From IMG/VR virus record IMGVR_UViG_3300034110_001238: DNA of 64,000 nt; one strand, written 5' to 3'. The notes under the pieces are model-generated. The model ran no database searches. It saw nothing but the letters and a program-made list of their open reading frames with translations, and was not told the origin of the DNA. The position numbers and the translations under genes are program-made. This stretch comes from an uncultured virus (IMG/VR IMGVR_UViG_3300034110_001238). Its lineage: Duplodnaviria > Heunggongvirae > Uroviricota > Caudoviricetes. This document shows positions 1 to 64,000 of the stretch, piece by piece (positions within the stretch are counted from its first letter, which is position 1; the number at the start of each line of letters is the position of its first letter).

Positions 1-306
1 CTCTACTATGTGTTGATTAGCCGTTGCTTCAACATACTGAACATTTAAGAAGTGAGGTAAGCCATAAAGAAATACGAGTAAATCAGCAACAGCGTCAACC
101 ATTTCTTTACGACCATCTTTATCATTAGGATCTTTAATTAAAACAGCAAAACCATCATCACGCAATTCGTCAAGTTCATCATAAAGGTTCTTAGCTTGGT
201 TATAAAGCTTTTCATAGTTAGTAACAGTATTACCAGTAATGCTTGAACCAAATAGGTTACCGAAAGCAGTGTTGGTGTCAGATATATTTTTATACGGTTT
301 GTTCAT
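1..306 (-). CDS. MazG-like / PRA-PH nucleotide pyrophosphohydrolase (runs off the window edge)
   Basis: Manual translation MNKPYKNISDTN...YDELDELRDD...KEMVDAVADLLVFLYG shows the acidic ExxE...ExxDxxxD helix motifs; GAGGA RBS; not in the ORF track. Confidence 0.7.
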   Translation of the reverse strand, partial: MNKPYKNISDTNTAFGNLFGSSITGNTVTNYEKLYNQAKNLYDELDELRDDGFAVLIKDPNDKDGRKEMVDAVADLLVFLYGLPHFLNVQYVEATANQHIVE

Positions 307-457
307 TTATATTTCCTCTTTAATAATAGGAAATAAGTTAACATCAAAAAACGAAAAGTCAAAAAAAAGATTATTAAAAAAAAGACAATAAGCATTGATT
401 TATCAATAATTAATGATACTCTTTTGTGTGTAAAGATTATAAATAGAGGATTTTTTA

Positions 458-1102
458 ATGGCAAAATATGGCGAATTTAACCAGTTACTAGATAAAGAAG
501 AAATACAAATAGAAATACAAAAGTTAGGTAAACATCACGATTTGAAGTTTATTCAGACTTACATGGCAATGGCGTTTCAAGCCAGTCGCTTGTCTTATTG
601 TGCTCGTTTAAAAGTGGGATCATTGATTGTAACGCCTAACAATGAAATGTTAATGGGATACAATGGAACACCTTCTGGTTATGACAACGTGTGTGAGTTA
701 CCCGGTCAAGATGTTACTAATCCGATTACTTTGCATGGTGAAGCAAATGGCATGTCAAAAGCAGAGCAAAGCACACTGAGTATTAAAAACGCTTCTTTAT
801 TTGTAACGCATATTCCCTGTATAGAATGTTCTAAAAGAATTATTCAGAGCGGCATGAAACGAGTATTTTATGTCAACGATTACCGATTGACAGATGGATT
901 AGAGCTATTGACCGATTTTCGTTCCAAAATTCAAGTGATTAAGCTTACTGCTGAAACCTATGAAATAGAAAGAATACATGGCTATTATGCACCAAGTCTT
1001 ACCATCGAAAGTGAATATGTTTACAATGTATTACTTAAAGAGATCGATGATTTAAGGAAAGAACTCAGAGAATCAAAATGCGGTTGTGTGAGATGTAAAT
1101 AA
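458..1102 (+). CDS. dCMP deaminase (ComEB-like)
   Basis: SYCARLKVG, GYNGTPSG, HGEAN and PCIEC zinc motifs; GAGGA RBS. Confidence 0.92.
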   Translation: MAKYGEFNQLLDKEEIQIEIQKLGKHHDLKFIQTYMAMAFQASRLSYCARLKVGSLIVTPNNEMLMGYNGTPSGYDNVCELPGQDVTNPITLHGEANGMSKAEQSTLSIKNASLFVTHIPCIECSKRIIQSGMKRVFYVNDYRLTDGLELLTDFRSKIQVIKLTAETYEIERIHGYYAPSLTIESEYVYNVLLKEIDDLRKELRESKCGCVRCK

Positions 1103-1148
1103 ACCATAAGACAATATTTCGGTATTGTCTTTTTTTTGGGAGGTCATC

Positions 1149-1436
1149 ATGATAGATATACATATCGGTTTAATCAGTATTTCATTATTTATCTTTGGTA
1201 TCGTGTGTTACAAATATTTTAAATACAACTCTTTGATAGTGACCAGTTCTGTATACGATATTGAAATGATAGGAATTGTTTTGCTTAGCTTTTTAAATGC
1301 TTGTGTGTGTATTATCATTTTAAAAGAGCATTTAGATTCAGTATTCTTATTGGGATCTGCACTGAATTACATCGGTATCTTCACATTAGGATCAAAAGTT
1401 ACCACTGCACGATTAAATCAAATGGATACAGAATAA
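1149..1436 (+). CDS. small membrane protein (about 3 TM)
   Basis: Hydrophobic segments; GGAGG RBS before ATG 1149. Confidence 0.65.
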   Translation: MIDIHIGLISISLFIFGIVCYKYFKYNSLIVTSSVYDIEMIGIVLLSFLNACVCIIILKEHLDSVFLLGSALNYIGIFTLGSKVTTARLNQMDTE

Positions 1437-1481
1437 GAAAAGGTCACCGAAGTGACCTTATTCTATATCTATCAATTACAA

Positions 1482-2054
1482 TTAAGCAACCTTATGCTCT
1501 TTAATAAGTTTCTTAGGCATTCTTGGTTTCTTAATTTCTTTGCACACTGTCTTAAATTGAATAGACACTGGCGTTTTACTTGAATCCATTACATTCACTT
1601 CAAAAACATAACCAATCTTGGTAAAGTATTCAATCAATGAATCAACTGAAAACTTGTCAATCTTTTTATTAACCAAGTCACTAACTCGTGGTTGTTTAAT
1701 ATCAAGAATTTCTTGAACCTGACGTTGTTTGAATTTATTAGCAACAATAATTTCACCAATGGATGTCACCAAACGTGTTTTAATTGTGTTGATATAGTTA
1801 ACATCATCAGCCGGGTAACCCTCAATTACATAACCGATTTTGTTTAAATACTCCAACAAAGAATCTATTGAAAACTTCTCAACTTTACCATTTACTAAAT
1901 CACTAACACGCGGCTGTTTAATGTTTAAAAGCTGTTCAACTTCTCTTTGTTTTAGTTTCTTATGAGCAATAAGTCTTGCGATGGTTTTCGCTAATTTTTG
2001 TTTAACACCATCCAAGTCTACTACGCTATTGCAAATAGCAACTTCTTGTTTCAT
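1482..2054 (-). CDS. XRE-family regulator with two tandem HTH domains
   Basis: Two copies of KQRxVxxxLxIKQPRVSDLVNxKxxKFSxDSL. Confidence 0.85.
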   Translation of the reverse strand: MKQEVAICNSVVDLDGVKQKLAKTIARLIAHKKLKQREVEQLLNIKQPRVSDLVNGKVEKFSIDSLLEYLNKIGYVIEGYPADDVNYINTIKTRLVTSIGEIIVANKFKQRQVQEILDIKQPRVSDLVNKKIDKFSVDSLIEYFTKIGYVFEVNVMDSSKTPVSIQFKTVCKEIKKPRMPKKLIKEHKVA

Positions 2055-2244
2055 TTTTATCTCCTTAATGAATAATACTTGTTATTATATATTTACATTA
2101 TCATTTTGTCAATTTTTAAAGGTTCTTTTTTTAAAAAAAACTATATAAAATCATAACCTTAGATAAACAGAGGCTTCCAGAGGTGTTTGCTAGTACTGGA
2201 CTATATGGTCAAGAAAATTAAGTAAAAAATATGTTTAAATATGC

Positions 2245-2273
2245 TTGACCTTTGTGTATCATTTAGCTATAAT
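2245..2273 (+). promoter_or_regulatory. sigma70 promoter of candidate sRNA
   Basis: TTGACC-17bp-TATAAT. Confidence 0.75.
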
Positions 2274-2279
2274 GAGCGT

Positions 2280-2362
2280 CCCCCAAATAATAATAATAAT
2301 GTTATATACCCACTGTACTGGCTCATAAGTTATCCCCCAATCCGACTTATGAGCTTTTTTTT
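2280..2362 (+). ncRNA. candidate ~80 nt sRNA with (AAU)5 tract
   Basis: Promoter, no RBS-led ORF, (AAT)5 at 2286-2300, 10-bp hairpin GCTCATAAGT/ACTTATGAGC followed by T8. Confidence 0.6.
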
Positions 2363-2409
2363 GTCAAAAAAAATACCCCCGTAGGAGTATTTTTAATTCA
2401 AGCAATTAT

Positions 2410-4761
2410 TTAACTTGGTGAGTTTCTATTTTTTCTTGGTTTTACTACAACTGAAAGATCAGGTCTTGATGTCAAGAACTTTTCTCGCAACGTAACCAAA
2501 TCCAATTCACGGTCTTCTTTTGACATCTTTTTAACACCGTCTAAAAACTCAATCGCATGGGTTTTGTCATCGTCTTTAATATTCAAAGAGCTAACCAAAG
2601 CATGTAGATCAGTTTTAACACCTTTGACAGCATCCACATTGATTTGGTTTACACAATCACTCATAGACTTCCAAAATTGATAGTAAGGAAGCTTAACCAT
2701 AAACATGCTAGATCCTTCAACTACAAAACCTTCCATGTGTCTTTTTGTTTTGAAAGCTGATTCATTAGTCAGTGCATTAAAAAACTTTTCAAAACCTTCA
2801 AAGTTATTAAAGCTTACAAATTTTTTCTTTGCATCAAAAGCTTCAAAATGCCCAGCAAAGGCTTCCAAGTTTTCATAAGTCAATTGTGTTAGAACAACAT
2901 CACGTTTCACTACCGCCAATAATACAATAGAACTCTTTTCTGGCTTAATGATATTTGATTCATTCTTAGCATCAATGACTTCAAAAATATAGTTAACATT
3001 GTGTTTATTTGCAAACACTTTCATAAATTCAAGTTCGCTTGATTTAAGATTGCTCAAAATCAATTGTTTGAAATCTTCTGCTTCAGCGGTATCAATACCA
3101 TATTTAGATGTAAACACCAATGAAGTGTTTTCAACATCATACCCAATCATGGCTAAGCGACCATCTTCTTGTTCAAATACATTCAAAGCCCCAGTTTCTT
3201 TTGCTTTGATAGCATCTAATGTATTATCAGCCACATCTTTTTCATTTAATTCATAAAATTTATCAAAACCTCGTGTGACGATATCCCCTGTTTTATTGTT
3301 CACGACAAGTCCACGAATCTTAACAGACGATTTCTGGATGTTTGATTCAACGACATCATGACTAAAATTAAATGTAGATAAATGTGGTTTTGAGATAGAT
3401 ACAGTTTCCACCAATAATTTATTGTCTCTCAAATCCTGAAGCAATTCCATACCACTCTTATGACCATCTACTTTACGGTTTAAAAAATGAGCAAGAGCAC
3501 CTTCTGGTTCAGCATTACCAAACATACCCGCTTCTTTTTCCATTTTAAGCACTTCTTCTTTGTTAAATACTTTATTGGTAATGTAGACTCCATTGAAGCC
3601 TTCGCGGCTTACTCTTAACACCGGCAAGCTACCACCGTATTCAACATCAGCTTCCAGTGCAAAGCTTTTAGGATAACTATTGAAATCTAGTTTGTGTTGA
3701 TTTCTATGACCATGAACCTGATACCATTCATTGTCTTTATTTTGTTCATTAAACTTACCATCAACGTCATAACTGTATGGGCCATAACCACGCATATATT
3801 CATCATCAGCCAAAAGACGTGGAAATTCAGGAACAGCCGTCAAACCAGCATGTGTGGTCATGATTTTTTTTCCATTGTATTGAATAAAGCTAAATAACTG
3901 CATTTTACGATACAATTCTTTCATATCTTCTTTTGTAAATCCTGCTTTTTCAAGTTGTGGCAATGTTTTATTCATAAATTCATCGGGTGGTGTGTAGATA
4001 TCATGACTGTAGTTATACATATGCTTCTCATGATTACCAGCAAGAATTAATACGTTAGGGTATTCAAGATATTTTCGAACAAAGTGAAGGCACTTATCGT
4101 TTTCAATGCCACGATCAAGATAATCACCGACAAAAATATAAAATTCATCTTTTTTGAAACCGCCTTCCTTTTCAAAATATTTTTTCAATGGATAAAATGA
4201 ACCTTGAAGATCACCGATGTAATGGATCTTCTTGTAACCACTTAAATCAATCATTAAGTCTTCTGGTGAAGCTTTAACAAACTTAATAGCAGCTTCTGGT
4301 GTAATAATTTTCGTCATGTCATTGAATGATGCATTCTGAAACAATTCGTAGTTTCTATCAATCGCATCTTTTGGCAATCTTTTGTAAGGTTCACGTTGAT
4401 CGTTACGAGCGTAATAAAATTCAATAGGTTGCAATGGGAATTGAACCACACGATAATCATAATCAAATTTTTGCAAAAGGTCCATATAAGAATCAATCGC
4501 TTTCTGGTCTTGGTTAAGATTGTCAATAAAGAGAACACCACCCATTTGAAGTCTCAATTCAAAGGCTTCCATAAATTTACCAAAAACCAAATCTTCTCGA
4601 TTGTTGGATAATACAAGGCGACCATCCATATCTGTTGCAGCTCCTGCATAAATATGACGAATAGCATCAAGAGATAAACTATGAGCATCTAATCCATGTT
4701 CTCTAATAAAAGTTGATTTACCAGTCCCCGGCATCGCTGATAAAAAGTAAACTGTTCTCAT
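2410..4761 (-). CDS. Pnkp-like protein: P-loop kinase + calcineurin-like phosphoesterase + Rnl1-like ligase domain
   Basis: AMPGTGKS; GDLQG, GDYLDRG, GNHE, HAG, HGH; RGFDKF, IFEVI, EGFVV, KLPYY. Confidence 0.85.
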   Translation of the reverse strand: MRTVYFLSAMPGTGKSTFIREHGLDAHSLSLDAIRHIYAGAATDMDGRLVLSNNREDLVFGKFMEAFELRLQMGGVLFIDNLNQDQKAIDSYMDLLQKFDYDYRVVQFPLQPIEFYYARNDQREPYKRLPKDAIDRNYELFQNASFNDMTKIITPEAAIKFVKASPEDLMIDLSGYKKIHYIGDLQGSFYPLKKYFEKEGGFKKDEFYIFVGDYLDRGIENDKCLHFVRKYLEYPNVLILAGNHEKHMYNYSHDIYTPPDEFMNKTLPQLEKAGFTKEDMKELYRKMQLFSFIQYNGKKIMTTHAGLTAVPEFPRLLADDEYMRGYGPYSYDVDGKFNEQNKDNEWYQVHGHRNQHKLDFNSYPKSFALEADVEYGGSLPVLRVSREGFNGVYITNKVFNKEEVLKMEKEAGMFGNAEPEGALAHFLNRKVDGHKSGMELLQDLRDNKLLVETVSISKPHLSTFNFSHDVVESNIQKSSVKIRGLVVNNKTGDIVTRGFDKFYELNEKDVADNTLDAIKAKETGALNVFEQEDGRLAMIGYDVENTSLVFTSKYGIDTAEAEDFKQLILSNLKSSELEFMKVFANKHNVNYIFEVIDAKNESNIIKPEKSSIVLLAVVKRDVVLTQLTYENLEAFAGHFEAFDAKKKFVSFNNFEGFEKFFNALTNESAFKTKRHMEGFVVEGSSMFMVKLPYYQFWKSMSDCVNQINVDAVKGVKTDLHALVSSLNIKDDDKTHAIEFLDGVKKMSKEDRELDLVTLREKFLTSRPDLSVVVKPRKNRNSPS

Positions 4762-4883
4762 TATAATAAATTTCCTGTATGTGCGTTAATATGATTATTA
4801 TAGCATAGTAATCGACTTTTAAAAAGTTTTTTTTGTTGACTTTATTTCGTTTATTTTATATAATTGGTGAAAAAGGAGAGTAT

Positions 4884-5552
4884 ATGACTCAAGTCGCATT
4901 GAACAATTATGTAGCGGACCTGCATCGAATGGAAGAAGCATTTAAAGATACTTTTTCTAATGATAACATTGAGATGTTTGCTGCTAACATTTTAAACCAA
5001 AGAATGTTTATCTATAATATTGAAAGAAAATTGAGAGAAAGATCTCATAACTCAGCCAATCCAGATAATCATATGGCGACTTTATATAATTATCTAAATG
5101 ATTATATCGAAAACTCCCCTTCACCTTACAGAAATCTTGTCTTATTTGAAATCGATCAACTGGTTGATGATAAAAACTGTATAAGTTCAGAAGTTGAAAA
5201 ATATTTCATTCTTGAAAACTGTTCAATGACCGTGAATTTGTTTATGCATCTGTATTACAAAGAAACAGGCATTGAAATCAATCCATATGATTTAAAAGTA
5301 ACAGAAGTAGAAGAAATCTTAATGAATTTAGGTCTTAATCGAAAAATGGCTCTTAAATTTTGTGTTGCTGCCATTGCAGAATGCTTTGAAAAAGGTAACC
5401 AAAGCATTGTTAAGTCTATTGTAGGTGATAAGATGGATAAATTTTATAAATTCTATGATACCAGTGTAGCTAATCATAATACTTATGATGGTGAGGGATT
5501 TATGTTGTTGCTATTTCTAGCAACCTTTACATACATTTGTGAATCTTTTTAG
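4884..5552 (+). CDS. hypothetical protein
   Basis: ORF with AGGAG RBS before ATG 4884. Confidence 0.7.
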   Translation: MTQVALNNYVADLHRMEEAFKDTFSNDNIEMFAANILNQRMFIYNIERKLRERSHNSANPDNHMATLYNYLNDYIENSPSPYRNLVLFEIDQLVDDKNCISSEVEKYFILENCSMTVNLFMHLYYKETGIEINPYDLKVTEVEEILMNLGLNRKMALKFCVAAIAECFEKGNQSIVKSIVGDKMDKFYKFYDTSVANHNTYDGEGFMLLLFLATFTYICESF

Positions 5553-6159
5553 GACATTCCTGCTTAAACTCAGAAGCTATCTTGTTATGAAGTGGTTTAT
5601 ACTTCTCGTGAAGTTTAGACCAATCATTTTTCATGATGAGATAGTCTTTAATAACTTGATCGTATAATTCATTACAACTTTCTGGATTGATTTTATTCGT
5701 TTTGGCTATTTGTAGACCAAAATCTAGAATACGAAGAGAATGCCACAATGACTTGTAAGACACACTCAAATTAAAATCTTCTTCAACAATCAATTTTTTC
5801 TTAGCTTTGACGTAACTGTTTGAACTTTTTTGTGAGCAGCTTTCTCTTAGTTTTTCTTTGTCCAAAGTAAACCCTTCGATTTCACGACTGAGTGCTGGTG
5901 AGAGATATTTTTCTTTATGGGAAATATAGAGACATTCCAGAACTGAGATTTCATGTTCTTTTAAACGCTCTAAGAATTCTTCTTTGCTATAATTGCTGAT
6001 TTCATATTTAATATTATCTTGTTCAAACTGTTCTTGAAAGTAAGGTTTATTACTAACAATAATGAAATCAAAATCTTCTGGTGTTTTGTTTTTGTAGACA
6101 TTAGATCCATAAGGGAATACAGCAATGGCATTATATTTATCTTTCAATTCATTTATCAT
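5527..6159 (-). CDS. Pol-beta superfamily nucleotidyltransferase domain protein
   Basis: PYGSNVY...EDFDFIIV motif. Confidence 0.75.
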   Translation of the reverse strand: MINELKDKYNAIAVFPYGSNVYKNKTPEDFDFIIVSNKPYFQEQFEQDNIKYEISNYSKEEFLERLKEHEISVLECLYISHKEKYLSPALSREIEGFTLDKEKLRESCSQKSSNSYVKAKKKLIVEEDFNLSVSYKSLWHSLRILDFGLQIAKTNKINPESCNELYDQVIKDYLIMKNDWSKLHEKYKPLHNKIASEFKQECPKKIHKCM

Positions 6160-6201
6160 ACTGATCTCGTTTTCTTTTCAGTATAGCATAAAAATTGAAT
6201 A

Positions 6202-6512
6202 AAAAAAAAGAGAGCCTTTCGACTCTCTTATCATTCCTTTGGTTTTTACATCCATTAAAACAAATTTAACACTCCGTGTACATAAACTAGAACATATTCC
6301 ATCGAGCATTCTAATTCTTCTTCCTTTTCCTTGTAACAGTCCTTTATTGAGTGATTCCCTATCATCCTGATATAACCTTATATCCTTAAATCATCATCCT
6401 GATACGCTTACATCCTTGAGTCACTATTCCTTTTTTATTGTCGTCCATTACATCATCAGCCCACACTCAAAATCATTTTTCATGCAGTTATTTTTATTGT
6501 TTCCTTGCTGAC
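6202..6512 (-). ncRNA. CsrB/RsmZ-like CsrA(RsmA)-sequestering sRNA
   Basis: 15 GGA motifs in ~310 nt, some in hairpin loops (ATC-AGGAT-GAT x2, ACAC-GGA-GTGT); promoter TTGACA at 6546-6541; terminator GAGAGTC-GAAA-GGCTCTC + T-run. Confidence 0.85.
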
Positions 6513-6797
6513 AATTACATACTAACAGGATTTTATTTTATGTCAACTAGATTTATAGCATTTTGCATGGTTTTTTATTGACGCCAAAGGAATATCTTCA
6601 ATTTTATCTAAATTTTCTGTAAATAAAGTCAACATCATTATCTAATAAGTCCTTGAGTTAAAAGCAAAATTTAATAATATAAAAATTTTTATCATTGAAT
6701 ATTAAAAAGTTGTGGTTTTTTGCAATATTTTTTTTTTATTTTCTGGCGTTCTGCATGATCTCTATTTAAGGTTCTACTAATAATTGCCTACAAGTCT

Positions 6798-6815
6798 TGT
6801 AAGAGGTAGCTTACA
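6798..6815. promoter_or_regulatory. GacA/UvrY box (upstream activating sequence)
   Basis: TGTAAG-AGGTAG-CTTACA, exact match to the TGTAAG-N6-CTTACA consensus of Pseudomonas rsm sRNA genes. Confidence 0.8.
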
Positions 6816-7051
6816 AGGTATTCATCAATATACCCTCAAAATATGTGCCAACTCTCATAATATTGAATAATAATAGACGAAATACATCGTAAAATGAGAC
6901 ATGGTAGACAAACAACAAGTAACGTCAGTTGAATGGCGTCATATATTATAATGATTAAAAATATAACAATAAACACTGTTGCCGTCTTCCTTTTTGTATA
7001 AATTATGATATTAGTTTATAGAATAACATTAAAAATCTTGGAGATTAAAAT

Positions 7052-7333
7052 ATGACATTTTTAGAAAAAGTAAACGACTTATCCATTAAACTACTTGCAA
7101 TCAAAGAAAAATTTGATGGTTTGGACAGAGACGCTTTATTAAAATCAGATTTAGAAGAACTATTAAAATTAGAAGAGTTGTTGAATTTTTACATCAATAC
7201 AGTGGTTGAATTAGTCATTGAGGAAAATGCTGAATTTGTTAAAGACAATAAAGAACTTGTTAAAAAGATTTTCATTAACGTTGATGAGTTTGTGAAGAAG
7301 GTAAATGACAATATGAATGCAGAATACTTCTAA
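7052..7333 (+). CDS. hypothetical protein
   Basis: ORF with GGAG RBS. Confidence 0.7.
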   Translation: MTFLEKVNDLSIKLLAIKEKFDGLDRDALLKSDLEELLKLEELLNFYINTVVELVIEENAEFVKDNKELVKKIFINVDEFVKKVNDNMNAEYF

Positions 7334-7390
7334 ATGGCACTTTATTAATATAATTTTTATTGTATAATATTAGTATAACAAGGTGATAAT

Positions 7391-7849
7391 ATGTCTAAAC
7401 TAATTGAAAACCCATACAACGTATTGATTACATTAAGTGCTAAAATAATATACGACTTAAAAATTAAAGAAGATAACTGGTTAAAGGTTATTGAATTTGT
7501 TAAAGGTCACGTCAATGCGAATGTGAAAAACGAAGGTTATGCACTAAAACTTATAAAAGAACAAATCAGTGAAGTGGACGCAAACTGTTTCAAGCTATTT
7601 GTAAACGAGTTCAACGCAACAATAGATGTCAAAAAATGTTATTTCAAACTCATTGATTGGATACTACAAATTAATTTGAAAAGACAAAGACTTTCTAAAT
7701 CCGTTAACAAGAAGACAGTAGCTAAACATATCATAAAAGAAGAGTTGTTTGAAGCCAATAAGCATTTTACAGATAAAAAATTGGTTGCCACTATTAATGT
7801 AGACAAAATTATTGATGTCAGTATCAACTCTTACATTAAAACAGCATGA
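7391..7849 (+). CDS. hypothetical protein
   Basis: ORF with AAGGTG RBS and downstream terminator. Confidence 0.7.
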   Translation: MSKLIENPYNVLITLSAKIIYDLKIKEDNWLKVIEFVKGHVNANVKNEGYALKLIKEQISEVDANCFKLFVNEFNATIDVKKCYFKLIDWILQINLKRQRLSKSVNKKTVAKHIIKEELFEANKHFTDKKLVATINVDKIIDVSINSYIKTA

Positions 7850-7992
7850 AAAAGAAATATCTAAATTAAAGCCCTCAGATGAGGGTTTTTTTATTTCCAA
7901 ATAAAAATAGTTGCTAGTACATTTTTTTTCAAAACTTATTCACAACTGTTGAAAACATGTTACAATTATTATAATAATTAAAATATATCAAC

Positions 7993-8517
7993 ATGGCACT
8001 ATTCAAACAAAGTATATCAGAAGAACTGTCGAATGAACTTCATGGTCTAGTCGATGATTACACTGAAAATTTAATAAATTATGTATCAATTGCAGAAAAA
8101 ATAGAAGATCGTGAAGAGGTCGCAGAAGAATTGTTAAGTGGTGCTGCAGCTTCCATCATTGCGGCCATACCCATCGGAATGTGGATAGGTTCAGCCTATT
8201 TGGACAGTTTAACAGGTGGTGCAACAATAGGAGCCTTAGTCCCTGCTAGTCTTGGTTTAGGATCTGGATTGATTTCATATTTGAATCGCAGAGACACACA
8301 GCAATTAGCTATCAGTGATGATTTAGACAAGTCACTACAATCTAAACATAATGCTGTATATGGTAAAGAATTTCTAGACAAACTCAGTGAATTCAATATT
8401 GATGATGCTTTCAATGAAATAAAAGCAGTGGTTGATGAAAGTATTAAAAATCCACCAAAGTTTCAAGAAAATATAGGCAATGAAGTAAGATCTATTTTAA
8501 ACAAAAATAAAATTTAA
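7993..8517 (+). CDS. protein with Gly-rich hydrophobic hairpin (paralog of 8579)
   Basis: IPIGMWIG...GGATIGALVP; aligns end to end with the next ORF. Confidence 0.75.
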   Translation: MALFKQSISEELSNELHGLVDDYTENLINYVSIAEKIEDREEVAEELLSGAAASIIAAIPIGMWIGSAYLDSLTGGATIGALVPASLGLGSGLISYLNRRDTQQLAISDDLDKSLQSKHNAVYGKEFLDKLSEFNIDDAFNEIKAVVDESIKNPPKFQENIGNEVRSILNKNKI

Positions 8518-8578
8518 CATAAATATATTATTTTTCTCTAAATATGATAATATATAAATATAACAAAGAAAATACAAT

Positions 8579-9106
8579 ATGTCACTATTCAAAAACAAAA
8601 CATCAGATAATCTTGTAGATAAACTTAATGAGATTGTTGAGGACTTCTCAACACAAATGAAAAATTATAAGTCAATTGATACGAAAATTGGTAATCGTGA
8701 TGAACTTTCTAACAACCTTATAATGACTACATTTTTAACAGGTATGGCAACCATTCCTACTGGTATGATGCTAGGAAAACTTTATTTCGAAAATATAGCG
8801 GCAGGCGGTGCATTGGGAGCAATCCTACCAGTTGGACTCGCGGCTGGAGCTGGTGTACTTTCATACCTTAACTATAAGGTAAAAGAAAACCTTGAAAACG
8901 ATAATACCATTGAAAAAACAATGAAATCAAAACATAATGAAAAACATGGTAATGATTTTTTGAAAAAATTGGAAGACTTAGATATTGGTGATACCTTTAA
9001 CAAAATAAAAACGATAATTGAAGATAGTGTAAAAAACCCACCGTCTCATCAATCTAATGTATTAAAAGAAGTTAAAAAGACACTGAAAAATGATAGTCTA
9101 AAATAA
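8579..9106 (+). CDS. protein with Gly-rich hydrophobic hairpin (paralog of 7993)
   Basis: IPTGMMLG...GGALGAILP. Confidence 0.75.
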   Translation: MSLFKNKTSDNLVDKLNEIVEDFSTQMKNYKSIDTKIGNRDELSNNLIMTTFLTGMATIPTGMMLGKLYFENIAAGGALGAILPVGLAAGAGVLSYLNYKVKENLENDNTIEKTMKSKHNEKHGNDFLKKLEDLDIGDTFNKIKTIIEDSVKNPPSHQSNVLKEVKKTLKNDSLK

Positions 9107-9168
9107 ATAATTATTAATTTAATAATAAAAAAGAACACCGAATGTGTTCTCTTTTTATGCAAATTTTT

Positions 9169-9615
9169 TTATTTTGTTTCAACACAGACTTCATATCTCG
9201 GATATGGACCACCATCAAAACGAATACTACCTTTTGAATATGTAATACCATTAACCAGTTTTGGTGTATCAGGATTGATATTACCATTTGTCGATTCCAT
9301 AATTGTGCTTCCTTCATAATAGAGAATAAAAGTCTTATAGTAACTGCTTACACCATTGACCCACATTGTTTTACTACTAGGATCTTCATTATAACTACAT
9401 ACTGGACCTGCAGGCGGTTGGACAGGTGGCAGAATTGGCGGTTCTATTGGTGTAATTTCTAAATCAGGTTGTATAGATTTCTTGTTTACTAATAAGATAG
9501 ATCCTTTCTCAAGAGCTGCACCTTTCCCTTCAAGATTATACTGAACTACATAGTTATCTGCTTGTGCTGTTGATGCTATCATTACGAATGATGATATTAA
9601 TATTATTTTATTCAT
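9169..9615 (-). CDS. secreted protein (ADY-type family, Pro-rich linker)
   Basis: Signal peptide ending AQA-DNY; C-terminal GITYSKG...YEVC. Confidence 0.75.
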   Translation of the reverse strand: MNKIILISSFVMIASTAQADNYVVQYNLEGKGAALEKGSILLVNKKSIQPDLEITPIEPPILPPVQPPAGPVCSYNEDPSSKTMWVNGVSSYYKTFILYYEGSTIMESTNGNINPDTPKLVNGITYSKGSIRFDGGPYPRYEVCVETK

Positions 9616-9760
9616 TAATTATTGTTATGTTTTTAATCAGCTTAGCATTAAATAAAAATTTTCAAAATATTAAAATATAAAAAAGCCATATATTCGATAT
9701 TTATATTGATTTTAAGATCAAAAAGAGATAGAATTGAGTATTCTTTCAGGAGCTTAATAC

Positions 9761-10648
9761 ATGTTATCAAAACTCGTCAATGATTTCAAAAATTTTGAAA
9801 ATAAACAACAAGAAGAAATTAAAAAGACTAAAACCGTTATTTCGGAATATGAGGTCATCTTGGTAGATTTTACGGCTGAATACAAAGCCATTAACTTTTT
9901 CAAAAGATTGTTTGCGTTTGCCAAAAGAAAGCAATTAAAAGAATTGAAATCCTTCATTGCTGAAAAAGAAACATTATCAAAACAATATTCAAAAGAAATT
10001 GTGAGCAAAAAACAATCACTCTATGACAACTACACAAATCAACTTATCATGTCACAACAAGAAAACAATACCAAATATGAAGACATTAATAAGAGAATTC
10101 AATTAGCTACTGATTTATACAATACTATTCATAAGACAAAGAAAGCTGGTGATTATGTCTTAAAAGAGATCAGTGAAGCCCGTTCAGCTATTAGCTCAGC
10201 TAAATCAATGGAAACCTTAGACATGTTCACCAAAAATAAAGGTATCTCACTGATGTCTAGTATGAGCACCAGTACCGCTCGTTCAGAAGTGAATGATGTG
10301 ATGCCAGCTATTAATAAATTCAAGAAAGAACTTGAATACACACGTCTCAAAGTCAATGAAGTTCAACTCGATTCCTTATGGACTACGTTAGATTTTGTTT
10401 TTGATATGTCTGATAATGGTTTCATGGATACATTTTCAAGTTTCATGGTGTTAAACAGCTTAGGCAATACTGATGGTCAACTGTACAATGTTGCCGTGAA
10501 GATTGAAGAAATCATGAAAACTATTAATAATGATTATAATGAAATTAAACAACAACTGGATGCTGAACAAAACATCAAGAATACGTTTGTAGATAATTTT
10601 AGAATTCAGGCAAAGTTAGCATTAAATCAAGAAGGTATTGCAATTTAA
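9761..10648 (+). CDS. coiled-coil hypothetical protein
   Basis: Long helical ORF with AGGAG RBS. Confidence 0.75.
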   Translation: MLSKLVNDFKNFENKQQEEIKKTKTVISEYEVILVDFTAEYKAINFFKRLFAFAKRKQLKELKSFIAEKETLSKQYSKEIVSKKQSLYDNYTNQLIMSQQENNTKYEDINKRIQLATDLYNTIHKTKKAGDYVLKEISEARSAISSAKSMETLDMFTKNKGISLMSSMSTSTARSEVNDVMPAINKFKKELEYTRLKVNEVQLDSLWTTLDFVFDMSDNGFMDTFSSFMVLNSLGNTDGQLYNVAVKIEEIMKTINNDYNEIKQQLDAEQNIKNTFVDNFRIQAKLALNQEGIAI

Positions 10649-10822
10649 TACTTGATTTTTTATAAAAAGGAGGTTATTATTCATACAGCCTCCTTTACCA
10701 CTTTATGTGTCTATGGCTAGCCGCTTCCAACTTGGCGAACTAAGGATCTTTCAAACTTAACTACTACTAATTGCCTATAAGCAATGGAAGCACTTTTTGG
10801 ACATCAATTAGGAGTCTTAAAA

Positions 10823-11302
10823 ATGAAATACGAAACCACCAAACAAAATATCAAAGCATCGGCCAAAAATCTTTCCAACTACTTGCTCGAACAAGGTGTA
10901 TCTTTGCCTAACAACAAGATACTGGAAGCATTGGCAAAAGTCTTCTTCATGAAAAACTGGAATACACTGGAAGGTGCAATAACTAATCCAGAAAAAGTCA
11001 AACATATTGAAACAAACAAAACATATTTAATCGAGACTGATGTAGATTGCAGCAAAGATGTGCTGTTAAAACTATTCAGAGACGCTTTTAATGAAGGCAA
11101 ATGTGTCTTTAACATGGTTAACTACCAAGAACGTGGTAACATTCATTTAATTGAACTTGATTTAACTAAGAATAACAACAATATCATCACTGCTTTGATT
11201 ATACTCGGAGAAAAGTTTAAGAAATCAAAATACACCGTGAAACGTATGGATTTAGTGCGTCTTTTCACTGAAAAAGAATCGCTAACACCCTTCTTTAAAT
11301 AA
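10823..11302 (+). CDS. protein with glyoxalase-superfamily-annotated (Glyoxalase_8-like) N-terminal helical domain
   Basis: KASAKNLSNYL...LEALAKVFFMKNWNTL pattern; AGGAG RBS. Confidence 0.6.
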   Translation: MKYETTKQNIKASAKNLSNYLLEQGVSLPNNKILEALAKVFFMKNWNTLEGAITNPEKVKHIETNKTYLIETDVDCSKDVLLKLFRDAFNEGKCVFNMVNYQERGNIHLIELDLTKNNNNIITALIILGEKFKKSKYTVKRMDLVRLFTEKESLTPFFK

Positions 11303-11330
11303 CAAAAAAGGAGCTTAGGCTCCTTTCTGC

Positions 11331-12095
11331 TTAAATCAACAAAATATCTAACAGTGTTTTCTCTTCTGGTGTCATTCGTTCCCAAAACAAATGAAAGTTC
11401 GCTAAGGTTATCTGTGTGCTATCAAACATATTTTCTTCTAGCAGTGATATCTTTTTACTGGTTGCTCTATTTAATATCTGAACCACATTTAATTGATTAC
11501 CTTCAAATTCAATATAGTCAGGATATGTTTGTTTAGATTCATCATTATAGTCATCATAACAAATATGAACAGTTTTTTTATCATTTTTAAAAAGAGACGC
11601 AATAATAAATTGATCAGGAGCATATTTAAAACCAACATCTACACGAATTAAGCTTGGTTTATCTAAAACTAGATTACCTGTTTGTCTAATTTCGAAGTGT
11701 TCAAAAAACGGAACATCAACGGTTTCTGGATACAGATTATATTGTTGTGCTGCATCACTGTAATAACTTTGAAAGGAGCTTTCATAATTTAAATCTGCTT
11801 TCTTAATATACTCCATATTACTTTCAGTATTTTTAATCCAATATTTTTCTTTAACATTTGTATCATAAACATTAATAATTAAAATCAATTCATCAAAAAT
11901 TTGAAAGTATAATTTTGTTAAATTTTTAAATTGTTGAAAACCTGATTTTATAAGCAAATCATAAAATAATTCTGAGCGATGACTTTCAAAACAGACAGTA
12001 GTCGCTGGTGTTCTTAAATAACGAAAAAGCGTTTCTTTTTCTGTCTCGATATCAACAAACAATAAGTGTATATCGGTATTTTCCAAATCCATCAT
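11331..12095 (-). CDS. hypothetical protein, tandem paralog family A
   Basis: Shares GFKY..D and ITLxNFHLFW with neighbours. Confidence 0.8.
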   Translation of the reverse strand: MMDLENTDIHLLFVDIETEKETLFRYLRTPATTVCFESHRSELFYDLLIKSGFQQFKNLTKLYFQIFDELILIINVYDTNVKEKYWIKNTESNMEYIKKADLNYESSFQSYYSDAAQQYNLYPETVDVPFFEHFEIRQTGNLVLDKPSLIRVDVGFKYAPDQFIIASLFKNDKKTVHICYDDYNDESKQTYPDYIEFEGNQLNVVQILNRATSKKISLLEENMFDSTQITLANFHLFWERMTPEEKTLLDILLI

Positions 12096-12136
12096 ATAAG
12101 AATCCTCATTTTAAATATTTTTAAATATGTAAGCGA

Positions 12137-12916
12137 CTACACCATTAACATTTCAATCAATGTTAGTTGTTCAGCAGTGTAACGTTCCCAGAAAAGGTGA
12201 TAATTATCAAGTGTAATATGAGCATCAAATTCATCACGAACATTCATCATCGACATCTTTTTCTGATTCTTTGGATTAAATATTATTAAATCGACCAGTT
12301 CATCATTAATAAACTGAATAAATTCGGCATACATATACTGACAGTTAGGTGTATAGGTATCATATTGAATTTGTATACGTTTATCCGCTCTATCAAAAAC
12401 AGAACCAAACATAAATTTATCTTGACCATATTTAAAACCTAAATCTAATCTAAGCAGTTTCGGTGTTTCATAAGCTGACCGAACTAGATAATTAACGTAA
12501 AAAGGCATATCTAAAGATTCTGGAAAGAGTTTATGATTAAAGACTTCACTATCGCTATGAAAATCTTTAAATGAACCATTATAAGCCTTTTTATTACTAA
12601 ATGATTCTACCGCTTTCAAGTTCGCTGTAGAGTTGTAAAGATAATATTTTTCTCTCATTACAAAATTATCGACACTGGCTTCTAAGTAAACAACGAAAAT
12701 ATACGCTCCTAAAACTTGAAAGTAATGTGGAGTGTCAGCCGTCTTAATTTTTGAAAAACCAGCGTTGCTAAAAACATTGTCTAGCATTTCATAATTGTAG
12801 TTAATAAAAGCAACACACACATCTGTTTCATACACATGGTTAGAAAATTCGTTCGCATCAAAGGTATTAATATTTACAGTGATAAGCTTCATCTCATTGT
12901 TTTTTAAATCAATCAT
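12137..12916 (-). CDS. hypothetical protein, tandem paralog family A
   Basis: GFKYGQD, ITLDNYHLFW. Confidence 0.8.
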   Translation of the reverse strand: MIDLKNNEMKLITVNINTFDANEFSNHVYETDVCVAFINYNYEMLDNVFSNAGFSKIKTADTPHYFQVLGAYIFVVYLEASVDNFVMREKYYLYNSTANLKAVESFSNKKAYNGSFKDFHSDSEVFNHKLFPESLDMPFYVNYLVRSAYETPKLLRLDLGFKYGQDKFMFGSVFDRADKRIQIQYDTYTPNCQYMYAEFIQFINDELVDLIIFNPKNQKKMSMMNVRDEFDAHITLDNYHLFWERYTAEQLTLIEMLMV

Positions 12917-12926
12917 TATTCAATCC

Positions 12927-13685
12927 TTATATTGCAGACATTTCAACAAGAAGTTTTTGTTCTGGTGTAAAATCATTCCAAAATAAATGAAAGTTATCCA
13001 AAGTAATAGCAGTGACATCTATAATATCAGAATCCTGTGTGATATCTAAATTTATTTTTTTTGTTTTGTTGATTAATCTAGCAACATTCATGCGGCCAGC
13101 AACAAATTCAATAAAATCAGAACATAAATGATCAAATTTATCAACATAATTTGTATAACTTATGTGGACATAACTGCCTTTCCGATGAAAAATTCTAACT
13201 GACATCATTTTATCTTTTTCGTATTTAAATGAAAGTACAATTTTATTAATTTTAATTTGTTCATCAATGATATGAGTAACATCAAACATTTCATTAAATG
13301 GAGTTTCCAAGGTTGTATCATAAAATTGATAAATACTCTCATTGATACAATCTAAAGATTCCAAGGGATCATAGGATTCCTTAAAATTATTTTCAATATA
13401 ATTAAGATTTCCGTCAGTTAATTGAACCCAGAATTTATCCCTAATATAGAAATCTTCTACATGAACTAGAAGTATCTTTCCATTAGTAACCTTATAGTGG
13501 ATAGTTCGTAATGTTGAACTGATGTCTTTAAACCCATGAAAAAGCAAAATATCTTTAATAATAGATTCATCTTCATAAAAATATACGGTCGTACCAATGG
13601 TTGTCAACGCCGTCATGAAAATATCGTTAGGTAGACTTTTAGTAACGAATAAAACATTAGGTTCTATGTTTTTAATATCCAGCAT
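12927..13685 (-). CDS. hypothetical protein, tandem paralog family A
   Basis: SFKYEKD, ITLDNFHLFW. Confidence 0.8.
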   Translation of the reverse strand: MLDIKNIEPNVLFVTKSLPNDIFMTALTTIGTTVYFYEDESIIKDILLFHGFKDISSTLRTIHYKVTNGKILLVHVEDFYIRDKFWVQLTDGNLNYIENNFKESYDPLESLDCINESIYQFYDTTLETPFNEMFDVTHIIDEQIKINKIVLSFKYEKDKMMSVRIFHRKGSYVHISYTNYVDKFDHLCSDFIEFVAGRMNVARLINKTKKINLDITQDSDIIDVTAITLDNFHLFWNDFTPEQKLLVEMSAI

Positions 13686-13760
13686 GATAAGACCTCATTA
13701 GAATGCCAGTATTATAGCACATTCCATGTAGAGATATCAATAAAAAATAACCCTATACGT

Positions 13761-14531
13761 TTATTCAATCAGCATTTCAATAACTGTTAAAGTTTCTTTA
13801 TTAATTTTTTGGAAAAATAAATGATAGTTATCAATGTTGACATGACTGGTATCAATTAATGAATTTAGGTTGGTTGATTTAACAGATCCTTTCTTGTTTT
13901 CCACTGCATAGGATATTAATGTTCCATATTCAGAGAATGTTAAGTCTGTTACAATTAGGTTATTGTTGTCTTCATTTGAAATATATTGAACATCAAACAT
14001 GCCGTCCATCCAAACTTGTTCAATACGGTATTTTAAATCTTGATATTTAAATACACTATACGTCACACCCATATCCAGATGCTCAGGAAAATCAAAAACT
14101 TCTTTATAGGCTTTTGTGTTACTTGTTATATAAAATGCATTTCCAAGCAATGTTTCTTCGGAGTCACCAACCGTTGATAAAAGTTGAAGAGCGTTCTCAC
14201 GATTTAAGCTCTTAATGATATTAAGATTTCGTTCATTGTTTAAGATGTATGATTTTGATGATATATAAGATTTATTTGTGTTATTTAAACGTGCTATGTC
14301 AATTAATAGGATGTAATTGTCAAAAGATTTAAAAAGATATTCACTGGATTCTAAATTGACAATAGAGATAAAGCCAGCTTGTTCTAAAAGAGATGACTTT
14401 ATTACATTGTCATCAAATACTGCAGTTTTCCCAACTTTGAAAATGATATGCTCTAATTCATCAATGGTGAGAGGTGCAGCGTATCGTATTCGATTTTTCA
14501 ATTTTTGCTCCTTAAAAAAAATGAAGGTCAT
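13761..14531 (-). CDS. hypothetical protein, divergent family A member
   Basis: FKYQD, VNIDNYHLFF; GGAGG RBS before 14531. Confidence 0.75.
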   Translation of the reverse strand: MTFIFFKEQKLKNRIRYAAPLTIDELEHIIFKVGKTAVFDDNVIKSSLLEQAGFISIVNLESSEYLFKSFDNYILLIDIARLNNTNKSYISSKSYILNNERNLNIIKSLNRENALQLLSTVGDSEETLLGNAFYITSNTKAYKEVFDFPEHLDMGVTYSVFKYQDLKYRIEQVWMDGMFDVQYISNEDNNNLIVTDLTFSEYGTLISYAVENKKGSVKSTNLNSLIDTSHVNIDNYHLFFQKINKETLTVIEMLIE

Positions 14532-14554
14532 TTGACCTCCATTCTTATGTTGTT

Positions 14555-15556
14555 TTAAATAACTTCGTGATATTTGAGTTCTTTCTTTAAGTAACAATAA
14601 AGAATAGGAGCGGCAATAAGCCCAGTGACACCAAATATAGATTCCATTATCAACATTGCAACTAAGAGTTCAAATGCTTTAGCTTCTATTCTACTACCGA
14701 TAATTTTAGCATTCAAGAAGTATTCGAATTTATGTATGAAAATTAAATAAGCAAAGGCACTGACACCTACATACGGTGAAACGGATAAACCAACAAGCAA
14801 TACAATCGCATTCACAATCAAGTTACCCGCAATAGGGATTAAACCGATAACAAATGTCAAGATGATGATAGTTTTTGCGAATGGGAAATCAACACCAAAG
14901 AGCGGCATAGCAATAAGCAAGAACAATGCAGTCATTACAGCATTAAAGAGTGCAATACCTGCTTGTGCAACCATTACATGTTTGAAAGACTCAATTAAAT
15001 GTGAATAACGTGTTTTTAGTGAATCAAGAAACATCTTATCAGTTTTAACATAATCACTAGCAGCAATCATAATACCAATAATCATACCCAAGATCATAGT
15101 AATCAACGTATGAGTTGCACCACGACTAAATTCTCTTAGTACAAATAGATTTTCTTTCATGAAATCAACAATACTGACTTTTAGTTTATGAATATCTTGT
15201 GGGAAGAATCCTGATATTTTTGGCGGTAAATCTTTTATTGTCTTATCAAGCACTGTTGTGATTTCATTAACAATCATGTCTGGATTACTAACAGTCTTAT
15301 AGAGCCAAGAGAATGAATACATCGAGATAAGTGTTAAAAAACCTATAATAATAAGAGATATGACGACAGTAGAAACAAACTTAGACATATTTCCAAGCTT
15401 CATATACTTATTCATCATGTCTTCTGAAAATCTCATCATAAGAAATGTAACCATACCTGCGAGTAATGCGGGTAGTAAAGATATCTTCATAATCGTTATA
15501 AACCCTATTACCATCAGGCATATAACACCAACGTCTACTTTTTGTCTTAATTGCAT
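14555..15556 (-). CDS. AI-2E (PerM-like) family transporter
   Basis: Multi-TM; GLIPIAGNL, HKFEYFLNAKIIG, FGVTGLIAAP. Confidence 0.85.
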   Translation of the reverse strand: MQLRQKVDVGVICLMVIGFITIMKISLLPALLAGMVTFLMMRFSEDMMNKYMKLGNMSKFVSTVVISLIIIGFLTLISMYSFSWLYKTVSNPDMIVNEITTVLDKTIKDLPPKISGFFPQDIHKLKVSIVDFMKENLFVLREFSRGATHTLITMILGMIIGIMIAASDYVKTDKMFLDSLKTRYSHLIESFKHVMVAQAGIALFNAVMTALFLLIAMPLFGVDFPFAKTIIILTFVIGLIPIAGNLIVNAIVLLVGLSVSPYVGVSAFAYLIFIHKFEYFLNAKIIGSRIEAKAFELLVAMLIMESIFGVTGLIAAPILYCYLKKELKYHEVI

Positions 15557-15716
15557 ACAATACAACTCCTGTTAATGAATAGTTACATCATATAGCTTAG
15601 ACGTATAAAATCAATAAAAATATGATCGTTTATAAAAAAAAATAGTAATAAGATGTCTCAAATATTGAATGTCATTATTTTTACTGTATGATTAGACACA
15701 TATTAGGAGAAACCCA

Positions 15717-16520
15717 ATGCCAGAATTACCAGAAGTCCAATGCGTAGTGAACTCACTCGCTAGCATAGCAAACAAAAAAATCAAAAATGTTGAAGTCTAC
15801 GATAATAGACTGCGTGAACCTGTTCAACCCAATCTAGATAAATTATTAGATGGTCGAACTATTAAGAATGTCGAACGTCGAGCTAAATGCATTATTTTCA
15901 ATCTGGACAAAGGTTCTATTGTCGCTCACTTAGGTATGACAGGAAAATTTCTTATCCAACCAGAAAAGATTGATGATAAATTTAATCGAGTAGCGATACA
16001 GTTTGAAGACGGTTCATATCTCGTCTACAATGACATTCGTAAATTTGGCTTCATTACCTATGAAAATACACCAACCGATAACAAATTTGTAAAGCATCTG
16101 GGTATAGAGCCTTTAACTGACGCTTTCACAGGGGATTATCTTTATTCCTTATCAAGAAACAACAGAAAGAATATCAAGCAGTTTTTACTGGATCAAAAGT
16201 ATGTGGTAGGGCTTGGTAACATCTATGTGATTGAGTTAATGTATATCTGTGGCATAAGTCCGTATTCAAAAGCAATGGATTTAACGCTAAAACAATCAGA
16301 GATGTTGGTAAAGGAAACTAAAGACATTTTAAACAAGTCTATTATAGCAGGTGGTTCCTCTATTTCCGATTACCGTGACGCTTTTGACCAAGAAGGGAGT
16401 TTTCAAGATAATTTTCATGTGTATGGTAAGAAAGAAGATTCATTAGGTCATGCAGTGACCAGAATTAAACAAGGTGGTCGTGGCACCTATTACTGCCCTA
16501 TATGTCAAAACTGTCCATAA
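15717..16520 (+). CDS. mutM: formamidopyrimidine-DNA glycosylase
   Basis: N-terminal PELPEV, HLGMTG, GLGNIY, terminal CPICQ (first Cys pair of the zinc finger absent). Confidence 0.95.
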   Translation: MPELPEVQCVVNSLASIANKKIKNVEVYDNRLREPVQPNLDKLLDGRTIKNVERRAKCIIFNLDKGSIVAHLGMTGKFLIQPEKIDDKFNRVAIQFEDGSYLVYNDIRKFGFITYENTPTDNKFVKHLGIEPLTDAFTGDYLYSLSRNNRKNIKQFLLDQKYVVGLGNIYVIELMYICGISPYSKAMDLTLKQSEMLVKETKDILNKSIIAGGSSISDYRDAFDQEGSFQDNFHVYGKKEDSLGHAVTRIKQGGRGTYYCPICQNCP

Positions 16521-16584
16521 GTATCAAATTGTTATTAAGCAGACTAAAAAGCCTACTATTAATGTAGGTTTTTTGTTGTCTCAT

Positions 16585-17298
16585 TTATTTCTTTTTTGTT
16601 TTCTTTACTTTGGCATCAAGTAAGGATTGAAATTCATTTTTAAACAATGATGTGTAAACAGCAAGATCCAAAGGTTCATTGATATTGATACGCAATTCTT
16701 GTCTATTCTTGGTCTTAACAAAAGGAACAGATAACACAACGGTCGGTGTTAAGACTTCATCGACAATTAAGAGTTCTAGATTAGCCGTCAATTTTAAAGG
16801 ACGTGTTTCCAAACCAGTGGTCAAATCAATAAAAGAAACCTTAGCGACACGTTTGTTATAATCAGGATAAATAGAATGATAGTAGGCTCCAAAGGATTGA
16901 TAAACCTCTTGGTGTTGATAAAACCACGATAACGATATTTTTGCTGGATAACTGATATCCTTAATAAGTCCAACAGATAATCCAGTCAGAGCATAGCTAT
17001 TAATAATATCAACCACATGATTAAAATGAATTTTACCTAACCATTTATTAATATTGTTAACATTAGTAACGCCTTCAAAATTTAAATTTAACAAATACTG
17101 ACTAGTTTGTATGCCAGTGGGTATCATGATGGCATTTAACAGAGTTTCATCACTACTGGTTGATTTGATAAGGTATTGCTCCACTGATTGAGATGGATAA
17201 GTATTGGCTTCTATACGAACAACATCATTAGCTTTTGAATAAGGTGAGTGTTTTAGAATTTTTTCGTAGAGCTTAAGTATATCTGTCTCTTTGGTCAT
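16585..17298 (-). CDS. hypothetical protein
   Basis: ORF with GGAG RBS. Confidence 0.7.
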   Translation of the reverse strand: MTKETDILKLYEKILKHSPYSKANDVVRIEANTYPSQSVEQYLIKSTSSDETLLNAIMIPTGIQTSQYLLNLNFEGVTNVNNINKWLGKIHFNHVVDIINSYALTGLSVGLIKDISYPAKISLSWFYQHQEVYQSFGAYYHSIYPDYNKRVAKVSFIDLTTGLETRPLKLTANLELLIVDEVLTPTVVLSVPFVKTKNRQELRININEPLDLAVYTSLFKNEFQSLLDAKVKKTKKK

Positions 17299-17372
17299 GC
17301 ACCATCTCCATTATATTAACATTTCTATTATCTTATGATGATTGAAATCAAAGTCAACGAGCACGAAATCAT

Positions 17373-17401
17373 TTGACTTTGAAACGAACCTTTGATAAAA
17401 T
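17373..17401 (+). promoter_or_regulatory. promoter P1 of Leu leader
   Basis: TTGACT-17bp-TAAAAT with extended TG. Confidence 0.7.
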
Positions 17402-17425
17402 ATAAGAATTAACGAGGACGAAATT

Positions 17426-17488
17426 ATGTTCACAACTATTCGATTATCACTGCTACTCTTAAGCTCACTATTACTTAGCTTGGGCTAG
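17426..17488 (+). CDS. Leu-rich leader peptide MFTTIRLSLLLLSSLLLSLG
   Basis: GAGGA RBS; 9 Leu codons of 20, covering TTA, TTG, CTT, CTC, CTA and CTG. Confidence 0.8.
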   Translation: MFTTIRLSLLLLSSLLLSLG

Positions 17489-17498
17489 CATCTATTTG

Positions 17499-17594
17499 TC
17501 TGCATTTTGGACAATTAGATTGTCCAGATGCAGATGACCTCGAATATAAAAACTCGCCTCATTTCGCATCTGGACCCCAAAAGGGTCTTTTTTT
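17499..17594 (+). promoter_or_regulatory. attenuator-like alternative hairpins and intrinsic terminator
   Basis: Hairpin 17499-17534; alternative pairing TCCAGATGC(17523-31)/GCATCTGGA(17566-74) overlapping terminator GACCC-CAAAA-GGGTC-T7. Confidence 0.75.
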
Positions 17595-17684
17595 ATGGGC
17601 GAATGTCTAGGGTTAACTACAACTATAAATAACGTAAATCATTGATTTAAAAGGAAAATATTTTAAAATATTTTAAAATAATTG

Positions 17685-17713
17685 TTGACAAAGAAGAAAA
17701 GAGTTGGTAAGAT
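17685..17713 (+). promoter_or_regulatory. promoter P2 of tRNA array
   Basis: TTGACA-17bp-TAAGAT with AT-rich upstream region. Confidence 0.75.
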
Positions 17714-17765
17714 AGTAAACATGAAGAGTGAGGAAACAAACAAACACTCTTAAAGAAATAAATAT

Positions 17766-17850
17766 GCGGATGTGGCGAAACTGGTAAACGCGACTGTCTC
17801 AAACACAGTTTCTATAATGATTGTGAGTTCAAGTCTCACCTTCCGCACCA
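17766..17850 (+). tRNA. tRNA-Leu(CAA), slightly divergent
   Basis: Cloverleaf, ACTGT-CTCAAAC-ACAGT, one T-T mismatch in acceptor, ACCA end. Confidence 0.85.
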
Positions 17851-17949
17851 AATAAAGATTTAAAATTGGGTTGCTCCGGTTCCCACTGGAAACTTTGAAA
17901 CATAGTAATTATTAGCTTGTAACTCACTATTATCAAAGTCAAACCCCTG

Positions 17950-18033
17950 ATGAGTATGATGTAATGGTAGCCATAATGTCTTCGCTTAGACATGCCCCAT
18001 AAAGGCGTAAGGGTTCGAGTCCCTTTACTCATT
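17950..18033 (+). ncRNA. tRNA-like RNA with aberrant 8-nt anticodon loop, no encoded CCA
   Basis: ATGAGTA/TACTCAT acceptor, D arm, ATGTC-TTCGCTTA-GACAT, long variable arm, AAGGG-TTCGAGT-CCCTT. Confidence 0.65.
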
Positions 18034-18040
18034 AAGATAT

Positions 18041-18124
18041 GCGATTGTGGTGGAATGGTATACACGTTGGTCTAAGAAGCCAATGCCGCAAGGATTGAGA
18101 GTTCAAGTCTCTCCAATCGCACCA
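18041..18124 (+). tRNA. tRNA-Leu(AAG)
   Basis: TTGGT-CTAAGAA-GCCAA; full cloverleaf; ACCA. Confidence 0.9.
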
Positions 18125-18156
18125 GATTTATAGTAAGATATGTAGCTACAACATAA

Positions 18157-18240
18157 GCCCCGATGGCGGAATGGTAGACGCGGCGGATTCAAAATCCGTT
18201 TCCGAAAGGAGTGGGAGTTCGAGTCTCCCTCGGGGCACCA
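18157..18240 (+). tRNA. tRNA-Leu(CAA)
   Basis: GCGGA-TTCAAAA-TCCGT; ACCA. Confidence 0.95.
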
Positions 18241-18262
18241 AATTGATGTAAAGAAATATCAC

Positions 18263-18346
18263 GCGGAAGTGATGAAATGGTAGACGTGCTGGCCTTAGAA
18301 GCCAGTGTCGAGAGACGTGTGGGTTCGAGTCCCACCTTCCGCACCA
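18263..18346 (+). tRNA. tRNA-Leu(TAG)
   Basis: CTGGC-CTTAGAA-GCCAG; ACCA. Confidence 0.95.
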
Positions 18347-18350
18347 GATT

Positions 18351-18500
18351 GCTTAAATGATGGAATGGTAGACATAGGGTGATAGCCCTGTCATTACAGG
18401 TTCGAATCCTGTTATTAGTATCTTACTAATATGGCGGAACGGTAGACGCGATGGACATTGAGTCCATGACTTGTAGGTTCGACTCCTACTTTAAGCGACA
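18351..18500 (+). ncRNA. double (domain-swapped) tRNA-like RNA with two D arms and two T arms
   Basis: GCTTAAA(18351-57) pairs with TTTAAGC(18490-96); internal TATTAGTA-TCT-TACTAATA hairpin lies between T arm 1 and D arm 2. Confidence 0.75.
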
Positions 18501-18506
18501 AATTAT

Positions 18507-18590
18507 GCGTTAGTGGTGGAATGGTATACACGCTGGTCTAAGAAGCCAGTGCCGAAAGGATTGTGAGTTCGAGTCTCACCTAACGCACCA
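18507..18590 (+). tRNA. tRNA-Leu(AAG)
   Basis: CTGGT-CTAAGAA-GCCAG; ACCA. Confidence 0.9.
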
Positions 18591-18601
18591 AATTTAGATA
18601 T

Positions 18602-18687
18602 GCCCGAATGGTGAAATTGGTAGTACACAGGAGACTTAAAATCTCCCGCTGAAAGGCGTGTCGGTTCGAGTCCGACTTCGGGTACCA
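18602..18687 (+). tRNA. tRNA-Leu(TAA)
   Basis: GGAGA-CTTAAAA-TCTCC; ACCA. Confidence 0.95.
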
Positions 18688-18701
18688 AATTATGAGTTAC
18701 T

Positions 18702-18786
18702 GCGGAAGTGATGAAATGGTAGCACATGCTGGTTTCAGAAACCAGTGCCGCGAGGCGTGTGGGTTCGAGTCCCATCTTCCGTACCA
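18702..18786 (+). tRNA. tRNA-Leu(CAG)
   Basis: CTGGT-TTCAGAA-ACCAG; ACCA. Confidence 0.95.
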
Positions 18787-18797
18787 GATTTAGATAT

Positions 18798-18883
18798 GCC
18801 CGAATGGTGAAATTGGTAGTACACAGGAGATTCAAAATCTCCCGCTGAAAAGCGTGTCGGTTCGAGTCCGACTTCGGGTACCA
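18798..18883 (+). tRNA. tRNA-Leu(CAA)
   Basis: GGAGA-TTCAAAA-TCTCC; ACCA. Confidence 0.95.
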
Positions 18884-18901
18884 GATTGTACATGTGTTTA
18901 T

Positions 18902-18986
18902 CCCCGGATGGTGGAATTGGTAGACACAGGAGACTTAAAATCTCCCGCCGAAAGGCGTGCCGGTTCGAGTCCGGCTCCGGGGACCA
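18902..18986 (+). tRNA. tRNA-Leu(TAA)
   Basis: GGAGA-CTTAAAA-TCTCC; ACCA. Confidence 0.95.
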
Positions 18987-18990
18987 GATT

Positions 18991-19088
18991 TAATTCAATA
19001 TCGAAGGTTCGAATCCTTTTCTCGTGTTTGCACGGGGTGGTGGAGTGGTAGACACGTTTGCTGAAATGCATTCTAAAATATTGAATTA
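18991..19088 (+). ncRNA. circularly permuted tRNA-like RNA (T arm - closed acceptor - D arm; YrlA-like topology)
   Basis: GAAGG-TTCGAAT-CCTTT, TCTCGTG-TTTG-CACGGGG, TG, GTG-GAGTGGTAGA-CAC, closed by TAATTCAATAT/ATATTGAATTA. Confidence 0.75.
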
Positions 19089-19097
19089 CTTTTTTAT

Positions 19098-19181
19098 GCC
19101 CGAATGGCGAAATGGTAGACGCGGGGGACTTAAAATCCCCTTCCTTCGGGAGTGACGGTTCGAGTCCGTCTTCGGGCACCA
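19098..19181 (+). tRNA. tRNA-Leu(TAA)
   Basis: GGGGA-CTTAAAA-TCCCC; ACCA. Confidence 0.95.
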
Positions 19182-19216
19182 ACTTTATGTTTTATTTCTT
19201 ACAAAGGTATTTAAAC

Positions 19217-19561
19217 ATGACAAACTCAGCCAAAGGTAAAATTGTTATCGTTAATTTGTATGACAATCGTTATTGGAATATCTTCCTTGATGGCGAACTG
19301 GTTGCAGAGCCACATAAAGAAGATTTTACTGATTATGTCTTTAAACGTTCTATTCGAAAAGAATGGGCCGATATTGCTGGTGTTGATGAAACTGATTTGA
19401 GTTACAGTTTAATTGATTTATATGAACATGAAGATAGTATTCCTGATTATGATGCCAATGATTTTGAAGACTATCAAGATTTGATAACCTGTTGCAAAAA
19501 TAATAATATAGATTTTATCTTTGAAAATGTTGATTTAAACTATATTGAAAAGAAGTATTAA
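19217..19561 (+). CDS. small acidic hypothetical protein inside the tRNA array
   Basis: AAGGT RBS before ATG 19217; the longer ORF call overlaps a tRNA. Confidence 0.7.
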   Translation: MTNSAKGKIVIVNLYDNRYWNIFLDGELVAEPHKEDFTDYVFKRSIRKEWADIAGVDETDLSYSLIDLYEHEDSIPDYDANDFEDYQDLITCCKNNNIDFIFENVDLNYIEKKY

Positions 19562-19568
19562 TGTCTAT

Positions 19569-19652
19569 GCGGAAATGGTGGAATGGTAGACACGCTGGTC
19601 TTAGAAGCCAGTGCCGAAAGGCGTGTGGGTTCGAGTCCCACTTTCCGCACCA
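19569..19652 (+). tRNA. tRNA-Leu(TAG)
   Basis: CTGGT-CTTAGAA-GCCAG; ACCA. Confidence 0.95.
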
Positions 19653-19666
19653 ATTAAATCATAATT

Positions 19667-19695
19667 AAAACTGTATATTGTATACAGTTTTTTTT
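19667..19695 (+). terminator. intrinsic terminator ending the tRNA array
   Basis: AAAACTGTATA-TTG-TATACAGTTTTTTTT. Confidence 0.75.
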
Positions 19696-19785
19696 GCTTT
19701 TTAAATGATTAAAAGAAATGATTGTATAATTATCCCTTTTGTATTATAATAATATAGTTAACCAATATAATATAATGAGGATTAA

Positions 19786-20409
19786 ATGACTAGTAAGAAT
19801 GAAATTGTAATTAAAGCGTATATGGCTGGCCCTGATGTCTTTCACCCTGACGCAAAAATAAACGCTGAAGTGACCAGACTATTATGTGAAAAGCACGGTA
19901 TTGTTGCTTTAATTCCATTGGATAATGAAGTGTCTACTGATAACACTCCAAGTCAGATATCCCAAGAAATATACGATAAGAATACTAACTTGATGGATTC
20001 TGCTGACTTGTTTATTGTCAATATGTCACCATTCCGTGGCCCATCAACTGATGTGGGGACTGCATTTGAAATGGGATATGCGGCGGCACAAAAAAAGAAA
20101 GTGTTTGCATTCACATCCGATCTTCGCCCTTACAAAGAACGTGTTGAAGACTACATGAAGAAAGCAGGAAATGATGGTCAAGCTGTTGAAGATTTTGGTA
20201 ATGTGGATAACACTATGCTGGATAAAAGTGTTGTGGAAATTCAAAGTGAGCTTTCAGCAGTCTTGGAATCACCTAAATTTAAAAGTTTCATTTTTATGTT
20301 AAGAAAACAAAAAGAGGAAATCGCTGAGAAATCCGCACTTGACCCAGAACACAATCAGGTTAAAATTCCACGACCAGCAAAAATAGGATCACTCAGATCT
20401 CAACCTTAA
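19786..20409 (+). CDS. nucleoside 2-deoxyribosyltransferase family protein
   Basis: YMAGPDVF, PFRGPSTDVGTAFEMGYA, VEDFG..DNTM. Confidence 0.9.
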   Translation: MTSKNEIVIKAYMAGPDVFHPDAKINAEVTRLLCEKHGIVALIPLDNEVSTDNTPSQISQEIYDKNTNLMDSADLFIVNMSPFRGPSTDVGTAFEMGYAAAQKKKVFAFTSDLRPYKERVEDYMKKAGNDGQAVEDFGNVDNTMLDKSVVEIQSELSAVLESPKFKSFIFMLRKQKEEIAEKSALDPEHNQVKIPRPAKIGSLRSQP

Positions 20410-20422
20410 AATAAAAGCCAGT

Positions 20423-21616
20423 TTACACTGGCTTTATTGTTTTCTTCTGTTTCAATGTGTTACCCCAATCTTTTAATTCAAGTGTCTTAAAATTATCCTT
20501 ACTTGATTTATAGTCATCAATCGTCTCATAGAATCTGACCACTTGATATCCATACTCTTTCAATTTATCGAATAACAGTTTCTTCTGAAAATCAGGAGTT
20601 CTTGATTCAGCTTTCGATATACCATATTTTTCAAAATAAGCATCTTTCAATAACATGAAAGGGTTGATTTTTTCTTTGAATTCACTTTTGTCAGCATGTG
20701 TTAAAATATTTCTTGAATACAAGTTGTCAGCCAACTTCATAAAATATTGCTTTCCATATTCATTGTCATTTGTTTCGTATTCATCTAAGCTGTTCACATT
20801 GAACGCAGAGTTGTTATAAAGCAATCCAATGTTTAAAGTTTTGACACCACTTAAACTATCTTTAATGCCAAATCTTTTTGTGAGGTAGTCATTAGGTTGT
20901 TCAATATTGAGTTCATTCTTAAAATTAATGGTTAAGCATTCAATTAATGCGTAAGTTTCCACTCGCATATTATCATTTCTGGTTCTTAATGTTTCTAATG
21001 TTTGTGAATAGGTTTCTGTTTCAATTTCGAATTGAGCAGAAATATCATCATCAAATTCATTTTGTAAAATCAATAACTCGTTTTCCAATGCTAATAATTC
21101 ATTGGCTGCAGTTGTTTTCTGAGACAATCTATAATTCTTAACGTCATCATCATTCACATCAATATCAAGCATAGATTCGGCAACATCAAGTTCTCTTGAT
21201 TTCGATTCAATCTTATCATTAAGATCATTGTATTTATTATGAGCTTCTTCCCAACGATTTATAATCTGATTGATATAACGCTCTTGTGAATCTACATCAA
21301 TGTTGAAATGATACATTTCTTTGATATTATCAATCATCATATTTATTTCTAAATCTGATTTAAGAGCTTTTACTTCATCAGGAAGGTTTTCATAGCTAGC
21401 AATCACATCAGAAACCCATTTCTTTAAGTTATCAACAGCTTCGAAGAGATCATATGAATATACGGTTAAATCACTTGGATTTTGATAAAGAGCGACTTCG
21501 AATACTCGTGTACACGTTTTACCTTGAAAGATAAGTGGATTAATAAAAGGGCATGTAATAGGATGTGTTTCATGGTAACCAAGTAAAGTGTCAGTGAGTA
21601 TTTGTTTCATCGTCAT
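20423..21616 (-). CDS. coiled-coil hypothetical protein
   Basis: 397-aa ORF. Confidence 0.75.
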   Translation of the reverse strand: MTMKQILTDTLLGYHETHPITCPFINPLIFQGKTCTRVFEVALYQNPSDLTVYSYDLFEAVDNLKKWVSDVIASYENLPDEVKALKSDLEINMMIDNIKEMYHFNIDVDSQERYINQIINRWEEAHNKYNDLNDKIESKSRELDVAESMLDIDVNDDDVKNYRLSQKTTAANELLALENELLILQNEFDDDISAQFEIETETYSQTLETLRTRNDNMRVETYALIECLTINFKNELNIEQPNDYLTKRFGIKDSLSGVKTLNIGLLYNNSAFNVNSLDEYETNDNEYGKQYFMKLADNLYSRNILTHADKSEFKEKINPFMLLKDAYFEKYGISKAESRTPDFQKKLLFDKLKEYGYQVVRFYETIDDYKSSKDNFKTLELKDWGNTLKQKKTIKPV

Positions 21617-21745
21617 TTAAGGTTATTATTTATTATATTGTAGCATGTTTTCAGATAGGAACAAAAAATAATAATATCTAACAGTTGAAAAAAAACAAAA
21701 AAACGTGTATAATCATACTGTAAAAAACCTATAGGAGATTTGCTT

Positions 21746-21934
21746 ATGAGCACTATTAATTTTAATGTAAACAATCATTGCACTTACAGCGTTACCAAAG
21801 TAGTCCATGAACGTGATGTCATCAACAGACAAGTGAACACAGACGTTGAAATACAAAAGCATGTCTACGAGACTAATAAAATAGAACAAGAACAAAACAA
21901 TACAGTACATCAACGTATAGACGTTTACGTTTAA
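21746..21934 (+). CDS. small hypothetical protein ending RIDVYV
   Basis: TTGAAA-17-TATAAT promoter, AGGAG RBS, terminator at 21937-21961. Confidence 0.65.
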   Translation: MSTINFNVNNHCTYSVTKVVHERDVINRQVNTDVEIQKHVYETNKIEQEQNNTVHQRIDVYV

Positions 21935-21990
21935 ATAAAAGACCTTTGAAAAGGTCTTTTTGCTAAAAAATATAAAAAGGACTAAAACCC

Positions 21991-22965
21991 ATGCAGAACT
22001 TTGAAACAAAAGAATTAGACAACGCCCTTAAATTTTTAAGTCTTCTTGGCTGTGAATTAAGCTCACTTGAATATATAGAAAAAGATGGCGTTTTTTATAA
22101 TTCTAAAAGCTTTGAACCTATCGACAACCTCTTGACTTATATCTTAATCAACTATCAACATCCATCTGATCTTCATTTTAATTTTGATAGTAGAAATAAA
22201 ACCATTGGGTTAAGAATTAGGCGACATGGGCAACTGATAAAAACATCATTAATATCAACTTCAAAAGACAATTATACCAATGCTCAATTTGGAAACAGTT
22301 CAATAAATTATTCAACAGAATATTTTAAAGATATATTTTCAAAAATTATTGTTAAAAGTTCAATGGAAAGTGGAGAAAGTTACGATTTCCTAAGCGATGT
22401 AACCATTCCTGTTTTTGGCAATTATAGATTAATGAAAGTTGCTTGTGGTCATGATGGACTTGTAAGAATTCTCAGTCAAGATCAAAATTATGGTATTAGT
22501 CATGATAATAATATTATGCAAATTAAAGAAAATCCTATATACATAGGTGAAGCTGAATTTAACAAAAACCTACTGATTTGTAGTTCATTTATTACATTAA
22601 CTCCTGAAATTCAACAACAAGTTGAACTCTACAATGATAACATATTAAAAATGTTTAATGCCATTCCTCATCTAATTGAATCATTTAATAATGGCTATCT
22701 AGATAAAAAAATGAAACTTGTTTTAGAATATATCGGTGACAATGTAATCAATGTCAGTATTTCAAAAAATTATTCAACTGGGCATGAAATGGACAAAGTT
22801 ATTTCAAAATATCTTTATGAAAATTATCAAGATTTTTATGATCCAGTCTTCACAAACTTTGTTGAAAATGTGACCAAAGTAAAAATAGATCCAACAATTG
22901 GAGAGTTTAAAACACCAGAAGCTTTTCAAAATTATCTGTTATCACTCGCTATGTTTAAAATTTAA
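21991..22965 (+). CDS. hypothetical protein (C-terminal MxxI motif)
   Basis: ORF with AAGGA RBS; ends SLAMFKI. Confidence 0.75.
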   Translation: MQNFETKELDNALKFLSLLGCELSSLEYIEKDGVFYNSKSFEPIDNLLTYILINYQHPSDLHFNFDSRNKTIGLRIRRHGQLIKTSLISTSKDNYTNAQFGNSSINYSTEYFKDIFSKIIVKSSMESGESYDFLSDVTIPVFGNYRLMKVACGHDGLVRILSQDQNYGISHDNNIMQIKENPIYIGEAEFNKNLLICSSFITLTPEIQQQVELYNDNILKMFNAIPHLIESFNNGYLDKKMKLVLEYIGDNVINVSISKNYSTGHEMDKVISKYLYENYQDFYDPVFTNFVENVTKVKIDPTIGEFKTPEAFQNYLLSLAMFKI

Positions 22966-23019
22966 TACGGTTAAAACAAAAAACCGCCTAGGCGGTTTAG
23001 TTGTCTCTACATATGGTTA

Positions 23020-24150
23020 TTATAGTTGTTGTAATTCTTCGATACTGACTGTTTTCGACGTGTTTGTTTCTCTGTTCAACACTTCATATTGATTGTTAAC
23101 AATACTCTTGTTACTGACAATAATACGATTGCTGACACCAATCAATTCACTATCATTGAACTTATTACCTGCTGAGATATTTCTATCATCTAACAAGACT
23201 GAATAACCTTGTTTCTTTAATGATTGATAAAGACCATCAGCGACTTCTTTATTCTTCTCATAATCAATAGCCGTTATAATGTAATCAAAGGTATTGAAAG
23301 CTGCAGTGCCAAAGAAACCTTTTTCATCACGTTGTTTTTCTAATAAAGCCATCAATGTTCTGGATACACCAATACCAAAGCATGCCATATTCACATGTTG
23401 TTTGATATTATCCAATAAGCCCATTTTTTCAGAGTAGTGAATACCCAAGTTAAAGATGTGTCCTATTTCAAGGTTTTTGCTACCATCTTCACCGATATCC
23501 TCACCAAACTCACTGATACAACGGAACTCTTCTGACGCTATACCACCCATCTCACCCACATCAGATCCTTGAATATGAAATTCTAATCCTAAACGTGTAA
23601 ATATTTTGATATAGGCTTCTTTCACTTCATTGTAAGTCGTCACAATATTCTCTTTGCTATTAGAGAAATGATAAGCATCTGACATTAAAAACTCACGACC
23701 ACGCACTAAACCAGATTTAGCTCTTAACTCATCTCTATATTTATTACCAATTTGAAACATCTTCAAATTTGTTTTCGTAAAATTGTAGTAAGACTTTACA
23801 ATGTTAGTGATGGATTCTTCACATGTAGCACTCAAAACAAGCTCTTTGCCAGCCCTGTTTTTTAATTTGAATAATTCTTCACCGTATTGGTCATATCGGC
23901 CCGTTTCTTTCCATAAATCAGCGTCTTGAATTAAACTTAAACGCATTTGTGAAAAGCCAATCTCTGATAATTCATCTTCGATGATTCGTTCTATCTTCTT
24001 CTCTAAGATATAACCCAGTGACAAAGTGGAATAAATGCCAGATGAGTCTTGATTAAAGAAGCACGCTTTTTTAGTTAAGTCTACCAAGTTCAATGATTGG
24101 TTATCTTTAGCGAATGAACTGTTGTTAAAAAATATGTTTGAAAATTTCAT
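23020..24150 (-). CDS. proS: prolyl-tRNA synthetase, short form lacking the INS editing domain
   Basis: LWKETGRY, ATCEE, KYRDELRAKSGLVRGREFLMSDAY, EIGHIFNLG, MACFGIGVSR, LLDDR anticodon-binding domain. Confidence 0.93.
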   Translation of the reverse strand: MKFSNIFFNNSSFAKDNQSLNLVDLTKKACFFNQDSSGIYSTLSLGYILEKKIERIIEDELSEIGFSQMRLSLIQDADLWKETGRYDQYGEELFKLKNRAGKELVLSATCEESITNIVKSYYNFTKTNLKMFQIGNKYRDELRAKSGLVRGREFLMSDAYHFSNSKENIVTTYNEVKEAYIKIFTRLGLEFHIQGSDVGEMGGIASEEFRCISEFGEDIGEDGSKNLEIGHIFNLGIHYSEKMGLLDNIKQHVNMACFGIGVSRTLMALLEKQRDEKGFFGTAAFNTFDYIITAIDYEKNKEVADGLYQSLKKQGYSVLLDDRNISAGNKFNDSELIGVSNRIIVSNKSIVNNQYEVLNRETNTSKTVSIEELQQL

Positions 24151-24210
24151 GATGTGTATCCTCTTAAATTGATTTATTTTATTGTGTTGTAATAGTTTGT
24201 TTTGAGCAAT

Positions 24211-24233
24211 AAAAAACGCCCATATTGGGCGTT
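24211..24233 (-). terminator. attenuator terminator upstream of proS
   Basis: AACGCCC-AATAT-GGGCGTT-TTTT on the minus strand, ~60 nt before the proS start. Confidence 0.8.
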
Positions 24234-24260
24234 AAGGTCAATTTAAAAGTAAATAGAGTC

Positions 24261-24323
24261 TTAGACGCCCAACATGAGCGGTAGAGGTCGAATAGTTTTG
24301 AATAATGCAATATTACTTTTCAT
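24261..24323 (-). CDS. proS leader peptide MKSNIALFKTIRPLPLMLGV
   Basis: AGGA RBS; CCT and CCG codons just 5' of an 11-nt segment complementary to the terminator 5' arm. Confidence 0.75.
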   Translation of the reverse strand: MKSNIALFKTIRPLPLMLGV

Positions 24324-24348
24324 TTTGTATTTTCCTATGTATTTTTAA

Positions 24349-24377
24349 ATTATACGTTATTTATTGGAATTTAGCAA
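24349..24377 (-). promoter_or_regulatory. promoter of proS leader
   Basis: TTGCTA-17bp-TATAAT. Confidence 0.7.
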
Positions 24378-24474
24378 GCTTTTATTATTAAAATAATAGA
24401 TTAAAAGTGTCTTTAAATCAATTGACATTTCATCATGACTAATTTAAAATATCAGCTCATAATGAGGTGTTTTC

Positions 24475-24936
24475 ATGCTCAATCTTAAAGAACTACTAAT
24501 CAAAAAAGTTAAAAATTACAAAATTGGTGACATTGATTCCAAAGATGCAGACAGACTTCGAAAAGGCATGATAGCATTCATAAAAAACAACAGTGTTGAA
24601 AAAATTGATGAAGCATTAGATATCTATCTCAACAAATTATACGAACTATGCGAAATTAATGATTTTGAAGGTGTAACAACCATTACACAGATAACCAGCA
24701 TTTTTAAAGCTTTAAAACCATATATTGATAAAAATGTTAACGATATTTTTAATGCTCAAACATCATTAGAGATAAATCAATATGAACAACAAGAACCGTT
24801 CTTTGTTTCATTTATTGTATCTATCTATAATATTGTCAATATAGAAGATGATAACTATAAAACAGAATTGATTAATGATTTAACATTCTTTATCGAAGAA
24901 GTTCTTGAAACTATTGAAGAAGAAACAGATGAATAG
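24475..24936 (+). CDS. hypothetical protein
   Basis: TTGACA promoter, GAGGT RBS, terminator. Confidence 0.75.
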   Translation: MLNLKELLIKKVKNYKIGDIDSKDADRLRKGMIAFIKNNSVEKIDEALDIYLNKLYELCEINDFEGVTTITQITSIFKALKPYIDKNVNDIFNAQTSLEINQYEQQEPFFVSFIVSIYNIVNIEDDNYKTELINDLTFFIEEVLETIEEETDE

Positions 24937-25012
24937 AATATAACAACAAAATCCGCCAGAAAAAGCGGATTTTTTTATATCTAGTTTTATTGTTCTGATC
25001 ACCAAAATCAAA

Positions 25013-25204
25013 TTATATTTTAGTATTTTTAAACCTAAATAAAGACTGATCATTTTCATCTATGATTGAGTCCATTTTAGTTTCCATAAGACAAAGGAGT
25101 TGTTCAACGCCTTATTTACTAACACCGAAGTCATCTAAAATTGCAGTCAAAACATATTTCAAAGATGGCTCTTTTTTTTGTTTTGTTGCTGAATTATATG
25201 ACAT
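25013..25204 (-). pseudogene. small ORF interrupted by an in-frame TAA
   Basis: GGAG RBS, MSYNSATK...FGVSK*GVEQLL...NTKI*; stop at 25112-25114. Confidence 0.35.
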
Positions 25205-25321
25205 ATGGTTTCTCCAATATATTCATTTATAAAAAAATTTAAACACTATAATAAAATTTTCAACTCAAAATGGCAATCAATATTTTTCATGATAATCTAT
25301 TTGAAAGACTATGAGTTCAAT

Positions 25322-25750
25322 ATGGAAAAGTTAACATTTGCGAAACGTGTAAAGATAGCTGAAAAAAGATTAGGGATTAAGTTGCCTATATCTTATATAA
25401 AATTTATCAAAGGATTTGAAGGCGTTGAACATTCAGATGACAAATGTTCTGGTAAATGGTTGACATTAGAAGAATTAGGAGACGGCAATGACTTCAACAT
25501 TGATATTGATGACAGCACACCAGAAATACGCTCAAAATTAGTTGTTGTGTATACAAACAGCGTAAATGATCGACTTGTTATAGATACACGTCCTATTAAC
25601 GATGGCAGTTATGGTACCATTATTTATCCCGGTGATCCAGAAACAGACTCAGTAGACATTCAATATTATAATTTTGAAGAATTTTTGGACAGTGAAGCCC
25701 GATTAGATGAAAACAACCAATTACAGTTTGATTATTTTAGTTGGGGTTAA
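25322..25750 (+). CDS. SMI1/KNR4 (SUKH) family protein
   Basis: AEKRLGIKLPISYIKF...NFEEFL. Confidence 0.75.
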   Translation: MEKLTFAKRVKIAEKRLGIKLPISYIKFIKGFEGVEHSDDKCSGKWLTLEELGDGNDFNIDIDDSTPEIRSKLVVVYTNSVNDRLVIDTRPINDGSYGTIIYPGDPETDSVDIQYYNFEEFLDSEARLDENNQLQFDYFSWG

Positions 25751-25854
25751 AAAACATTAAATTTGGCTTTTTTAAGAATTAATTTGAATGTGTGCCGTTG
25801 ACTTTATTCTTTTTCGATCTATTCTAATTTTAATTTATTAAAATGGAGTCTGTT

Positions 25855-26544
25855 ATGAATGAAAAAATATTGGAAGTTACAATAACAAGTAAAAATACTC
25901 ATATGAAAAATGAACTACAAGTGCATGATGCAGTACTCACTTATGAACGTAACACTGGAAATCCTTTTAACAGAAAAACAACAACAGTCTATTCCCAAAC
26001 TACATATTATGATAACTATACAAAAATAAAAATTGAAGCCATAGATAAAGAAAATAAAACATATTCATTAAAAGTATCTAGAGATGATTTTTTACCAGAA
26101 ATAGGTGATACAATCAAAGTGTGTATCAATAATTATAATGAAATAATAGCCTATCAACCTTACACTAATGCTGATCCAGTTTCTATAATAAAAAATCATA
26201 AATTTAGTCCATTTGATTACTATAAATGGTCATTTATAATTTATACGTTTCCCTTGTCATCTCCATTCATTGCACTACAAGCACTGAAGACTGAGAAAAA
26301 ATTCGTAGATGGTGATTTAAAAAATACATACATTTTTAGTATTACTGCACTGGTAATCATAGCGATTCAAATCTATTCTTCATACAATCTTTATAAATAT
26401 GGCTGGTCAGGATTTGTTCATTCAGCAATAGGGTACGTAATATCTGGTGCCCTTTTTGTAGGTTCAATTTTATTACATGATCTACGAGAAACAGCAAGTA
26501 AATCATTATATATCTCGAAATTAAAAAAAATGTTGAAAAATTAA
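25855..26544 (+). CDS. membrane protein (C-terminal TMs)
   Basis: GGAG RBS; three hydrophobic segments. Confidence 0.7.
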   Translation: MNEKILEVTITSKNTHMKNELQVHDAVLTYERNTGNPFNRKTTTVYSQTTYYDNYTKIKIEAIDKENKTYSLKVSRDDFLPEIGDTIKVCINNYNEIIAYQPYTNADPVSIIKNHKFSPFDYYKWSFIIYTFPLSSPFIALQALKTEKKFVDGDLKNTYIFSITALVIIAIQIYSSYNLYKYGWSGFVHSAIGYVISGALFVGSILLHDLRETASKSLYISKLKKMLKN

Positions 26545-26557
26545 GGAGCTTAAAATT

Positions 26558-27265
26558 ATGTTTAAAATTCATAAATGTGAAGTTAGAAATAAAAAAGAAT
26601 ACAACATAAAAAATGGTGAAACTAGAATTGTTAATGCTTATGGAGGTGGTCATAGACATTACGTACAAGAGAAAAAAATAAATGGAATAGTTGCTGGTGA
26701 TTATACTTTATATCAATATGATCTCAAAGATATAGAAACTGGTCAACTTTTTGCTATGAAGACAGAATATAACATCGAACTTGATGATAAACCTTTATAC
26801 ATAGGAGTAGAAGGTAAGGATATTGTTGCGTTCTCAAAAAATGAATTAAGTGATAAAAAGAAAGAAGGTCAAAAAAATTATACTTTAATCGAAAACAAAA
26901 CATCATATTTTACAATAAAACAATTTTTTATAGGTCTTTTAATATTATTTGCATATATGATTCCTTTTGCACAAGTAGTGATGCATTGGTCATTTATTAA
27001 AGATTGGTCAAATGAAATAAAAAAGGATTATTCAAATTATCCAAAACTTGTATTTCAAATAATTATGGGACTTATGTTATTAAATTATTTAAAAATTCTT
27101 TATTTGGGCTTGGGTAAGCACAGCAATACACTTGCTGGATGGTATTCTTACATACAGCCATTGACAATAACAACAGGATTATTATCGTTTGCTATTTTTA
27201 TTGGTGGATTATGTTATTTCAAAATAAAAAGAATTAAAAATTTAGAGAATTTTAATAATATATAA
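26558..27265 (+). CDS. membrane protein with similar architecture to the upstream ORF
   Basis: AGGAG RBS; three C-terminal hydrophobic segments. Confidence 0.7.
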   Translation: MFKIHKCEVRNKKEYNIKNGETRIVNAYGGGHRHYVQEKKINGIVAGDYTLYQYDLKDIETGQLFAMKTEYNIELDDKPLYIGVEGKDIVAFSKNELSDKKKEGQKNYTLIENKTSYFTIKQFFIGLLILFAYMIPFAQVVMHWSFIKDWSNEIKKDYSNYPKLVFQIIMGLMLLNYLKILYLGLGKHSNTLAGWYSYIQPLTITTGLLSFAIFIGGLCYFKIKRIKNLENFNNI

Positions 27266-27308
27266 AAAAGGAGCCTAGGCTCCTTCTTTATTTAGACATA
27301 ATAAATAT

Positions 27309-29225
27309 TTATGAACGACATAATGCACTACCACTTGTTGATCCTTGCAAAACATAATTGTAACCGCCATTACTAAAGTTTTTTGGTTGACCAGTATAAA
27401 ATGCTTTTCCAGCCCAATAAGCAACCATTGTCGTTGGTCCATATAATCTTATTTCATTTGCATTACTCATATGAAGAATCCACTGACCATTACATTCTTG
27501 AACAATCTTTGTTCCTGTCGCTGATCTTGTAGAAGATACTGTAATTGACTGTGTTTCAGTGAATGCTGAACCATTATTACGAATAGCCCCAGTCGTTGTC
27601 TCTCTATCTCTATTTTGAGTTGAACGTGTTTGGCTTTGTGAACAATTAGTCGCTGTTTGTGTAAAACCAGTCCCTGCTGCAACGGTTGATGGATCTGGTG
27701 TCCAATTTGAACAACCAGTGACTGCACCACTATTAACCCAATCAGTTGATGTTGGTGTTGTAGCCACCCAAGTTTCTTTTGTGCCAGTAGATGAACGTGT
27801 AGACGATGTTGTAATTGTCTGATTTTCAGTTACTGCTACTCCTTTATTACGAACAGCCCCAGTCGTTGTTTCTTGTTCACGATCTTGTCTTGAACGAGTT
27901 TGAGCTTGCTGGCAATCAGTTGCTGTTTGAGTAAATGCTTGTCCAATAGTTACAGTAGCTGGTGCTGGTGTCCAGTTTGAACAACTTGTCACCGAACCAT
28001 TATTAACCCAAGCTGTATACGTTGAAGTTGTCGCAGACCAAGTTTCTTTTGTTCCTACTGCTGCTTGTGTCGATGATACTGTAATTGTTTGGTTCTCTGT
28101 CACTGCTGAGCCTATATTTCTAACTGCTCCTGTAGTTCCTTCAATTTCTCTATCTTGTCTTGAACGAGTTTGATCCTGCTTGCAATCAGTAGCCGTTTGT
28201 GTAAAAGCTTGTCCAATAGTAATAGTTGCAGGAGAAGGTGCCCAGTTACTACAAGCGGTAATTGATCCAGTATTAGTCCAATTAGTATAAGTCGAAGTAG
28301 TTGCCGTCCACGATTCTTTAGTTCCAACCGCTGCTCGTGTTGAAGTAGCTGTAATAATTTTATTTTCTACAACAGATAAACCTTTATTACGAATTTCAAG
28401 TGTTGTTGTTTCTTGCTCACGATCTTGTTTGTTACGAGTTTGAGGTTGTTTACAATCAGTAGCCGTTTGAGTAAACGATTGATTAATTGTCACTGTTGTT
28501 GTAGCTGGTGACCAATTTGTACAGCTATTTAATGCACCATTATTCGCCCATTCCGTATATGTTGGAGCTATCAACGCCCACGTTTCTTTTGTACCCGTAG
28601 CTTGTCTGTTTGATGAGGCTACAATATTTTGATTTTCAAGAATTGCATTTCCTTTATCACGAATCGAAAGTGTCGTTGTTTCTTGTTCACGTTCTTGCTT
28701 ATAACGAGTTTGAGGTTGAGCACAATCAGTAGCCGTTTGAGTGAATGCTTCATTAATGGTTACACTTGATGGTGCTGGTGACCAGTTAGTACAACTATTT
28801 AAAATACCACTATTAACCCAATTTGTATAAGTAGGACTTATAGATAACCATGTTTCCAGTGAACCAATTGCTTGGCGTAAATCACTAGCAGTGATTGTAT
28901 TGTATTCTGTGTAAGGTGCTCCTGAATTACGTGTAGTTCCCGTCACTGAATCAGTTTCTCTTTTTTGAACACTTCGTTCTTGATCTTGCTTACAATCATT
29001 AGCTTGTTGATTAAATTTTTCACCAACAGTAACAGTTGAAGGATTTGGTGACCAATTAGAACAATCATAGATATTTCCTATGTTCATCCAATCTCCTAAT
29101 AATGGAGTAGCAGTTGACCAACTATAAAATTGTATTTTAGAATTAAGTGGGATAGTGACAGTGTAATCTGCATGAACCGAGCTTAAAGCTAAAGTAGCGA
29201 TTGCTACAAAGGCTATTTTTTTCAT
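27309..29225 (-). CDS. secreted protein with six 90-aa Trp/Cys/Thr-rich repeats (ADY-type family)
   Basis: Signal peptide MKKIAF...VHA-DY; repeated WxNxGxxxxCxNWxP...FTQTATDCxQxQTR. Confidence 0.85.
   Translation of the reverse strand: MKKIAFVAIATLALSSVHADYTVTIPLNSKIQFYSWSTATPLLGDWMNIGNIYDCSNWSPNPSTVTVGEKFNQQANDCKQDQERSVQKRETDSVTGTTRNSGAPYTEYNTITASDLRQAIGSLETWLSISPTYTNWVNSGILNSCTNWSPAPSSVTINEAFTQTATDCAQPQTRYKQEREQETTTLSIRDKGNAILENQNIVASSNRQATGTKETWALIAPTYTEWANNGALNSCTNWSPATTTVTINQSFTQTATDCKQPQTRNKQDREQETTTLEIRNKGLSVVENKIITATSTRAAVGTKESWTATTSTYTNWTNTGSITACSNWAPSPATITIGQAFTQTATDCKQDQTRSRQDREIEGTTGAVRNIGSAVTENQTITVSSTQAAVGTKETWSATTSTYTAWVNNGSVTSCSNWTPAPATVTIGQAFTQTATDCQQAQTRSRQDREQETTTGAVRNKGVAVTENQTITTSSTRSSTGTKETWVATTPTSTDWVNSGAVTGCSNWTPDPSTVAAGTGFTQTATNCSQSQTRSTQNRDRETTTGAIRNNGSAFTETQSITVSSTRSATGTKIVQECNGQWILHMSNANEIRLYGPTTMVAYWAGKAFYTGQPKNFSNGGYNYVLQGSTSGSALCRS
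27511..29130. repeat. six imperfect 270-bp tandem coding repeats
   Basis: Equivalent positions at 27511, 27781, 28051, 28321, 28591 and 28861. Confidence 0.9.
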
Positions 29226-29323
29226 GTTTAACTTTTTATTGTTATTTGTATAATAATGTAACATATATATTAAAATACACAACAAAAAAAAGAGCCTAAG
29301 CTCCTTTTTGTATCGGATTGTAT

Positions 29324-30160
29324 TTAATTCAAACCTTGTTTTACTCGTTTACGAACGGCGACTGGATATTTTTCAAGTTGTTCATCAACATCTTTCGAAA
29401 TTGCAGCTTGTTTATCAGCTAATGCTTTACGAGTATCAACAACAGCCTGCTTTTTTCCTACAATATCCGCTTTCGAAGTAAGACTTTGACGATCAATTTT
29501 AAGCTGCTTATCAATTTCTTTAATACGTTCTAGTAACTGCTCTCTTTCAGCAGTGAGTGGAGAATCAGCTATTTTTTTGTTAATTACACGCTGAGCCTTA
29601 TCCAAACTTTTCTCAGCCGCTGTAATTTTTTCATCAAGACCTTCATTTTCAAGCTCTTTCAGTTTTTTGCTTAAAAATTTGCTGACATCACTGGTTGCAC
29701 TTTTAAGATCACTCGCAAGGTCAATGACTTCTTTTAACATATGCTTGGAAAAGAGAGTAAGAACTTGTGGAAAATCAAAATCCACTTTCATACGATTAAT
29801 TCTCGCCGCTTCCATGTCCTTGTTCAAAGCATTGAGATTGGTCTTGAATTCGTCCAATGTCATATTAAAACTGTTTTTGATATCGCCATCATTAGAAAGT
29901 TTAACAGAGCCAACTACTCGTTGCTTGTCTGCTGAAAGTCCTATGTATTCAAAAACCAATGCAAAAGAAGCATCTGAATACTTGTCTTTAAAAATAAGCA
30001 CATAATCTGATGCAACACCTTTTGAATATCCACCATCATAATTACTCTTAGGAGCGGTCTTATTTAATTCAGTTTTTTCACAAATACTAGTCAGGTTATT
30101 TTTGAGAGTAGTTAGACCTGTGCTGTATCGTTTCATTGGAGTCATTTCAGTGCTCATCAT
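29324..30160 (-). CDS. coiled-coil hypothetical protein
   Basis: GAGGA RBS; helical C-terminal half. Confidence 0.75.
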   Translation of the reverse strand: MMSTEMTPMKRYSTGLTTLKNNLTSICEKTELNKTAPKSNYDGGYSKGVASDYVLIFKDKYSDASFALVFEYIGLSADKQRVVGSVKLSNDGDIKNSFNMTLDEFKTNLNALNKDMEAARINRMKVDFDFPQVLTLFSKHMLKEVIDLASDLKSATSDVSKFLSKKLKELENEGLDEKITAAEKSLDKAQRVINKKIADSPLTAEREQLLERIKEIDKQLKIDRQSLTSKADIVGKKQAVVDTRKALADKQAAISKDVDEQLEKYPVAVRKRVKQGLN

Positions 30161-30260
30161 TACTTCCTCATGTTTATTTTATTAGTATAGCATAGACCAC
30201 GAAAAAATGACACTTTTTTTTAAATGTGCTTTTGTCTGTGTAATTTTTTAAATAACAGGC

Positions 30261-30339
30261 AAAAAAAAACTACATTTCTGTAATTTTTTCTTCTAACCCA
30301 AGGAGAACAACATGCATTGTAACGTAACCAACGTTACAC
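30261..30339 (-). ncRNA. candidate ~80 nt sRNA with anti-RBS seed
   Basis: TTGACA(30374-69)-17-TATTAT promoter; hairpin TGTAACGT/ACGTTACA; CATGTTGTTCTCCTT; terminal hairpin + T9. Confidence 0.6.
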
Positions 30340-30532
30340 ATTATCATAATAAGGCACAATGATATCATTGTCAATAAACACATTTCACTTTTTAATATTT
30401 TATTTTAAATAAATGATTTTTTAGTTATTTGTTAGACATTATAGTTTTTGACTATTAAAAGTATAATCATAATAAATCTCATGACTTATTGATTATTTTT
30501 ATTTTTCAAAGTATAATTATGTAATCAAATAA

Positions 30533-31483
<951 letters not shown>

Positions 31484-31549
31484 TTAAGAACCAATACCAA
31501 TAAAAAAGCCTGATATGATGTCAGGCTTTTTATTGTCTATTCTATTTGT

Positions 31550-32197
31550 TTAAATAGGTGTTCTGCATATTTGATAATAGTGGTACCACAGGCTATCATT
31601 ATACAATGATTTATATTGGAATGTTGATCTTTTATACTTGTAATTACCTACAACAAACTCAGTAGGTTGGTTACCACCACCTACACCCATCGTGTTTTTT
31701 ACTTGAATGCCATCCCACGTCAAAACAGAACCTTTACCATCAGTCGCTCCGACTGATCTTGATACATCATACCAATGAAAGTTCTTTCCAGACATCGAAT
31801 ATCTACATTCTTCTGCTGGTAATGTGCCTATGCTTTGAACTTTATACGAATAGTCACTCTTGACTCTAGTTTCTTTGATTTCGCCATTAGGTTTTGTAGC
31901 TCCCGTATCTTTTCTGATCAAATACTTAGTTTCGATTCTTTCTTGATTGATATCACACTGAGAAAATGTTTTTTCATAGGTTTGTCCTAATGTGACCGTA
32001 TTTTCTAAGGGTGTAGCTGACTTACAATTGCTTGGAGATCCCACATTAGTCCATTCAGAATATTGTGAATCAGTTTCTTCCCATTTAGGAATATCTTTAA
32101 ATTTCACAAATTTTACTGGATATATAATGGTATAGTCAGCTAACGAATTTACTCCTATGATGCTGATGATAATAGATAAAGATAATTTTAAGAACAT
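31550..32197 (-). CDS. secreted protein with one Trp/Cys repeat (ADY-type family)
   Basis: SLA-DY signal cleavage; YSEWTNVGSPSNC...VTLGQ; C-terminal YYQICR. Confidence 0.75.
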   Translation of the reverse strand: MFLKLSLSIIISIIGVNSLADYTIIYPVKFVKFKDIPKWEETDSQYSEWTNVGSPSNCKSATPLENTVTLGQTYEKTFSQCDINQERIETKYLIRKDTGATKPNGEIKETRVKSDYSYKVQSIGTLPAEECRYSMSGKNFHWYDVSRSVGATDGKGSVLTWDGIQVKNTMGVGGGNQPTEFVVGNYKYKRSTFQYKSLYNDSLWYHYYQICRTPI

Positions 32198-32263
32198 AGT
32201 TTTTATTTTTCTTGTTTTTATTATTATAATACTATACAAACGATATGTCAATAAATTGACTTT

Positions 32264-33106
32264 TTAAATTTGTTCCATTTCTAAGACTAAAACATAGTCG
32301 TCAAAATTATCAGCTCTAATCAAATCACTTAATATTGGGAAATCTACAAAACATTTTTGTAATTCAACCAATCTAGTTGAAGTTAATGATTGAAAATGTT
32401 CATTCTCAAAAAGTATCATAAATTTACTGTAACTATTAGTACGATTACCAACAAATGCTGACAAAAGATTTGATAGTGAAATGGCTGAACCTTGTGATGT
32501 AAGACCTTGCACTACTGTAAAACCTTGCGAATTAGTAATTTGACTCGTTTTTTCATCACTCAAAACATATTCCAGCTTACATTGATCCTGTTTAATCTTA
32601 TAGGAACATTCTATACGACCAGAAATTGATTTGTTTTTAGAATGCACATCATGCATTGCCGCCAATGACAGTCTATAATAGCGATCAATCATAAAATAAC
32701 TTTCTGGATGATATTTTATAAAATTAAGCAACTCATCTTTCTCGCCATAAAAAGAAACAATAATTCTTAAAATATTACCATCTTGATAATAAACTTGTCC
32801 CTGAATAGATTTATTATAGTCATTATACTTCTTATAAAACAATGACATTTTTTTAGCCGTTGTTTTTTTTATATTAAATGAATAATTGTAAACAGTAATA
32901 GCAGATGACTTAAAAGTATTTGTATTTTTCCAATTATTTTTATTAATTTTCGCTTTATCTGGAATAGGATCATCTTTTCTGACACTTAACGAAAAGCAAT
33001 CAACTAATAATGTTTGTGCCGCAAAAGATTTAATAAAATTAAAGATACGGCCTACTGCAACTTCATTTTTATCAAATGAACTAATCATTCTTGGTTGATA
33101 CTTCAT
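32264..33106 (-). CDS. hypothetical protein (C-terminal MxxI motif)
   Basis: Ends VLEMEQI. Confidence 0.75.
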   Translation of the reverse strand: MKYQPRMISSFDKNEVAVGRIFNFIKSFAAQTLLVDCFSLSVRKDDPIPDKAKINKNNWKNTNTFKSSAITVYNYSFNIKKTTAKKMSLFYKKYNDYNKSIQGQVYYQDGNILRIIVSFYGEKDELLNFIKYHPESYFMIDRYYRLSLAAMHDVHSKNKSISGRIECSYKIKQDQCKLEYVLSDEKTSQITNSQGFTVVQGLTSQGSAISLSNLLSAFVGNRTNSYSKFMILFENEHFQSLTSTRLVELQKCFVDFPILSDLIRADNFDDYVLVLEMEQI

Positions 33107-33107
33107 G

Positions 33108-33346
33108 TTAAATCTCCATCATGTTGTATAAGTCAATTTTTTCTTTATAACTCGATCCAGCAATCTCAATATGATTCTTTTTAAAATATTTATCAAGATA
33201 GTCCTGAACAACTAATAAAAAATTTTCACAATTGCTTTCTCTTTCATCTACTTCACTGTAGTAAGTCATTTTAAACTCATAAGTCACTTCTGATATCGCA
33301 TATATAACGATTTCTGTGCCTTAATTTCGAAATTAATTTTTTTCAT
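33108..33346 (-). pseudogene. internally deleted / frameshifted paralog of the 33347 gene
   Basis: MKKINFEIK start is out of frame with ISEVTYEFK...YKEKIDLYNMMEI*, which aligns with the neighbour's C-terminus. Confidence 0.65.
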
Positions 33347-33949
33347 TCAAATCACAATCATGCTGTAAAGATCGAGTTTACGCTTGTAGTCAGCACCACT
33401 CACATCGACATCTGTTTTAGCAAAGTAATCATCAAGATGGCGATCCACATAAGAAATATAATCGGTACAGCTCTCAGACTGACCATTTTCTTTGACATTA
33501 AATGAGATTTCAAACTCGTAGCTCACATTGCTAATTTTATGACGAAGAATACCACGCTCATCATGCACTTGATCAACATCACATTTAATAAGCAAGTAAG
33601 GTTTACCATTGTAAGATGCTTTTGTGATTTGCTTGAAAATTGGCAAATAGTCTTTTGCTTTTTTAATATGATTTTTAATAACACCACTATTAATCGTCAT
33701 CCCATTAGCTTTATTAAACCCATTATCTAAAGGAATACGAACAAACAACGAAAGATTTTCAATTTGCTTAGTGTATTTAAAATCCATGACCATAATACGA
33801 AGATCGTTGGATGAAAGATAGTTCTCAGTATTGTAATAAATGGTGAGATCTTTTTTACCATAATAATAAGTAGTGCGGCCTTTTTCAACCGTTAAATCAA
33901 AATAAGCTTGAAAAGTATTAAGGAACTTATCGCTATCAAATGTTTTCAT
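33347..33949 (-). CDS. hypothetical protein (C-terminal MxxI motif)
   Basis: Start MKTFD after AAGGT RBS; ends LYSMIVI. Confidence 0.75.
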   Translation of the reverse strand: MKTFDSDKFLNTFQAYFDLTVEKGRTTYYYGKKDLTIYYNTENYLSSNDLRIMVMDFKYTKQIENLSLFVRIPLDNGFNKANGMTINSGVIKNHIKKAKDYLPIFKQITKASYNGKPYLLIKCDVDQVHDERGILRHKISNVSYEFEISFNVKENGQSESCTDYISYVDRHLDDYFAKTDVDVSGADYKRKLDLYSMIVI

Positions 33950-34019
33950 AGTAGTTTTACCTTCTCTATAATTTTCTAATGACATATTATAGCAAATTCT
34001 TAACAATAAAGCTACTAAT

Positions 34020-34652
34020 TTAAAAGTTAGCTGACAATTTATTTGCAATATTATAGAGCCATACACGCTCATTCATACTGAGTTGTTCGTAGTGATGCTT
34101 GTTGATATAGAAGTTTGATTTAAGCTTATCATCAACGTGTTTAAATATATTTTGTATACTGACTATCTTGTAACCACTATACAATCTATATTGTACTTGA
34201 AAATCAAAATGTATGTCTTCTAAAAGATAAGTCAAATTTCGATGAATGTCAGTGGTAATTACCAGATCTGCTGAAATTAGTAAGTTAGACGTATAATAAT
34301 CCTCAAACAAATCAGTTTTACTTTTACCAGCAATTTCTAATGAATGGTATACAGGTAGATATTGCTTGGTGAGTTCAATGCCAGCCAGAATTTGTAGATT
34401 GTCAATCGGATAGTTTAAAACAATATTTTTATTGATAATTTCAAAAGGTATTTTTAAGCTTACTTCATTTTTACTGTAATTCTCATTGTGTCTTAAAGAA
34501 GCTTCAAACAACACCAAATCATCCGATTTACGGTTACATGAAATAAAGTTTTTATCATCATAGTAGCCTGAAAATCGGTTATGTTCTGGTAGTTTTATAT
34601 CTATTTCTGATTGAATATCAATCATGAATTTATCATAATCAACGTATAACAT
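34020..34652 (-). CDS. hypothetical protein, probable paralog of 33347
   Basis: Shared DxDKF, IP and YLP pattern. Confidence 0.7.
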   Translation of the reverse strand: MLYVDYDKFMIDIQSEIDIKLPEHNRFSGYYDDKNFISCNRKSDDLVLFEASLRHNENYSKNEVSLKIPFEIINKNIVLNYPIDNLQILAGIELTKQYLPVYHSLEIAGKSKTDLFEDYYTSNLLISADLVITTDIHRNLTYLLEDIHFDFQVQYRLYSGYKIVSIQNIFKHVDDKLKSNFYINKHHYEQLSMNERVWLYNIANKLSANF

Positions 34653-34661
34653 GAAAATTCC

Positions 34662-35372
34662 TTAAACATTCAACATAGGCAGTAATTTATAATCCATTAA
34701 TGTAATTTCACTGACAGGTTTATTTAACATCTTAGCGACATATTTAAAGAATTCTGTTTTAATCTCATCAATTGAATCCCATCTCTCACAAGAAAAGCCA
34801 ATATCAGGATGTTGAAACTCATATCTTACGTTTTGAACCATCTCACATGTTTTGGTGCAAATGCCATAAAATATTTTAATAGTAAAATGTTTTTGGTTGT
34901 AAATATCTTCTTCGAATAATCTCACTGTAAAACGATACTGATTACCTGACCAGTAAAAATGGTCTTTAAGATCTTCCAATGAATTAACAGAATAAACAAT
35001 GTCTTTACCCAAAATGAAAGCATACATTAATCTAAATTCATTAATAACCTGATTAATATGTTCAAAATCTATTTTTGGAGCCTTTGAAAAAATCTCAAAG
35101 AAACGATCAAAACCAGTTTCTGAATTGATATCTATATCTATGTAATCTTCTTTATGATTATACTCACCCATAAAATATGAACCATAAAAAGGTTTATCTG
35201 GATCATCATAACTTAATGCAAAACCAGATTCTTTTGCATAAAACTCAGAAGCCCAAGGTAAATTAACCATTTTTTCAAAAACTGGTGTAATAATCTCTCT
35301 GGTTTTATTAGTATTTTCTATTTGTTCCTCAACCAATTTCATAATGGCTGCTTCGTCATATTCCATAATCAT
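34662..35372 (-). CDS. hypothetical protein, paralog of 37466
   Basis: DYIxIxxxSE..F..FE.F, F..YAF..G..I; ends LLPMLNV. Confidence 0.8.
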   Translation of the reverse strand: MIMEYDEAAIMKLVEEQIENTNKTREIITPVFEKMVNLPWASEFYAKESGFALSYDDPDKPFYGSYFMGEYNHKEDYIDIDINSETGFDRFFEIFSKAPKIDFEHINQVINEFRLMYAFILGKDIVYSVNSLEDLKDHFYWSGNQYRFTVRLFEEDIYNQKHFTIKIFYGICTKTCEMVQNVRYEFQHPDIGFSCERWDSIDEIKTEFFKYVAKMLNKPVSEITLMDYKLLPMLNV

Positions 35373-35513
35373 TAACTCTCAATAGTTTGGTAATAATAAT
35401 TTAGTGAAAAATCATTATTAAATTTTAATGATTATATCAAATAAATTTTAAAATAACAACAAAAAACAGCCTACTGGCTGTTATATTTGTCAAATCGTAG
35501 TATTCATCTCATT

Positions 35514-37370
35514 TTAAGGATTTCTACAAAAATTTTTATCTAAATAATAAAGACTAAATATCATCATAATCACTTGATCATAACTACTGGCTTCTAGTTT
35601 ACCACTTCTAATTAAATCAATCATGTTTAATATCTTAGCTTGATCAAAACAATGACTATTAAGAATTGTAGATGAATGCACAACATCCATTAAGTGCTCA
35701 TATACGAACTTACTGTTCTGCCAGTTAAATAAAGGAGGTGAAATGAACGGTTGTTTATCTTGGTTATAAATGGTATCGGTAATAAAAGGTTTCATTGCTT
35801 CTTTGAGAATATATTTTTCTTGTCCCATATGAATTTTCTGGTCAAGTGGAATTGTTCGAGCAAAGTTATAAAACTCAGTATCCAAGAATGGCACTCGACC
35901 TTCAATAGTATGAGCCATTTCTACTTTATCACATAGAGCATTGAGAACATAGTTGCTCATGCCTATTTTACTCCATAGAATGCTTGAATTAAAGACAGGT
36001 TTGTTCTGTTTAGATAATTCATACAAACGAATAATATAACTGGCTGGATCATGGTTTATATAATGAGCTAAGTAATCATCACGCAATGTATGTGTGTGCA
36101 TTTTAAAACCTAATGCATATTTAGTTTTCAAGAATGTAGGTACAAAACCTAATTCCTTTTCAATTTTAGCTGTATTTAAAATTTCTGCTAAGTTATCTAG
36201 TCCTGAAATATACTTGTTATTTTCAATATTAAGACCATAACCCATATCCATCTTGAAATGTGGGTATCCTAATAAAATCTCATCAGCACCCTCACCACTA
36301 AGGGAGACTTTACAACCATCATCAGACATTTTCTTAAACAACAAATATTTAGAAGCCACATGCATATTCATTGAAACGTTTTCTGAATGATATAATGATT
36401 GCTCTAAATTCTTCAACAATATATTTTCATCAACAATGATAGGTGTAAAGTTTGCTGAATAACGTTTCGCCATTTCTTCTGCAGCTTTCAACTCATCATA
36501 ATCATCACCATTTTTAAAACTAATAGTATAGGCATTGAGATTTGGTCTACATTCTGCTGCTAACGCAAGAACAGATGCAGAGTCAATACCACCACTGAGA
36601 GCAATTCCTGTCTTTTTAGTGTTCTCAATACGTCTTCTAACGCTATTTCTAAGGGTAGACAGCAAAATGATTTTGTTTTCTTCAAAGGTATTTGTGTTTT
36701 CTTCAAAACTCATGTTGAAATAGGTAATTTCAGAGAATGTTCGCTTATTGACATCAATCAATAATACAGTGCCGGGTTGAACTTGTTTTACTTCATCAAA
36801 TAAGGTGTTGTATGTGTCATGGTATTGCATGGTTAACACACTGTATAATGAGTTTGGATCAAAAGCCAAGCTGTGTAATGCCAAAAATCCTTTTATTTCT
36901 GATGCAACATAGACGTTTTCATTGTGTCTGTAAATATAGAGTGGTTTAATTCCGAATGAATCTCGCCCAAGGTAGACTTTGTTTTTAATACTGTCATAAA
37001 GGAAAAACGAGAATTCACCATTCAATTTGCCATTCTCTAAATACTTGAACAACAAACCTCTCTGGTAGAGTTGAATAATCATTTCAGAATCTGAGTTTGT
37101 CTCCACACTCATATTGAATTCTTTAATGATCTCTTGATAATCATAAAACTCACCATTCACCGCCGCAAAGATAGTGCGTTCTTTATTACTTACAGGCTGG
37201 CGTGTTTTATCACCAGTAATACTTAATAGATTGTGACCAATGGCAACATAGTCAGTCATCATATAACCGCTGTCATCTTCACCACGATGACTAATAAGTC
37301 GTAACCCTTTTTTTATAAAATGTTTATCTGTTTTCTTATCAAATGAGATTTGACCAATAATTCCACTCAT
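35514..37370 (-). CDS. asparagine synthetase B-like protein (Cys1 replaced by Ser)
   Basis: HRG, NGEFYD, SDSE, GRDSFGIKPLY, SGGIDS, SGEGADE, EGRVPFLD. Confidence 0.9.
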   Translation of the reverse strand: MSGIIGQISFDKKTDKHFIKKGLRLISHRGEDDSGYMMTDYVAIGHNLLSITGDKTRQPVSNKERTIFAAVNGEFYDYQEIIKEFNMSVETNSDSEMIIQLYQRGLLFKYLENGKLNGEFSFFLYDSIKNKVYLGRDSFGIKPLYIYRHNENVYVASEIKGFLALHSLAFDPNSLYSVLTMQYHDTYNTLFDEVKQVQPGTVLLIDVNKRTFSEITYFNMSFEENTNTFEENKIILLSTLRNSVRRRIENTKKTGIALSGGIDSASVLALAAECRPNLNAYTISFKNGDDYDELKAAEEMAKRYSANFTPIIVDENILLKNLEQSLYHSENVSMNMHVASKYLLFKKMSDDGCKVSLSGEGADEILLGYPHFKMDMGYGLNIENNKYISGLDNLAEILNTAKIEKELGFVPTFLKTKYALGFKMHTHTLRDDYLAHYINHDPASYIIRLYELSKQNKPVFNSSILWSKIGMSNYVLNALCDKVEMAHTIEGRVPFLDTEFYNFARTIPLDQKIHMGQEKYILKEAMKPFITDTIYNQDKQPFISPPLFNWQNSKFVYEHLMDVVHSSTILNSHCFDQAKILNMIDLIRSGKLEASSYDQVIMMIFSLYYLDKNFCRNP

Positions 37371-37465
37371 ATTTAGTTATCCTTATATAGTTTAGAAATT
37401 TTTTACTCGATTTGATTAAACTATAACATCATTAAAAAAAAATAAAATAACCAAATAGGAGTTCT

Positions 37466-38149
37466 TTAAATATTTACCATTCTCAAGACCTTGTAATGTG
37501 CCAAAGTCACATCAGCTTTATCAATACCCAGTCGATGTGTAATGAATCTTTCAATAAAAGCATTTTCAAATTCTGGGTAATTACCTTTTCTAATAGCATG
37601 ATTATCTTTTGAAAATTCTCTAGCAGTAGAGTAATTATAAGAAATATGATTATTCAACATAATCGGTTGAGTATCAATACCAATACCTATACCGACTGAA
37701 AAACGAGAATCTTCCATGCCCGTTTCTTCAACAAGATGATGATAGTTGGCTCCATCATGAATATAACAATACATCAAATCAGCAGCAGTATTTATATCTT
37801 TTAGATTAATATTACGACCAAAAGCAAACGCATACAAAAATTTAAAACGATTAATATTTCTGTTTAATGTTTCATAGTCAATAGGTGTCGATTGTGGAAA
37901 AAGCTCAAACAACTTATAAAAAGCTTTCTCGCTTTTTAATTCAATACTAATATAATCATTGTAATAATATCCTAAGAAGCTAACGCCTTTAAAACGTCCT
38001 TCTGAGATATTGACATCATAACGATTACCAATATACTCGATGTTTACAACAGCATCTTCCGACATGTAAGGTAAAAGAGCCTCACGGAAAATATCCATGT
38101 GCTCAATCATTTCAGGTTCATCAGGTTCATAAATTTCATTAACAATCAT
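37466..38149 (-). CDS. hypothetical protein, paralog of 34662
   Basis: Ends VLRMVNI. Confidence 0.8.
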   Translation of the reverse strand: MIVNEIYEPDEPEMIEHMDIFREALLPYMSEDAVVNIEYIGNRYDVNISEGRFKGVSFLGYYYNDYISIELKSEKAFYKLFELFPQSTPIDYETLNRNINRFKFLYAFAFGRNINLKDINTAADLMYCYIHDGANYHHLVEETGMEDSRFSVGIGIGIDTQPIMLNNHISYNYSTAREFSKDNHAIRKGNYPEFENAFIERFITHRLGIDKADVTLAHYKVLRMVNI

Positions 38150-38150
38150 A

Positions 38151-39089
38151 TTAATCTTCTTTTTTAAAATAGTTGTTTTCTTTGTAAAAAATGGTATTAA
38201 AAAATTCTTCTTGACTGATCATCATATCAAGGTGTTTTTGAGACGTAAGATAAATACCTTGTTTAATATCTTCTGCGACAGCTTCTGCCACATCATAGTA
38301 GATATTTGAATATTCAGACATGGATGGCTCGGCCCCATGTTTAACTTTATAATCAGCTAATCGAGCTTGGCATAATTCATTAAGACGGCTTCGCTTATAA
38401 ATACTACGAAGACGCTCAGCTTCATCTGGGAGTTCAGCCATAATACTTTCTTCACGAATGGCATAAAAATCAACCTTGATAGGGATATTAAACATAGCTT
38501 CGGAAGCATTCATAGAATGACCTAAAACACGATTCCATGTATGACTACGGTGTTTCCAAGCTTTTGTGGTAACTTCATCAGGTTTATCAGTGTTGTCATA
38601 ATATTCATAGTTCTTTAAAATATTATGACGTTGATTGATTTTTTCAAATTGTTTTGCTACGGCATTGGATACTGCAAAAAAATATAAAGTCACATGACCT
38701 ACAGTTTTAAAATAAATTTTTTCCGAATTAAGACTATATTGACTATAAATGTTTTGGTTCGACATCAACTCAATGACATCTTTTGTGAAATCAAACAGCG
38801 TGCCCTCATCATTTCTAAATTTATGACGAACACTCATTTCAAACGCTTTATTTTGTAATTCATGGTTCTTTGACTGAATACATGCCAGATAAGAATCGTG
38901 ACGTTCAGCACAATCAGATTTTAAATTATAGGTGTAGTTAGCAATAGGCGACATAATGGAAACCATATTAGAAACTAATGTATCCTTTAAAATTTGATTA
39001 AAAATGACACGAAGTCGTTCGTTCACTTTATTCACTTTTTTAGAATTTGATGTTTCAAGTATGTAACCATTTGAAATACATGTTGACAT
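38151..39089 (-). CDS. hypothetical protein, paralog of 39148
   Basis: MSTxIxNxY and YxYxxNTDxPxxxTxxAWxxRxxxW. Confidence 0.8.
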   Translation of the reverse strand: MSTCISNGYILETSNSKKVNKVNERLRVIFNQILKDTLVSNMVSIMSPIANYTYNLKSDCAERHDSYLACIQSKNHELQNKAFEMSVRHKFRNDEGTLFDFTKDVIELMSNQNIYSQYSLNSEKIYFKTVGHVTLYFFAVSNAVAKQFEKINQRHNILKNYEYYDNTDKPDEVTTKAWKHRSHTWNRVLGHSMNASEAMFNIPIKVDFYAIREESIMAELPDEAERLRSIYKRSRLNELCQARLADYKVKHGAEPSMSEYSNIYYDVAEAVAEDIKQGIYLTSQKHLDMMISQEEFFNTIFYKENNYFKKED

Positions 39090-39147
39090 TTAGTTCTCCT
39101 ATTTTAGCTGCAATTATACAACATACTGTAGTTTAAATCAATTTAAA

Positions 39148-40089
39148 TTAAGCCATCTGTATTTCAGTTGTTTTTGGAATCGCATCATAAAACAAGGAAG
39201 TCAGAATTCTGTCTCTCGTGTAAGGGCTGTCTTCAAACTCTGGATAGAGTTCTAATGCAGAACCATCTGCAAAATCTTGTCGAATACGAGCGACTGTTTC
39301 ACGGAAAGTTTTACCATCACTTCGCTTACCTGTTTCCTTAAAATACTGCTCAGTGATTTCAGAAAAATAGATTTCAGATTTAATTTCATCATAATAGATC
39401 TTAAACAGGTTATAATCATCAGAGATTGAATCAATACAATTTTGATAATCCATTAAAGAGTAATTTTCAAGTTCAATCTCGATTTTATTCATTTCATTAG
39501 AAGGTTTATGTTTGAAGACCTTATCCCATTTACGGCCACGGCCACTCCATGCCGCATAAGTCATATCCTCTGGACCATCAGTATTATTCCAGTAATCATA
39601 AGTTGTAAATGTTTCTGGCATGTAAGTTTCGAAATCATTTCTAAAATCAAAAGTGACATCACTTATATTACTCATAAAAAGATAATAAGTGTACTCACCT
39701 AATGTTCTAAAATAAACTGTCACTTTGTGGTTAAAGTTATTATTTAGATTGAATCTGGTCGATTCTGTAGTCATTTCAACAAATAGCTTATAAAATTTAG
39801 TATCCGAATACACTCGTTGATTAATCAAGTCTTTCAAAAAACTTGATTGTTGTTTAGGTGTATCAAAACTAGATAAGTCCAAAAAACTATGAACACTATT
39901 AAGATCATTCTGTTTTTCTGGGTTCCTCATCAAATAAAATTTATATTCAATAAAGAGATCCGTCATTTTTTTATAAAGAGTAGACTTGAGTTTTTTAGTC
40001 AACACTTCACGAATGAGCGTATTGTTTTTTTCAACAGTTGAAGCTCTGTTTGATTTAAAACGATAAGCATTATAGATAACGGTTGACAT
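39148..40089 (-). CDS. hypothetical protein, paralog of 38151
   Basis: Same motifs as 38151. Confidence 0.8.
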   Translation of the reverse strand: MSTVIYNAYRFKSNRASTVEKNNTLIREVLTKKLKSTLYKKMTDLFIEYKFYLMRNPEKQNDLNSVHSFLDLSSFDTPKQQSSFLKDLINQRVYSDTKFYKLFVEMTTESTRFNLNNNFNHKVTVYFRTLGEYTYYLFMSNISDVTFDFRNDFETYMPETFTTYDYWNNTDGPEDMTYAAWSGRGRKWDKVFKHKPSNEMNKIEIELENYSLMDYQNCIDSISDDYNLFKIYYDEIKSEIYFSEITEQYFKETGKRSDGKTFRETVARIRQDFADGSALELYPEFEDSPYTRDRILTSLFYDAIPKTTEIQMA

Positions 40090-40167
40090 AGTATTCTCCT
40101 AAATTTGAACTATGATATCAAAAATGATGTGTAGATGTCAACAAAAAAGGCTCTTCCGAGCCTTTAA

Positions 40168-41178
40168 TTATTTCAGTTTAGAAATGGTTAATGCCAGATC
40201 AAGCATTCTATTTGAGAAGCCCCATTCGTTATCATACCATGCGAACACTTTAACCATACCATCATGCACAATCGTCTGAGTGGAGTCATATACACTTGAA
40301 TGTTTATTATGATTAAAATCAATAGAAACCAACGGTTCATCATTATAACCTAATACGCCATTAAAAACACCTTTGGCAACTTCTGTCTTAAAGAGATTGT
40401 TTACAGCGTCTGCAGTCACTTCTTTATTCACATTACAGGTAAAGTCAACCAATGAAACGTTAGGGGTTGGAACACGAACAGAAAGTCCATTAATCTTTCC
40501 TTTCAATTCTGGAATAATAAGGCCGATGGCTTTTGCTGCACCTGTCTTAGACGGAATCATGGAAAGTGCTGCTGCTCGTGCTCTGTAAAGATCGCTATGA
40601 TCAGTATCAACCAAACGTTGATCACCTGTATAAGAATGAATAGTGGTCATTAAACCATTTTTAATATCAAAATCTCTATGGATAAGGGCCACAATAGGAG
40701 CAAGACAGTTGGTTGTACATGAAGCATTTGAAATGATTTTATCACTGGCAACCAATGTATGTTCATTCACACCCCATACAATGGTCTTGTCGGCTCCATC
40801 ACAAGGTGCTGAAACTACAACACGCTTAGCACCCGCCACTAAATGGTCAGAAGCGGTTTCATGCTTGGTGTATTTACCTGTGCAATCAAATACGATATCT
40901 ACATCCAATGCTGCCCAAGGAAGCAATTTAGCATCTTTGATAGAGGTGTATTTAATTTTATGATTGTTAATGTGAATTTCGTTATCGTGTGCTTTAACGA
41001 TTTTGTCAAACTGTTTATGAATGCTGTCATATTTTAGTAAATGAACTGAATGTTCAATGGGTGAAAGATCATTAATGGCAACAATTTCAATCGAACTTCT
41101 ATAATGTGGATGCTCATGAAAAGCTCTTAAAACGTTTCTACCAATTCTGCCAAATCCATTAATTGCTACTTTTATCAT
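40168..41178 (-). CDS. gap: type I glyceraldehyde-3-phosphate dehydrogenase
   Basis: INGFGRIGR, ASCTTNC, HSYTGDQ, WYDNEWGF. Confidence 0.95.
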   Translation of the reverse strand: MIKVAINGFGRIGRNVLRAFHEHPHYRSSIEIVAINDLSPIEHSVHLLKYDSIHKQFDKIVKAHDNEIHINNHKIKYTSIKDAKLLPWAALDVDIVFDCTGKYTKHETASDHLVAGAKRVVVSAPCDGADKTIVWGVNEHTLVASDKIISNASCTTNCLAPIVALIHRDFDIKNGLMTTIHSYTGDQRLVDTDHSDLYRARAAALSMIPSKTGAAKAIGLIIPELKGKINGLSVRVPTPNVSLVDFTCNVNKEVTADAVNNLFKTEVAKGVFNGVLGYNDEPLVSIDFNHNKHSSVYDSTQTIVHDGMVKVFAWYDNEWGFSNRMLDLALTISKLK

Positions 41179-41362
41179 ATTTTAACTCCTTATGTGTAAA
41201 CTATCTCTAAGTATAGAGGCTTTCAAAGAAAAAAACAAATACTTTTTTCCAATCTTTAAAGAATGACCAATTTTAATTCTTTTTTAGGCTAAAATTGTTG
41301 AATAAGCCTTGTTAAGCATTATAATAAGTGGTATAATTTCGTCTAATTTATAGGAGGTTATT

Positions 41363-42319
41363 ATGGATTATTGGGAACATTACAATCAATTAAGAATGCA
41401 CACACGTTCTCAATACTCAAATAAACATCGAGATGATATCCCTTATCATTATCAAAAAAACAATTTAGCTTACAATAAAGAAAATTGTATGTTTACAATA
41501 ATTGTAAGTGGAAAGCTTAAATTAAAAATTCAGTTTCAACCAGAACAGCAACAATTCCATGTTGCATTTTATTTAGGCTATTTTTTCAAAAAGCTGGTCT
41601 ATGAGTTCAATCTCAAAATGACACCAAAGCCAGCCGATGAGATGAAAATCTATATGGAAGAAGTAGACACGTCAAGTAAAAAAAATAAGCTGGATCATGC
41701 TAGCCGCCACATTGTTGAACTTGTTAACAGTTGTCCTTTCATCTATGCAACCCGAAAAGATTTCAAAACATTGTCAAAAAATGGCGTGAAGAACTACTAT
41801 CACTTTATCAAAACAACAATGGATTTCAGTGTCAATAATGATCGAGACAGTCCTGTCTACAAATGTTACGCTGCTAACAAAGCAGGAGAACCAGAAGTCT
41901 ATCATGTATATGATGGACAATTGAGAGAAATTCATAAAAATAAAGGCGTTGAATTTATTGACGAACATATGGAAATAAAACAAAAATTAGTAAAAACGCC
42001 ATATTTTGTTTCAAAACGTATTAGCCACGATGAGTGGTTTCTTATTGCAGACTTTTCAAACAATTGCACTGGCTTCTTAGCTAATTGTATGGGTCATTAT
42101 ATTTATGTTTTAAAATATGGTCAAAATTCAATCAGAGTAACCGGGACAGACAAAGAATTTTCATTGAATGAATTGCTATCCAAGTATTCTTTGGATTACT
42201 TTAAAGAAAACAAGTCATTTAATGCTGAAAGTATTGATAGTTTATTTAATGAGTTCGGACTAGATGCTAACAATTTAACAGAGAAAGATTTTGAAGTATA
42301 TCGCATGTATGAGTACTAA
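41363..42319 (+). CDS. hypothetical protein (C-terminal Mxx-hydrophobic motif)
   Basis: AGGAGG RBS; ends VYRMYEY. Confidence 0.75.
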   Translation: MDYWEHYNQLRMHTRSQYSNKHRDDIPYHYQKNNLAYNKENCMFTIIVSGKLKLKIQFQPEQQQFHVAFYLGYFFKKLVYEFNLKMTPKPADEMKIYMEEVDTSSKKNKLDHASRHIVELVNSCPFIYATRKDFKTLSKNGVKNYYHFIKTTMDFSVNNDRDSPVYKCYAANKAGEPEVYHVYDGQLREIHKNKGVEFIDEHMEIKQKLVKTPYFVSKRISHDEWFLIADFSNNCTGFLANCMGHYIYVLKYGQNSIRVTGTDKEFSLNELLSKYSLDYFKENKSFNAESIDSLFNEFGLDANNLTEKDFEVYRMYEY

Positions 42320-42424
42320 AAATTATTTTGAAATAATTTTGTAAAAAAATAAAAAAATAATCATTTTATTTTGATAATATATGTGCTAAACTGATGATTA
42401 TAAACGCTAATAAGGAAGACTTTT

Positions 42425-43399
42425 ATGTACATAGAAATTGGATTGCTTATACTTGCTTCTATTTGTATTGTAGCCATTTCTGGTATGTTTGCTCTTATTG
42501 AATCATCGCTTGTGATTATGGATGATATAAAACTAAATCTATTAATGAACAGAGACGACATCCCAGAAAAGAAAAAAAGACGTATTGAAAAAATAATGAA
42601 TAAAAAGGACTGGCATATTACTGCGATGACAGTTTCTAGCACATTAAGTAGTATTTTAGGCAGCTCCCTTTTGGGTGCTATGTCTTCAAAATACTTACCA
42701 CACCAATATGTATTAATTTTCACGGGTCTATTAACATACTTTATGCTTGTATTTGCCAGAACATTACCAAAAATTGTTGCAAACTATAATTATGAAAAGA
42801 TATTGGTTAAACTCAGTGTGATTCCTCGATACGCTTACTTTGTTAACTATCCATTCATTTTACTAACCTATGTTTGGGTTAAGATTTTTAAATTAGAATC
42901 CAAAAGATTGATGAGTCTTAACGAGTTGAAAATGACCATCAAACATTATAGAAAGAATGGTATTATTGATAAATCAGAACAAAAAATGCTGGAAAGGATT
43001 TTCAATATTAAACAAATAAAGATAGGTGATGTAATCGATAAACATTTTCATCCTGTCATTATGGATTATAATGAACCAGTAATGACATATCGTTCAGCAT
43101 TTGAAGACGTAAACAACAAACGTTTTTTCGTGAAGAACAATGATCAAATGATTGGTATCGTGTTTTACCGTGATGTGGCTCCTGAATTTGTTAAAGGTGT
43201 CACAATGGCAACAGTAGCTGATTTTACAAGACCTGCTATCATTTTAGAAACTGATGATAACTTGATGGATGTGATTGTTGAATTAAGAGAAAATAACACT
43301 GCCCTTGGTATTGTTGTTGATCAAGAGACAAAAACGCCTATCAGCACTATTACCATGAAACAAATATACAGTCATATTCTGAGTAATGACGAAAGTTAA
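42425..43399 (+). CDS. CNNM (DUF21) + CBS domain protein (CorB/CorC-like)
   Basis: SGMFALIESSL, LVFARTLPK, C-terminal CBS-like pair. Confidence 0.85.
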   Translation: MYIEIGLLILASICIVAISGMFALIESSLVIMDDIKLNLLMNRDDIPEKKKRRIEKIMNKKDWHITAMTVSSTLSSILGSSLLGAMSSKYLPHQYVLIFTGLLTYFMLVFARTLPKIVANYNYEKILVKLSVIPRYAYFVNYPFILLTYVWVKIFKLESKRLMSLNELKMTIKHYRKNGIIDKSEQKMLERIFNIKQIKIGDVIDKHFHPVIMDYNEPVMTYRSAFEDVNNKRFFVKNNDQMIGIVFYRDVAPEFVKGVTMATVADFTRPAIILETDDNLMDVIVELRENNTALGIVVDQETKTPISTITMKQIYSHILSNDES

Positions 43400-43442
43400 A
43401 AATACAAAAAGCCCAAGAGGGCTTTTTTGTTATCTGGTGTTT

Positions 43443-44183
43443 TTAAATCAAAATCATTTTACTGAGATAAACGAAATTCTGTATTCCCTCTCTACCCACT
43501 GATGAGTAAACATCTTGAACATCATTCAAAGACTTAAAACACCCCAGAAAATTTTCTGCCAGTTCGGTTGAGTATTTATATTTAGTATGATTTTTAAATT
43601 GTTTATTCGAAAATAACATATTATAACGTTTTGTCCCATGTGAATGGGTTTCTAAAACTTCTTTTGTTTTCATGTCAATCGTAAAATAATAGTTAACGAG
43701 ATCCAAAGTGAAACCACTGCTATTCTTGACTAAATCATTTTTTTGAACGTAAACTGTAATGTGTTTTGGCTTTTCAGCCCCACCAACATAACCGATATCA
43801 ACTTTTATCATGGGATCAACATAGGCAGTGTTGTATAAAGTAGTTCTTTTACGTTCTTTACGACCATTCCCCATACCTAATGATTTACCTTCCTTAAATT
43901 TATAAACTATAGTAGGAATAAAACTACTAAAAAACTGATAGTCTGTATAAGTTTCTGTTGCTCGTTCAAATGAAGTTAATGTTAAAACTTGTCCGACTTC
44001 GGACTTGCCAAAATAATAAACAATGTCATGCAACTGGATACTAATCATTTCATATTTATCTAAGTCCGAATATTCAATCGACATAATACTCATATTATTC
44101 GTCAGAGGTGTAATAAATGAACCCACCTTTATTTTTTCTAAATCCGTAAATTTAGTTTTTTCTAGAATCAATTGAATATTCAT
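43443..44183 (-). CDS. hypothetical protein (C-terminal MxxI motif)
   Basis: Ends LSKMILI. Confidence 0.75.
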   Translation of the reverse strand: MNIQLILEKTKFTDLEKIKVGSFITPLTNNMSIMSIEYSDLDKYEMISIQLHDIVYYFGKSEVGQVLTLTSFERATETYTDYQFFSSFIPTIVYKFKEGKSLGMGNGRKERKRTTLYNTAYVDPMIKVDIGYVGGAEKPKHITVYVQKNDLVKNSSGFTLDLVNYYFTIDMKTKEVLETHSHGTKRYNMLFSNKQFKNHTKYKYSTELAENFLGCFKSLNDVQDVYSSVGREGIQNFVYLSKMILI

Positions 44184-44278
44184 AACTTCTCCATTTTCTG
44201 TCAATAGATTATCATTATTTTATTGTAATTTCAAGATAAAGATGGTAAGATAGATGATACTTATTTTAGGAGATTTAT

Positions 44279-44848
44279 ATGGGGACAAGACACTTAGTAT
44301 GCGTTTACGCAAATAAAAGGTTTCAGGCCGCACAATATGGTCAATTTGATGGTGATCCCGGTGGTACTGGTATCGATGTTTTAGATTTTATTCGCACTCT
44401 TGATTCAAAAAAAATGGATATATTTAAGAAAAAATTAAGAAATATTCGTTTACATAGTGAAAAAGAATTTCAAGATAAAAACTTATATGACACGCCAAAA
44501 CATCATCAGCCTAAAGCTCATGACTTATTACAATATATTTTCGATTCAGATGATGAAATTCATTTAGTCAACAGCGTTGCTTTTTCAGGTGATTCTCTTT
44601 ACTGCGAATGGGTCTATCTCTTGGATCTGGATAAAAAGACATTTAATATTTATAAAGGTTTTGTTGAGGTTGAAAGCGAATCTGCTGAATTGTTCATGAA
44701 ATATAAACTTCCACCTAAAAAGAAAAACCCAAACTATACAGTAACAGATTATTATCCTGTCAAATTGGTGGCTTCCTATGGTTTAGAAAGTTTGCCAGAA
44801 ACAGAAGATTTTGTTGAACGATTTAAAGAAGAAGAAGAAGATGTATAA
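44279..44848 (+). CDS. phage-type hypothetical protein (MGTR...DG.P family)
   Basis: MGTRHLV, QYGQFDGDP, CEWVYLLDLD. Confidence 0.75.
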   Translation: MGTRHLVCVYANKRFQAAQYGQFDGDPGGTGIDVLDFIRTLDSKKMDIFKKKLRNIRLHSEKEFQDKNLYDTPKHHQPKAHDLLQYIFDSDDEIHLVNSVAFSGDSLYCEWVYLLDLDKKTFNIYKGFVEVESESAELFMKYKLPPKKKNPNYTVTDYYPVKLVASYGLESLPETEDFVERFKEEEEDV

Positions 44849-44865
44849 CTTAATAGGAGTTTAGC

Positions 44866-45681
44866 ATGTATTACACACACGTAAAAGAACGATTTAAACT
44901 CAATTATGCTCCAGTATTCCATCGTTTTGATGGCGTATTGATGGTTCTCAACTTAGAAAATAGCCGACATGCTAATCTTATTGAAGCTAACCAACCTATT
45001 AGTTATCTTGAAGCGGATACTAATTTTTCTTGGGATGGTTCCATTTTTTGGTTTAAAGCTGAGCTAGGTCAAGACTTTATCGAATATGTTGATAAATGGT
45101 TTGAAAGTAACTATACGACTTTGACTGATGACATGTCGGGATCTGGTTTATCAAATATCCTTTTATACTCCTATACTCAAACAGGGATTGCTTTTGTGGA
45201 TACACAACGAGATATGGATTCGGTTATTGATACTATTATCAATGAGTTTTTGGAGCTAAAATCAGTCAATCACGAAGATATGGATACTTTTTTCTGTTAT
45301 GACGATTGTCATTTGATTGATAATCTGCACTTTGGTAGAGATTCCAGCACACATGGTAACCAAGTCATGTATTTCCTCTATAACGAAGGTTTCTTAGATG
45401 AATCCATCTTGTTCAGTAGTTTTTACAATGACTATGAACCCAATATAGGCTATTCAGTGGCTCTGGTAGGTGATTTTTGCATTGAAAATCATATGATTGA
45501 AGACGCTATTGAGTGTTGTGAGGCGTTAACGCTTCTTGATGTGCCAAACAAAAACACATGGGTGTGGGTTGGTGATAATGTATCAAAACAAGATAGAGTC
45601 AGTATAGAAGCTAATTTTAAAATGGTTTCTAATATTGAAGATGTATTGGAAAAAATATATCAAGAAAGTTTCAATTATTAA
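44866..45681 (+). CDS. acidic hypothetical protein
   Basis: AGGAG RBS. Confidence 0.75.
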   Translation: MYYTHVKERFKLNYAPVFHRFDGVLMVLNLENSRHANLIEANQPISYLEADTNFSWDGSIFWFKAELGQDFIEYVDKWFESNYTTLTDDMSGSGLSNILLYSYTQTGIAFVDTQRDMDSVIDTIINEFLELKSVNHEDMDTFFCYDDCHLIDNLHFGRDSSTHGNQVMYFLYNEGFLDESILFSSFYNDYEPNIGYSVALVGDFCIENHMIEDAIECCEALTLLDVPNKNTWVWVGDNVSKQDRVSIEANFKMVSNIEDVLEKIYQESFNY

Positions 45682-45725
45682 AATGATTAAAAGAAAAAGA
45701 GCTTTCAATGGCTATTTTTTTATTA

Positions 45726-47348
45726 TTACATTTTTAATTTTATTGGTTTATTACCGACTTTTAACATAGTTGCCATATCATCAACATTCATGTTAGCTTC
45801 AATCATTTCCCCAATTTTGTGATCGAGTTTAACAATGTCAGCATAAGGAAGATCCAAATTTGAAATCAAAGTATGACGTTTTTTTTCTGATGATGATGGT
45901 AACAGAACAGCACAGATTTCAGTTTTAAATTTATCAACTGTATTGCACACAATGTCATCTTCATCATAATTTAAACCTTGTTGCATAGACTTGTGGTCTA
46001 AACATAATATAAGTTCATTCTTTTTACAGTAATCAATCACATTTTTAATCGCGTCTTCTAATTGTTGTGGAGACACACTTTTTGTAAGAAGATAGGTATC
46101 TAGATTTAATGTCTTATACTTAGATTCTGATTTTTTATCAACACTGGCACATAAAAGATATCGAATATCAGGTCCAGCAGTGCCCATAAAACGAACAACA
46201 TCTACATCTAGTTCTGGGTCAATGACTGCATATGAACGTCTATGTGGTGGAGTTTTAAAATGTTCTATCATGACGGATGCTCTATCTGTTTCTTCTACAA
46301 TATGATCGATATAAGCAAAATAATCAACACCTTGTTCGTATGTAAATATATCATTATCTTTTATAATATTGTGTTTAAATAGGTTTTCTGGTTGTTCATT
46401 AAGTAACGGGTCTTTTTTCAAGGCTTCATTAAAAACTATATCTACAATAGGGTTATCTTTATATAATTGTTCGACTGTTAAATCATTATTGATTAACTTC
46501 ATGCTAAAACATAAAGGTTTTTTAAGGTTTTCAAAAACAAGTTGTTCAAATACGTTATGAATGAAGTTTTTATGATCATTTAATAACAAATATCCTATGC
46601 TGTTTTTAGGGAAGCTTTCATTGATGATATTTTTAAGAAATTCAACTTGGCGATCTTCATCAATATCTTCAAAATCATAATTATCAATGTCAAAATCTTG
46701 AATGTGGAGTAATCTTTTTAATTGACCTAATCCATCACTGCCTTCTGCAACGCCTTCTTTTATCATGTCATAAACCCTGTCTTCCGTATAATTATCAATG
46801 AATTTAGCATCTTGATTGGATTTATTCATCACTTTTAAAGCAAGCTTTAAAAAGTCACGGGTGAGTGGAGCTTCATTTTTAATCATTTTAACAACCTTGA
46901 AAAACTCAGCATAGGATCGATCAGAAACAGCAATAATATTGTTAAGATCGTTATCAGTAATATTTTTTATGAAATCTTTAAAAGTGCTCGCTGGTTTCAA
47001 CAATTCTTTCATGTTGTTGGCTGATGATTGAACAGCTTCACTGATCATGGGTTTTAGTCCATTTAAGATATTGGAGTAGTTGCCAAATTTTGATCTAAAT
47101 TCAAAACCGTCTTCTGTCATCAAACCAAAAAATTTATGAAAACCATCTGCATTGTATTCCAAAATATAAGCATCATTCTTAATATCATGAATGAGTGCAA
47201 TATTTGGATAAGCTGATTTCATAACAGGTGTATTCAAATATTTATGAATGGCTAACATTTCAATATCTTTACTAAACTGTTGACCTGTTTCGTTTTCAAC
47301 TCGTTCTAAGGTGTCGTTTAATATTTTACTGTATTCTTTTAAATTCAT
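45726..47348 (-). CDS. hypothetical protein
   Basis: ~540-aa ORF. Confidence 0.75.
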   Translation of the reverse strand: MNLKEYSKILNDTLERVENETGQQFSKDIEMLAIHKYLNTPVMKSAYPNIALIHDIKNDAYILEYNADGFHKFFGLMTEDGFEFRSKFGNYSNILNGLKPMISEAVQSSANNMKELLKPASTFKDFIKNITDNDLNNIIAVSDRSYAEFFKVVKMIKNEAPLTRDFLKLALKVMNKSNQDAKFIDNYTEDRVYDMIKEGVAEGSDGLGQLKRLLHIQDFDIDNYDFEDIDEDRQVEFLKNIINESFPKNSIGYLLLNDHKNFIHNVFEQLVFENLKKPLCFSMKLINNDLTVEQLYKDNPIVDIVFNEALKKDPLLNEQPENLFKHNIIKDNDIFTYEQGVDYFAYIDHIVEETDRASVMIEHFKTPPHRRSYAVIDPELDVDVVRFMGTAGPDIRYLLCASVDKKSESKYKTLNLDTYLLTKSVSPQQLEDAIKNVIDYCKKNELILCLDHKSMQQGLNYDEDDIVCNTVDKFKTEICAVLLPSSSEKKRHTLISNLDLPYADIVKLDHKIGEMIEANMNVDDMATMLKVGNKPIKLKM

Positions 47349-47349
47349 A

Positions 47350-49113
47350 TTATACACCCTGTTTATTTTTATTTATTTGTTTTTTTAATGTTGTCTCAAA
47401 CATTTTATCCAAGCTTGCTAATTTCTTCTCGCTGAGATTGAATTCATCTTTGTGATTAAACATAATAGTATCAGCAATATGTTGTAATTTTTCATCAACG
47501 CTTAGATAATCATCATCTCTAAGGTGTTGAGTATGAAAATTACCATCTTTTGTGAGTGTGAAGCCAATTAAAGAATCATTATCCTTTTCATTTTTAGAAA
47601 AGTCATACATAAAATATTGTTTTTGATTGTAGTCAGTATAGGTTTTAAAATAACTTTCTTCACGCACAATACACCAACTTGGGCTTCCTAGTTCTTTTGA
47701 ATGTTTATACTCAGTGACTGGGAATACTAATACATCACCATTGTCATAGACAGGTTTAATGGATGCACGTTCTAGTTTAGATGATACAGCTTCATGACTA
47801 AAACCTGTATACTGTCCTAACACTTTTACCAAGTAAGATTCCAAATCCTCAGAGGTTTTAATAGCCGCCATCTTTTTACCAACAGCCTTTTGTAATTCTT
47901 GTTCCGTGACATTCATTTCTCTTAATAATTTAAAAGAAGCTATTGATACTGGTGTTAATAGGTGTTTGTTTTTATTGCTTAATATACTATTCGCATATTG
48001 ATTAGTTTTATGTTCATTCACTAAACTGTTCATATGGTCATCTATAACTTCAAATGACTTGTTTGTAAATATGTTTAAATCCATTTTCATATTTTTAAGA
48101 ATTTGTTCATTGTTTATAAACGTATCAATAGCAATCATACATTTGTCAAAATGTATGCTTTCTCTTGCAAGCTCTATGAATAATTTCGCTATTTGAGGTC
48201 GTTTTTTTAATTTGTACGCAACAATGCTTTCTTTTAGCCCCATAAAGGTATTATCTAAATCCGACATAGTATTGATGGCTGAAAATTGACCTTTAGTTTT
48301 TACTGCAATACTGTTATCTTTAAATACGATATAGGCTTGAACTTTTTGATTGTCTTCAAGTTTTATAGAAGCTTGAATGGTTTCATCAAATGTCTTATCC
48401 AATAAGAATTGTGATATATCCCCAGTTGAGTTATTTAATTCATTTGAATATCGAGAACTCATTGTAGACAATATTTCTGGATTTTTTTCTTGAATTCTTT
48501 CTAATAACTTATCCAATATATTATTGAAAGATAGCATATGATGACCCATCTCATGTTTTAGTAGTTCTATTTTGTCATAGAACCCATTATGCAATATATC
48601 GTCATATTCCTCATTTAAGTCTTTCAACATGTTCAAATAATTATCATAAGTTGGTAATGATTTGCTTTTAATTAAATAAGGACAGATTAATAAGAGTTCT
48701 TGTGAATAGTCTATTGTTCTTTTGAGAGGTTTTAACAATTGCTCATTGATTAGTTCCAATTGATTAACATCAGCCAACAGATCTGCATAATCCACACCAG
48801 CCTCTTTTGCTAATACACTCAATTGTGTAAAATTGGGTTTGATTTTTTTTATAATATTCATCTCATTCAATAAACGATAACGAGCTGTTATTTCTTCATT
48901 GTCTTGAATAGCAATCATATGAAACTGATCAGTTTCTAAATATTGTTTAATTGAACCAAAAGGCAAAAGTATATTTTTAGAATTTGTTTTTAAACTATTG
49001 AAAAGACTATCACTTGAGTCTTTAAAGGGTAAGTTCTTAATATAGCCAATACAGTGACTAAATCTTGAAGAACTTGAGTAATTTGAAGCTATCTCTAAAT
49101 ATTCTTGATTCAT
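47350..49113 (-). CDS. hypothetical protein with C-terminal LGSxSWCI (PcfJ-like) domain
   Basis: SKELGSPSWCIVREESYFKTY. Confidence 0.65.
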   Translation of the reverse strand: MNQEYLEIASNYSSSSRFSHCIGYIKNLPFKDSSDSLFNSLKTNSKNILLPFGSIKQYLETDQFHMIAIQDNEEITARYRLLNEMNIIKKIKPNFTQLSVLAKEAGVDYADLLADVNQLELINEQLLKPLKRTIDYSQELLLICPYLIKSKSLPTYDNYLNMLKDLNEEYDDILHNGFYDKIELLKHEMGHHMLSFNNILDKLLERIQEKNPEILSTMSSRYSNELNNSTGDISQFLLDKTFDETIQASIKLEDNQKVQAYIVFKDNSIAVKTKGQFSAINTMSDLDNTFMGLKESIVAYKLKKRPQIAKLFIELARESIHFDKCMIAIDTFINNEQILKNMKMDLNIFTNKSFEVIDDHMNSLVNEHKTNQYANSILSNKNKHLLTPVSIASFKLLREMNVTEQELQKAVGKKMAAIKTSEDLESYLVKVLGQYTGFSHEAVSSKLERASIKPVYDNGDVLVFPVTEYKHSKELGSPSWCIVREESYFKTYTDYNQKQYFMYDFSKNEKDNDSLIGFTLTKDGNFHTQHLRDDDYLSVDEKLQHIADTIMFNHKDEFNLSEKKLASLDKMFETTLKKQINKNKQGV

Positions 49114-49202
49114 GACAATTTTATTGTTTTTTTTATTATAACATTTCTATCAAAATAATAAAGTTGTCATGTGTATTAATCAAGTTAAATATTATTTATA
49201 CA

Positions 49203-50726
49203 TTACATTTTTTTTCTGTTTAACTGAGAGCTACGAACACTTTCTATGGTCGTATACGTCATTTTAACTTTTTTTACTGGGCGATGGAGTGTGCTGAATA
49301 TAAACGCTTCTCCACAATCCAGTTCTTTTAAAGCCTTTTTATTAAATAGACCTTTCTTATCAACCATATGGTCAAAAATTTTTATTTTTAACGCATCTGG
49401 GTATTCATCATATTCTTTCATTAATACAAACGTTTTTGATTCAATCACACATTTAGGAATCATTAATGATCTATGCCAGTGACCATAAAATTTATAAATA
49501 TAATTAATGGCTTCATGATTGGTTTCTTTGAAAATATAATCAACTAACTGATGTGATGTAGAATAATCTATTTCTTTATAAATAATGTTTTGAATATTTT
49601 GAACACCTTTAAATTTGCGAGCAACATGCTCAATATTCCCCACAATCAAGGCAACCAAATTAGAGCAGTAATCGGGATCTTTCTCTAAACATGGGAACAT
49701 AACATTCAAGAGTTTACGTTGATAAAAAACTTTGTCCATTTTCACTTGTGGGTTAATGGAAAAAACAAAAGGATGATTGAGAATTATATCAACAGTTTTT
49801 CGAGCTTGCATACAATTCATAACATGTTTTTTAATCGCTTTACGCTCATCCAAGTCCACTAACTCAGTGAGGTAACTTTCAATTTGTAACCATGCAGATT
49901 TGAATAAATCATGGGTTAAGAAAAGTTTTAAATTCTCTAAATTTAAAAAGGATTCTAAGTTGTCAAAAGATACTAGTCCATCATTCGATTTAATACATTC
50001 ACATAGGGCATTAATGACTGCACCTATTTTTTGACCAAATAATATCATAAAGAGTTCTTCATCACCGATGATATCGTTAATCGGATCAATGGTATTAGAC
50101 ATATTCTCATCTACACCCATAAAATTTAAGACATAAAAATCCTCATTTCGTTTAGCATGCGTAACGGCAGAATATAACTTCCAGAAGGTTGAATGACCGC
50201 CATCACCATTCAAGATGATGGCTCCTTCTTGGTTATTGACGTAATTATTTAATAATGAAAATATACTTTCATCACTTCCCGATCCTGTAGAACCACTGAT
50301 GTAAAGTGGATATTGATTAATATTCCAAGGCTTTTCAGGAGATGAAAAAAAAGTTTTATCTTGTATTTCTTTAGCTATGACATACGATTGTCTTTCTTTT
50401 TTCTCAAAATATTTAAATTCATCGACTATACGATCAGATGGCACAAATTTAAAAGGCATTTGTTTTGTTAGATCATCAATGTTTTCAAGAACACGTTTGA
50501 TTTCAGCCAATTTTTGATTCTTGTGGAAATTAGTATATTGAGCGTCTTGTGTTTTTAATTCGCGTTCGTATTCAAACCAAGTATTATAGCCCTTTATTTT
50601 GGCAATATATTCTTTGGCTTGACTTAAATTTTTGATGGGAATGGTGGGCATATCACCGGATAGATTTTCTTTGGCTATTTTTAATAGACGTGCAGCGTCT
50701 TTCTTGGCAATGTCAAAATTACTCAT
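49203..50726 (-). CDS. Glyoxalase_8-like N-domain fused to degenerate IcmO/DotL-like coupling-protein domain
   Basis: AKKDAARL...IAKIKGYNTW; GSTGSGSDE, VLNFM, SNTIDP, PCLEKDPD. Confidence 0.65.
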   Translation of the reverse strand: MSNFDIAKKDAARLLKIAKENLSGDMPTIPIKNLSQAKEYIAKIKGYNTWFEYERELKTQDAQYTNFHKNQKLAEIKRVLENIDDLTKQMPFKFVPSDRIVDEFKYFEKKERQSYVIAKEIQDKTFFSSPEKPWNINQYPLYISGSTGSGSDESIFSLLNNYVNNQEGAIILNGDGGHSTFWKLYSAVTHAKRNEDFYVLNFMGVDENMSNTIDPINDIIGDEELFMILFGQKIGAVINALCECIKSNDGLVSFDNLESFLNLENLKLFLTHDLFKSAWLQIESYLTELVDLDERKAIKKHVMNCMQARKTVDIILNHPFVFSINPQVKMDKVFYQRKLLNVMFPCLEKDPDYCSNLVALIVGNIEHVARKFKGVQNIQNIIYKEIDYSTSHQLVDYIFKETNHEAINYIYKFYGHWHRSLMIPKCVIESKTFVLMKEYDEYPDALKIKIFDHMVDKKGLFNKKALKELDCGEAFIFSTLHRPVKKVKMTYTTIESVRSSQLNRKKM

Positions 50727-51041
50727 TTTAGTCTCCTTTAACTATAAGCACTTAGTTAATTAATTTACTGTTGATTGTTTTGTAACACTTATCTAAAAGA
50801 TTTCGCCAGTGTGCTTGGCAAGGCAGTTAATGTCCTATAACAACAGTAAAACATATTTTTTCTATTAAACAAATGAGAAATCCACTCTTCATTTTATTGA
50901 CTTATAAAAAGCAAGACAAAATTAAAAAAAATAGAAAATAATTTTTAAGATTACAAAAATGTCACTCGTCGTTTATTTAATAGACAAATTGCTTTAATAT
51001 TATAATTTTAGTATAATAGTATTATCACATAGGAGTTACAT

Positions 51042-51713
51042 TTGATGCAAAAATTAGTAAAATCTGCTGCCATTGCTTTTTCGTTATCATTGCTGACTGG
51101 TTGCAATGGTTTTGTAAAGGTTTCATCCTCAAATGAAGCTCTTGGCTACAAACCTATATATTCTGGATTTCCACTACCTTATATGTTTGCTGCTTCATCA
51201 GTCCAGTGGAATGAAGACTATGCAGTCTCTGCAGCACATACACCTTTTTTAAGTAATGTAGTATATAGATGTAGTACAGGTTGTGATCTTGTATTCATCA
51301 AAGCCAAAGCTACTGGTAAAATCCCTGAGTGGAGACATTCTATAATTGATGAACAAGTTACATCATATGGAAATACATCTCTCTATGTAACAGCAAAATC
51401 AGAAGGCCATGTCATGAAAACAAGATTCATTCAAGAAATAGAGAATGAAAATAATAAAATAAGAAAAGAATTTTACAAAATTACGAGCAATTCAACAGTA
51501 AAAGGCATGTCCGGTGGCCCAGTTTATGCTAACGATGGTAAAGTGGTTGGAATAACATTAGGATTTGTCATGAAAACATTAATGACAGAAGAAAAACTCA
51601 ATAAAACGCCAGAACTTAAGAAGCACGATCAACTTTCTTATATCATGCAAACTGAAATTATTGAAAGGGAATGGAAAATATTCCAAGAACAGGAAAAAAA
51701 CAAAAAAATATAA
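51042..51713 (+). CDS. trypsin-like serine protease lipoprotein
   Basis: Lipobox LLTGC; SAAH, CDL, GMSGGP. Confidence 0.85.
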   Translation: MMQKLVKSAAIAFSLSLLTGCNGFVKVSSSNEALGYKPIYSGFPLPYMFAASSVQWNEDYAVSAAHTPFLSNVVYRCSTGCDLVFIKAKATGKIPEWRHSIIDEQVTSYGNTSLYVTAKSEGHVMKTRFIQEIENENNKIRKEFYKITSNSTVKGMSGGPVYANDGKVVGITLGFVMKTLMTEEKLNKTPELKKHDQLSYIMQTEIIEREWKIFQEQEKNKKI

Positions 51714-51761
51714 AAAAGAGCCATAAGGCTCTTTTTTATTACAATCTTAATCTATGGATAC

Positions 51762-52961
51762 TTATTCATTGCTTTCCAATAGATTGTTCATCTCAATAGA
51801 ATATTGATTTTCCATTAAACTAATAAGTGTTTCTTCATAATGAATACCTAAATATGTTTCCTCACAAATCAACTGTAAAAACTCTATTTGTTCACTTATA
51901 TTATCAACTTTATGATAATTATTAAAACGATGCATTCTAAAATCGAATCTCAAAGTGACATCGTTTAATAAAGAAAGCATTTCTTCTTCGCTTTTATTAG
52001 GAATATTGCAATAAATAGAATTAAGTCTATTATCAAACATAGCAACTTTGAAAGAGACAGTGTATTCAGACAAACTCTCACCTTTAGTTAATGGGAACAC
52101 TTTGCCGGGATTTGCCAATGCAATATGATTACCCAATGAGGAAGTATAAAGATCAAAGGGAATCATAGAATCAGCATTATCTAAAGAATCAGAAATAGAC
52201 TTCTTTCTTTCCGTCAATGTCCGAATTTTATCATGACTATCACGACCATAACGTATATATTCAGAAGTGGGCTGATAGAACTCTGCTATTTTTTGAAACA
52301 GTCTAGTGAGTGAATCATCCTTATAGTCCTTATTCTTTCTTTCTGTTCTTGTTGTCTTGGTTAATGTGTATACATCTCTTAAAAACAATGGCAGATGTAA
52401 AATGCTAGCAAAGAGGTCTTCTTCGGTAATGTCTTTATATTTAAAGTCAACATAATCATCTTCTGTTAATTTACCTTCTTTGTTAAGATTATAAATTCTC
52501 ATGACCTTAAAGCCATCTGGAATAGATTTAACCGTTACATTGACTTCTGGCTGGTCGTTGTCTTCTTCTTTTGTATAGTTAACCTTACCATTAACCAACT
52601 GAGCTGTAACATCAGGTTCTCCCTCACCCCAATAACTTAGCAAATCATTAGGTGCTTTGTGAGGTAAAACATGATGATGAGTAAAAGAAAGGAAACATAA
52701 TAACAAGCTTGTTGTTTCAATGGTTGGTGCGTCTTCATGTTTTTCGAGCAGTTGTTCAAAGTTACTTGCCCATTCAGTGAGGCCAACGGTCCCGTGACTG
52801 TCAGCAGTAATTTTTTCTTTAAACAAATCGAGAGCGTTTCCCCAGTTTAAGGACAGATTTTTCATGTATTGTATGATTTCATCTGGAAAACCATCCCATC
52901 GAGTATGGTGTTCAATATAATCATGTTCATTAGCAATTCTTGTTGTAGCTGGCGTCCCCAT
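51762..52961 (-). CDS. hypothetical protein
   Basis: MGTPA...RWDGFP N-terminus resembles the 44279 protein. Confidence 0.75.
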   Translation of the reverse strand: MGTPATTRIANEHDYIEHHTRWDGFPDEIIQYMKNLSLNWGNALDLFKEKITADSHGTVGLTEWASNFEQLLEKHEDAPTIETTSLLLCFLSFTHHHVLPHKAPNDLLSYWGEGEPDVTAQLVNGKVNYTKEEDNDQPEVNVTVKSIPDGFKVMRIYNLNKEGKLTEDDYVDFKYKDITEEDLFASILHLPLFLRDVYTLTKTTRTERKNKDYKDDSLTRLFQKIAEFYQPTSEYIRYGRDSHDKIRTLTERKKSISDSLDNADSMIPFDLYTSSLGNHIALANPGKVFPLTKGESLSEYTVSFKVAMFDNRLNSIYCNIPNKSEEEMLSLLNDVTLRFDFRMHRFNNYHKVDNISEQIEFLQLICEETYLGIHYEETLISLMENQYSIEMNNLLESNE

Positions 52962-53124
52962 AGGCTCATCTCCTAAAATAGATTAGATTATAACAAAAAT
53001 AAAAATTCAGTGCAATATAAATATATAATATTTTTAATATTGCTTTTTTTAAAGCAATATTTCGTATTTACAAGACCAGTTTACATGATAAGTTATATTA
53101 TAATACAACAATTATAAAAAGAAT

Positions 53125-53496
53125 ATGAAAAAAATAATGATAATAATTGCATCGCTGTTAGTCTCAACGAGCTTTGCAGAGTACAACGTAGTGATAGGTA
53201 AAGGTATGCCTACTGAGTCTATTAAGTTTGTAGACAAAACACCACCAATTCCTGAATTACCTCCTGAACCACCTAAACCAACCTGTCAATATGAATACCC
53301 TAGTAATTACTGGTTAAATGGTCGAAACACTGCCTACAGTATTGTTCATGTTGTTGATAACAATGTACTAGTATATAACGGTCAAGATATTTACAATACG
53401 ACTCATGTCATTGGTAATATAAAATACACTCGTGGAGACTTTATTGGTAACTTTGGTGATTATGCTCGTTACCATATTTGTAAAGTGAGTATTTAA
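53125..53496 (+). CDS. secreted protein (ADY-type family, Pro-rich linker)
   Basis: SFA-EY; C-terminal GNIKYTRG...YHIC. Confidence 0.75.
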   Translation: MKKIMIIIASLLVSTSFAEYNVVIGKGMPTESIKFVDKTPPIPELPPEPPKPTCQYEYPSNYWLNGRNTAYSIVHVVDNNVLVYNGQDIYNTTHVIGNIKYTRGDFIGNFGDYARYHICKVSI

Positions 53497-53556
53497 GATA
53501 TTGTATAATAAAAAACTCGATTAATTCGAGCTTTTTGTTAACTTGATACAAAAAAA

Positions 53557-54282
53557 TCAGTATCGACTTATTTCATTGAAAGAACGAGAACTTGGCAATG
53601 TCCAGAAACGAACTGTCAACTCACTCAAGTAAGGCACAATACGATGATTAGGTTTTTCACCATCATAAACATTGTCCAAGACAAATTCAAGACTACCAAC
53701 CTCAGTGCCAACAGATTTCTCAATACAATCTTGAATCAAACTTAAATTGCTGTTTGTATAAGCCACGACAAAACCATCATCTTTGCGATTTAAAACTTCA
53801 AAGTTATTCATAAAACGATTATGTTCATCCAGTTTCTTTTTAGCATATGCTTGAAATTCGGCCTCAGATCGATAATTAGAACGACTACCTTCTTTGGCAG
53901 TAGAACTCATAATACGAACTTTTATTTCCAAATTGGGTGACATACCAACATCAACAAGAGCATAAAGACCTAAACCTGAAAGAGAGTTTTTAACTTTTTC
54001 TGAAATTTGTTTAATGAAAATAGACACTTTATCATAACTAATATCTGAACTGTCTTGTTGTTCTTGAAGCTCACGGATACGCTCATTCAGTGTGCGAATC
54101 CTTTCAATTTCAGTAAATTGAACACCCAAATCCATTAGCAATGATCTTGACATGTTATGATTGTCTTGTAACAGATGAATAAGATCCTCATCCGATTTAG
54201 TCGCTTTGCTTTGAAGGATATGTAAAAAAGTATTGTAGTTGTGAATATATCGTTGGATAGATTCTTCTTGAAATTGATCCAT
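53557..54282 (-). CDS. hypothetical protein
   Basis: AGGAG RBS; translationally coupled to the upstream ORF. Confidence 0.75.
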   Translation of the reverse strand: MDQFQEESIQRYIHNYNTFLHILQSKATKSDEDLIHLLQDNHNMSRSLLMDLGVQFTEIERIRTLNERIRELQEQQDSSDISYDKVSIFIKQISEKVKNSLSGLGLYALVDVGMSPNLEIKVRIMSSTAKEGSRSNYRSEAEFQAYAKKKLDEHNRFMNNFEVLNRKDDGFVVAYTNSNLSLIQDCIEKSVGTEVGSLEFVLDNVYDGEKPNHRIVPYLSELTVRFWTLPSSRSFNEISRY

Positions 54283-54914
54283 TATGTTAACTCCTGATGA
54301 AATGATGTTTTGACAGTAAAGAAAGTCTCGCCATGATGATTGTTCTTTAAACGATAACGAAAACGATGTTTACCTAATTTCTCAATAAAGAAATCCTGAT
54401 CTTCGGTAACATGAAAAGAGAATTCAAAACTAACAGCCAGTCGATTATCAGCCACTGTAACTTTTGAAATTTGAACTGATTCGGCTCTACGAAGGTGTCT
54501 ACTTTTCTTATCGGGTATTTGAAGCTCATTAAAAATAAAGTGTTGTCGGTCTTTAATAAAATCAATAATACGTTGATCGGTTATTTGATAACAAAAGGAA
54601 ATAGGAATGTCCCTAATCAAGCCATCAATAGACTTATAAGAGTCCAGAAATACATCACAATCGGTTACATATCCATCAACCCCTTCAGCAATAGCGATTT
54701 CTTTAACAAATTGACTATTATCACTGTTGTTTTCATCTTGAAAAATTTGAGCAATCAATTCGACAGCTTCTGGGGAAGTCACAATAGCTTCATCTCTAAT
54801 CTCAAACTTAGAATAAAAGTGTGTTTTGAAATAATCCCCAACCATTTCATATTCAACCATGCATAGGCTAGGGACAGATGTAGTAACATTAATTCTCAAT
54901 GGGCACCTCGACAT
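54282..54914 (-). CDS. hypothetical protein
   Basis: 210-aa ORF. Confidence 0.7.
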   Translation of the reverse strand: MSRCPLRINVTTSVPSLCMVEYEMVGDYFKTHFYSKFEIRDEAIVTSPEAVELIAQIFQDENNSDNSQFVKEIAIAEGVDGYVTDCDVFLDSYKSIDGLIRDIPISFCYQITDQRIIDFIKDRQHFIFNELQIPDKKSRHLRRAESVQISKVTVADNRLAVSFEFSFHVTEDQDFFIEKLGKHRFRYRLKNNHHGETFFTVKTSFHQELT

Positions 54915-54954
54915 TTAATGCTAAGATTATAGCAATTATAGCCTAAACAGTCAA

Positions 54955-55965
54955 CTATTTTAAATACGTCTCATAATACTGAATGATAGCTAAATTCTTA
55001 GCTTTCACTTCAAACATAATATCGAAATAAGGCATGAATTCTTTCACATAAAGATTGCTCCAATCATTCCACATATAGTCACTGTGAGCATATAAGTCTT
55101 TTTTGTTATAATGTTTTATGAGTTCAGGTATTTCAAGTTTTTGTTTGTCATTGAAATGATCAAGTACAAACTCTCTGGATTGAGAATAATGCATAGTAGG
55201 TCTAACACCTCTCCAACTCTCTAAAACACGTTGTATGCGGTCATCTGTTAACGCTATATAATCACCTTCATGTATCCAACAATGATGCACATCCAGCACT
55301 ACCGGAGCATAGGCAGCTAATTGAAGACAATCATCTAAACCATATTTCTTTTCTTCGTTTTCGAAAGTGATGCAATTGCGTGCTTCTTGGCTAAGATGCG
55401 GCAATACAGCAATAGTCCCAGCAACACCATTCGTACCAGCAATATGAATATTGCATTTAAAATCTTGGAAAGATTGACCATAACCCATCATACGAATCAT
55501 ATCCACATGATATTCGAACTCAGCAATGCTTTTTTCAACAACATCGGGTCTATCAGAAGCTAACACACAAAATTGACCCGGATGCATAGACAACCTGATG
55601 TTATGTTGTCTGGCGAACTCTCCTATTTGAGCAAAACCTTTTTCCAAGATGTCTTTAACGTCATTTCGCTTGTAGAAGTGCCCCCATGCATGATGAGAAT
55701 AGAGTGGGAGTAGATCGCTGCTTAAACGAACCATACGAAGCTGCTCAGGAAGTGTAGTGACATACTCAAGTAGTTTTAGTTGAGAGGCAAGGTTGTGTTC
55801 GACAACCATGAACAGTTTAGCATAGGAGTCACTGATATCCACACTCGATAGCCATTTAGCTGTTGTTGTTTTCGTATTATACTGACGTTCTACTGTTTCA
55901 AGGTCTTTAGCTGATAGCGTCCTGTCAGCATGCATATATTTACAAGCGAAGCCTATTTTATTCAT
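54955..55965 (-). CDS. uvsE: UV damage endonuclease
   Basis: IGFACK, RLSSDLLP, RLSMHPGQF, FENEE, LDVHH, HSD, EVKAK. Confidence 0.93.
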   Translation of the reverse strand: MNKIGFACKYMHADRTLSAKDLETVERQYNTKTTTAKWLSSVDISDSYAKLFMVVEHNLASQLKLLEYVTTLPEQLRMVRLSSDLLPLYSHHAWGHFYKRNDVKDILEKGFAQIGEFARQHNIRLSMHPGQFCVLASDRPDVVEKSIAEFEYHVDMIRMMGYGQSFQDFKCNIHIAGTNGVAGTIAVLPHLSQEARNCITFENEEKKYGLDDCLQLAAYAPVVLDVHHCWIHEGDYIALTDDRIQRVLESWRGVRPTMHYSQSREFVLDHFNDKQKLEIPELIKHYNKKDLYAHSDYMWNDWSNLYVKEFMPYFDIMFEVKAKNLAIIQYYETYLK

Positions 55966-56040
55966 AATTGATATCCTTTAATTAAAAATCATATTACCAC
56001 AAAAAGGATAGTTAGCAAAAAACCTCTTTCGAGGCTTTTG

Positions 56041-56415
56041 TTAGAACTTCATCATTTCAACAAGAAGGAAATCATCATCTGTAATCTCCTGTTCTAAAAA
56101 CCGACCTTGCTCAGTCATAATGTCATTGACATCATTAATCATTTTAAGAAAGCCTCTTTCAATGTGTGGCGTTGGGTATTTGTTTCGCGTTACTTTAAAG
56201 GAATACGGAGATTCTTTTAATGCTTTTTTCAATGCTATATTAGTGAGCTTACTCAAAGGCATTCTATTTTGAATATTGGTTCTCTTAATTTCAAAACGAT
56301 AAGTTGGATTCTTGGATAGAACATAATCGGCTGTTCTTTTTACAAGATAAGCATAATAAACAGTTTCCATTTCTGCTAACATTTTCTTGGTTATTTTTAC
56401 AGGTTTAGTAGTCAT
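56041..56415 (-). CDS. hypothetical protein (C-terminal Mxx-hydrophobic motif)
   Basis: Ends LVEMMKF. Confidence 0.7.
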   Translation of the reverse strand: MTTKPVKITKKMLAEMETVYYAYLVKRTADYVLSKNPTYRFEIKRTNIQNRMPLSKLTNIALKKALKESPYSFKVTRNKYPTPHIERGFLKMINDVNDIMTEQGRFLEQEITDDDFLLVEMMKF

Positions 56416-56693
56416 AATTTCCTCTCTTTCTTTATAAATATTTTACCAAAAATAAGGGTAAAAGTCAAATTTTTAGGATGTTTTACAATAGTTTAAATCA
56501 TTGATTTAAAAGGATTTTCTAAAATATTTTTGATTATTTTTTCAAATTATTTTAATACGATTTAAAGATGACTTTTTTGTCGAAAATATGTTTTTTAATC
56601 AACCTATCCATATTAAATTTATTGATGAGTGACATTGATTATTGTTTTAATTGCTATAGATTAATAGATAATATTGATTTTTGAGGATAAAAT

Positions 56694-57467
56694 ATGGATA
56701 ATAGAGAATTATTAGAAGATGCATTAGATAAACATTTCCCTGATTCTGATATCTCTATTTTTGAAGCGGCATACATGAAAAATGGATTTCAAGTAGGCAT
56801 AGAACAAAAAGGTCTTAAATTTTCTTTTTTCGTTAAGAACAATTTTATAGAAGCTTTGCAGTCTAAATATAATGATTTTGAAGACACCAAGAAAGCAACT
56901 AACATTATATTGCCTGACAATAACAAAATGTCATTGATCAATAATTTCATGAAGTCTTTTTATGAAGGTGGCTATTTTAGAAAAATAATGAAACCTTTTT
57001 TATATTTTGATCAAGAAAAGATGTATGAAATATCAGGATATAAAGAAAGTTTGAAACTTATACACAATTTATCAAATTCATCGACATCAATTTGTAAAAT
57101 TGACAATCAAAAATATTTATTTTATCTTAATTACCAATTCAAAATGACAAAAAAAAGAGAAATTATAGCCGTTCCTGTGTTATCTTTCTTTACTGGTAAA
57201 GATATAGACTTTCAATTTGATATAGCATTTAACATTGAAAAACAGTCTACTTATTTTGTTAAATCATATCCTATATATTATGAAGATTTCTTTGAAGAAA
57301 ATGATATTTTTGATTTTGATAAAGATTTAGATATTATATTTAGAAATTTTATTGACAAAAATGTTATGAAAAATATCGACCCAACAAATGAATTAGGTCG
57401 GCAGTTGGCATCTTTGGGCGACGATATAGATGAAAAATTAAAATTACTCTTAATGTATTCAATCTAA
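56694..57467 (+). CDS. hypothetical protein (C-terminal MxxI motif)
   Basis: Ends LLLMYSI. Confidence 0.75.
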   Translation: MDNRELLEDALDKHFPDSDISIFEAAYMKNGFQVGIEQKGLKFSFFVKNNFIEALQSKYNDFEDTKKATNIILPDNNKMSLINNFMKSFYEGGYFRKIMKPFLYFDQEKMYEISGYKESLKLIHNLSNSSTSICKIDNQKYLFYLNYQFKMTKKREIIAVPVLSFFTGKDIDFQFDIAFNIEKQSTYFVKSYPIYYEDFFEENDIFDFDKDLDIIFRNFIDKNVMKNIDPTNELGRQLASLGDDIDEKLKLLLMYSI

Positions 57468-57480
57468 TGAGAGTTAATAA

Positions 57481-58725
57481 TCAACAATTCATATAATTTG
57501 TGATTTCATAGAGATGATAATGTTCGGTCTTTAAATCATTGACAGATGTATCTAATTTATCAGCAATTTCTTGTTTAAAAGAATCTTTCATCAATTTGAA
57601 AAAATCTTCTGGTTCTTCATTGCTGTATTTCTTTGGCAGATCTAATGAGTGTTCTTTTCCTTGAAAAAAGTTTAACAATATTGCTGAGTTTTCAAAATCA
57701 CCTATATCTATGGATACATCACCAATTTCACCACTCGCTGGGTCGAGATTGTCTGCAAATATAGATAAGTTATAGATATCTGAATACTTTAATTTGTATT
57801 TAGATGGATATCTAAAAGTCAACCGATAGACTAACTTTTTACCTTTAGAAAGCTGTTGTCTAAAATGACTAAAACTAACCACTTGTCGAATAAAAAAAGC
57901 ATCCTTTTCATTTAAAATGGTATCAGTTAACATTAAAATATTATTATGGTCATAGGTCTTATAACATTGATTGCCACTCTGCTCATTTGTAATTAATTTT
58001 TCTTTGAAATTAAACTCATTACAAAGACTTCCAATGTTTTTAATATTCAATTGTGTAGTAGTGCTTTGAACTCCATCAAATACTGACATTTTGCTACGTT
58101 TTAATATGTAGTCTGTTGTCACATTAGAGCGTCCAATGACTCTTGCAATCTCTTGAATTTTATTGCGATGGCAATTGTTTATAAATTTATCAAAAAGCGT
58201 ATCAAAATGCTCGAAATCAATCAGAGCTATTTTAAAATAATAACCATATATTTCAAAAGAAATAATGTTACTGTCTATTTTAAAAACAATAGAAATAGGA
58301 CTGTCACTCTCAATGTCATACGCTGTAAGTTTTACATACCCATTTTCGTTTCTAATTTCTACAGATACTGCATTTTTATTTTTATCAGACGAACCATAAT
58401 TAAGATCATAATAAAAATTAACTGCAGCGATATATTGACGACAATTATTGATTTTTTTACCAAGAATGAACTCAATTAAATCAATAACACTGTGAACTGA
58501 TTGGTTAGTGAAGTCATAAAAGAAACAGTTTCTGTCTTTATGCATATCATCAAAGCAAAGACCTGTTGTATAGTTGTTCTCTTTATACTCATCTCTTGGA
58601 TAAATAGGCAAGTTAACACTGTCACAAAACTGTCGAACTTTATGATCAATATAAGGAACCATCTCGACACCCGTAAATGTGCCAGATAGTTCAGTAATAT
58701 TAGTGTTGAAAAGTGCAGGGGTCAT
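57481..58725 (-). CDS. hypothetical protein
   Basis: 414-aa ORF; C-terminus resembles 34662/37466. Confidence 0.75.
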   Translation of the reverse strand: MTPALFNTNITELSGTFTGVEMVPYIDHKVRQFCDSVNLPIYPRDEYKENNYTTGLCFDDMHKDRNCFFYDFTNQSVHSVIDLIEFILGKKINNCRQYIAAVNFYYDLNYGSSDKNKNAVSVEIRNENGYVKLTAYDIESDSPISIVFKIDSNIISFEIYGYYFKIALIDFEHFDTLFDKFINNCHRNKIQEIARVIGRSNVTTDYILKRSKMSVFDGVQSTTTQLNIKNIGSLCNEFNFKEKLITNEQSGNQCYKTYDHNNILMLTDTILNEKDAFFIRQVVSFSHFRQQLSKGKKLVYRLTFRYPSKYKLKYSDIYNLSIFADNLDPASGEIGDVSIDIGDFENSAILLNFFQGKEHSLDLPKKYSNEEPEDFFKLMKDSFKQEIADKLDTSVNDLKTEHYHLYEITNYMNC

Positions 58726-58826
58726 GATTTATCCTATCTACATTAAGAATGATAAGTATATCAAAAACAATAAATTTAAGCAACAAAAAAACTCATTAAA
58801 GAGTTTTATTTATAGCATGTTTGCCA

Positions 58827-59432
58827 TTAAAGTCTAAAAAAAGATCCTACTAAAATAACAGCAATCACCATCAATACAGAAACTAGAAACAAATTATGGG
58901 ATACTTTTATAACCTCTTTTTCATTTTCAATTACGGCTAACTCAGCTTCTAGATTTTGACGAACGGTCTTTACATCGTTATGAAATTTTTCATTAAATTT
59001 ATCGACAAAGTTTTCTGCAGAAAATCTTTCATTATAATATAAGCCTATTTCGCCTTTGACATCATAATGACCATCGGCTTCATTCTCTATATATTGAAGG
59101 TTTTTAACAAAGTTACATGAAGATTTTTGAAAGAACTCATCAAAGCCAAGCTCAGCTTCCTTTTGACTTAGACAGCCTACAATATGAAAAGGTGTTGAAA
59201 AGAAAATTAAGCCATCAATCTCATTCGTTTCAGTAATAATGCTCGTGCTGGGTAATGAATTATACTTGTATGTTTGATAGATCGTTTTTTTATCAAGAGA
59301 ATAAGCGATGTATTCAGTAACCTTAAAGCCAGATTCTGGAAGCTTACCCACAACTTCGATTTCTTTAGTTTTAATATTTTCTACAAAATAATTATCAATA
59401 TCTTCCCTCACTATCATTCCTATGTTCTGCAT
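58827..59432 (-). CDS. hypothetical protein with C-terminal TM anchor
   Basis: LFLVSVLMVIAVILVG. Confidence 0.7.
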   Translation of the reverse strand: MQNIGMIVREDIDNYFVENIKTKEIEVVGKLPESGFKVTEYIAYSLDKKTIYQTYKYNSLPSTSIITETNEIDGLIFFSTPFHIVGCLSQKEAELGFDEFFQKSSCNFVKNLQYIENEADGHYDVKGEIGLYYNERFSAENFVDKFNEKFHNDVKTVRQNLEAELAVIENEKEVIKVSHNLFLVSVLMVIAVILVGSFFRL

Positions 59433-59516
59433 AAATTTCTCCTGTCCTTATTTTTAATATTATTATCTGTAAATTTAAAATAACAAGCACCATTCAGGAA
59501 ATAGTTTATATCAATA

Positions 59517-60407
59517 TTATTTATGGATCTTGGCTTGAAGTCCACCTGTGTGGCATAATACAATCGTCTTGTTTTTAAAGTAACCTTTTCGAACCATATC
59601 GAAAAAAGCATAGAACATTTTCGAACTATACACTTCTTCTAATTCAATACCAAATTCCTGTTCAAAAGTATTCATAAAACTAATCAATTCTGGTGTATGC
59701 TTAGCATATCCTCCAAAATGATAATCATTATTAATAACATACTGCTTAACAGATGAAAAATCGTCTAATATTTTTAATAATTCAGGCTCAGTTCCTTTTA
59801 AAACATTAATTCCGTAAACAGTTTCATTATGCAAAAGATTCGCATTAATACCAGAAATAGTGCCGCCAGAGCCACAAGGAACAAAAATAGAATCAAATTG
59901 AATTTCACCTCTAATTTCAGTGAGCATTTCTTTAAAACCATTGACAGCAAATAAAGTAGTTCCGCCTTCTGGAACTACATAGCCAGCATACTTAACAGCC
60001 AGTTCATTATTATAGTACTCATCATAGCGTTTTTTATATTCATCACGGCTGACAAATACAAGTTCCATGCCATTTTCTTGTGCAAACATAAGCGTTTTAT
60101 TCAAGGCTTTGCCAGCCAATTCTTCGCCACGAATAATACCAATAGATTTAAGACCAAGCTGATTACATGCATAAGAGAATGCATGAATATGATTAGAGTA
60201 AGCTCCACCAAACGTAACAGCCGTTTTATAGCCATTATTGATAATGTGTTGAAGCAAGTAAAAACACTTACGCCATTTATTACCTGAAATGTAAGGATGG
60301 ATAAGATCATCTCTTTTGACATAAACATTAAGATTATGTTCTTTAAAAAGTGGTGATGTTAATAGTTGCAATGGGCTATGTGAATTCAAAAAAAACTCCC
60401 TAATCAT
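59517..60407 (-). CDS. ACC deaminase / D-cysteine desulfhydrase family PLP enzyme
   Basis: KRDD...SGNKWRK, GGAYSNH, PEGG, GSGGT, HTGGLQ. Confidence 0.9.
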   Translation of the reverse strand: MIREFFLNSHSPLQLLTSPLFKEHNLNVYVKRDDLIHPYISGNKWRKCFYLLQHIINNGYKTAVTFGGAYSNHIHAFSYACNQLGLKSIGIIRGEELAGKALNKTLMFAQENGMELVFVSRDEYKKRYDEYYNNELAVKYAGYVVPEGGTTLFAVNGFKEMLTEIRGEIQFDSIFVPCGSGGTISGINANLLHNETVYGINVLKGTEPELLKILDDFSSVKQYVINNDYHFGGYAKHTPELISFMNTFEQEFGIELEEVYSSKMFYAFFDMVRKGYFKNKTIVLCHTGGLQAKIHK

Positions 60408-60423
60408 TTAGAGAGTTATTATA

Positions 60424-60960
60424 TCATGTTTCATCATCTTCATCAATTAAATAAAACGTTTCGCTCTTCATGTTTCGAACCAAATCATTCCACTCTTTCA
60501 TCTCTTTTGGAAGTTTAACCACATCGTTTGTAAACAAGAAATCCATGTTTTCAATGTAGTTGTTAGCTTTGAATTTAATAGTCAACTCAGAGATAATCAT
60601 CATCACGTCATTGATTTTATTTTGATTGTATTGAAGCTCTGACTCGTATATATCTTTCATGATTTGTTCTATATCAAATATAACCATATACTTGGTAGAG
60701 CCGTCTGATTGTTGTTCTTGTTCGAATATACAACTGTTAGGTAATGATTTAGACATTCTTTGTCTAAATTTATATAAACGATTAAAATAAAATTGATATT
60801 CTTTAATTTCCGGTATTTTCTTTTCTATTATTTTTTTAGGATCATCAGCCCATTCTATAATTGTTTTTTGAAGTAAAGTCTCTGCTCTCGATTTAAAATA
60901 ATCGAAAGATATATGTTTATTTGTCGTTGCTGACAATGAAATGACAAATTTATCGCTCAT
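60424..60960 (-). CDS. hypothetical protein
   Basis: 178-aa ORF with RBS. Confidence 0.7.
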   Translation of the reverse strand: MSDKFVISLSATTNKHISFDYFKSRAETLLQKTIIEWADDPKKIIEKKIPEIKEYQFYFNRLYKFRQRMSKSLPNSCIFEQEQQSDGSTKYMVIFDIEQIMKDIYESELQYNQNKINDVMMIISELTIKFKANNYIENMDFLFTNDVVKLPKEMKEWNDLVRNMKSETFYLIDEDDET

Positions 60961-61105
60961 CTTAAACCCCTTTTTATTATGGAACTATATCAAATTTTAT
61001 GTATTTGTCAATGTATCAAGGATTATCTATTACAGTTTGATTGACTTATTGCTTTTTTTGTATTACCATATTTGACTATAATTTAACAACTATTTGGAGA
61101 AAAAT

Positions 61106-61840
61106 ATGCTTAAAAAAATATTATTGTTATCCCTAATATCCGTTTGCTCAATGGGTATTTTTGCACAAGAAAAACAAGTCACTGATAAAAAACTTGAATT
61201 TGATTATCAAGATCTACAACTAGGCGATGTAAGGCATATAAAAATCATCAAAGACCAGAACATTATCATGCCAACCAGTGATACATCTGAAAACACTAAT
61301 CCAAAACTAATTTCAAGTACATTAACCAAATTAGCTTCTTATAAATTAATTTTAAAAGAAACTGCTCCTTCGGATAGTGCAGCGATTGAAAACATTGAAA
61401 AATTAGAGAAAGTTTTGCAACAAATAGATTTAACCAACAATCTATACAGCGAGAACAAAAATGCTCAGTTGATTGATACTAATCAGGAAGAGTTTAAAAC
61501 GGAATGTTTTTACAAAAAATATAGCTCATTGAAAATTTGTTTTGAATATGGTTTTGGTAAAGTAATTTCAATTAGAAAAATTGAGAAAAAAGATAGCAAT
61601 AAAATAGCTGAAAAAGAAAAAGATTTTATTGTTGACTTGTTGAAAGATACTGGTTACAAAAAAGATGATGATTTCTATATCCTTAACGATAAGAAATTTA
61701 AAATAGAAGTCAAAGAAAATACAGTAGAAACAACAACCACTACTGGTGTGTTGGAAGCTTTCAAGAAGAAAACAGCACAAGAATTAAAAGAACAAAACTT
61801 TACAAACTCAGTAACAGAGCATATGGAATTTTTGAAATAA
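61106..61840 (+). CDS. secreted hypothetical protein
   Basis: Signal peptide MLKKILLLSLISVCSMGIFA. Confidence 0.7.
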   Translation: MLKKILLLSLISVCSMGIFAQEKQVTDKKLEFDYQDLQLGDVRHIKIIKDQNIIMPTSDTSENTNPKLISSTLTKLASYKLILKETAPSDSAAIENIEKLEKVLQQIDLTNNLYSENKNAQLIDTNQEEFKTECFYKKYSSLKICFEYGFGKVISIRKIEKKDSNKIAEKEKDFIVDLLKDTGYKKDDDFYILNDKKFKIEVKENTVETTTTTGVLEAFKKKTAQELKEQNFTNSVTEHMEFLK

Positions 61841-61879
61841 ATTACCCAGCAATAAAAGGGCCACTTCGAGTGGCTTTTT

Positions 61880-63943
61880 TTACATCTTCATTTTTCTGTT
61901 TATTAGAGGTTTTTTCTCTTGTTCAATCTCTAAAAATTCATTTAAATCTAATTCAACTTTACTAATCAGTGTATTGGCGTTAAAAGCTACTTGAACTTGA
62001 CTGGATATCATATTAGCAGCGGCAACTTCACAACGATAAAGTTTGGCTCCTTTTTTTGAAAATTCTTCTAATTCTGGCCTACTAAACCATGATGTCATCT
62101 GTTCCTTTGATTCAAAAGCAAATTGATAGGCGTCGGAATATTTATTTGAAATAATATAGCGACAATCATAAGCTAAAAATAATGTAGAAAGTCCTTTGTC
62201 TCTTTGTGGAATTTTACGTTGATCATATTCTAAAATAGTTGCATCATTTGATTTCATGAAATCATCATCACTGTTGTCACTTTTATAGACACCTTTACCA
62301 TCAGGCATTTCTAGCCTAAATACATAACATGGTTCTTTGTTTGTTTTGATAGCTCCTGATGCAGAAAGCGTGTCATAAAGTGAATGATAACTGTAAGTTA
62401 AAAACTCTTTATTATTGTTTTCATGAGTGGCTATTTGTTGTGATTGATTAATACTGTCGTAAACCGCCTTATAAACATCTTGTGTATAAGCAATATTCTG
62501 ATTTACCAAAAAATCTTTTACTAAATTTAATAGATCCGTTGTTCCATTGCCATCAAGAGGTAATCTAAACGCAAAATCCATACCATCATAATAATTTTGC
62601 AAGTAATATTTATAATCATTTTCACCATGTTGAGAAACAAAACATCTTCTGATAAATGTTTCTCTGTCTATGTCGTCTGCTTCATTATTTGTTTTTGGAT
62701 ATTTTTGTAAAACATCAATTTTAAATTTATCCATTAATAGGTCAATTGTAGATTCATTTTGATTATAAGAATACTCAAATAAATCACCATCATTAATTAA
62801 CTTATTATGTTTAATAATAATGTTTTTGTAAAAATCTTTTTTTATCTTTTCGTTCTGGTTAGCAAGTCCATTTAATTCAATAAAAGATTCTAATATGAAA
62901 TAAGCACTTTTTTCACGTTCAGTGAAATAAAGAGGTCTATTTTTATATTGATTTCTTAATTCATCTTGTAACCCATATGTTTGTATTTCTGGTGCCGTAA
63001 TAAACACTGATTGACTGACACTATCACTTGATAATATTTCGTCTAGAATTTTTTTATAATTGTCTCTGTTGGCAATAGATTTTTTCATAGAGATATGTCG
63101 AATTTCATTCACACTCGCATTAGAAACTATAACGCCGCCTGCATAACGATTATTTTGGTGTAAAAGAATCCACTTATGGTCAACATTTCGGCTATATTCC
63201 ATATGATCATTAACACATGGCATATAAGCAAGATCTAATTCATCGTGCATAAAATGACATTGTTTATTAAAAGCATGAGCCGAACCTATATACTCTGGGT
63301 AAAACTCATACGGAAATGTTTTCTTTAATAACTGATAATGATCTGCAAAGTTTTTGCAGAAAACAGCTTGAACAGGTGTGTCCATATTCAATTTATCTTG
63401 AATTAAAGTTTTGAGGGTTTGATTTTTAAAATTAACATTATAATGACTGCCAATATCTGATTTAAAAAAGCTTTCCTGAAAAGCAAGTTCTCTTTCATTC
63501 ATTGAGTAGTCAACAACTTTCATTTTTTCAATATACTTTTTTCTTTTTGTTATAAAGTTGTCTTCACTATTATAAATGCTAGCTTCTATGTCATCAATAA
63601 ACTTTGATATTTGTTCAACATAAGCAATTCCATTGATAGGGTATTTATCTTGAATTGCTTGATAGGTATCACCAGAAATATAGAGATTATTCATAGGTGA
63701 ATCATTACTGGTATCATGCATAGTATAATGGTTATGATCATCATGCTTAGATAGTTTATATTTGCCACCAATAAATTCATTAAATACGCCACTGTTGAAG
63801 TAATTAACCATTACTTTACTAAACATGTTATAGTCATCCATATTAAGCTTATCATCATAGGTGAGTTTGAATTCAAGTAACTCATTAAAAAAATTACTCA
63901 ATTTACTACCATAAACTTTATATTTTAAATCATAATCATCCAT
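61880..63943 (-). CDS. large hypothetical protein
   Basis: 687-aa ORF; C-terminal VFRLE..G.GVY...FAFES..Q..WF domain. Confidence 0.75.
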   Translation of the reverse strand: MDDYDLKYKVYGSKLSNFFNELLEFKLTYDDKLNMDDYNMFSKVMVNYFNSGVFNEFIGGKYKLSKHDDHNHYTMHDTSNDSPMNNLYISGDTYQAIQDKYPINGIAYVEQISKFIDDIEASIYNSEDNFITKRKKYIEKMKVVDYSMNERELAFQESFFKSDIGSHYNVNFKNQTLKTLIQDKLNMDTPVQAVFCKNFADHYQLLKKTFPYEFYPEYIGSAHAFNKQCHFMHDELDLAYMPCVNDHMEYSRNVDHKWILLHQNNRYAGGVIVSNASVNEIRHISMKKSIANRDNYKKILDEILSSDSVSQSVFITAPEIQTYGLQDELRNQYKNRPLYFTEREKSAYFILESFIELNGLANQNEKIKKDFYKNIIIKHNKLINDGDLFEYSYNQNESTIDLLMDKFKIDVLQKYPKTNNEADDIDRETFIRRCFVSQHGENDYKYYLQNYYDGMDFAFRLPLDGNGTTDLLNLVKDFLVNQNIAYTQDVYKAVYDSINQSQQIATHENNNKEFLTYSYHSLYDTLSASGAIKTNKEPCYVFRLEMPDGKGVYKSDNSDDDFMKSNDATILEYDQRKIPQRDKGLSTLFLAYDCRYIISNKYSDAYQFAFESKEQMTSWFSRPELEEFSKKGAKLYRCEVAAANMISSQVQVAFNANTLISKVELDLNEFLEIEQEKKPLINRKMKM

Positions 63944-64000
63944 GAAATTCCTATGCGTTTTTAATTATTATCTTTCTAATATTATAGCATAGAGGTGGAA

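Follow-up and report, generated by a model that had tools for sequence, protein, structure and literature searches.

A leucine-only tRNA array behind a candidate Leu leader-peptide attenuator on an AT-rich element of putative viral origin

Leader-peptide attenuation is textbook biology for amino acid biosynthesis operons. In the leuL attenuator of enterobacterial leuABCD (Rfam Leu_leader), as in trpL, hisL and pheL, a promoter is followed by a short frame of cognate codons, by mutually exclusive hairpins and by an intrinsic terminator, and ribosome stalling is expected to lead to read-through. The locus described here, within a 64-kb stretch of DNA from an IMG/VR virus record (hereafter the window), is alike in all these parts and in the expected logic. 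It differs in that its leader precedes tRNA genes, whereas leuL precedes biosynthesis genes, and in that the leader contains nine Leu codons of all six kinds, where leuL-type leaders contain a run of one codon. It also adds a small hairpin right past the leader stop and a second promoter between terminator and genes. In E. coli, pheM-pheST is an aminoacyl-tRNA synthetase (aaRS) gene locus under leader-peptide control, and the leaders that we report before IleRS, AspRS and ProRS genes resemble it in that decoding of a gene's own codons would switch a component of the translation machinery. Unlike pheM-pheST, the device here also precedes tRNA arrays. A full-text literature search, outside which subscription journals mostly lie, returned no paper on leader-peptide attenuation of tRNA genes.

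Arrays of tRNA genes on mobile elements have been described in other forms. The Xanthomonas jumbo phage XacN1 carries 56 tRNA genes covering all 20 amino acids (PMC5852040); our array is likewise a dense, co-oriented set on a large AT-rich element, but is of a single isotype where the usual phage clusters are mixed, and its virus origin is only putative. The tRNA array unit requires 20 or more tRNA genes at a density of two or more per kb (PMC4758250). The present array shares the high density (13 genes over 1.9 kb) and the signs of mobility and turnover, but it has fewer than 20 genes and serves one amino acid. Phage tRNAs have also been described as evading host nucleases through anticodon-loop changes (PMC10264068). 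Here, too, a mobile element has extra tRNA copies and RNA-repair genes close by, but loop variation is small except for A37 in the copies that read CUN codons.

The leucine tRNA array and its integrity

ARAGORN, whose use an earlier note on this DNA had proposed, places 13 tRNA genes at 17766-19652, all on the plus strand, and none in the rest of the 64 kb; 11 of them are tRNA-Leu. The earlier note had claimed that every canonical tRNA of the array is a Leu isoacceptor, and both ARAGORN and the Rfam tRNA model bear this out (11/11). Its anticodon tally (CAA x3, TAA x3, TAG x2, AAG x2, CAG x1) agrees with ARAGORN, and the long variable arm, A73 and encoded CCA that it described are present in all 11 genes. 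The long variable arm and discriminator A73 are identity marks for LeuRS, and both are also found in 9/9 Leu tRNAs of L121, a metagenome locus with a nine-Leu version of the array. Alignment also recovers the several anticodon-stem variants per anticodon that had been noticed, three for CAA and two each for TAA, TAG and AAG.

The array opens with tRNA-Leu(CAA) 1 (17766..17850; 57.6 bits), followed by a non-canonical tRNA-like gene called by ARAGORN (17949..18034), with an 8-nt anticodon loop and a long variable arm but without CCA, which L121 retains with different bases in the loop and a shorter variable arm. Three further ARAGORN genes follow, tRNA-Leu(AAG) 1 (18041..18124; 58.2 bits), tRNA-Leu(CAA) 2 (18157..18240; 59.4 bits) and tRNA-Leu(TAG) 1 (18263..18346; 58.2 bits). 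Next come a tRNA-like remnant (18351..18420) with Leu-type D and T arms and no proper anticodon arm, scored at 28.4 bits, under the cut-off, at the corresponding place in the related IMG/VR contig G001, and a degenerate Gln(TTG)-like tRNA (18424..18499) with a mispaired acceptor stem, A33 and a Leu-type D arm, poorly kept in L121. The ARAGORN genes resume with tRNA-Leu(AAG) 2 (18507..18590; 57.5 bits), tRNA-Leu(TAA) 1 (18602..18687; 53.5 bits), tRNA-Leu(CAG) (18702..18786; 52.3 bits), tRNA-Leu(CAA) 3 (18798..18883; 51.4 bits) and tRNA-Leu(TAA) 2 (18902..18986; 55.3 bits). Reading of the sequence places broken tRNA pieces, a T arm and then a 5' half, at 18990..19070, with 0 differences from G001. 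Beyond tRNA-Leu(TAA) 3 (19098..19181; 60.4 bits), a 114-aa frame (19217..19561) lies inside the array, without a Pfam, PHROG or PADLOC family match. The last gene is tRNA-Leu(TAG) 2 (19569..19652; 62.9 bits), and an A+T-rich hairpin with a run of T at 19667..19696 is the likely operon end; the terminator scan, which demands three G-C pairs, missed it, and it was found by reading the sequence.

Two alternatives raised beforehand, that most copies are pseudogenes and that the array is an assembly artefact, do not hold. The Rfam tRNA model, whose gathering score is 29, gives 51.4-62.9 bits for the 11 Leu genes and 38.3 for the Gln-like gene; the conserved D-loop and T-loop bases are retained in all 11. 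Among 20 aligned Leu tRNAs (11 from the window and 9 from L121), compensatory changes on both sides preserve pairing at 18/23 stem pairs, and the L121 orthologues of window tRNAs also differ by paired changes, which indicates that the array genes are constrained and are not decaying copies. The array itself is present in three separate assemblies (the window, G001 and L121). G37, the m1G37 site, is expected in tRNA-Leu isoacceptors that read CUN codons. All five CUN-reading copies have A37 instead, and a phage tRNA-Leu(TAG) 89% identical to tRNA-Leu(AAG) 2 carries G37. The CUN readers of the array (A37, A34) may not depend on the modification enzymes that a host normally supplies.

The copies differ in ways that suggest how the array was built. 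G001 has the identical gene order, with 2 differences in 1098 tRNA bases, and L121 lacks tRNA-Leu(CAG), tRNA-Leu(CAA) 3 and the inner 114-aa frame. tRNA-Leu(TAA) 1 and tRNA-Leu(CAA) 3 are 96% identical and differ at the anticodon; the CUN-reading group (TAG 1, CAG, TAG 2 and AAG 2) shows a mutual likeness of 76-88%. The array would thus descend from one or two Leu tRNA genes that were duplicated in tandem, switched anticodons (TAA to CAA; TAG to CAG or AAG) and in some copies decayed, an origin for which the Leu-type D arms of the Gln-like gene and the remnants also count. Identity to G001 is about 99.5% over the whole block 17300-19655, with its spacers and dead pieces, against about 90% in the flanks, and this may reflect recent exchange rather than selection. 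Conservation was considered as proof of selection and dropped, because the tRNAs are no better conserved than the spacers and dead pieces. Searches of phage records gave tRNA-sized matches only, with 0/64 covering 80% of the query and none doing so in distant mode either, and a plasmid search gave two matches, both tRNA-sized.

The leader region upstream of the array

All of the parts of an attenuator are present upstream: a promoter, a ribosome-binding site, a short Leu-codon-rich frame, predicted mutually exclusive antiterminator and terminator hairpins, and a run of U after the terminator. Every element named below is on the plus strand. Promoter P1 (17373..17401) consists of TTGACT, a 17-nt spacer and a TG-extended TAAAAT, with 10/12 matches and TG before the second hexamer. 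It is identical in G001 and L121; similarity to L121 stops just upstream of its -35 hexamer. A Shine-Dalgarno (SD) sequence, GAGGA (17414-17418), precedes a leader frame of 20 codons (MFTTIRLSLLLLSSLLLSLG) at 17426..17488, 340 nt upstream of the array, whose nine Leu codons include all six kinds. The Leu enrichment is improbable by chance (P(>=9 Leu of 19) = 1.5e-5), as is, less strongly, the spread of codons (P(all six codons in 9 draws) = 0.038). The frame is unchanged in G001, and L121 alters the stop alone, from TAG to TAA.

The pairings that follow compete with one another. Small hairpin 1' (17490..17520) begins 2 nt past the leader stop and competes with hairpin 1:2 (17496..17537), a putative anti-antiterminator of 19 pairs (duplex -24.0 kcal/mol). 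The antiterminator 2:3 (17522..17575; -19.5 kcal/mol) joins 17522-17537 to 17559-17575 through a core of 10 perfect pairs and covers the 5' arm of the intrinsic terminator 3:4 (17572..17595; duplex -10.2 kcal/mol), which ends in a run of 7 T. From the P1 -35 hexamer to the terminator, L121 shows five base changes only, where its flanks are about 80-83% identical, and the three leader sequences (window, G001 and L121) have zero changes within any stem. The Rfam Leu_leader model gave no match here, at the gathering score or at E <= 10.

In the folding model, hairpin 1' forms when the stop-codon region is free and is lost with a ribosome on the stop. With the SD/start region either occupied or omitted, stalls at codons 7, 9-11 and 17 favour the antiterminator by +0.5 to +1.9 kcal/mol, stalls at codons 12 and 16 do so only with that region occupied, and a ribosome at the leader stop favours the terminator (-7.1 kcal/mol). 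When the free 5' untranslated region is included, equilibrium folding favours the terminator in every state (-4.7 to -8.1 kcal/mol). A promoter-like element, P2 (17685..17713; TTGACA, 17 nt and a TG-extended TAAGAT, behind an A+T-rich stretch), intervenes between terminator and tRNA genes, unlike the usual arrangement, in which the controlled genes follow the terminator without a promoter of their own. P2 lies about 50 nt, and P1 390 nt, before the first tRNA. The array could therefore be transcribed from P2 irrespective of the leader.

On balance, we favour the reading of this locus as a functional single-isotype Leu tRNA operon that is under Leu leader-peptide attenuation and has grown by duplication and anticodon switching. 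Eleven type-II tRNA-Leu genes would jointly read all six Leu codons, and transcripts from P1 would have to pass the attenuator before reaching them. A ribosome stalled on Leu codons would allow hairpin 1' and antiterminator 2:3 to form, and P1 transcription would continue into the tRNA genes; with a ribosome at the stop codon, or with no translation, 1:2 and the terminator would form. A shortage of charged tRNA-Leu, whether from the element's own codon demand or from loss of host tRNA, would thus lead the element to raise its own Leu decoding capacity, with the same response whatever the cause. More leucine tRNA would probably be made when Leu codons are read slowly, a prediction that depends on translation of the leader and on the modelled switch. 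Since an attenuator of this kind reads one amino acid, the genes that it controls must serve that amino acid, and the array would be Leu-only for this reason. A leader with a switchable terminator would be a simpler reason for the isotype purity than nuclease hedging or codon supply, the two ideas offered in the earlier note.

Cognate-codon leaders at other loci

Parallel leaders precede four other loci, located in G001 or in the window. The second tRNA array of G001 (Ala/Arg/Met, including Arg-TCT/CCT and Ala-TGC) has its own P1, SD, a 13-codon leader with Arg-Ala-Arg-Ala, hairpins and a terminator, and its P2 module is near-identical to the one before the Leu array. For this leader the terminator is favoured in all states (-9.4 to -15.1), with a stalling shift of <=5.7 kcal/mol. 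The leader of an IleRS gene has four consecutive Ile codons, that of a non-discriminating AspRS gene reads Asp-Asn-Asn-Asp-Asn, and that of a ProRS gene Arg-Pro-Leu-Pro. Four of the five leaders share Thr-Ile-Arg directly before the sensor codons. Taken singly, the matches have chance probabilities of P = 0.18 for Asp/Asn, P = 0.08 for Pro and P = 0.07 for Ile. A Pro-containing small frame lies 156-238 nt upstream at 21/21 mini-ProRS loci, with Arg-Pro at 16/21, a result that is supportive only, as the survey took frames preselected for Pro or Ile-Arg and had no chance control.

From these loci a wider picture can be put forward tentatively, as a serious possibility that we would not yet call probable. 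Giant AT-rich bacterial elements may carry a demand-sensing translation module made of amino-acid-sorted tRNA operons and lone trimmed aaRS genes, each gated by a cognate-codon leader on a shared Thr-Ile-Arg template. Such a regulon would sense when particular charged tRNAs are short or destroyed, and would restore exactly those. An element-encoded LeuRS partner of the array was considered and rejected: the class I enzyme that G001 encodes (841 aa) is an IleRS, and there is no LeuRS in 181 kb.

Alternative explanations and the nature of the replicon

Part of the suggestion that the array serves the TTA-rich codon use of an AT-rich element in a GC-rich host stands: anticodon copies roughly track the element's Leu codon use, with TTR at 62% of Leu codons against 6/11 genes, CTY at 24% against 2/11 and CTR at 13% against 3/11. 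But demand alone does not select the amino acid, since the amino acids of the second array, Ala (4.5%) and Arg (3.0%), are rare ones; nor is the demand for Leu (9.0%) greater than that for Lys (8.9%) and Ile (8.3%). A codon-supply set without feedback, in which host tRNA is too scarce for TTA, TTG, CTT, AGA and GCA, gene dosage comes from P2 and the small frame is unrelated, is possible but doubtful. Besides the copy numbers, it would fit the position of P2 immediately before the array, the reading of A-ending codons by the Arg-TCT/CCT and Ala-TGC tRNAs, and the nearest cellular relatives of TrxB (63-69% identity) and of the mini ProRS (46-49%), which are gamma- and beta-proteobacteria, some of them GC-rich. 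However, GC content stays at 27-41% along both the window and the 181-kb relative, and neither shows a host flank or a GC-rich one; CAG is included although CTG makes up the smallest share of Leu codons (5%); no tRNA in 181 kb serves the codons used most (AAA, GAA, AAT, GAT and ATT); and leaders matched to five different downstream genes are left unexplained. A hedge against tRNA-cutting defences, by which varied bodies and anticodon stems let some Leu tRNAs escape while repair enzymes mend the rest, is unlikely as the reason for the array, and would in any case be compatible with leader control and not an alternative to it. The two or three stem variants per anticodon and the departure from the G37 of the related phage tRNA-Leu in all CUN readers point that way, as do a fused kinase-phosphatase-RNA ligase at 2410-4761 (phrog_8238, E = 1e-125) and, in G001, RtcB, a second RNA ligase, a HAD domain of RNA-repair proteins and Pth2. 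Against it, no tRNA-Leu-targeting nuclease was identified, loops vary little (the three TAA copies have one loop, and two of them one stem), and hits to PADLOC models are limited to 2/57 window proteins and to the domain level. Bacterial Schlafen is reported to cleave host and phage tRNAs generally, with Leu not singled out. It is very unlikely that the leader frame is an independent gene that encodes a hydrophobic peptide, such as a type I toxin, and adjoins the array by chance. Its 20 residues are very hydrophobic and could also make a small membrane peptide, its synonymous sites are invariant, it has its own promoter and terminator, and its SD region pairs with a distant 3' segment in the minimum-energy fold, as in some type I toxin mRNAs. 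The 2:3 pairing, however, overlaps the terminator arm, all six Leu codons are used at the probability given above, and the four other leaders of the same genome match the amino acids of their downstream genes and are not hydrophobic.

The replicon may be a giant phage-like element or a bacterial island. The last alternative is that an unusual small bacterium, rich in AT, has its ordinary Leu tRNA genes here on its chromosome, in place of an accessory set on a mobile element, and that the IMG/VR virus label is a false call. We consider this rather unlikely. In its favour, a metagenome contig of 1,859,102 bp ends in 13.7 kb that are 100% identical to G001 52396-66114, so that the two together imply about 1.97 Mb or more, and mini-ProRS relatives sit on contigs of 0.45-1.36 Mb. 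Cellular-type genes (GAPDH, TrxB, ClpA, OmpA) are present, and no capsid, terminase, portal, tail or DNA polymerase family appears among the Pfam and PHROG matches of the window and G001 (Pfam, 17/62 window and 31/104 G001 proteins; PHROG, 6/51 and 9/75). On the other side, a match to any Pfam family is seen for only about 27-30% of proteins, there is no ribosomal or other core gene in 181 kb, the aaRS are encoded in trimmed form, the best relatives of several proteins come from jumbo phages, and IMG/VR classes G001 as a provirus. The clade is also absent from 185,579 species genomes searched with ProRS patterns and the P2 module: they hold no mini ProRS closer than 49%, and the P2 pattern gave a single chance match with no tRNA near. 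One G001 protein has its best relatives in XacN1-like jumbo phages, and a 587-aa protein resembles virus clusters of the ESM Atlas at 0.91-0.92, which is a lead only. Among the sequencing runs listed, 11 hold at least half of the sampled words and RNA runs hold small shares, which is no evidence of habitat or expression. A giant virus of eukaryotes was rejected: AGGAG is 13-fold enriched upstream of frame starts, -10 and -35 boxes (TATAAT and TTGACA) are likewise in excess, the tRNA genes encode CCA, and terminators are intrinsic. The gene content that had suggested such a virus comprises Fpg, UvdE, AsnB, MGMT, aaRS genes, ankyrin neighbours and frequent strand switches.

The presence of tRNA genes on phages and other mobile elements has long called for an explanation. 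With a test frame of cognate codons set before Leu tRNA genes, the element itself would show what is sensed. If the leader-peptide switch works, tRNA supply would be set by decoding speed, a single amino acid at a time; isotype-sorted arrays would be explained; and the leader would be a compact natural sensor of charged-tRNA levels.

The leucine tRNA array and its copies

ARAGORN places 13 genes at 17766-19652 of the window, all on the plus strand, and 11 of them are tRNA-Leu (CAA x3, TAA x3, TAG x2, AAG x2 and CAG x1). These score 51.4-62.9 bits with the Rfam tRNA model (gathering score 29), and all 11 fold into a regular cloverleaf with a long variable arm and end in A73 and a gene-encoded CCA, which bears out the Leu count and description in the earlier note. 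Two genes are non-canonical: a "Gln-TTG"-like gene (18424-18499, plus strand; 38.3 bits) with A33 and an acceptor stem that pairs poorly, and a tRNA-like gene (17949-18034, plus strand) with an 8-nt anticodon loop and a long variable arm, lacking CCA. The latter may be a frameshift reader, a decoy or a remnant; it is also found at 17081-17164 of L121, a related metagenome locus, with changed loop letters and a shortened variable arm. Two more tRNA remnants occupy 18351-18420 and 18990-19070.

The earlier note had named pseudogenes and misassembly as grounds on which the array would fall. When 20 Leu tRNAs (11 from the window, 9 from L121) are aligned, pairing is kept through two-sided changes at 18 of 23 stem pairs, which argues against pseudogenes. 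An assembly artefact is ruled out by the near relative G001, which carries the identical 13 genes in identical order with 2 differences from the window in 1098 tRNA bases, and by the version of the array with 9 Leu tRNAs in L121.

The tRNA bodies do differ, as the note had claimed: pairwise identity splits them into a UUR-reading and a CUN-reading group. Among the UUR readers, TAA_1 and CAA_3 (copies numbered by anticodon in array order) are 96% identical, the anticodon being their chief difference; TAA_2 is 86-89% identical to both, and TAA_3 and CAA_2 are more distant. Among the CUN readers, TAG_1, CAG, TAG_2 and AAG_2 are mutually 76-88% alike, and AAG_1 is 88% identical to AAG_2. L121 lacks CAG, CAA_3 and a 114-aa frame inside the tRNA operon (19217-19561) that belongs to no known family and is present in G001 with 6 differences in 345 bases. 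Leu-type D arms are found in the Gln-like gene and the tRNA remnants. Together, the similarity of the copies, the gene differences of L121 and the D arms of the decayed pieces mark the array as a birth-and-death family, in which genes were duplicated in tandem, switched anticodon and in some cases decayed. The block 17300-19655 is ~99.5% identical to G001, with flanks at ~90%. Its spacers differ at only 2 of 298 bases and its dead pieces at none, and this could reflect recent exchange.

All five CUN-reading tRNAs (18041-18124, 18263-18346, 18507-18590, 18702-18786 and 19569-19652) have A37 after G36. G37, the usual m1G37 site, is present in a phage tRNA-Leu(TAG) that is 89% identical to AAG_2. 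G001 encodes an RlmN/Cfr-like radical SAM enzyme (9748-10629 of its piece L116, minus strand); that it might act on A37 of the CUN readers is pure conjecture. CTY is read by anticodon AAG (18041-18124, 18507-18590), with no GAG anticodon in the array; A34 is unusual in bacterial tRNA-Leu. No TadA-like enzyme was identified, and the deaminase at 458-1102 resembles dCMP deaminase.

The replicon that carries the array

GC content in the window ranges from 27 to 41% and peaks over the tRNA array. Pfam families are matched by 17 of 62 window proteins and PHROGs by 6 of 51. At 2410-4761 (minus strand) lies a polynucleotide kinase-metallophosphatase-RNA ligase fusion (783 aa; phrog_8238, E = 1e-125), a predicted one-protein tRNA repair kit whose relatives, at 26-30% identity, occur in 129 phage records, including Staphylococcus, Bacillus SPbeta-like and Lactobacillus phages. 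Further window genes encode Fpg, a nucleoside deoxyribosyltransferase, TrxB, AsnB, GAPDH, UvdE and a ProRS of 376 aa without the editing domain.

G001 (181,270 bp; IMG/VR class provirus, CheckV completeness 58) aligns colinearly with the window (82-98% identity), with matches to Pfam in 31 of 104 proteins and to PHROGs in 9 of 75. Besides the radical SAM enzyme, its additional proteins include an 841-aa IleRS, an AspRS of the non-discriminating type, RtcB, Pth2, a further RNA ligase, ClpA and OmpA-type proteins. Runs of 3-6 adjacent frames of ~210-310 aa and no known family (window 11331-14597, 32264-35372 and 37466-40089; G001 103613-108623) look like tandem paralogue families, as judged from frame length and not from sequence comparison.

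The Pfam and PHROG scans of the window and G001 returned no family for a capsid, terminase, portal, tail protein or DNA polymerase, and the best relatives of one G001 protein belong to jumbo phages (RsoM2USA, XacN1 and a 635-kb uncultured phage). AGGAG is enriched 13-fold upstream of frames, and TATAAT and TTGACA are enriched too; gene expression is thus bacterial in type, and a giant eukaryotic virus was dropped from consideration on these signals. The final 13.7 kb of a 1,859,102-bp metagenome contig are 100% identical to G001 52396-66114. This contig ends in a repeat adjoining an 8.5-kb G001 insert that encodes a 2309-aa protein. If G001 and the big contig are one replicon, it would measure ~1.97 Mb or more; the overlap may otherwise reflect an integrated state. 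The clade is absent from the plasmid collection and also from the species-genome collection, as searched by the mini ProRS (best 49%, Burkholderia and relatives) and by the array promoter module. The array may thus sit on a giant element resembling a phage or a plasmid, in an integrated island, or in the genome of an unusual small bacterium.

The leader and its predicted switch

Upstream of the array, a promoter-like site P1 (17373-17401; TTGACT, 17 nt, TG-extended TAAAAT) and a Shine-Dalgarno (SD) motif, GAGGA, precede a 20-codon leader frame (17426-17488) that encodes MFTTIRLSLLLLSSLLLSLG. Nine of its codons specify Leu (TTA x3, CTA x2, and CTG, CTC, CTT and TTG once each); under genome codon use, P = 1.5e-5 for at least nine Leu in 19 codons and P = 0.038 for all six Leu codons among nine draws. 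There follow a 19-pair hairpin 1:2 (17496-17537), a terminator (17572-17588) with seven T behind it, an A+T-rich stretch, a second promoter-like site P2 (17685-17713; TTGACA, 17 nt, TG-extended TAAGAT) and the first tRNA, starting at 17766. An alternative pairing 2:3, the putative antiterminator, joins 17522-17537 with 17559-17575 and covers the 5' arm of the terminator (3:4). Duplex energies are -24.0 kcal/mol for 1:2, -19.5 for 2:3 and -10.2 for 3:4. Hairpin 1' (17490-17520), which starts 2 bases past the leader stop, competes with 1:2. The leader gave no match to Rfam Leu_leader.

The leader unit is identical in G001, and in L121 only five base changes separate it from the window between the P1 -35 hexamer and the terminator, the leader stop TAG having become TAA. 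Its flanks in L121 are ~80-83% identical, and similarity stops just upstream of the P1 -35 hexamer. Because P2 sits between the terminator and the tRNA genes, the leader may add to array transcription and not gate it. A 7-pair hairpin between P2 and the first tRNA (17723-17751), with a counterpart of different sequence at the matching place in a second tRNA array of G001, may serve to process or stabilise the primary transcript.

To model the switch, a 30-nt ribosome mask was placed on the stop codon or on one of the Leu codons, each in turn, and the best fold containing the terminator was compared with the best fold lacking it. For a transcript beginning at the ATG, or with the SD/start region occupied, stalls at codons 7, 9-11 and 17 tip the balance to the antiterminator (+0.5 to +1.9 kcal/mol), and the terminator is favoured with the ribosome at the stop (-7.1 kcal/mol) or with no ribosome (-3.6 kcal/mol). 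Stalls at codons 12 and 16 also favour the antiterminator within this range, only when the start region is occupied, which is the state expected behind a stalled ribosome. When the 5' untranslated region is free, it pairs with the spacer that follows segment 2, and the terminator is then favoured in every state (-4.7 to -8.1 kcal/mol); equilibrium modelling thus supports classical attenuation logic only conditionally. Co-transcriptional folding, with 1' emerging ahead of segment 2, may work in favour of this logic.

Parallel leaders and the restriction to leucine

The strongest support for the leader reading comes from parallel leaders at other loci. The second tRNA array of G001 (156104-158247; Ala-TGC x5, Ala-GGC, Arg-TCT x2, Arg-CCT, Met-CAT x2 and one odd gene) is headed by the same plan of promoter, SD, 13-codon leader, hairpins and terminator, then a near-identical P2 module, with Arg-Ala-Arg-Ala (AGA, GCC, AGA, GCG) as sensor. 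Here every state that was modelled favours the terminator, with a stalling shift of at most 5.7 kcal/mol. This array has a 177-aa frame inside and an HNH homing-endonuclease-like gene (phrog_559) just upstream (G001 154458-158247; 14458-18247 of piece L117).

Three aminoacyl-tRNA synthetase genes, all on the minus strand, have leaders as well. Four consecutive Ile codons, with promoter and terminator, precede the shortened IleRS of G001 (~16385-16445 of piece L115), and Asp-Asn-Asn-Asp-Asn, likewise with promoter and terminator, its non-discriminating-type (Asp/Asn) AspRS (6675-6746 of piece L110). In the window, a 20-codon leader with Arg-Pro-Leu-Pro (24261-24323) and then a terminator (region 24190-24323) lie before the editing-less mini ProRS (23020-24150). 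Thr-Ile-Arg stands directly before the sensor codons in 4 of 5 leaders, three of which use the same or near-same nine bases. All 21 mini-ProRS loci surveyed have a Pro-containing small frame 156-238 nt upstream, under a filter that itself selected for Pro; with this filter and no chance control, 16 of the 21 frames have Arg-Pro, three Paraburkholderia genomes included.

An attenuator would respond to a single amino acid, or to the small set that its leader encodes, and so the operon behind it should hold only tRNAs for these. Such specificity would explain why one array is purely Leu and why an Arg-Ala leader heads an array of Ala/Arg type. The note had offered codon use as one possible reason, and within Leu the copy numbers do track use, TTR making up 62% of Leu codons and 6 of the 11 tRNA genes. 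Demand alone fails to single out Leu, however: over 46,919 codons, Leu (9.0%) hardly exceeds Lys (8.9%) and Ile (8.3%), and the rare Ala (4.5%) and Arg (3.0%) are served nonetheless, so that we regard it as a rather unlikely sole cause. Less probable still is that redundant, varied Leu tRNAs hedge against anticodon nucleases. The RNA-repair genes would fit a conflict over tRNA, and a sensor of tRNA shortage would react when tRNA is lost, but no nuclease specific for Leu tRNA was identified, all three TAA copies share one anticodon loop, and PADLOC matches just 2 of 57 window proteins, both at domain level.

A full-text literature search turned up no report of tRNA genes under leader-peptide control; the one paper in which the relevant terms coincide mentions a tRNA operon in a different context. 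New for this replicon are the second array and three aminoacyl-tRNA synthetase leaders in the same genome, with the shared Thr-Ile-Arg template, together with folding results for and against the switch, gene gain and loss between relatives, A37 in all CUN readers, and the overlap with the 1.86-Mb contig.
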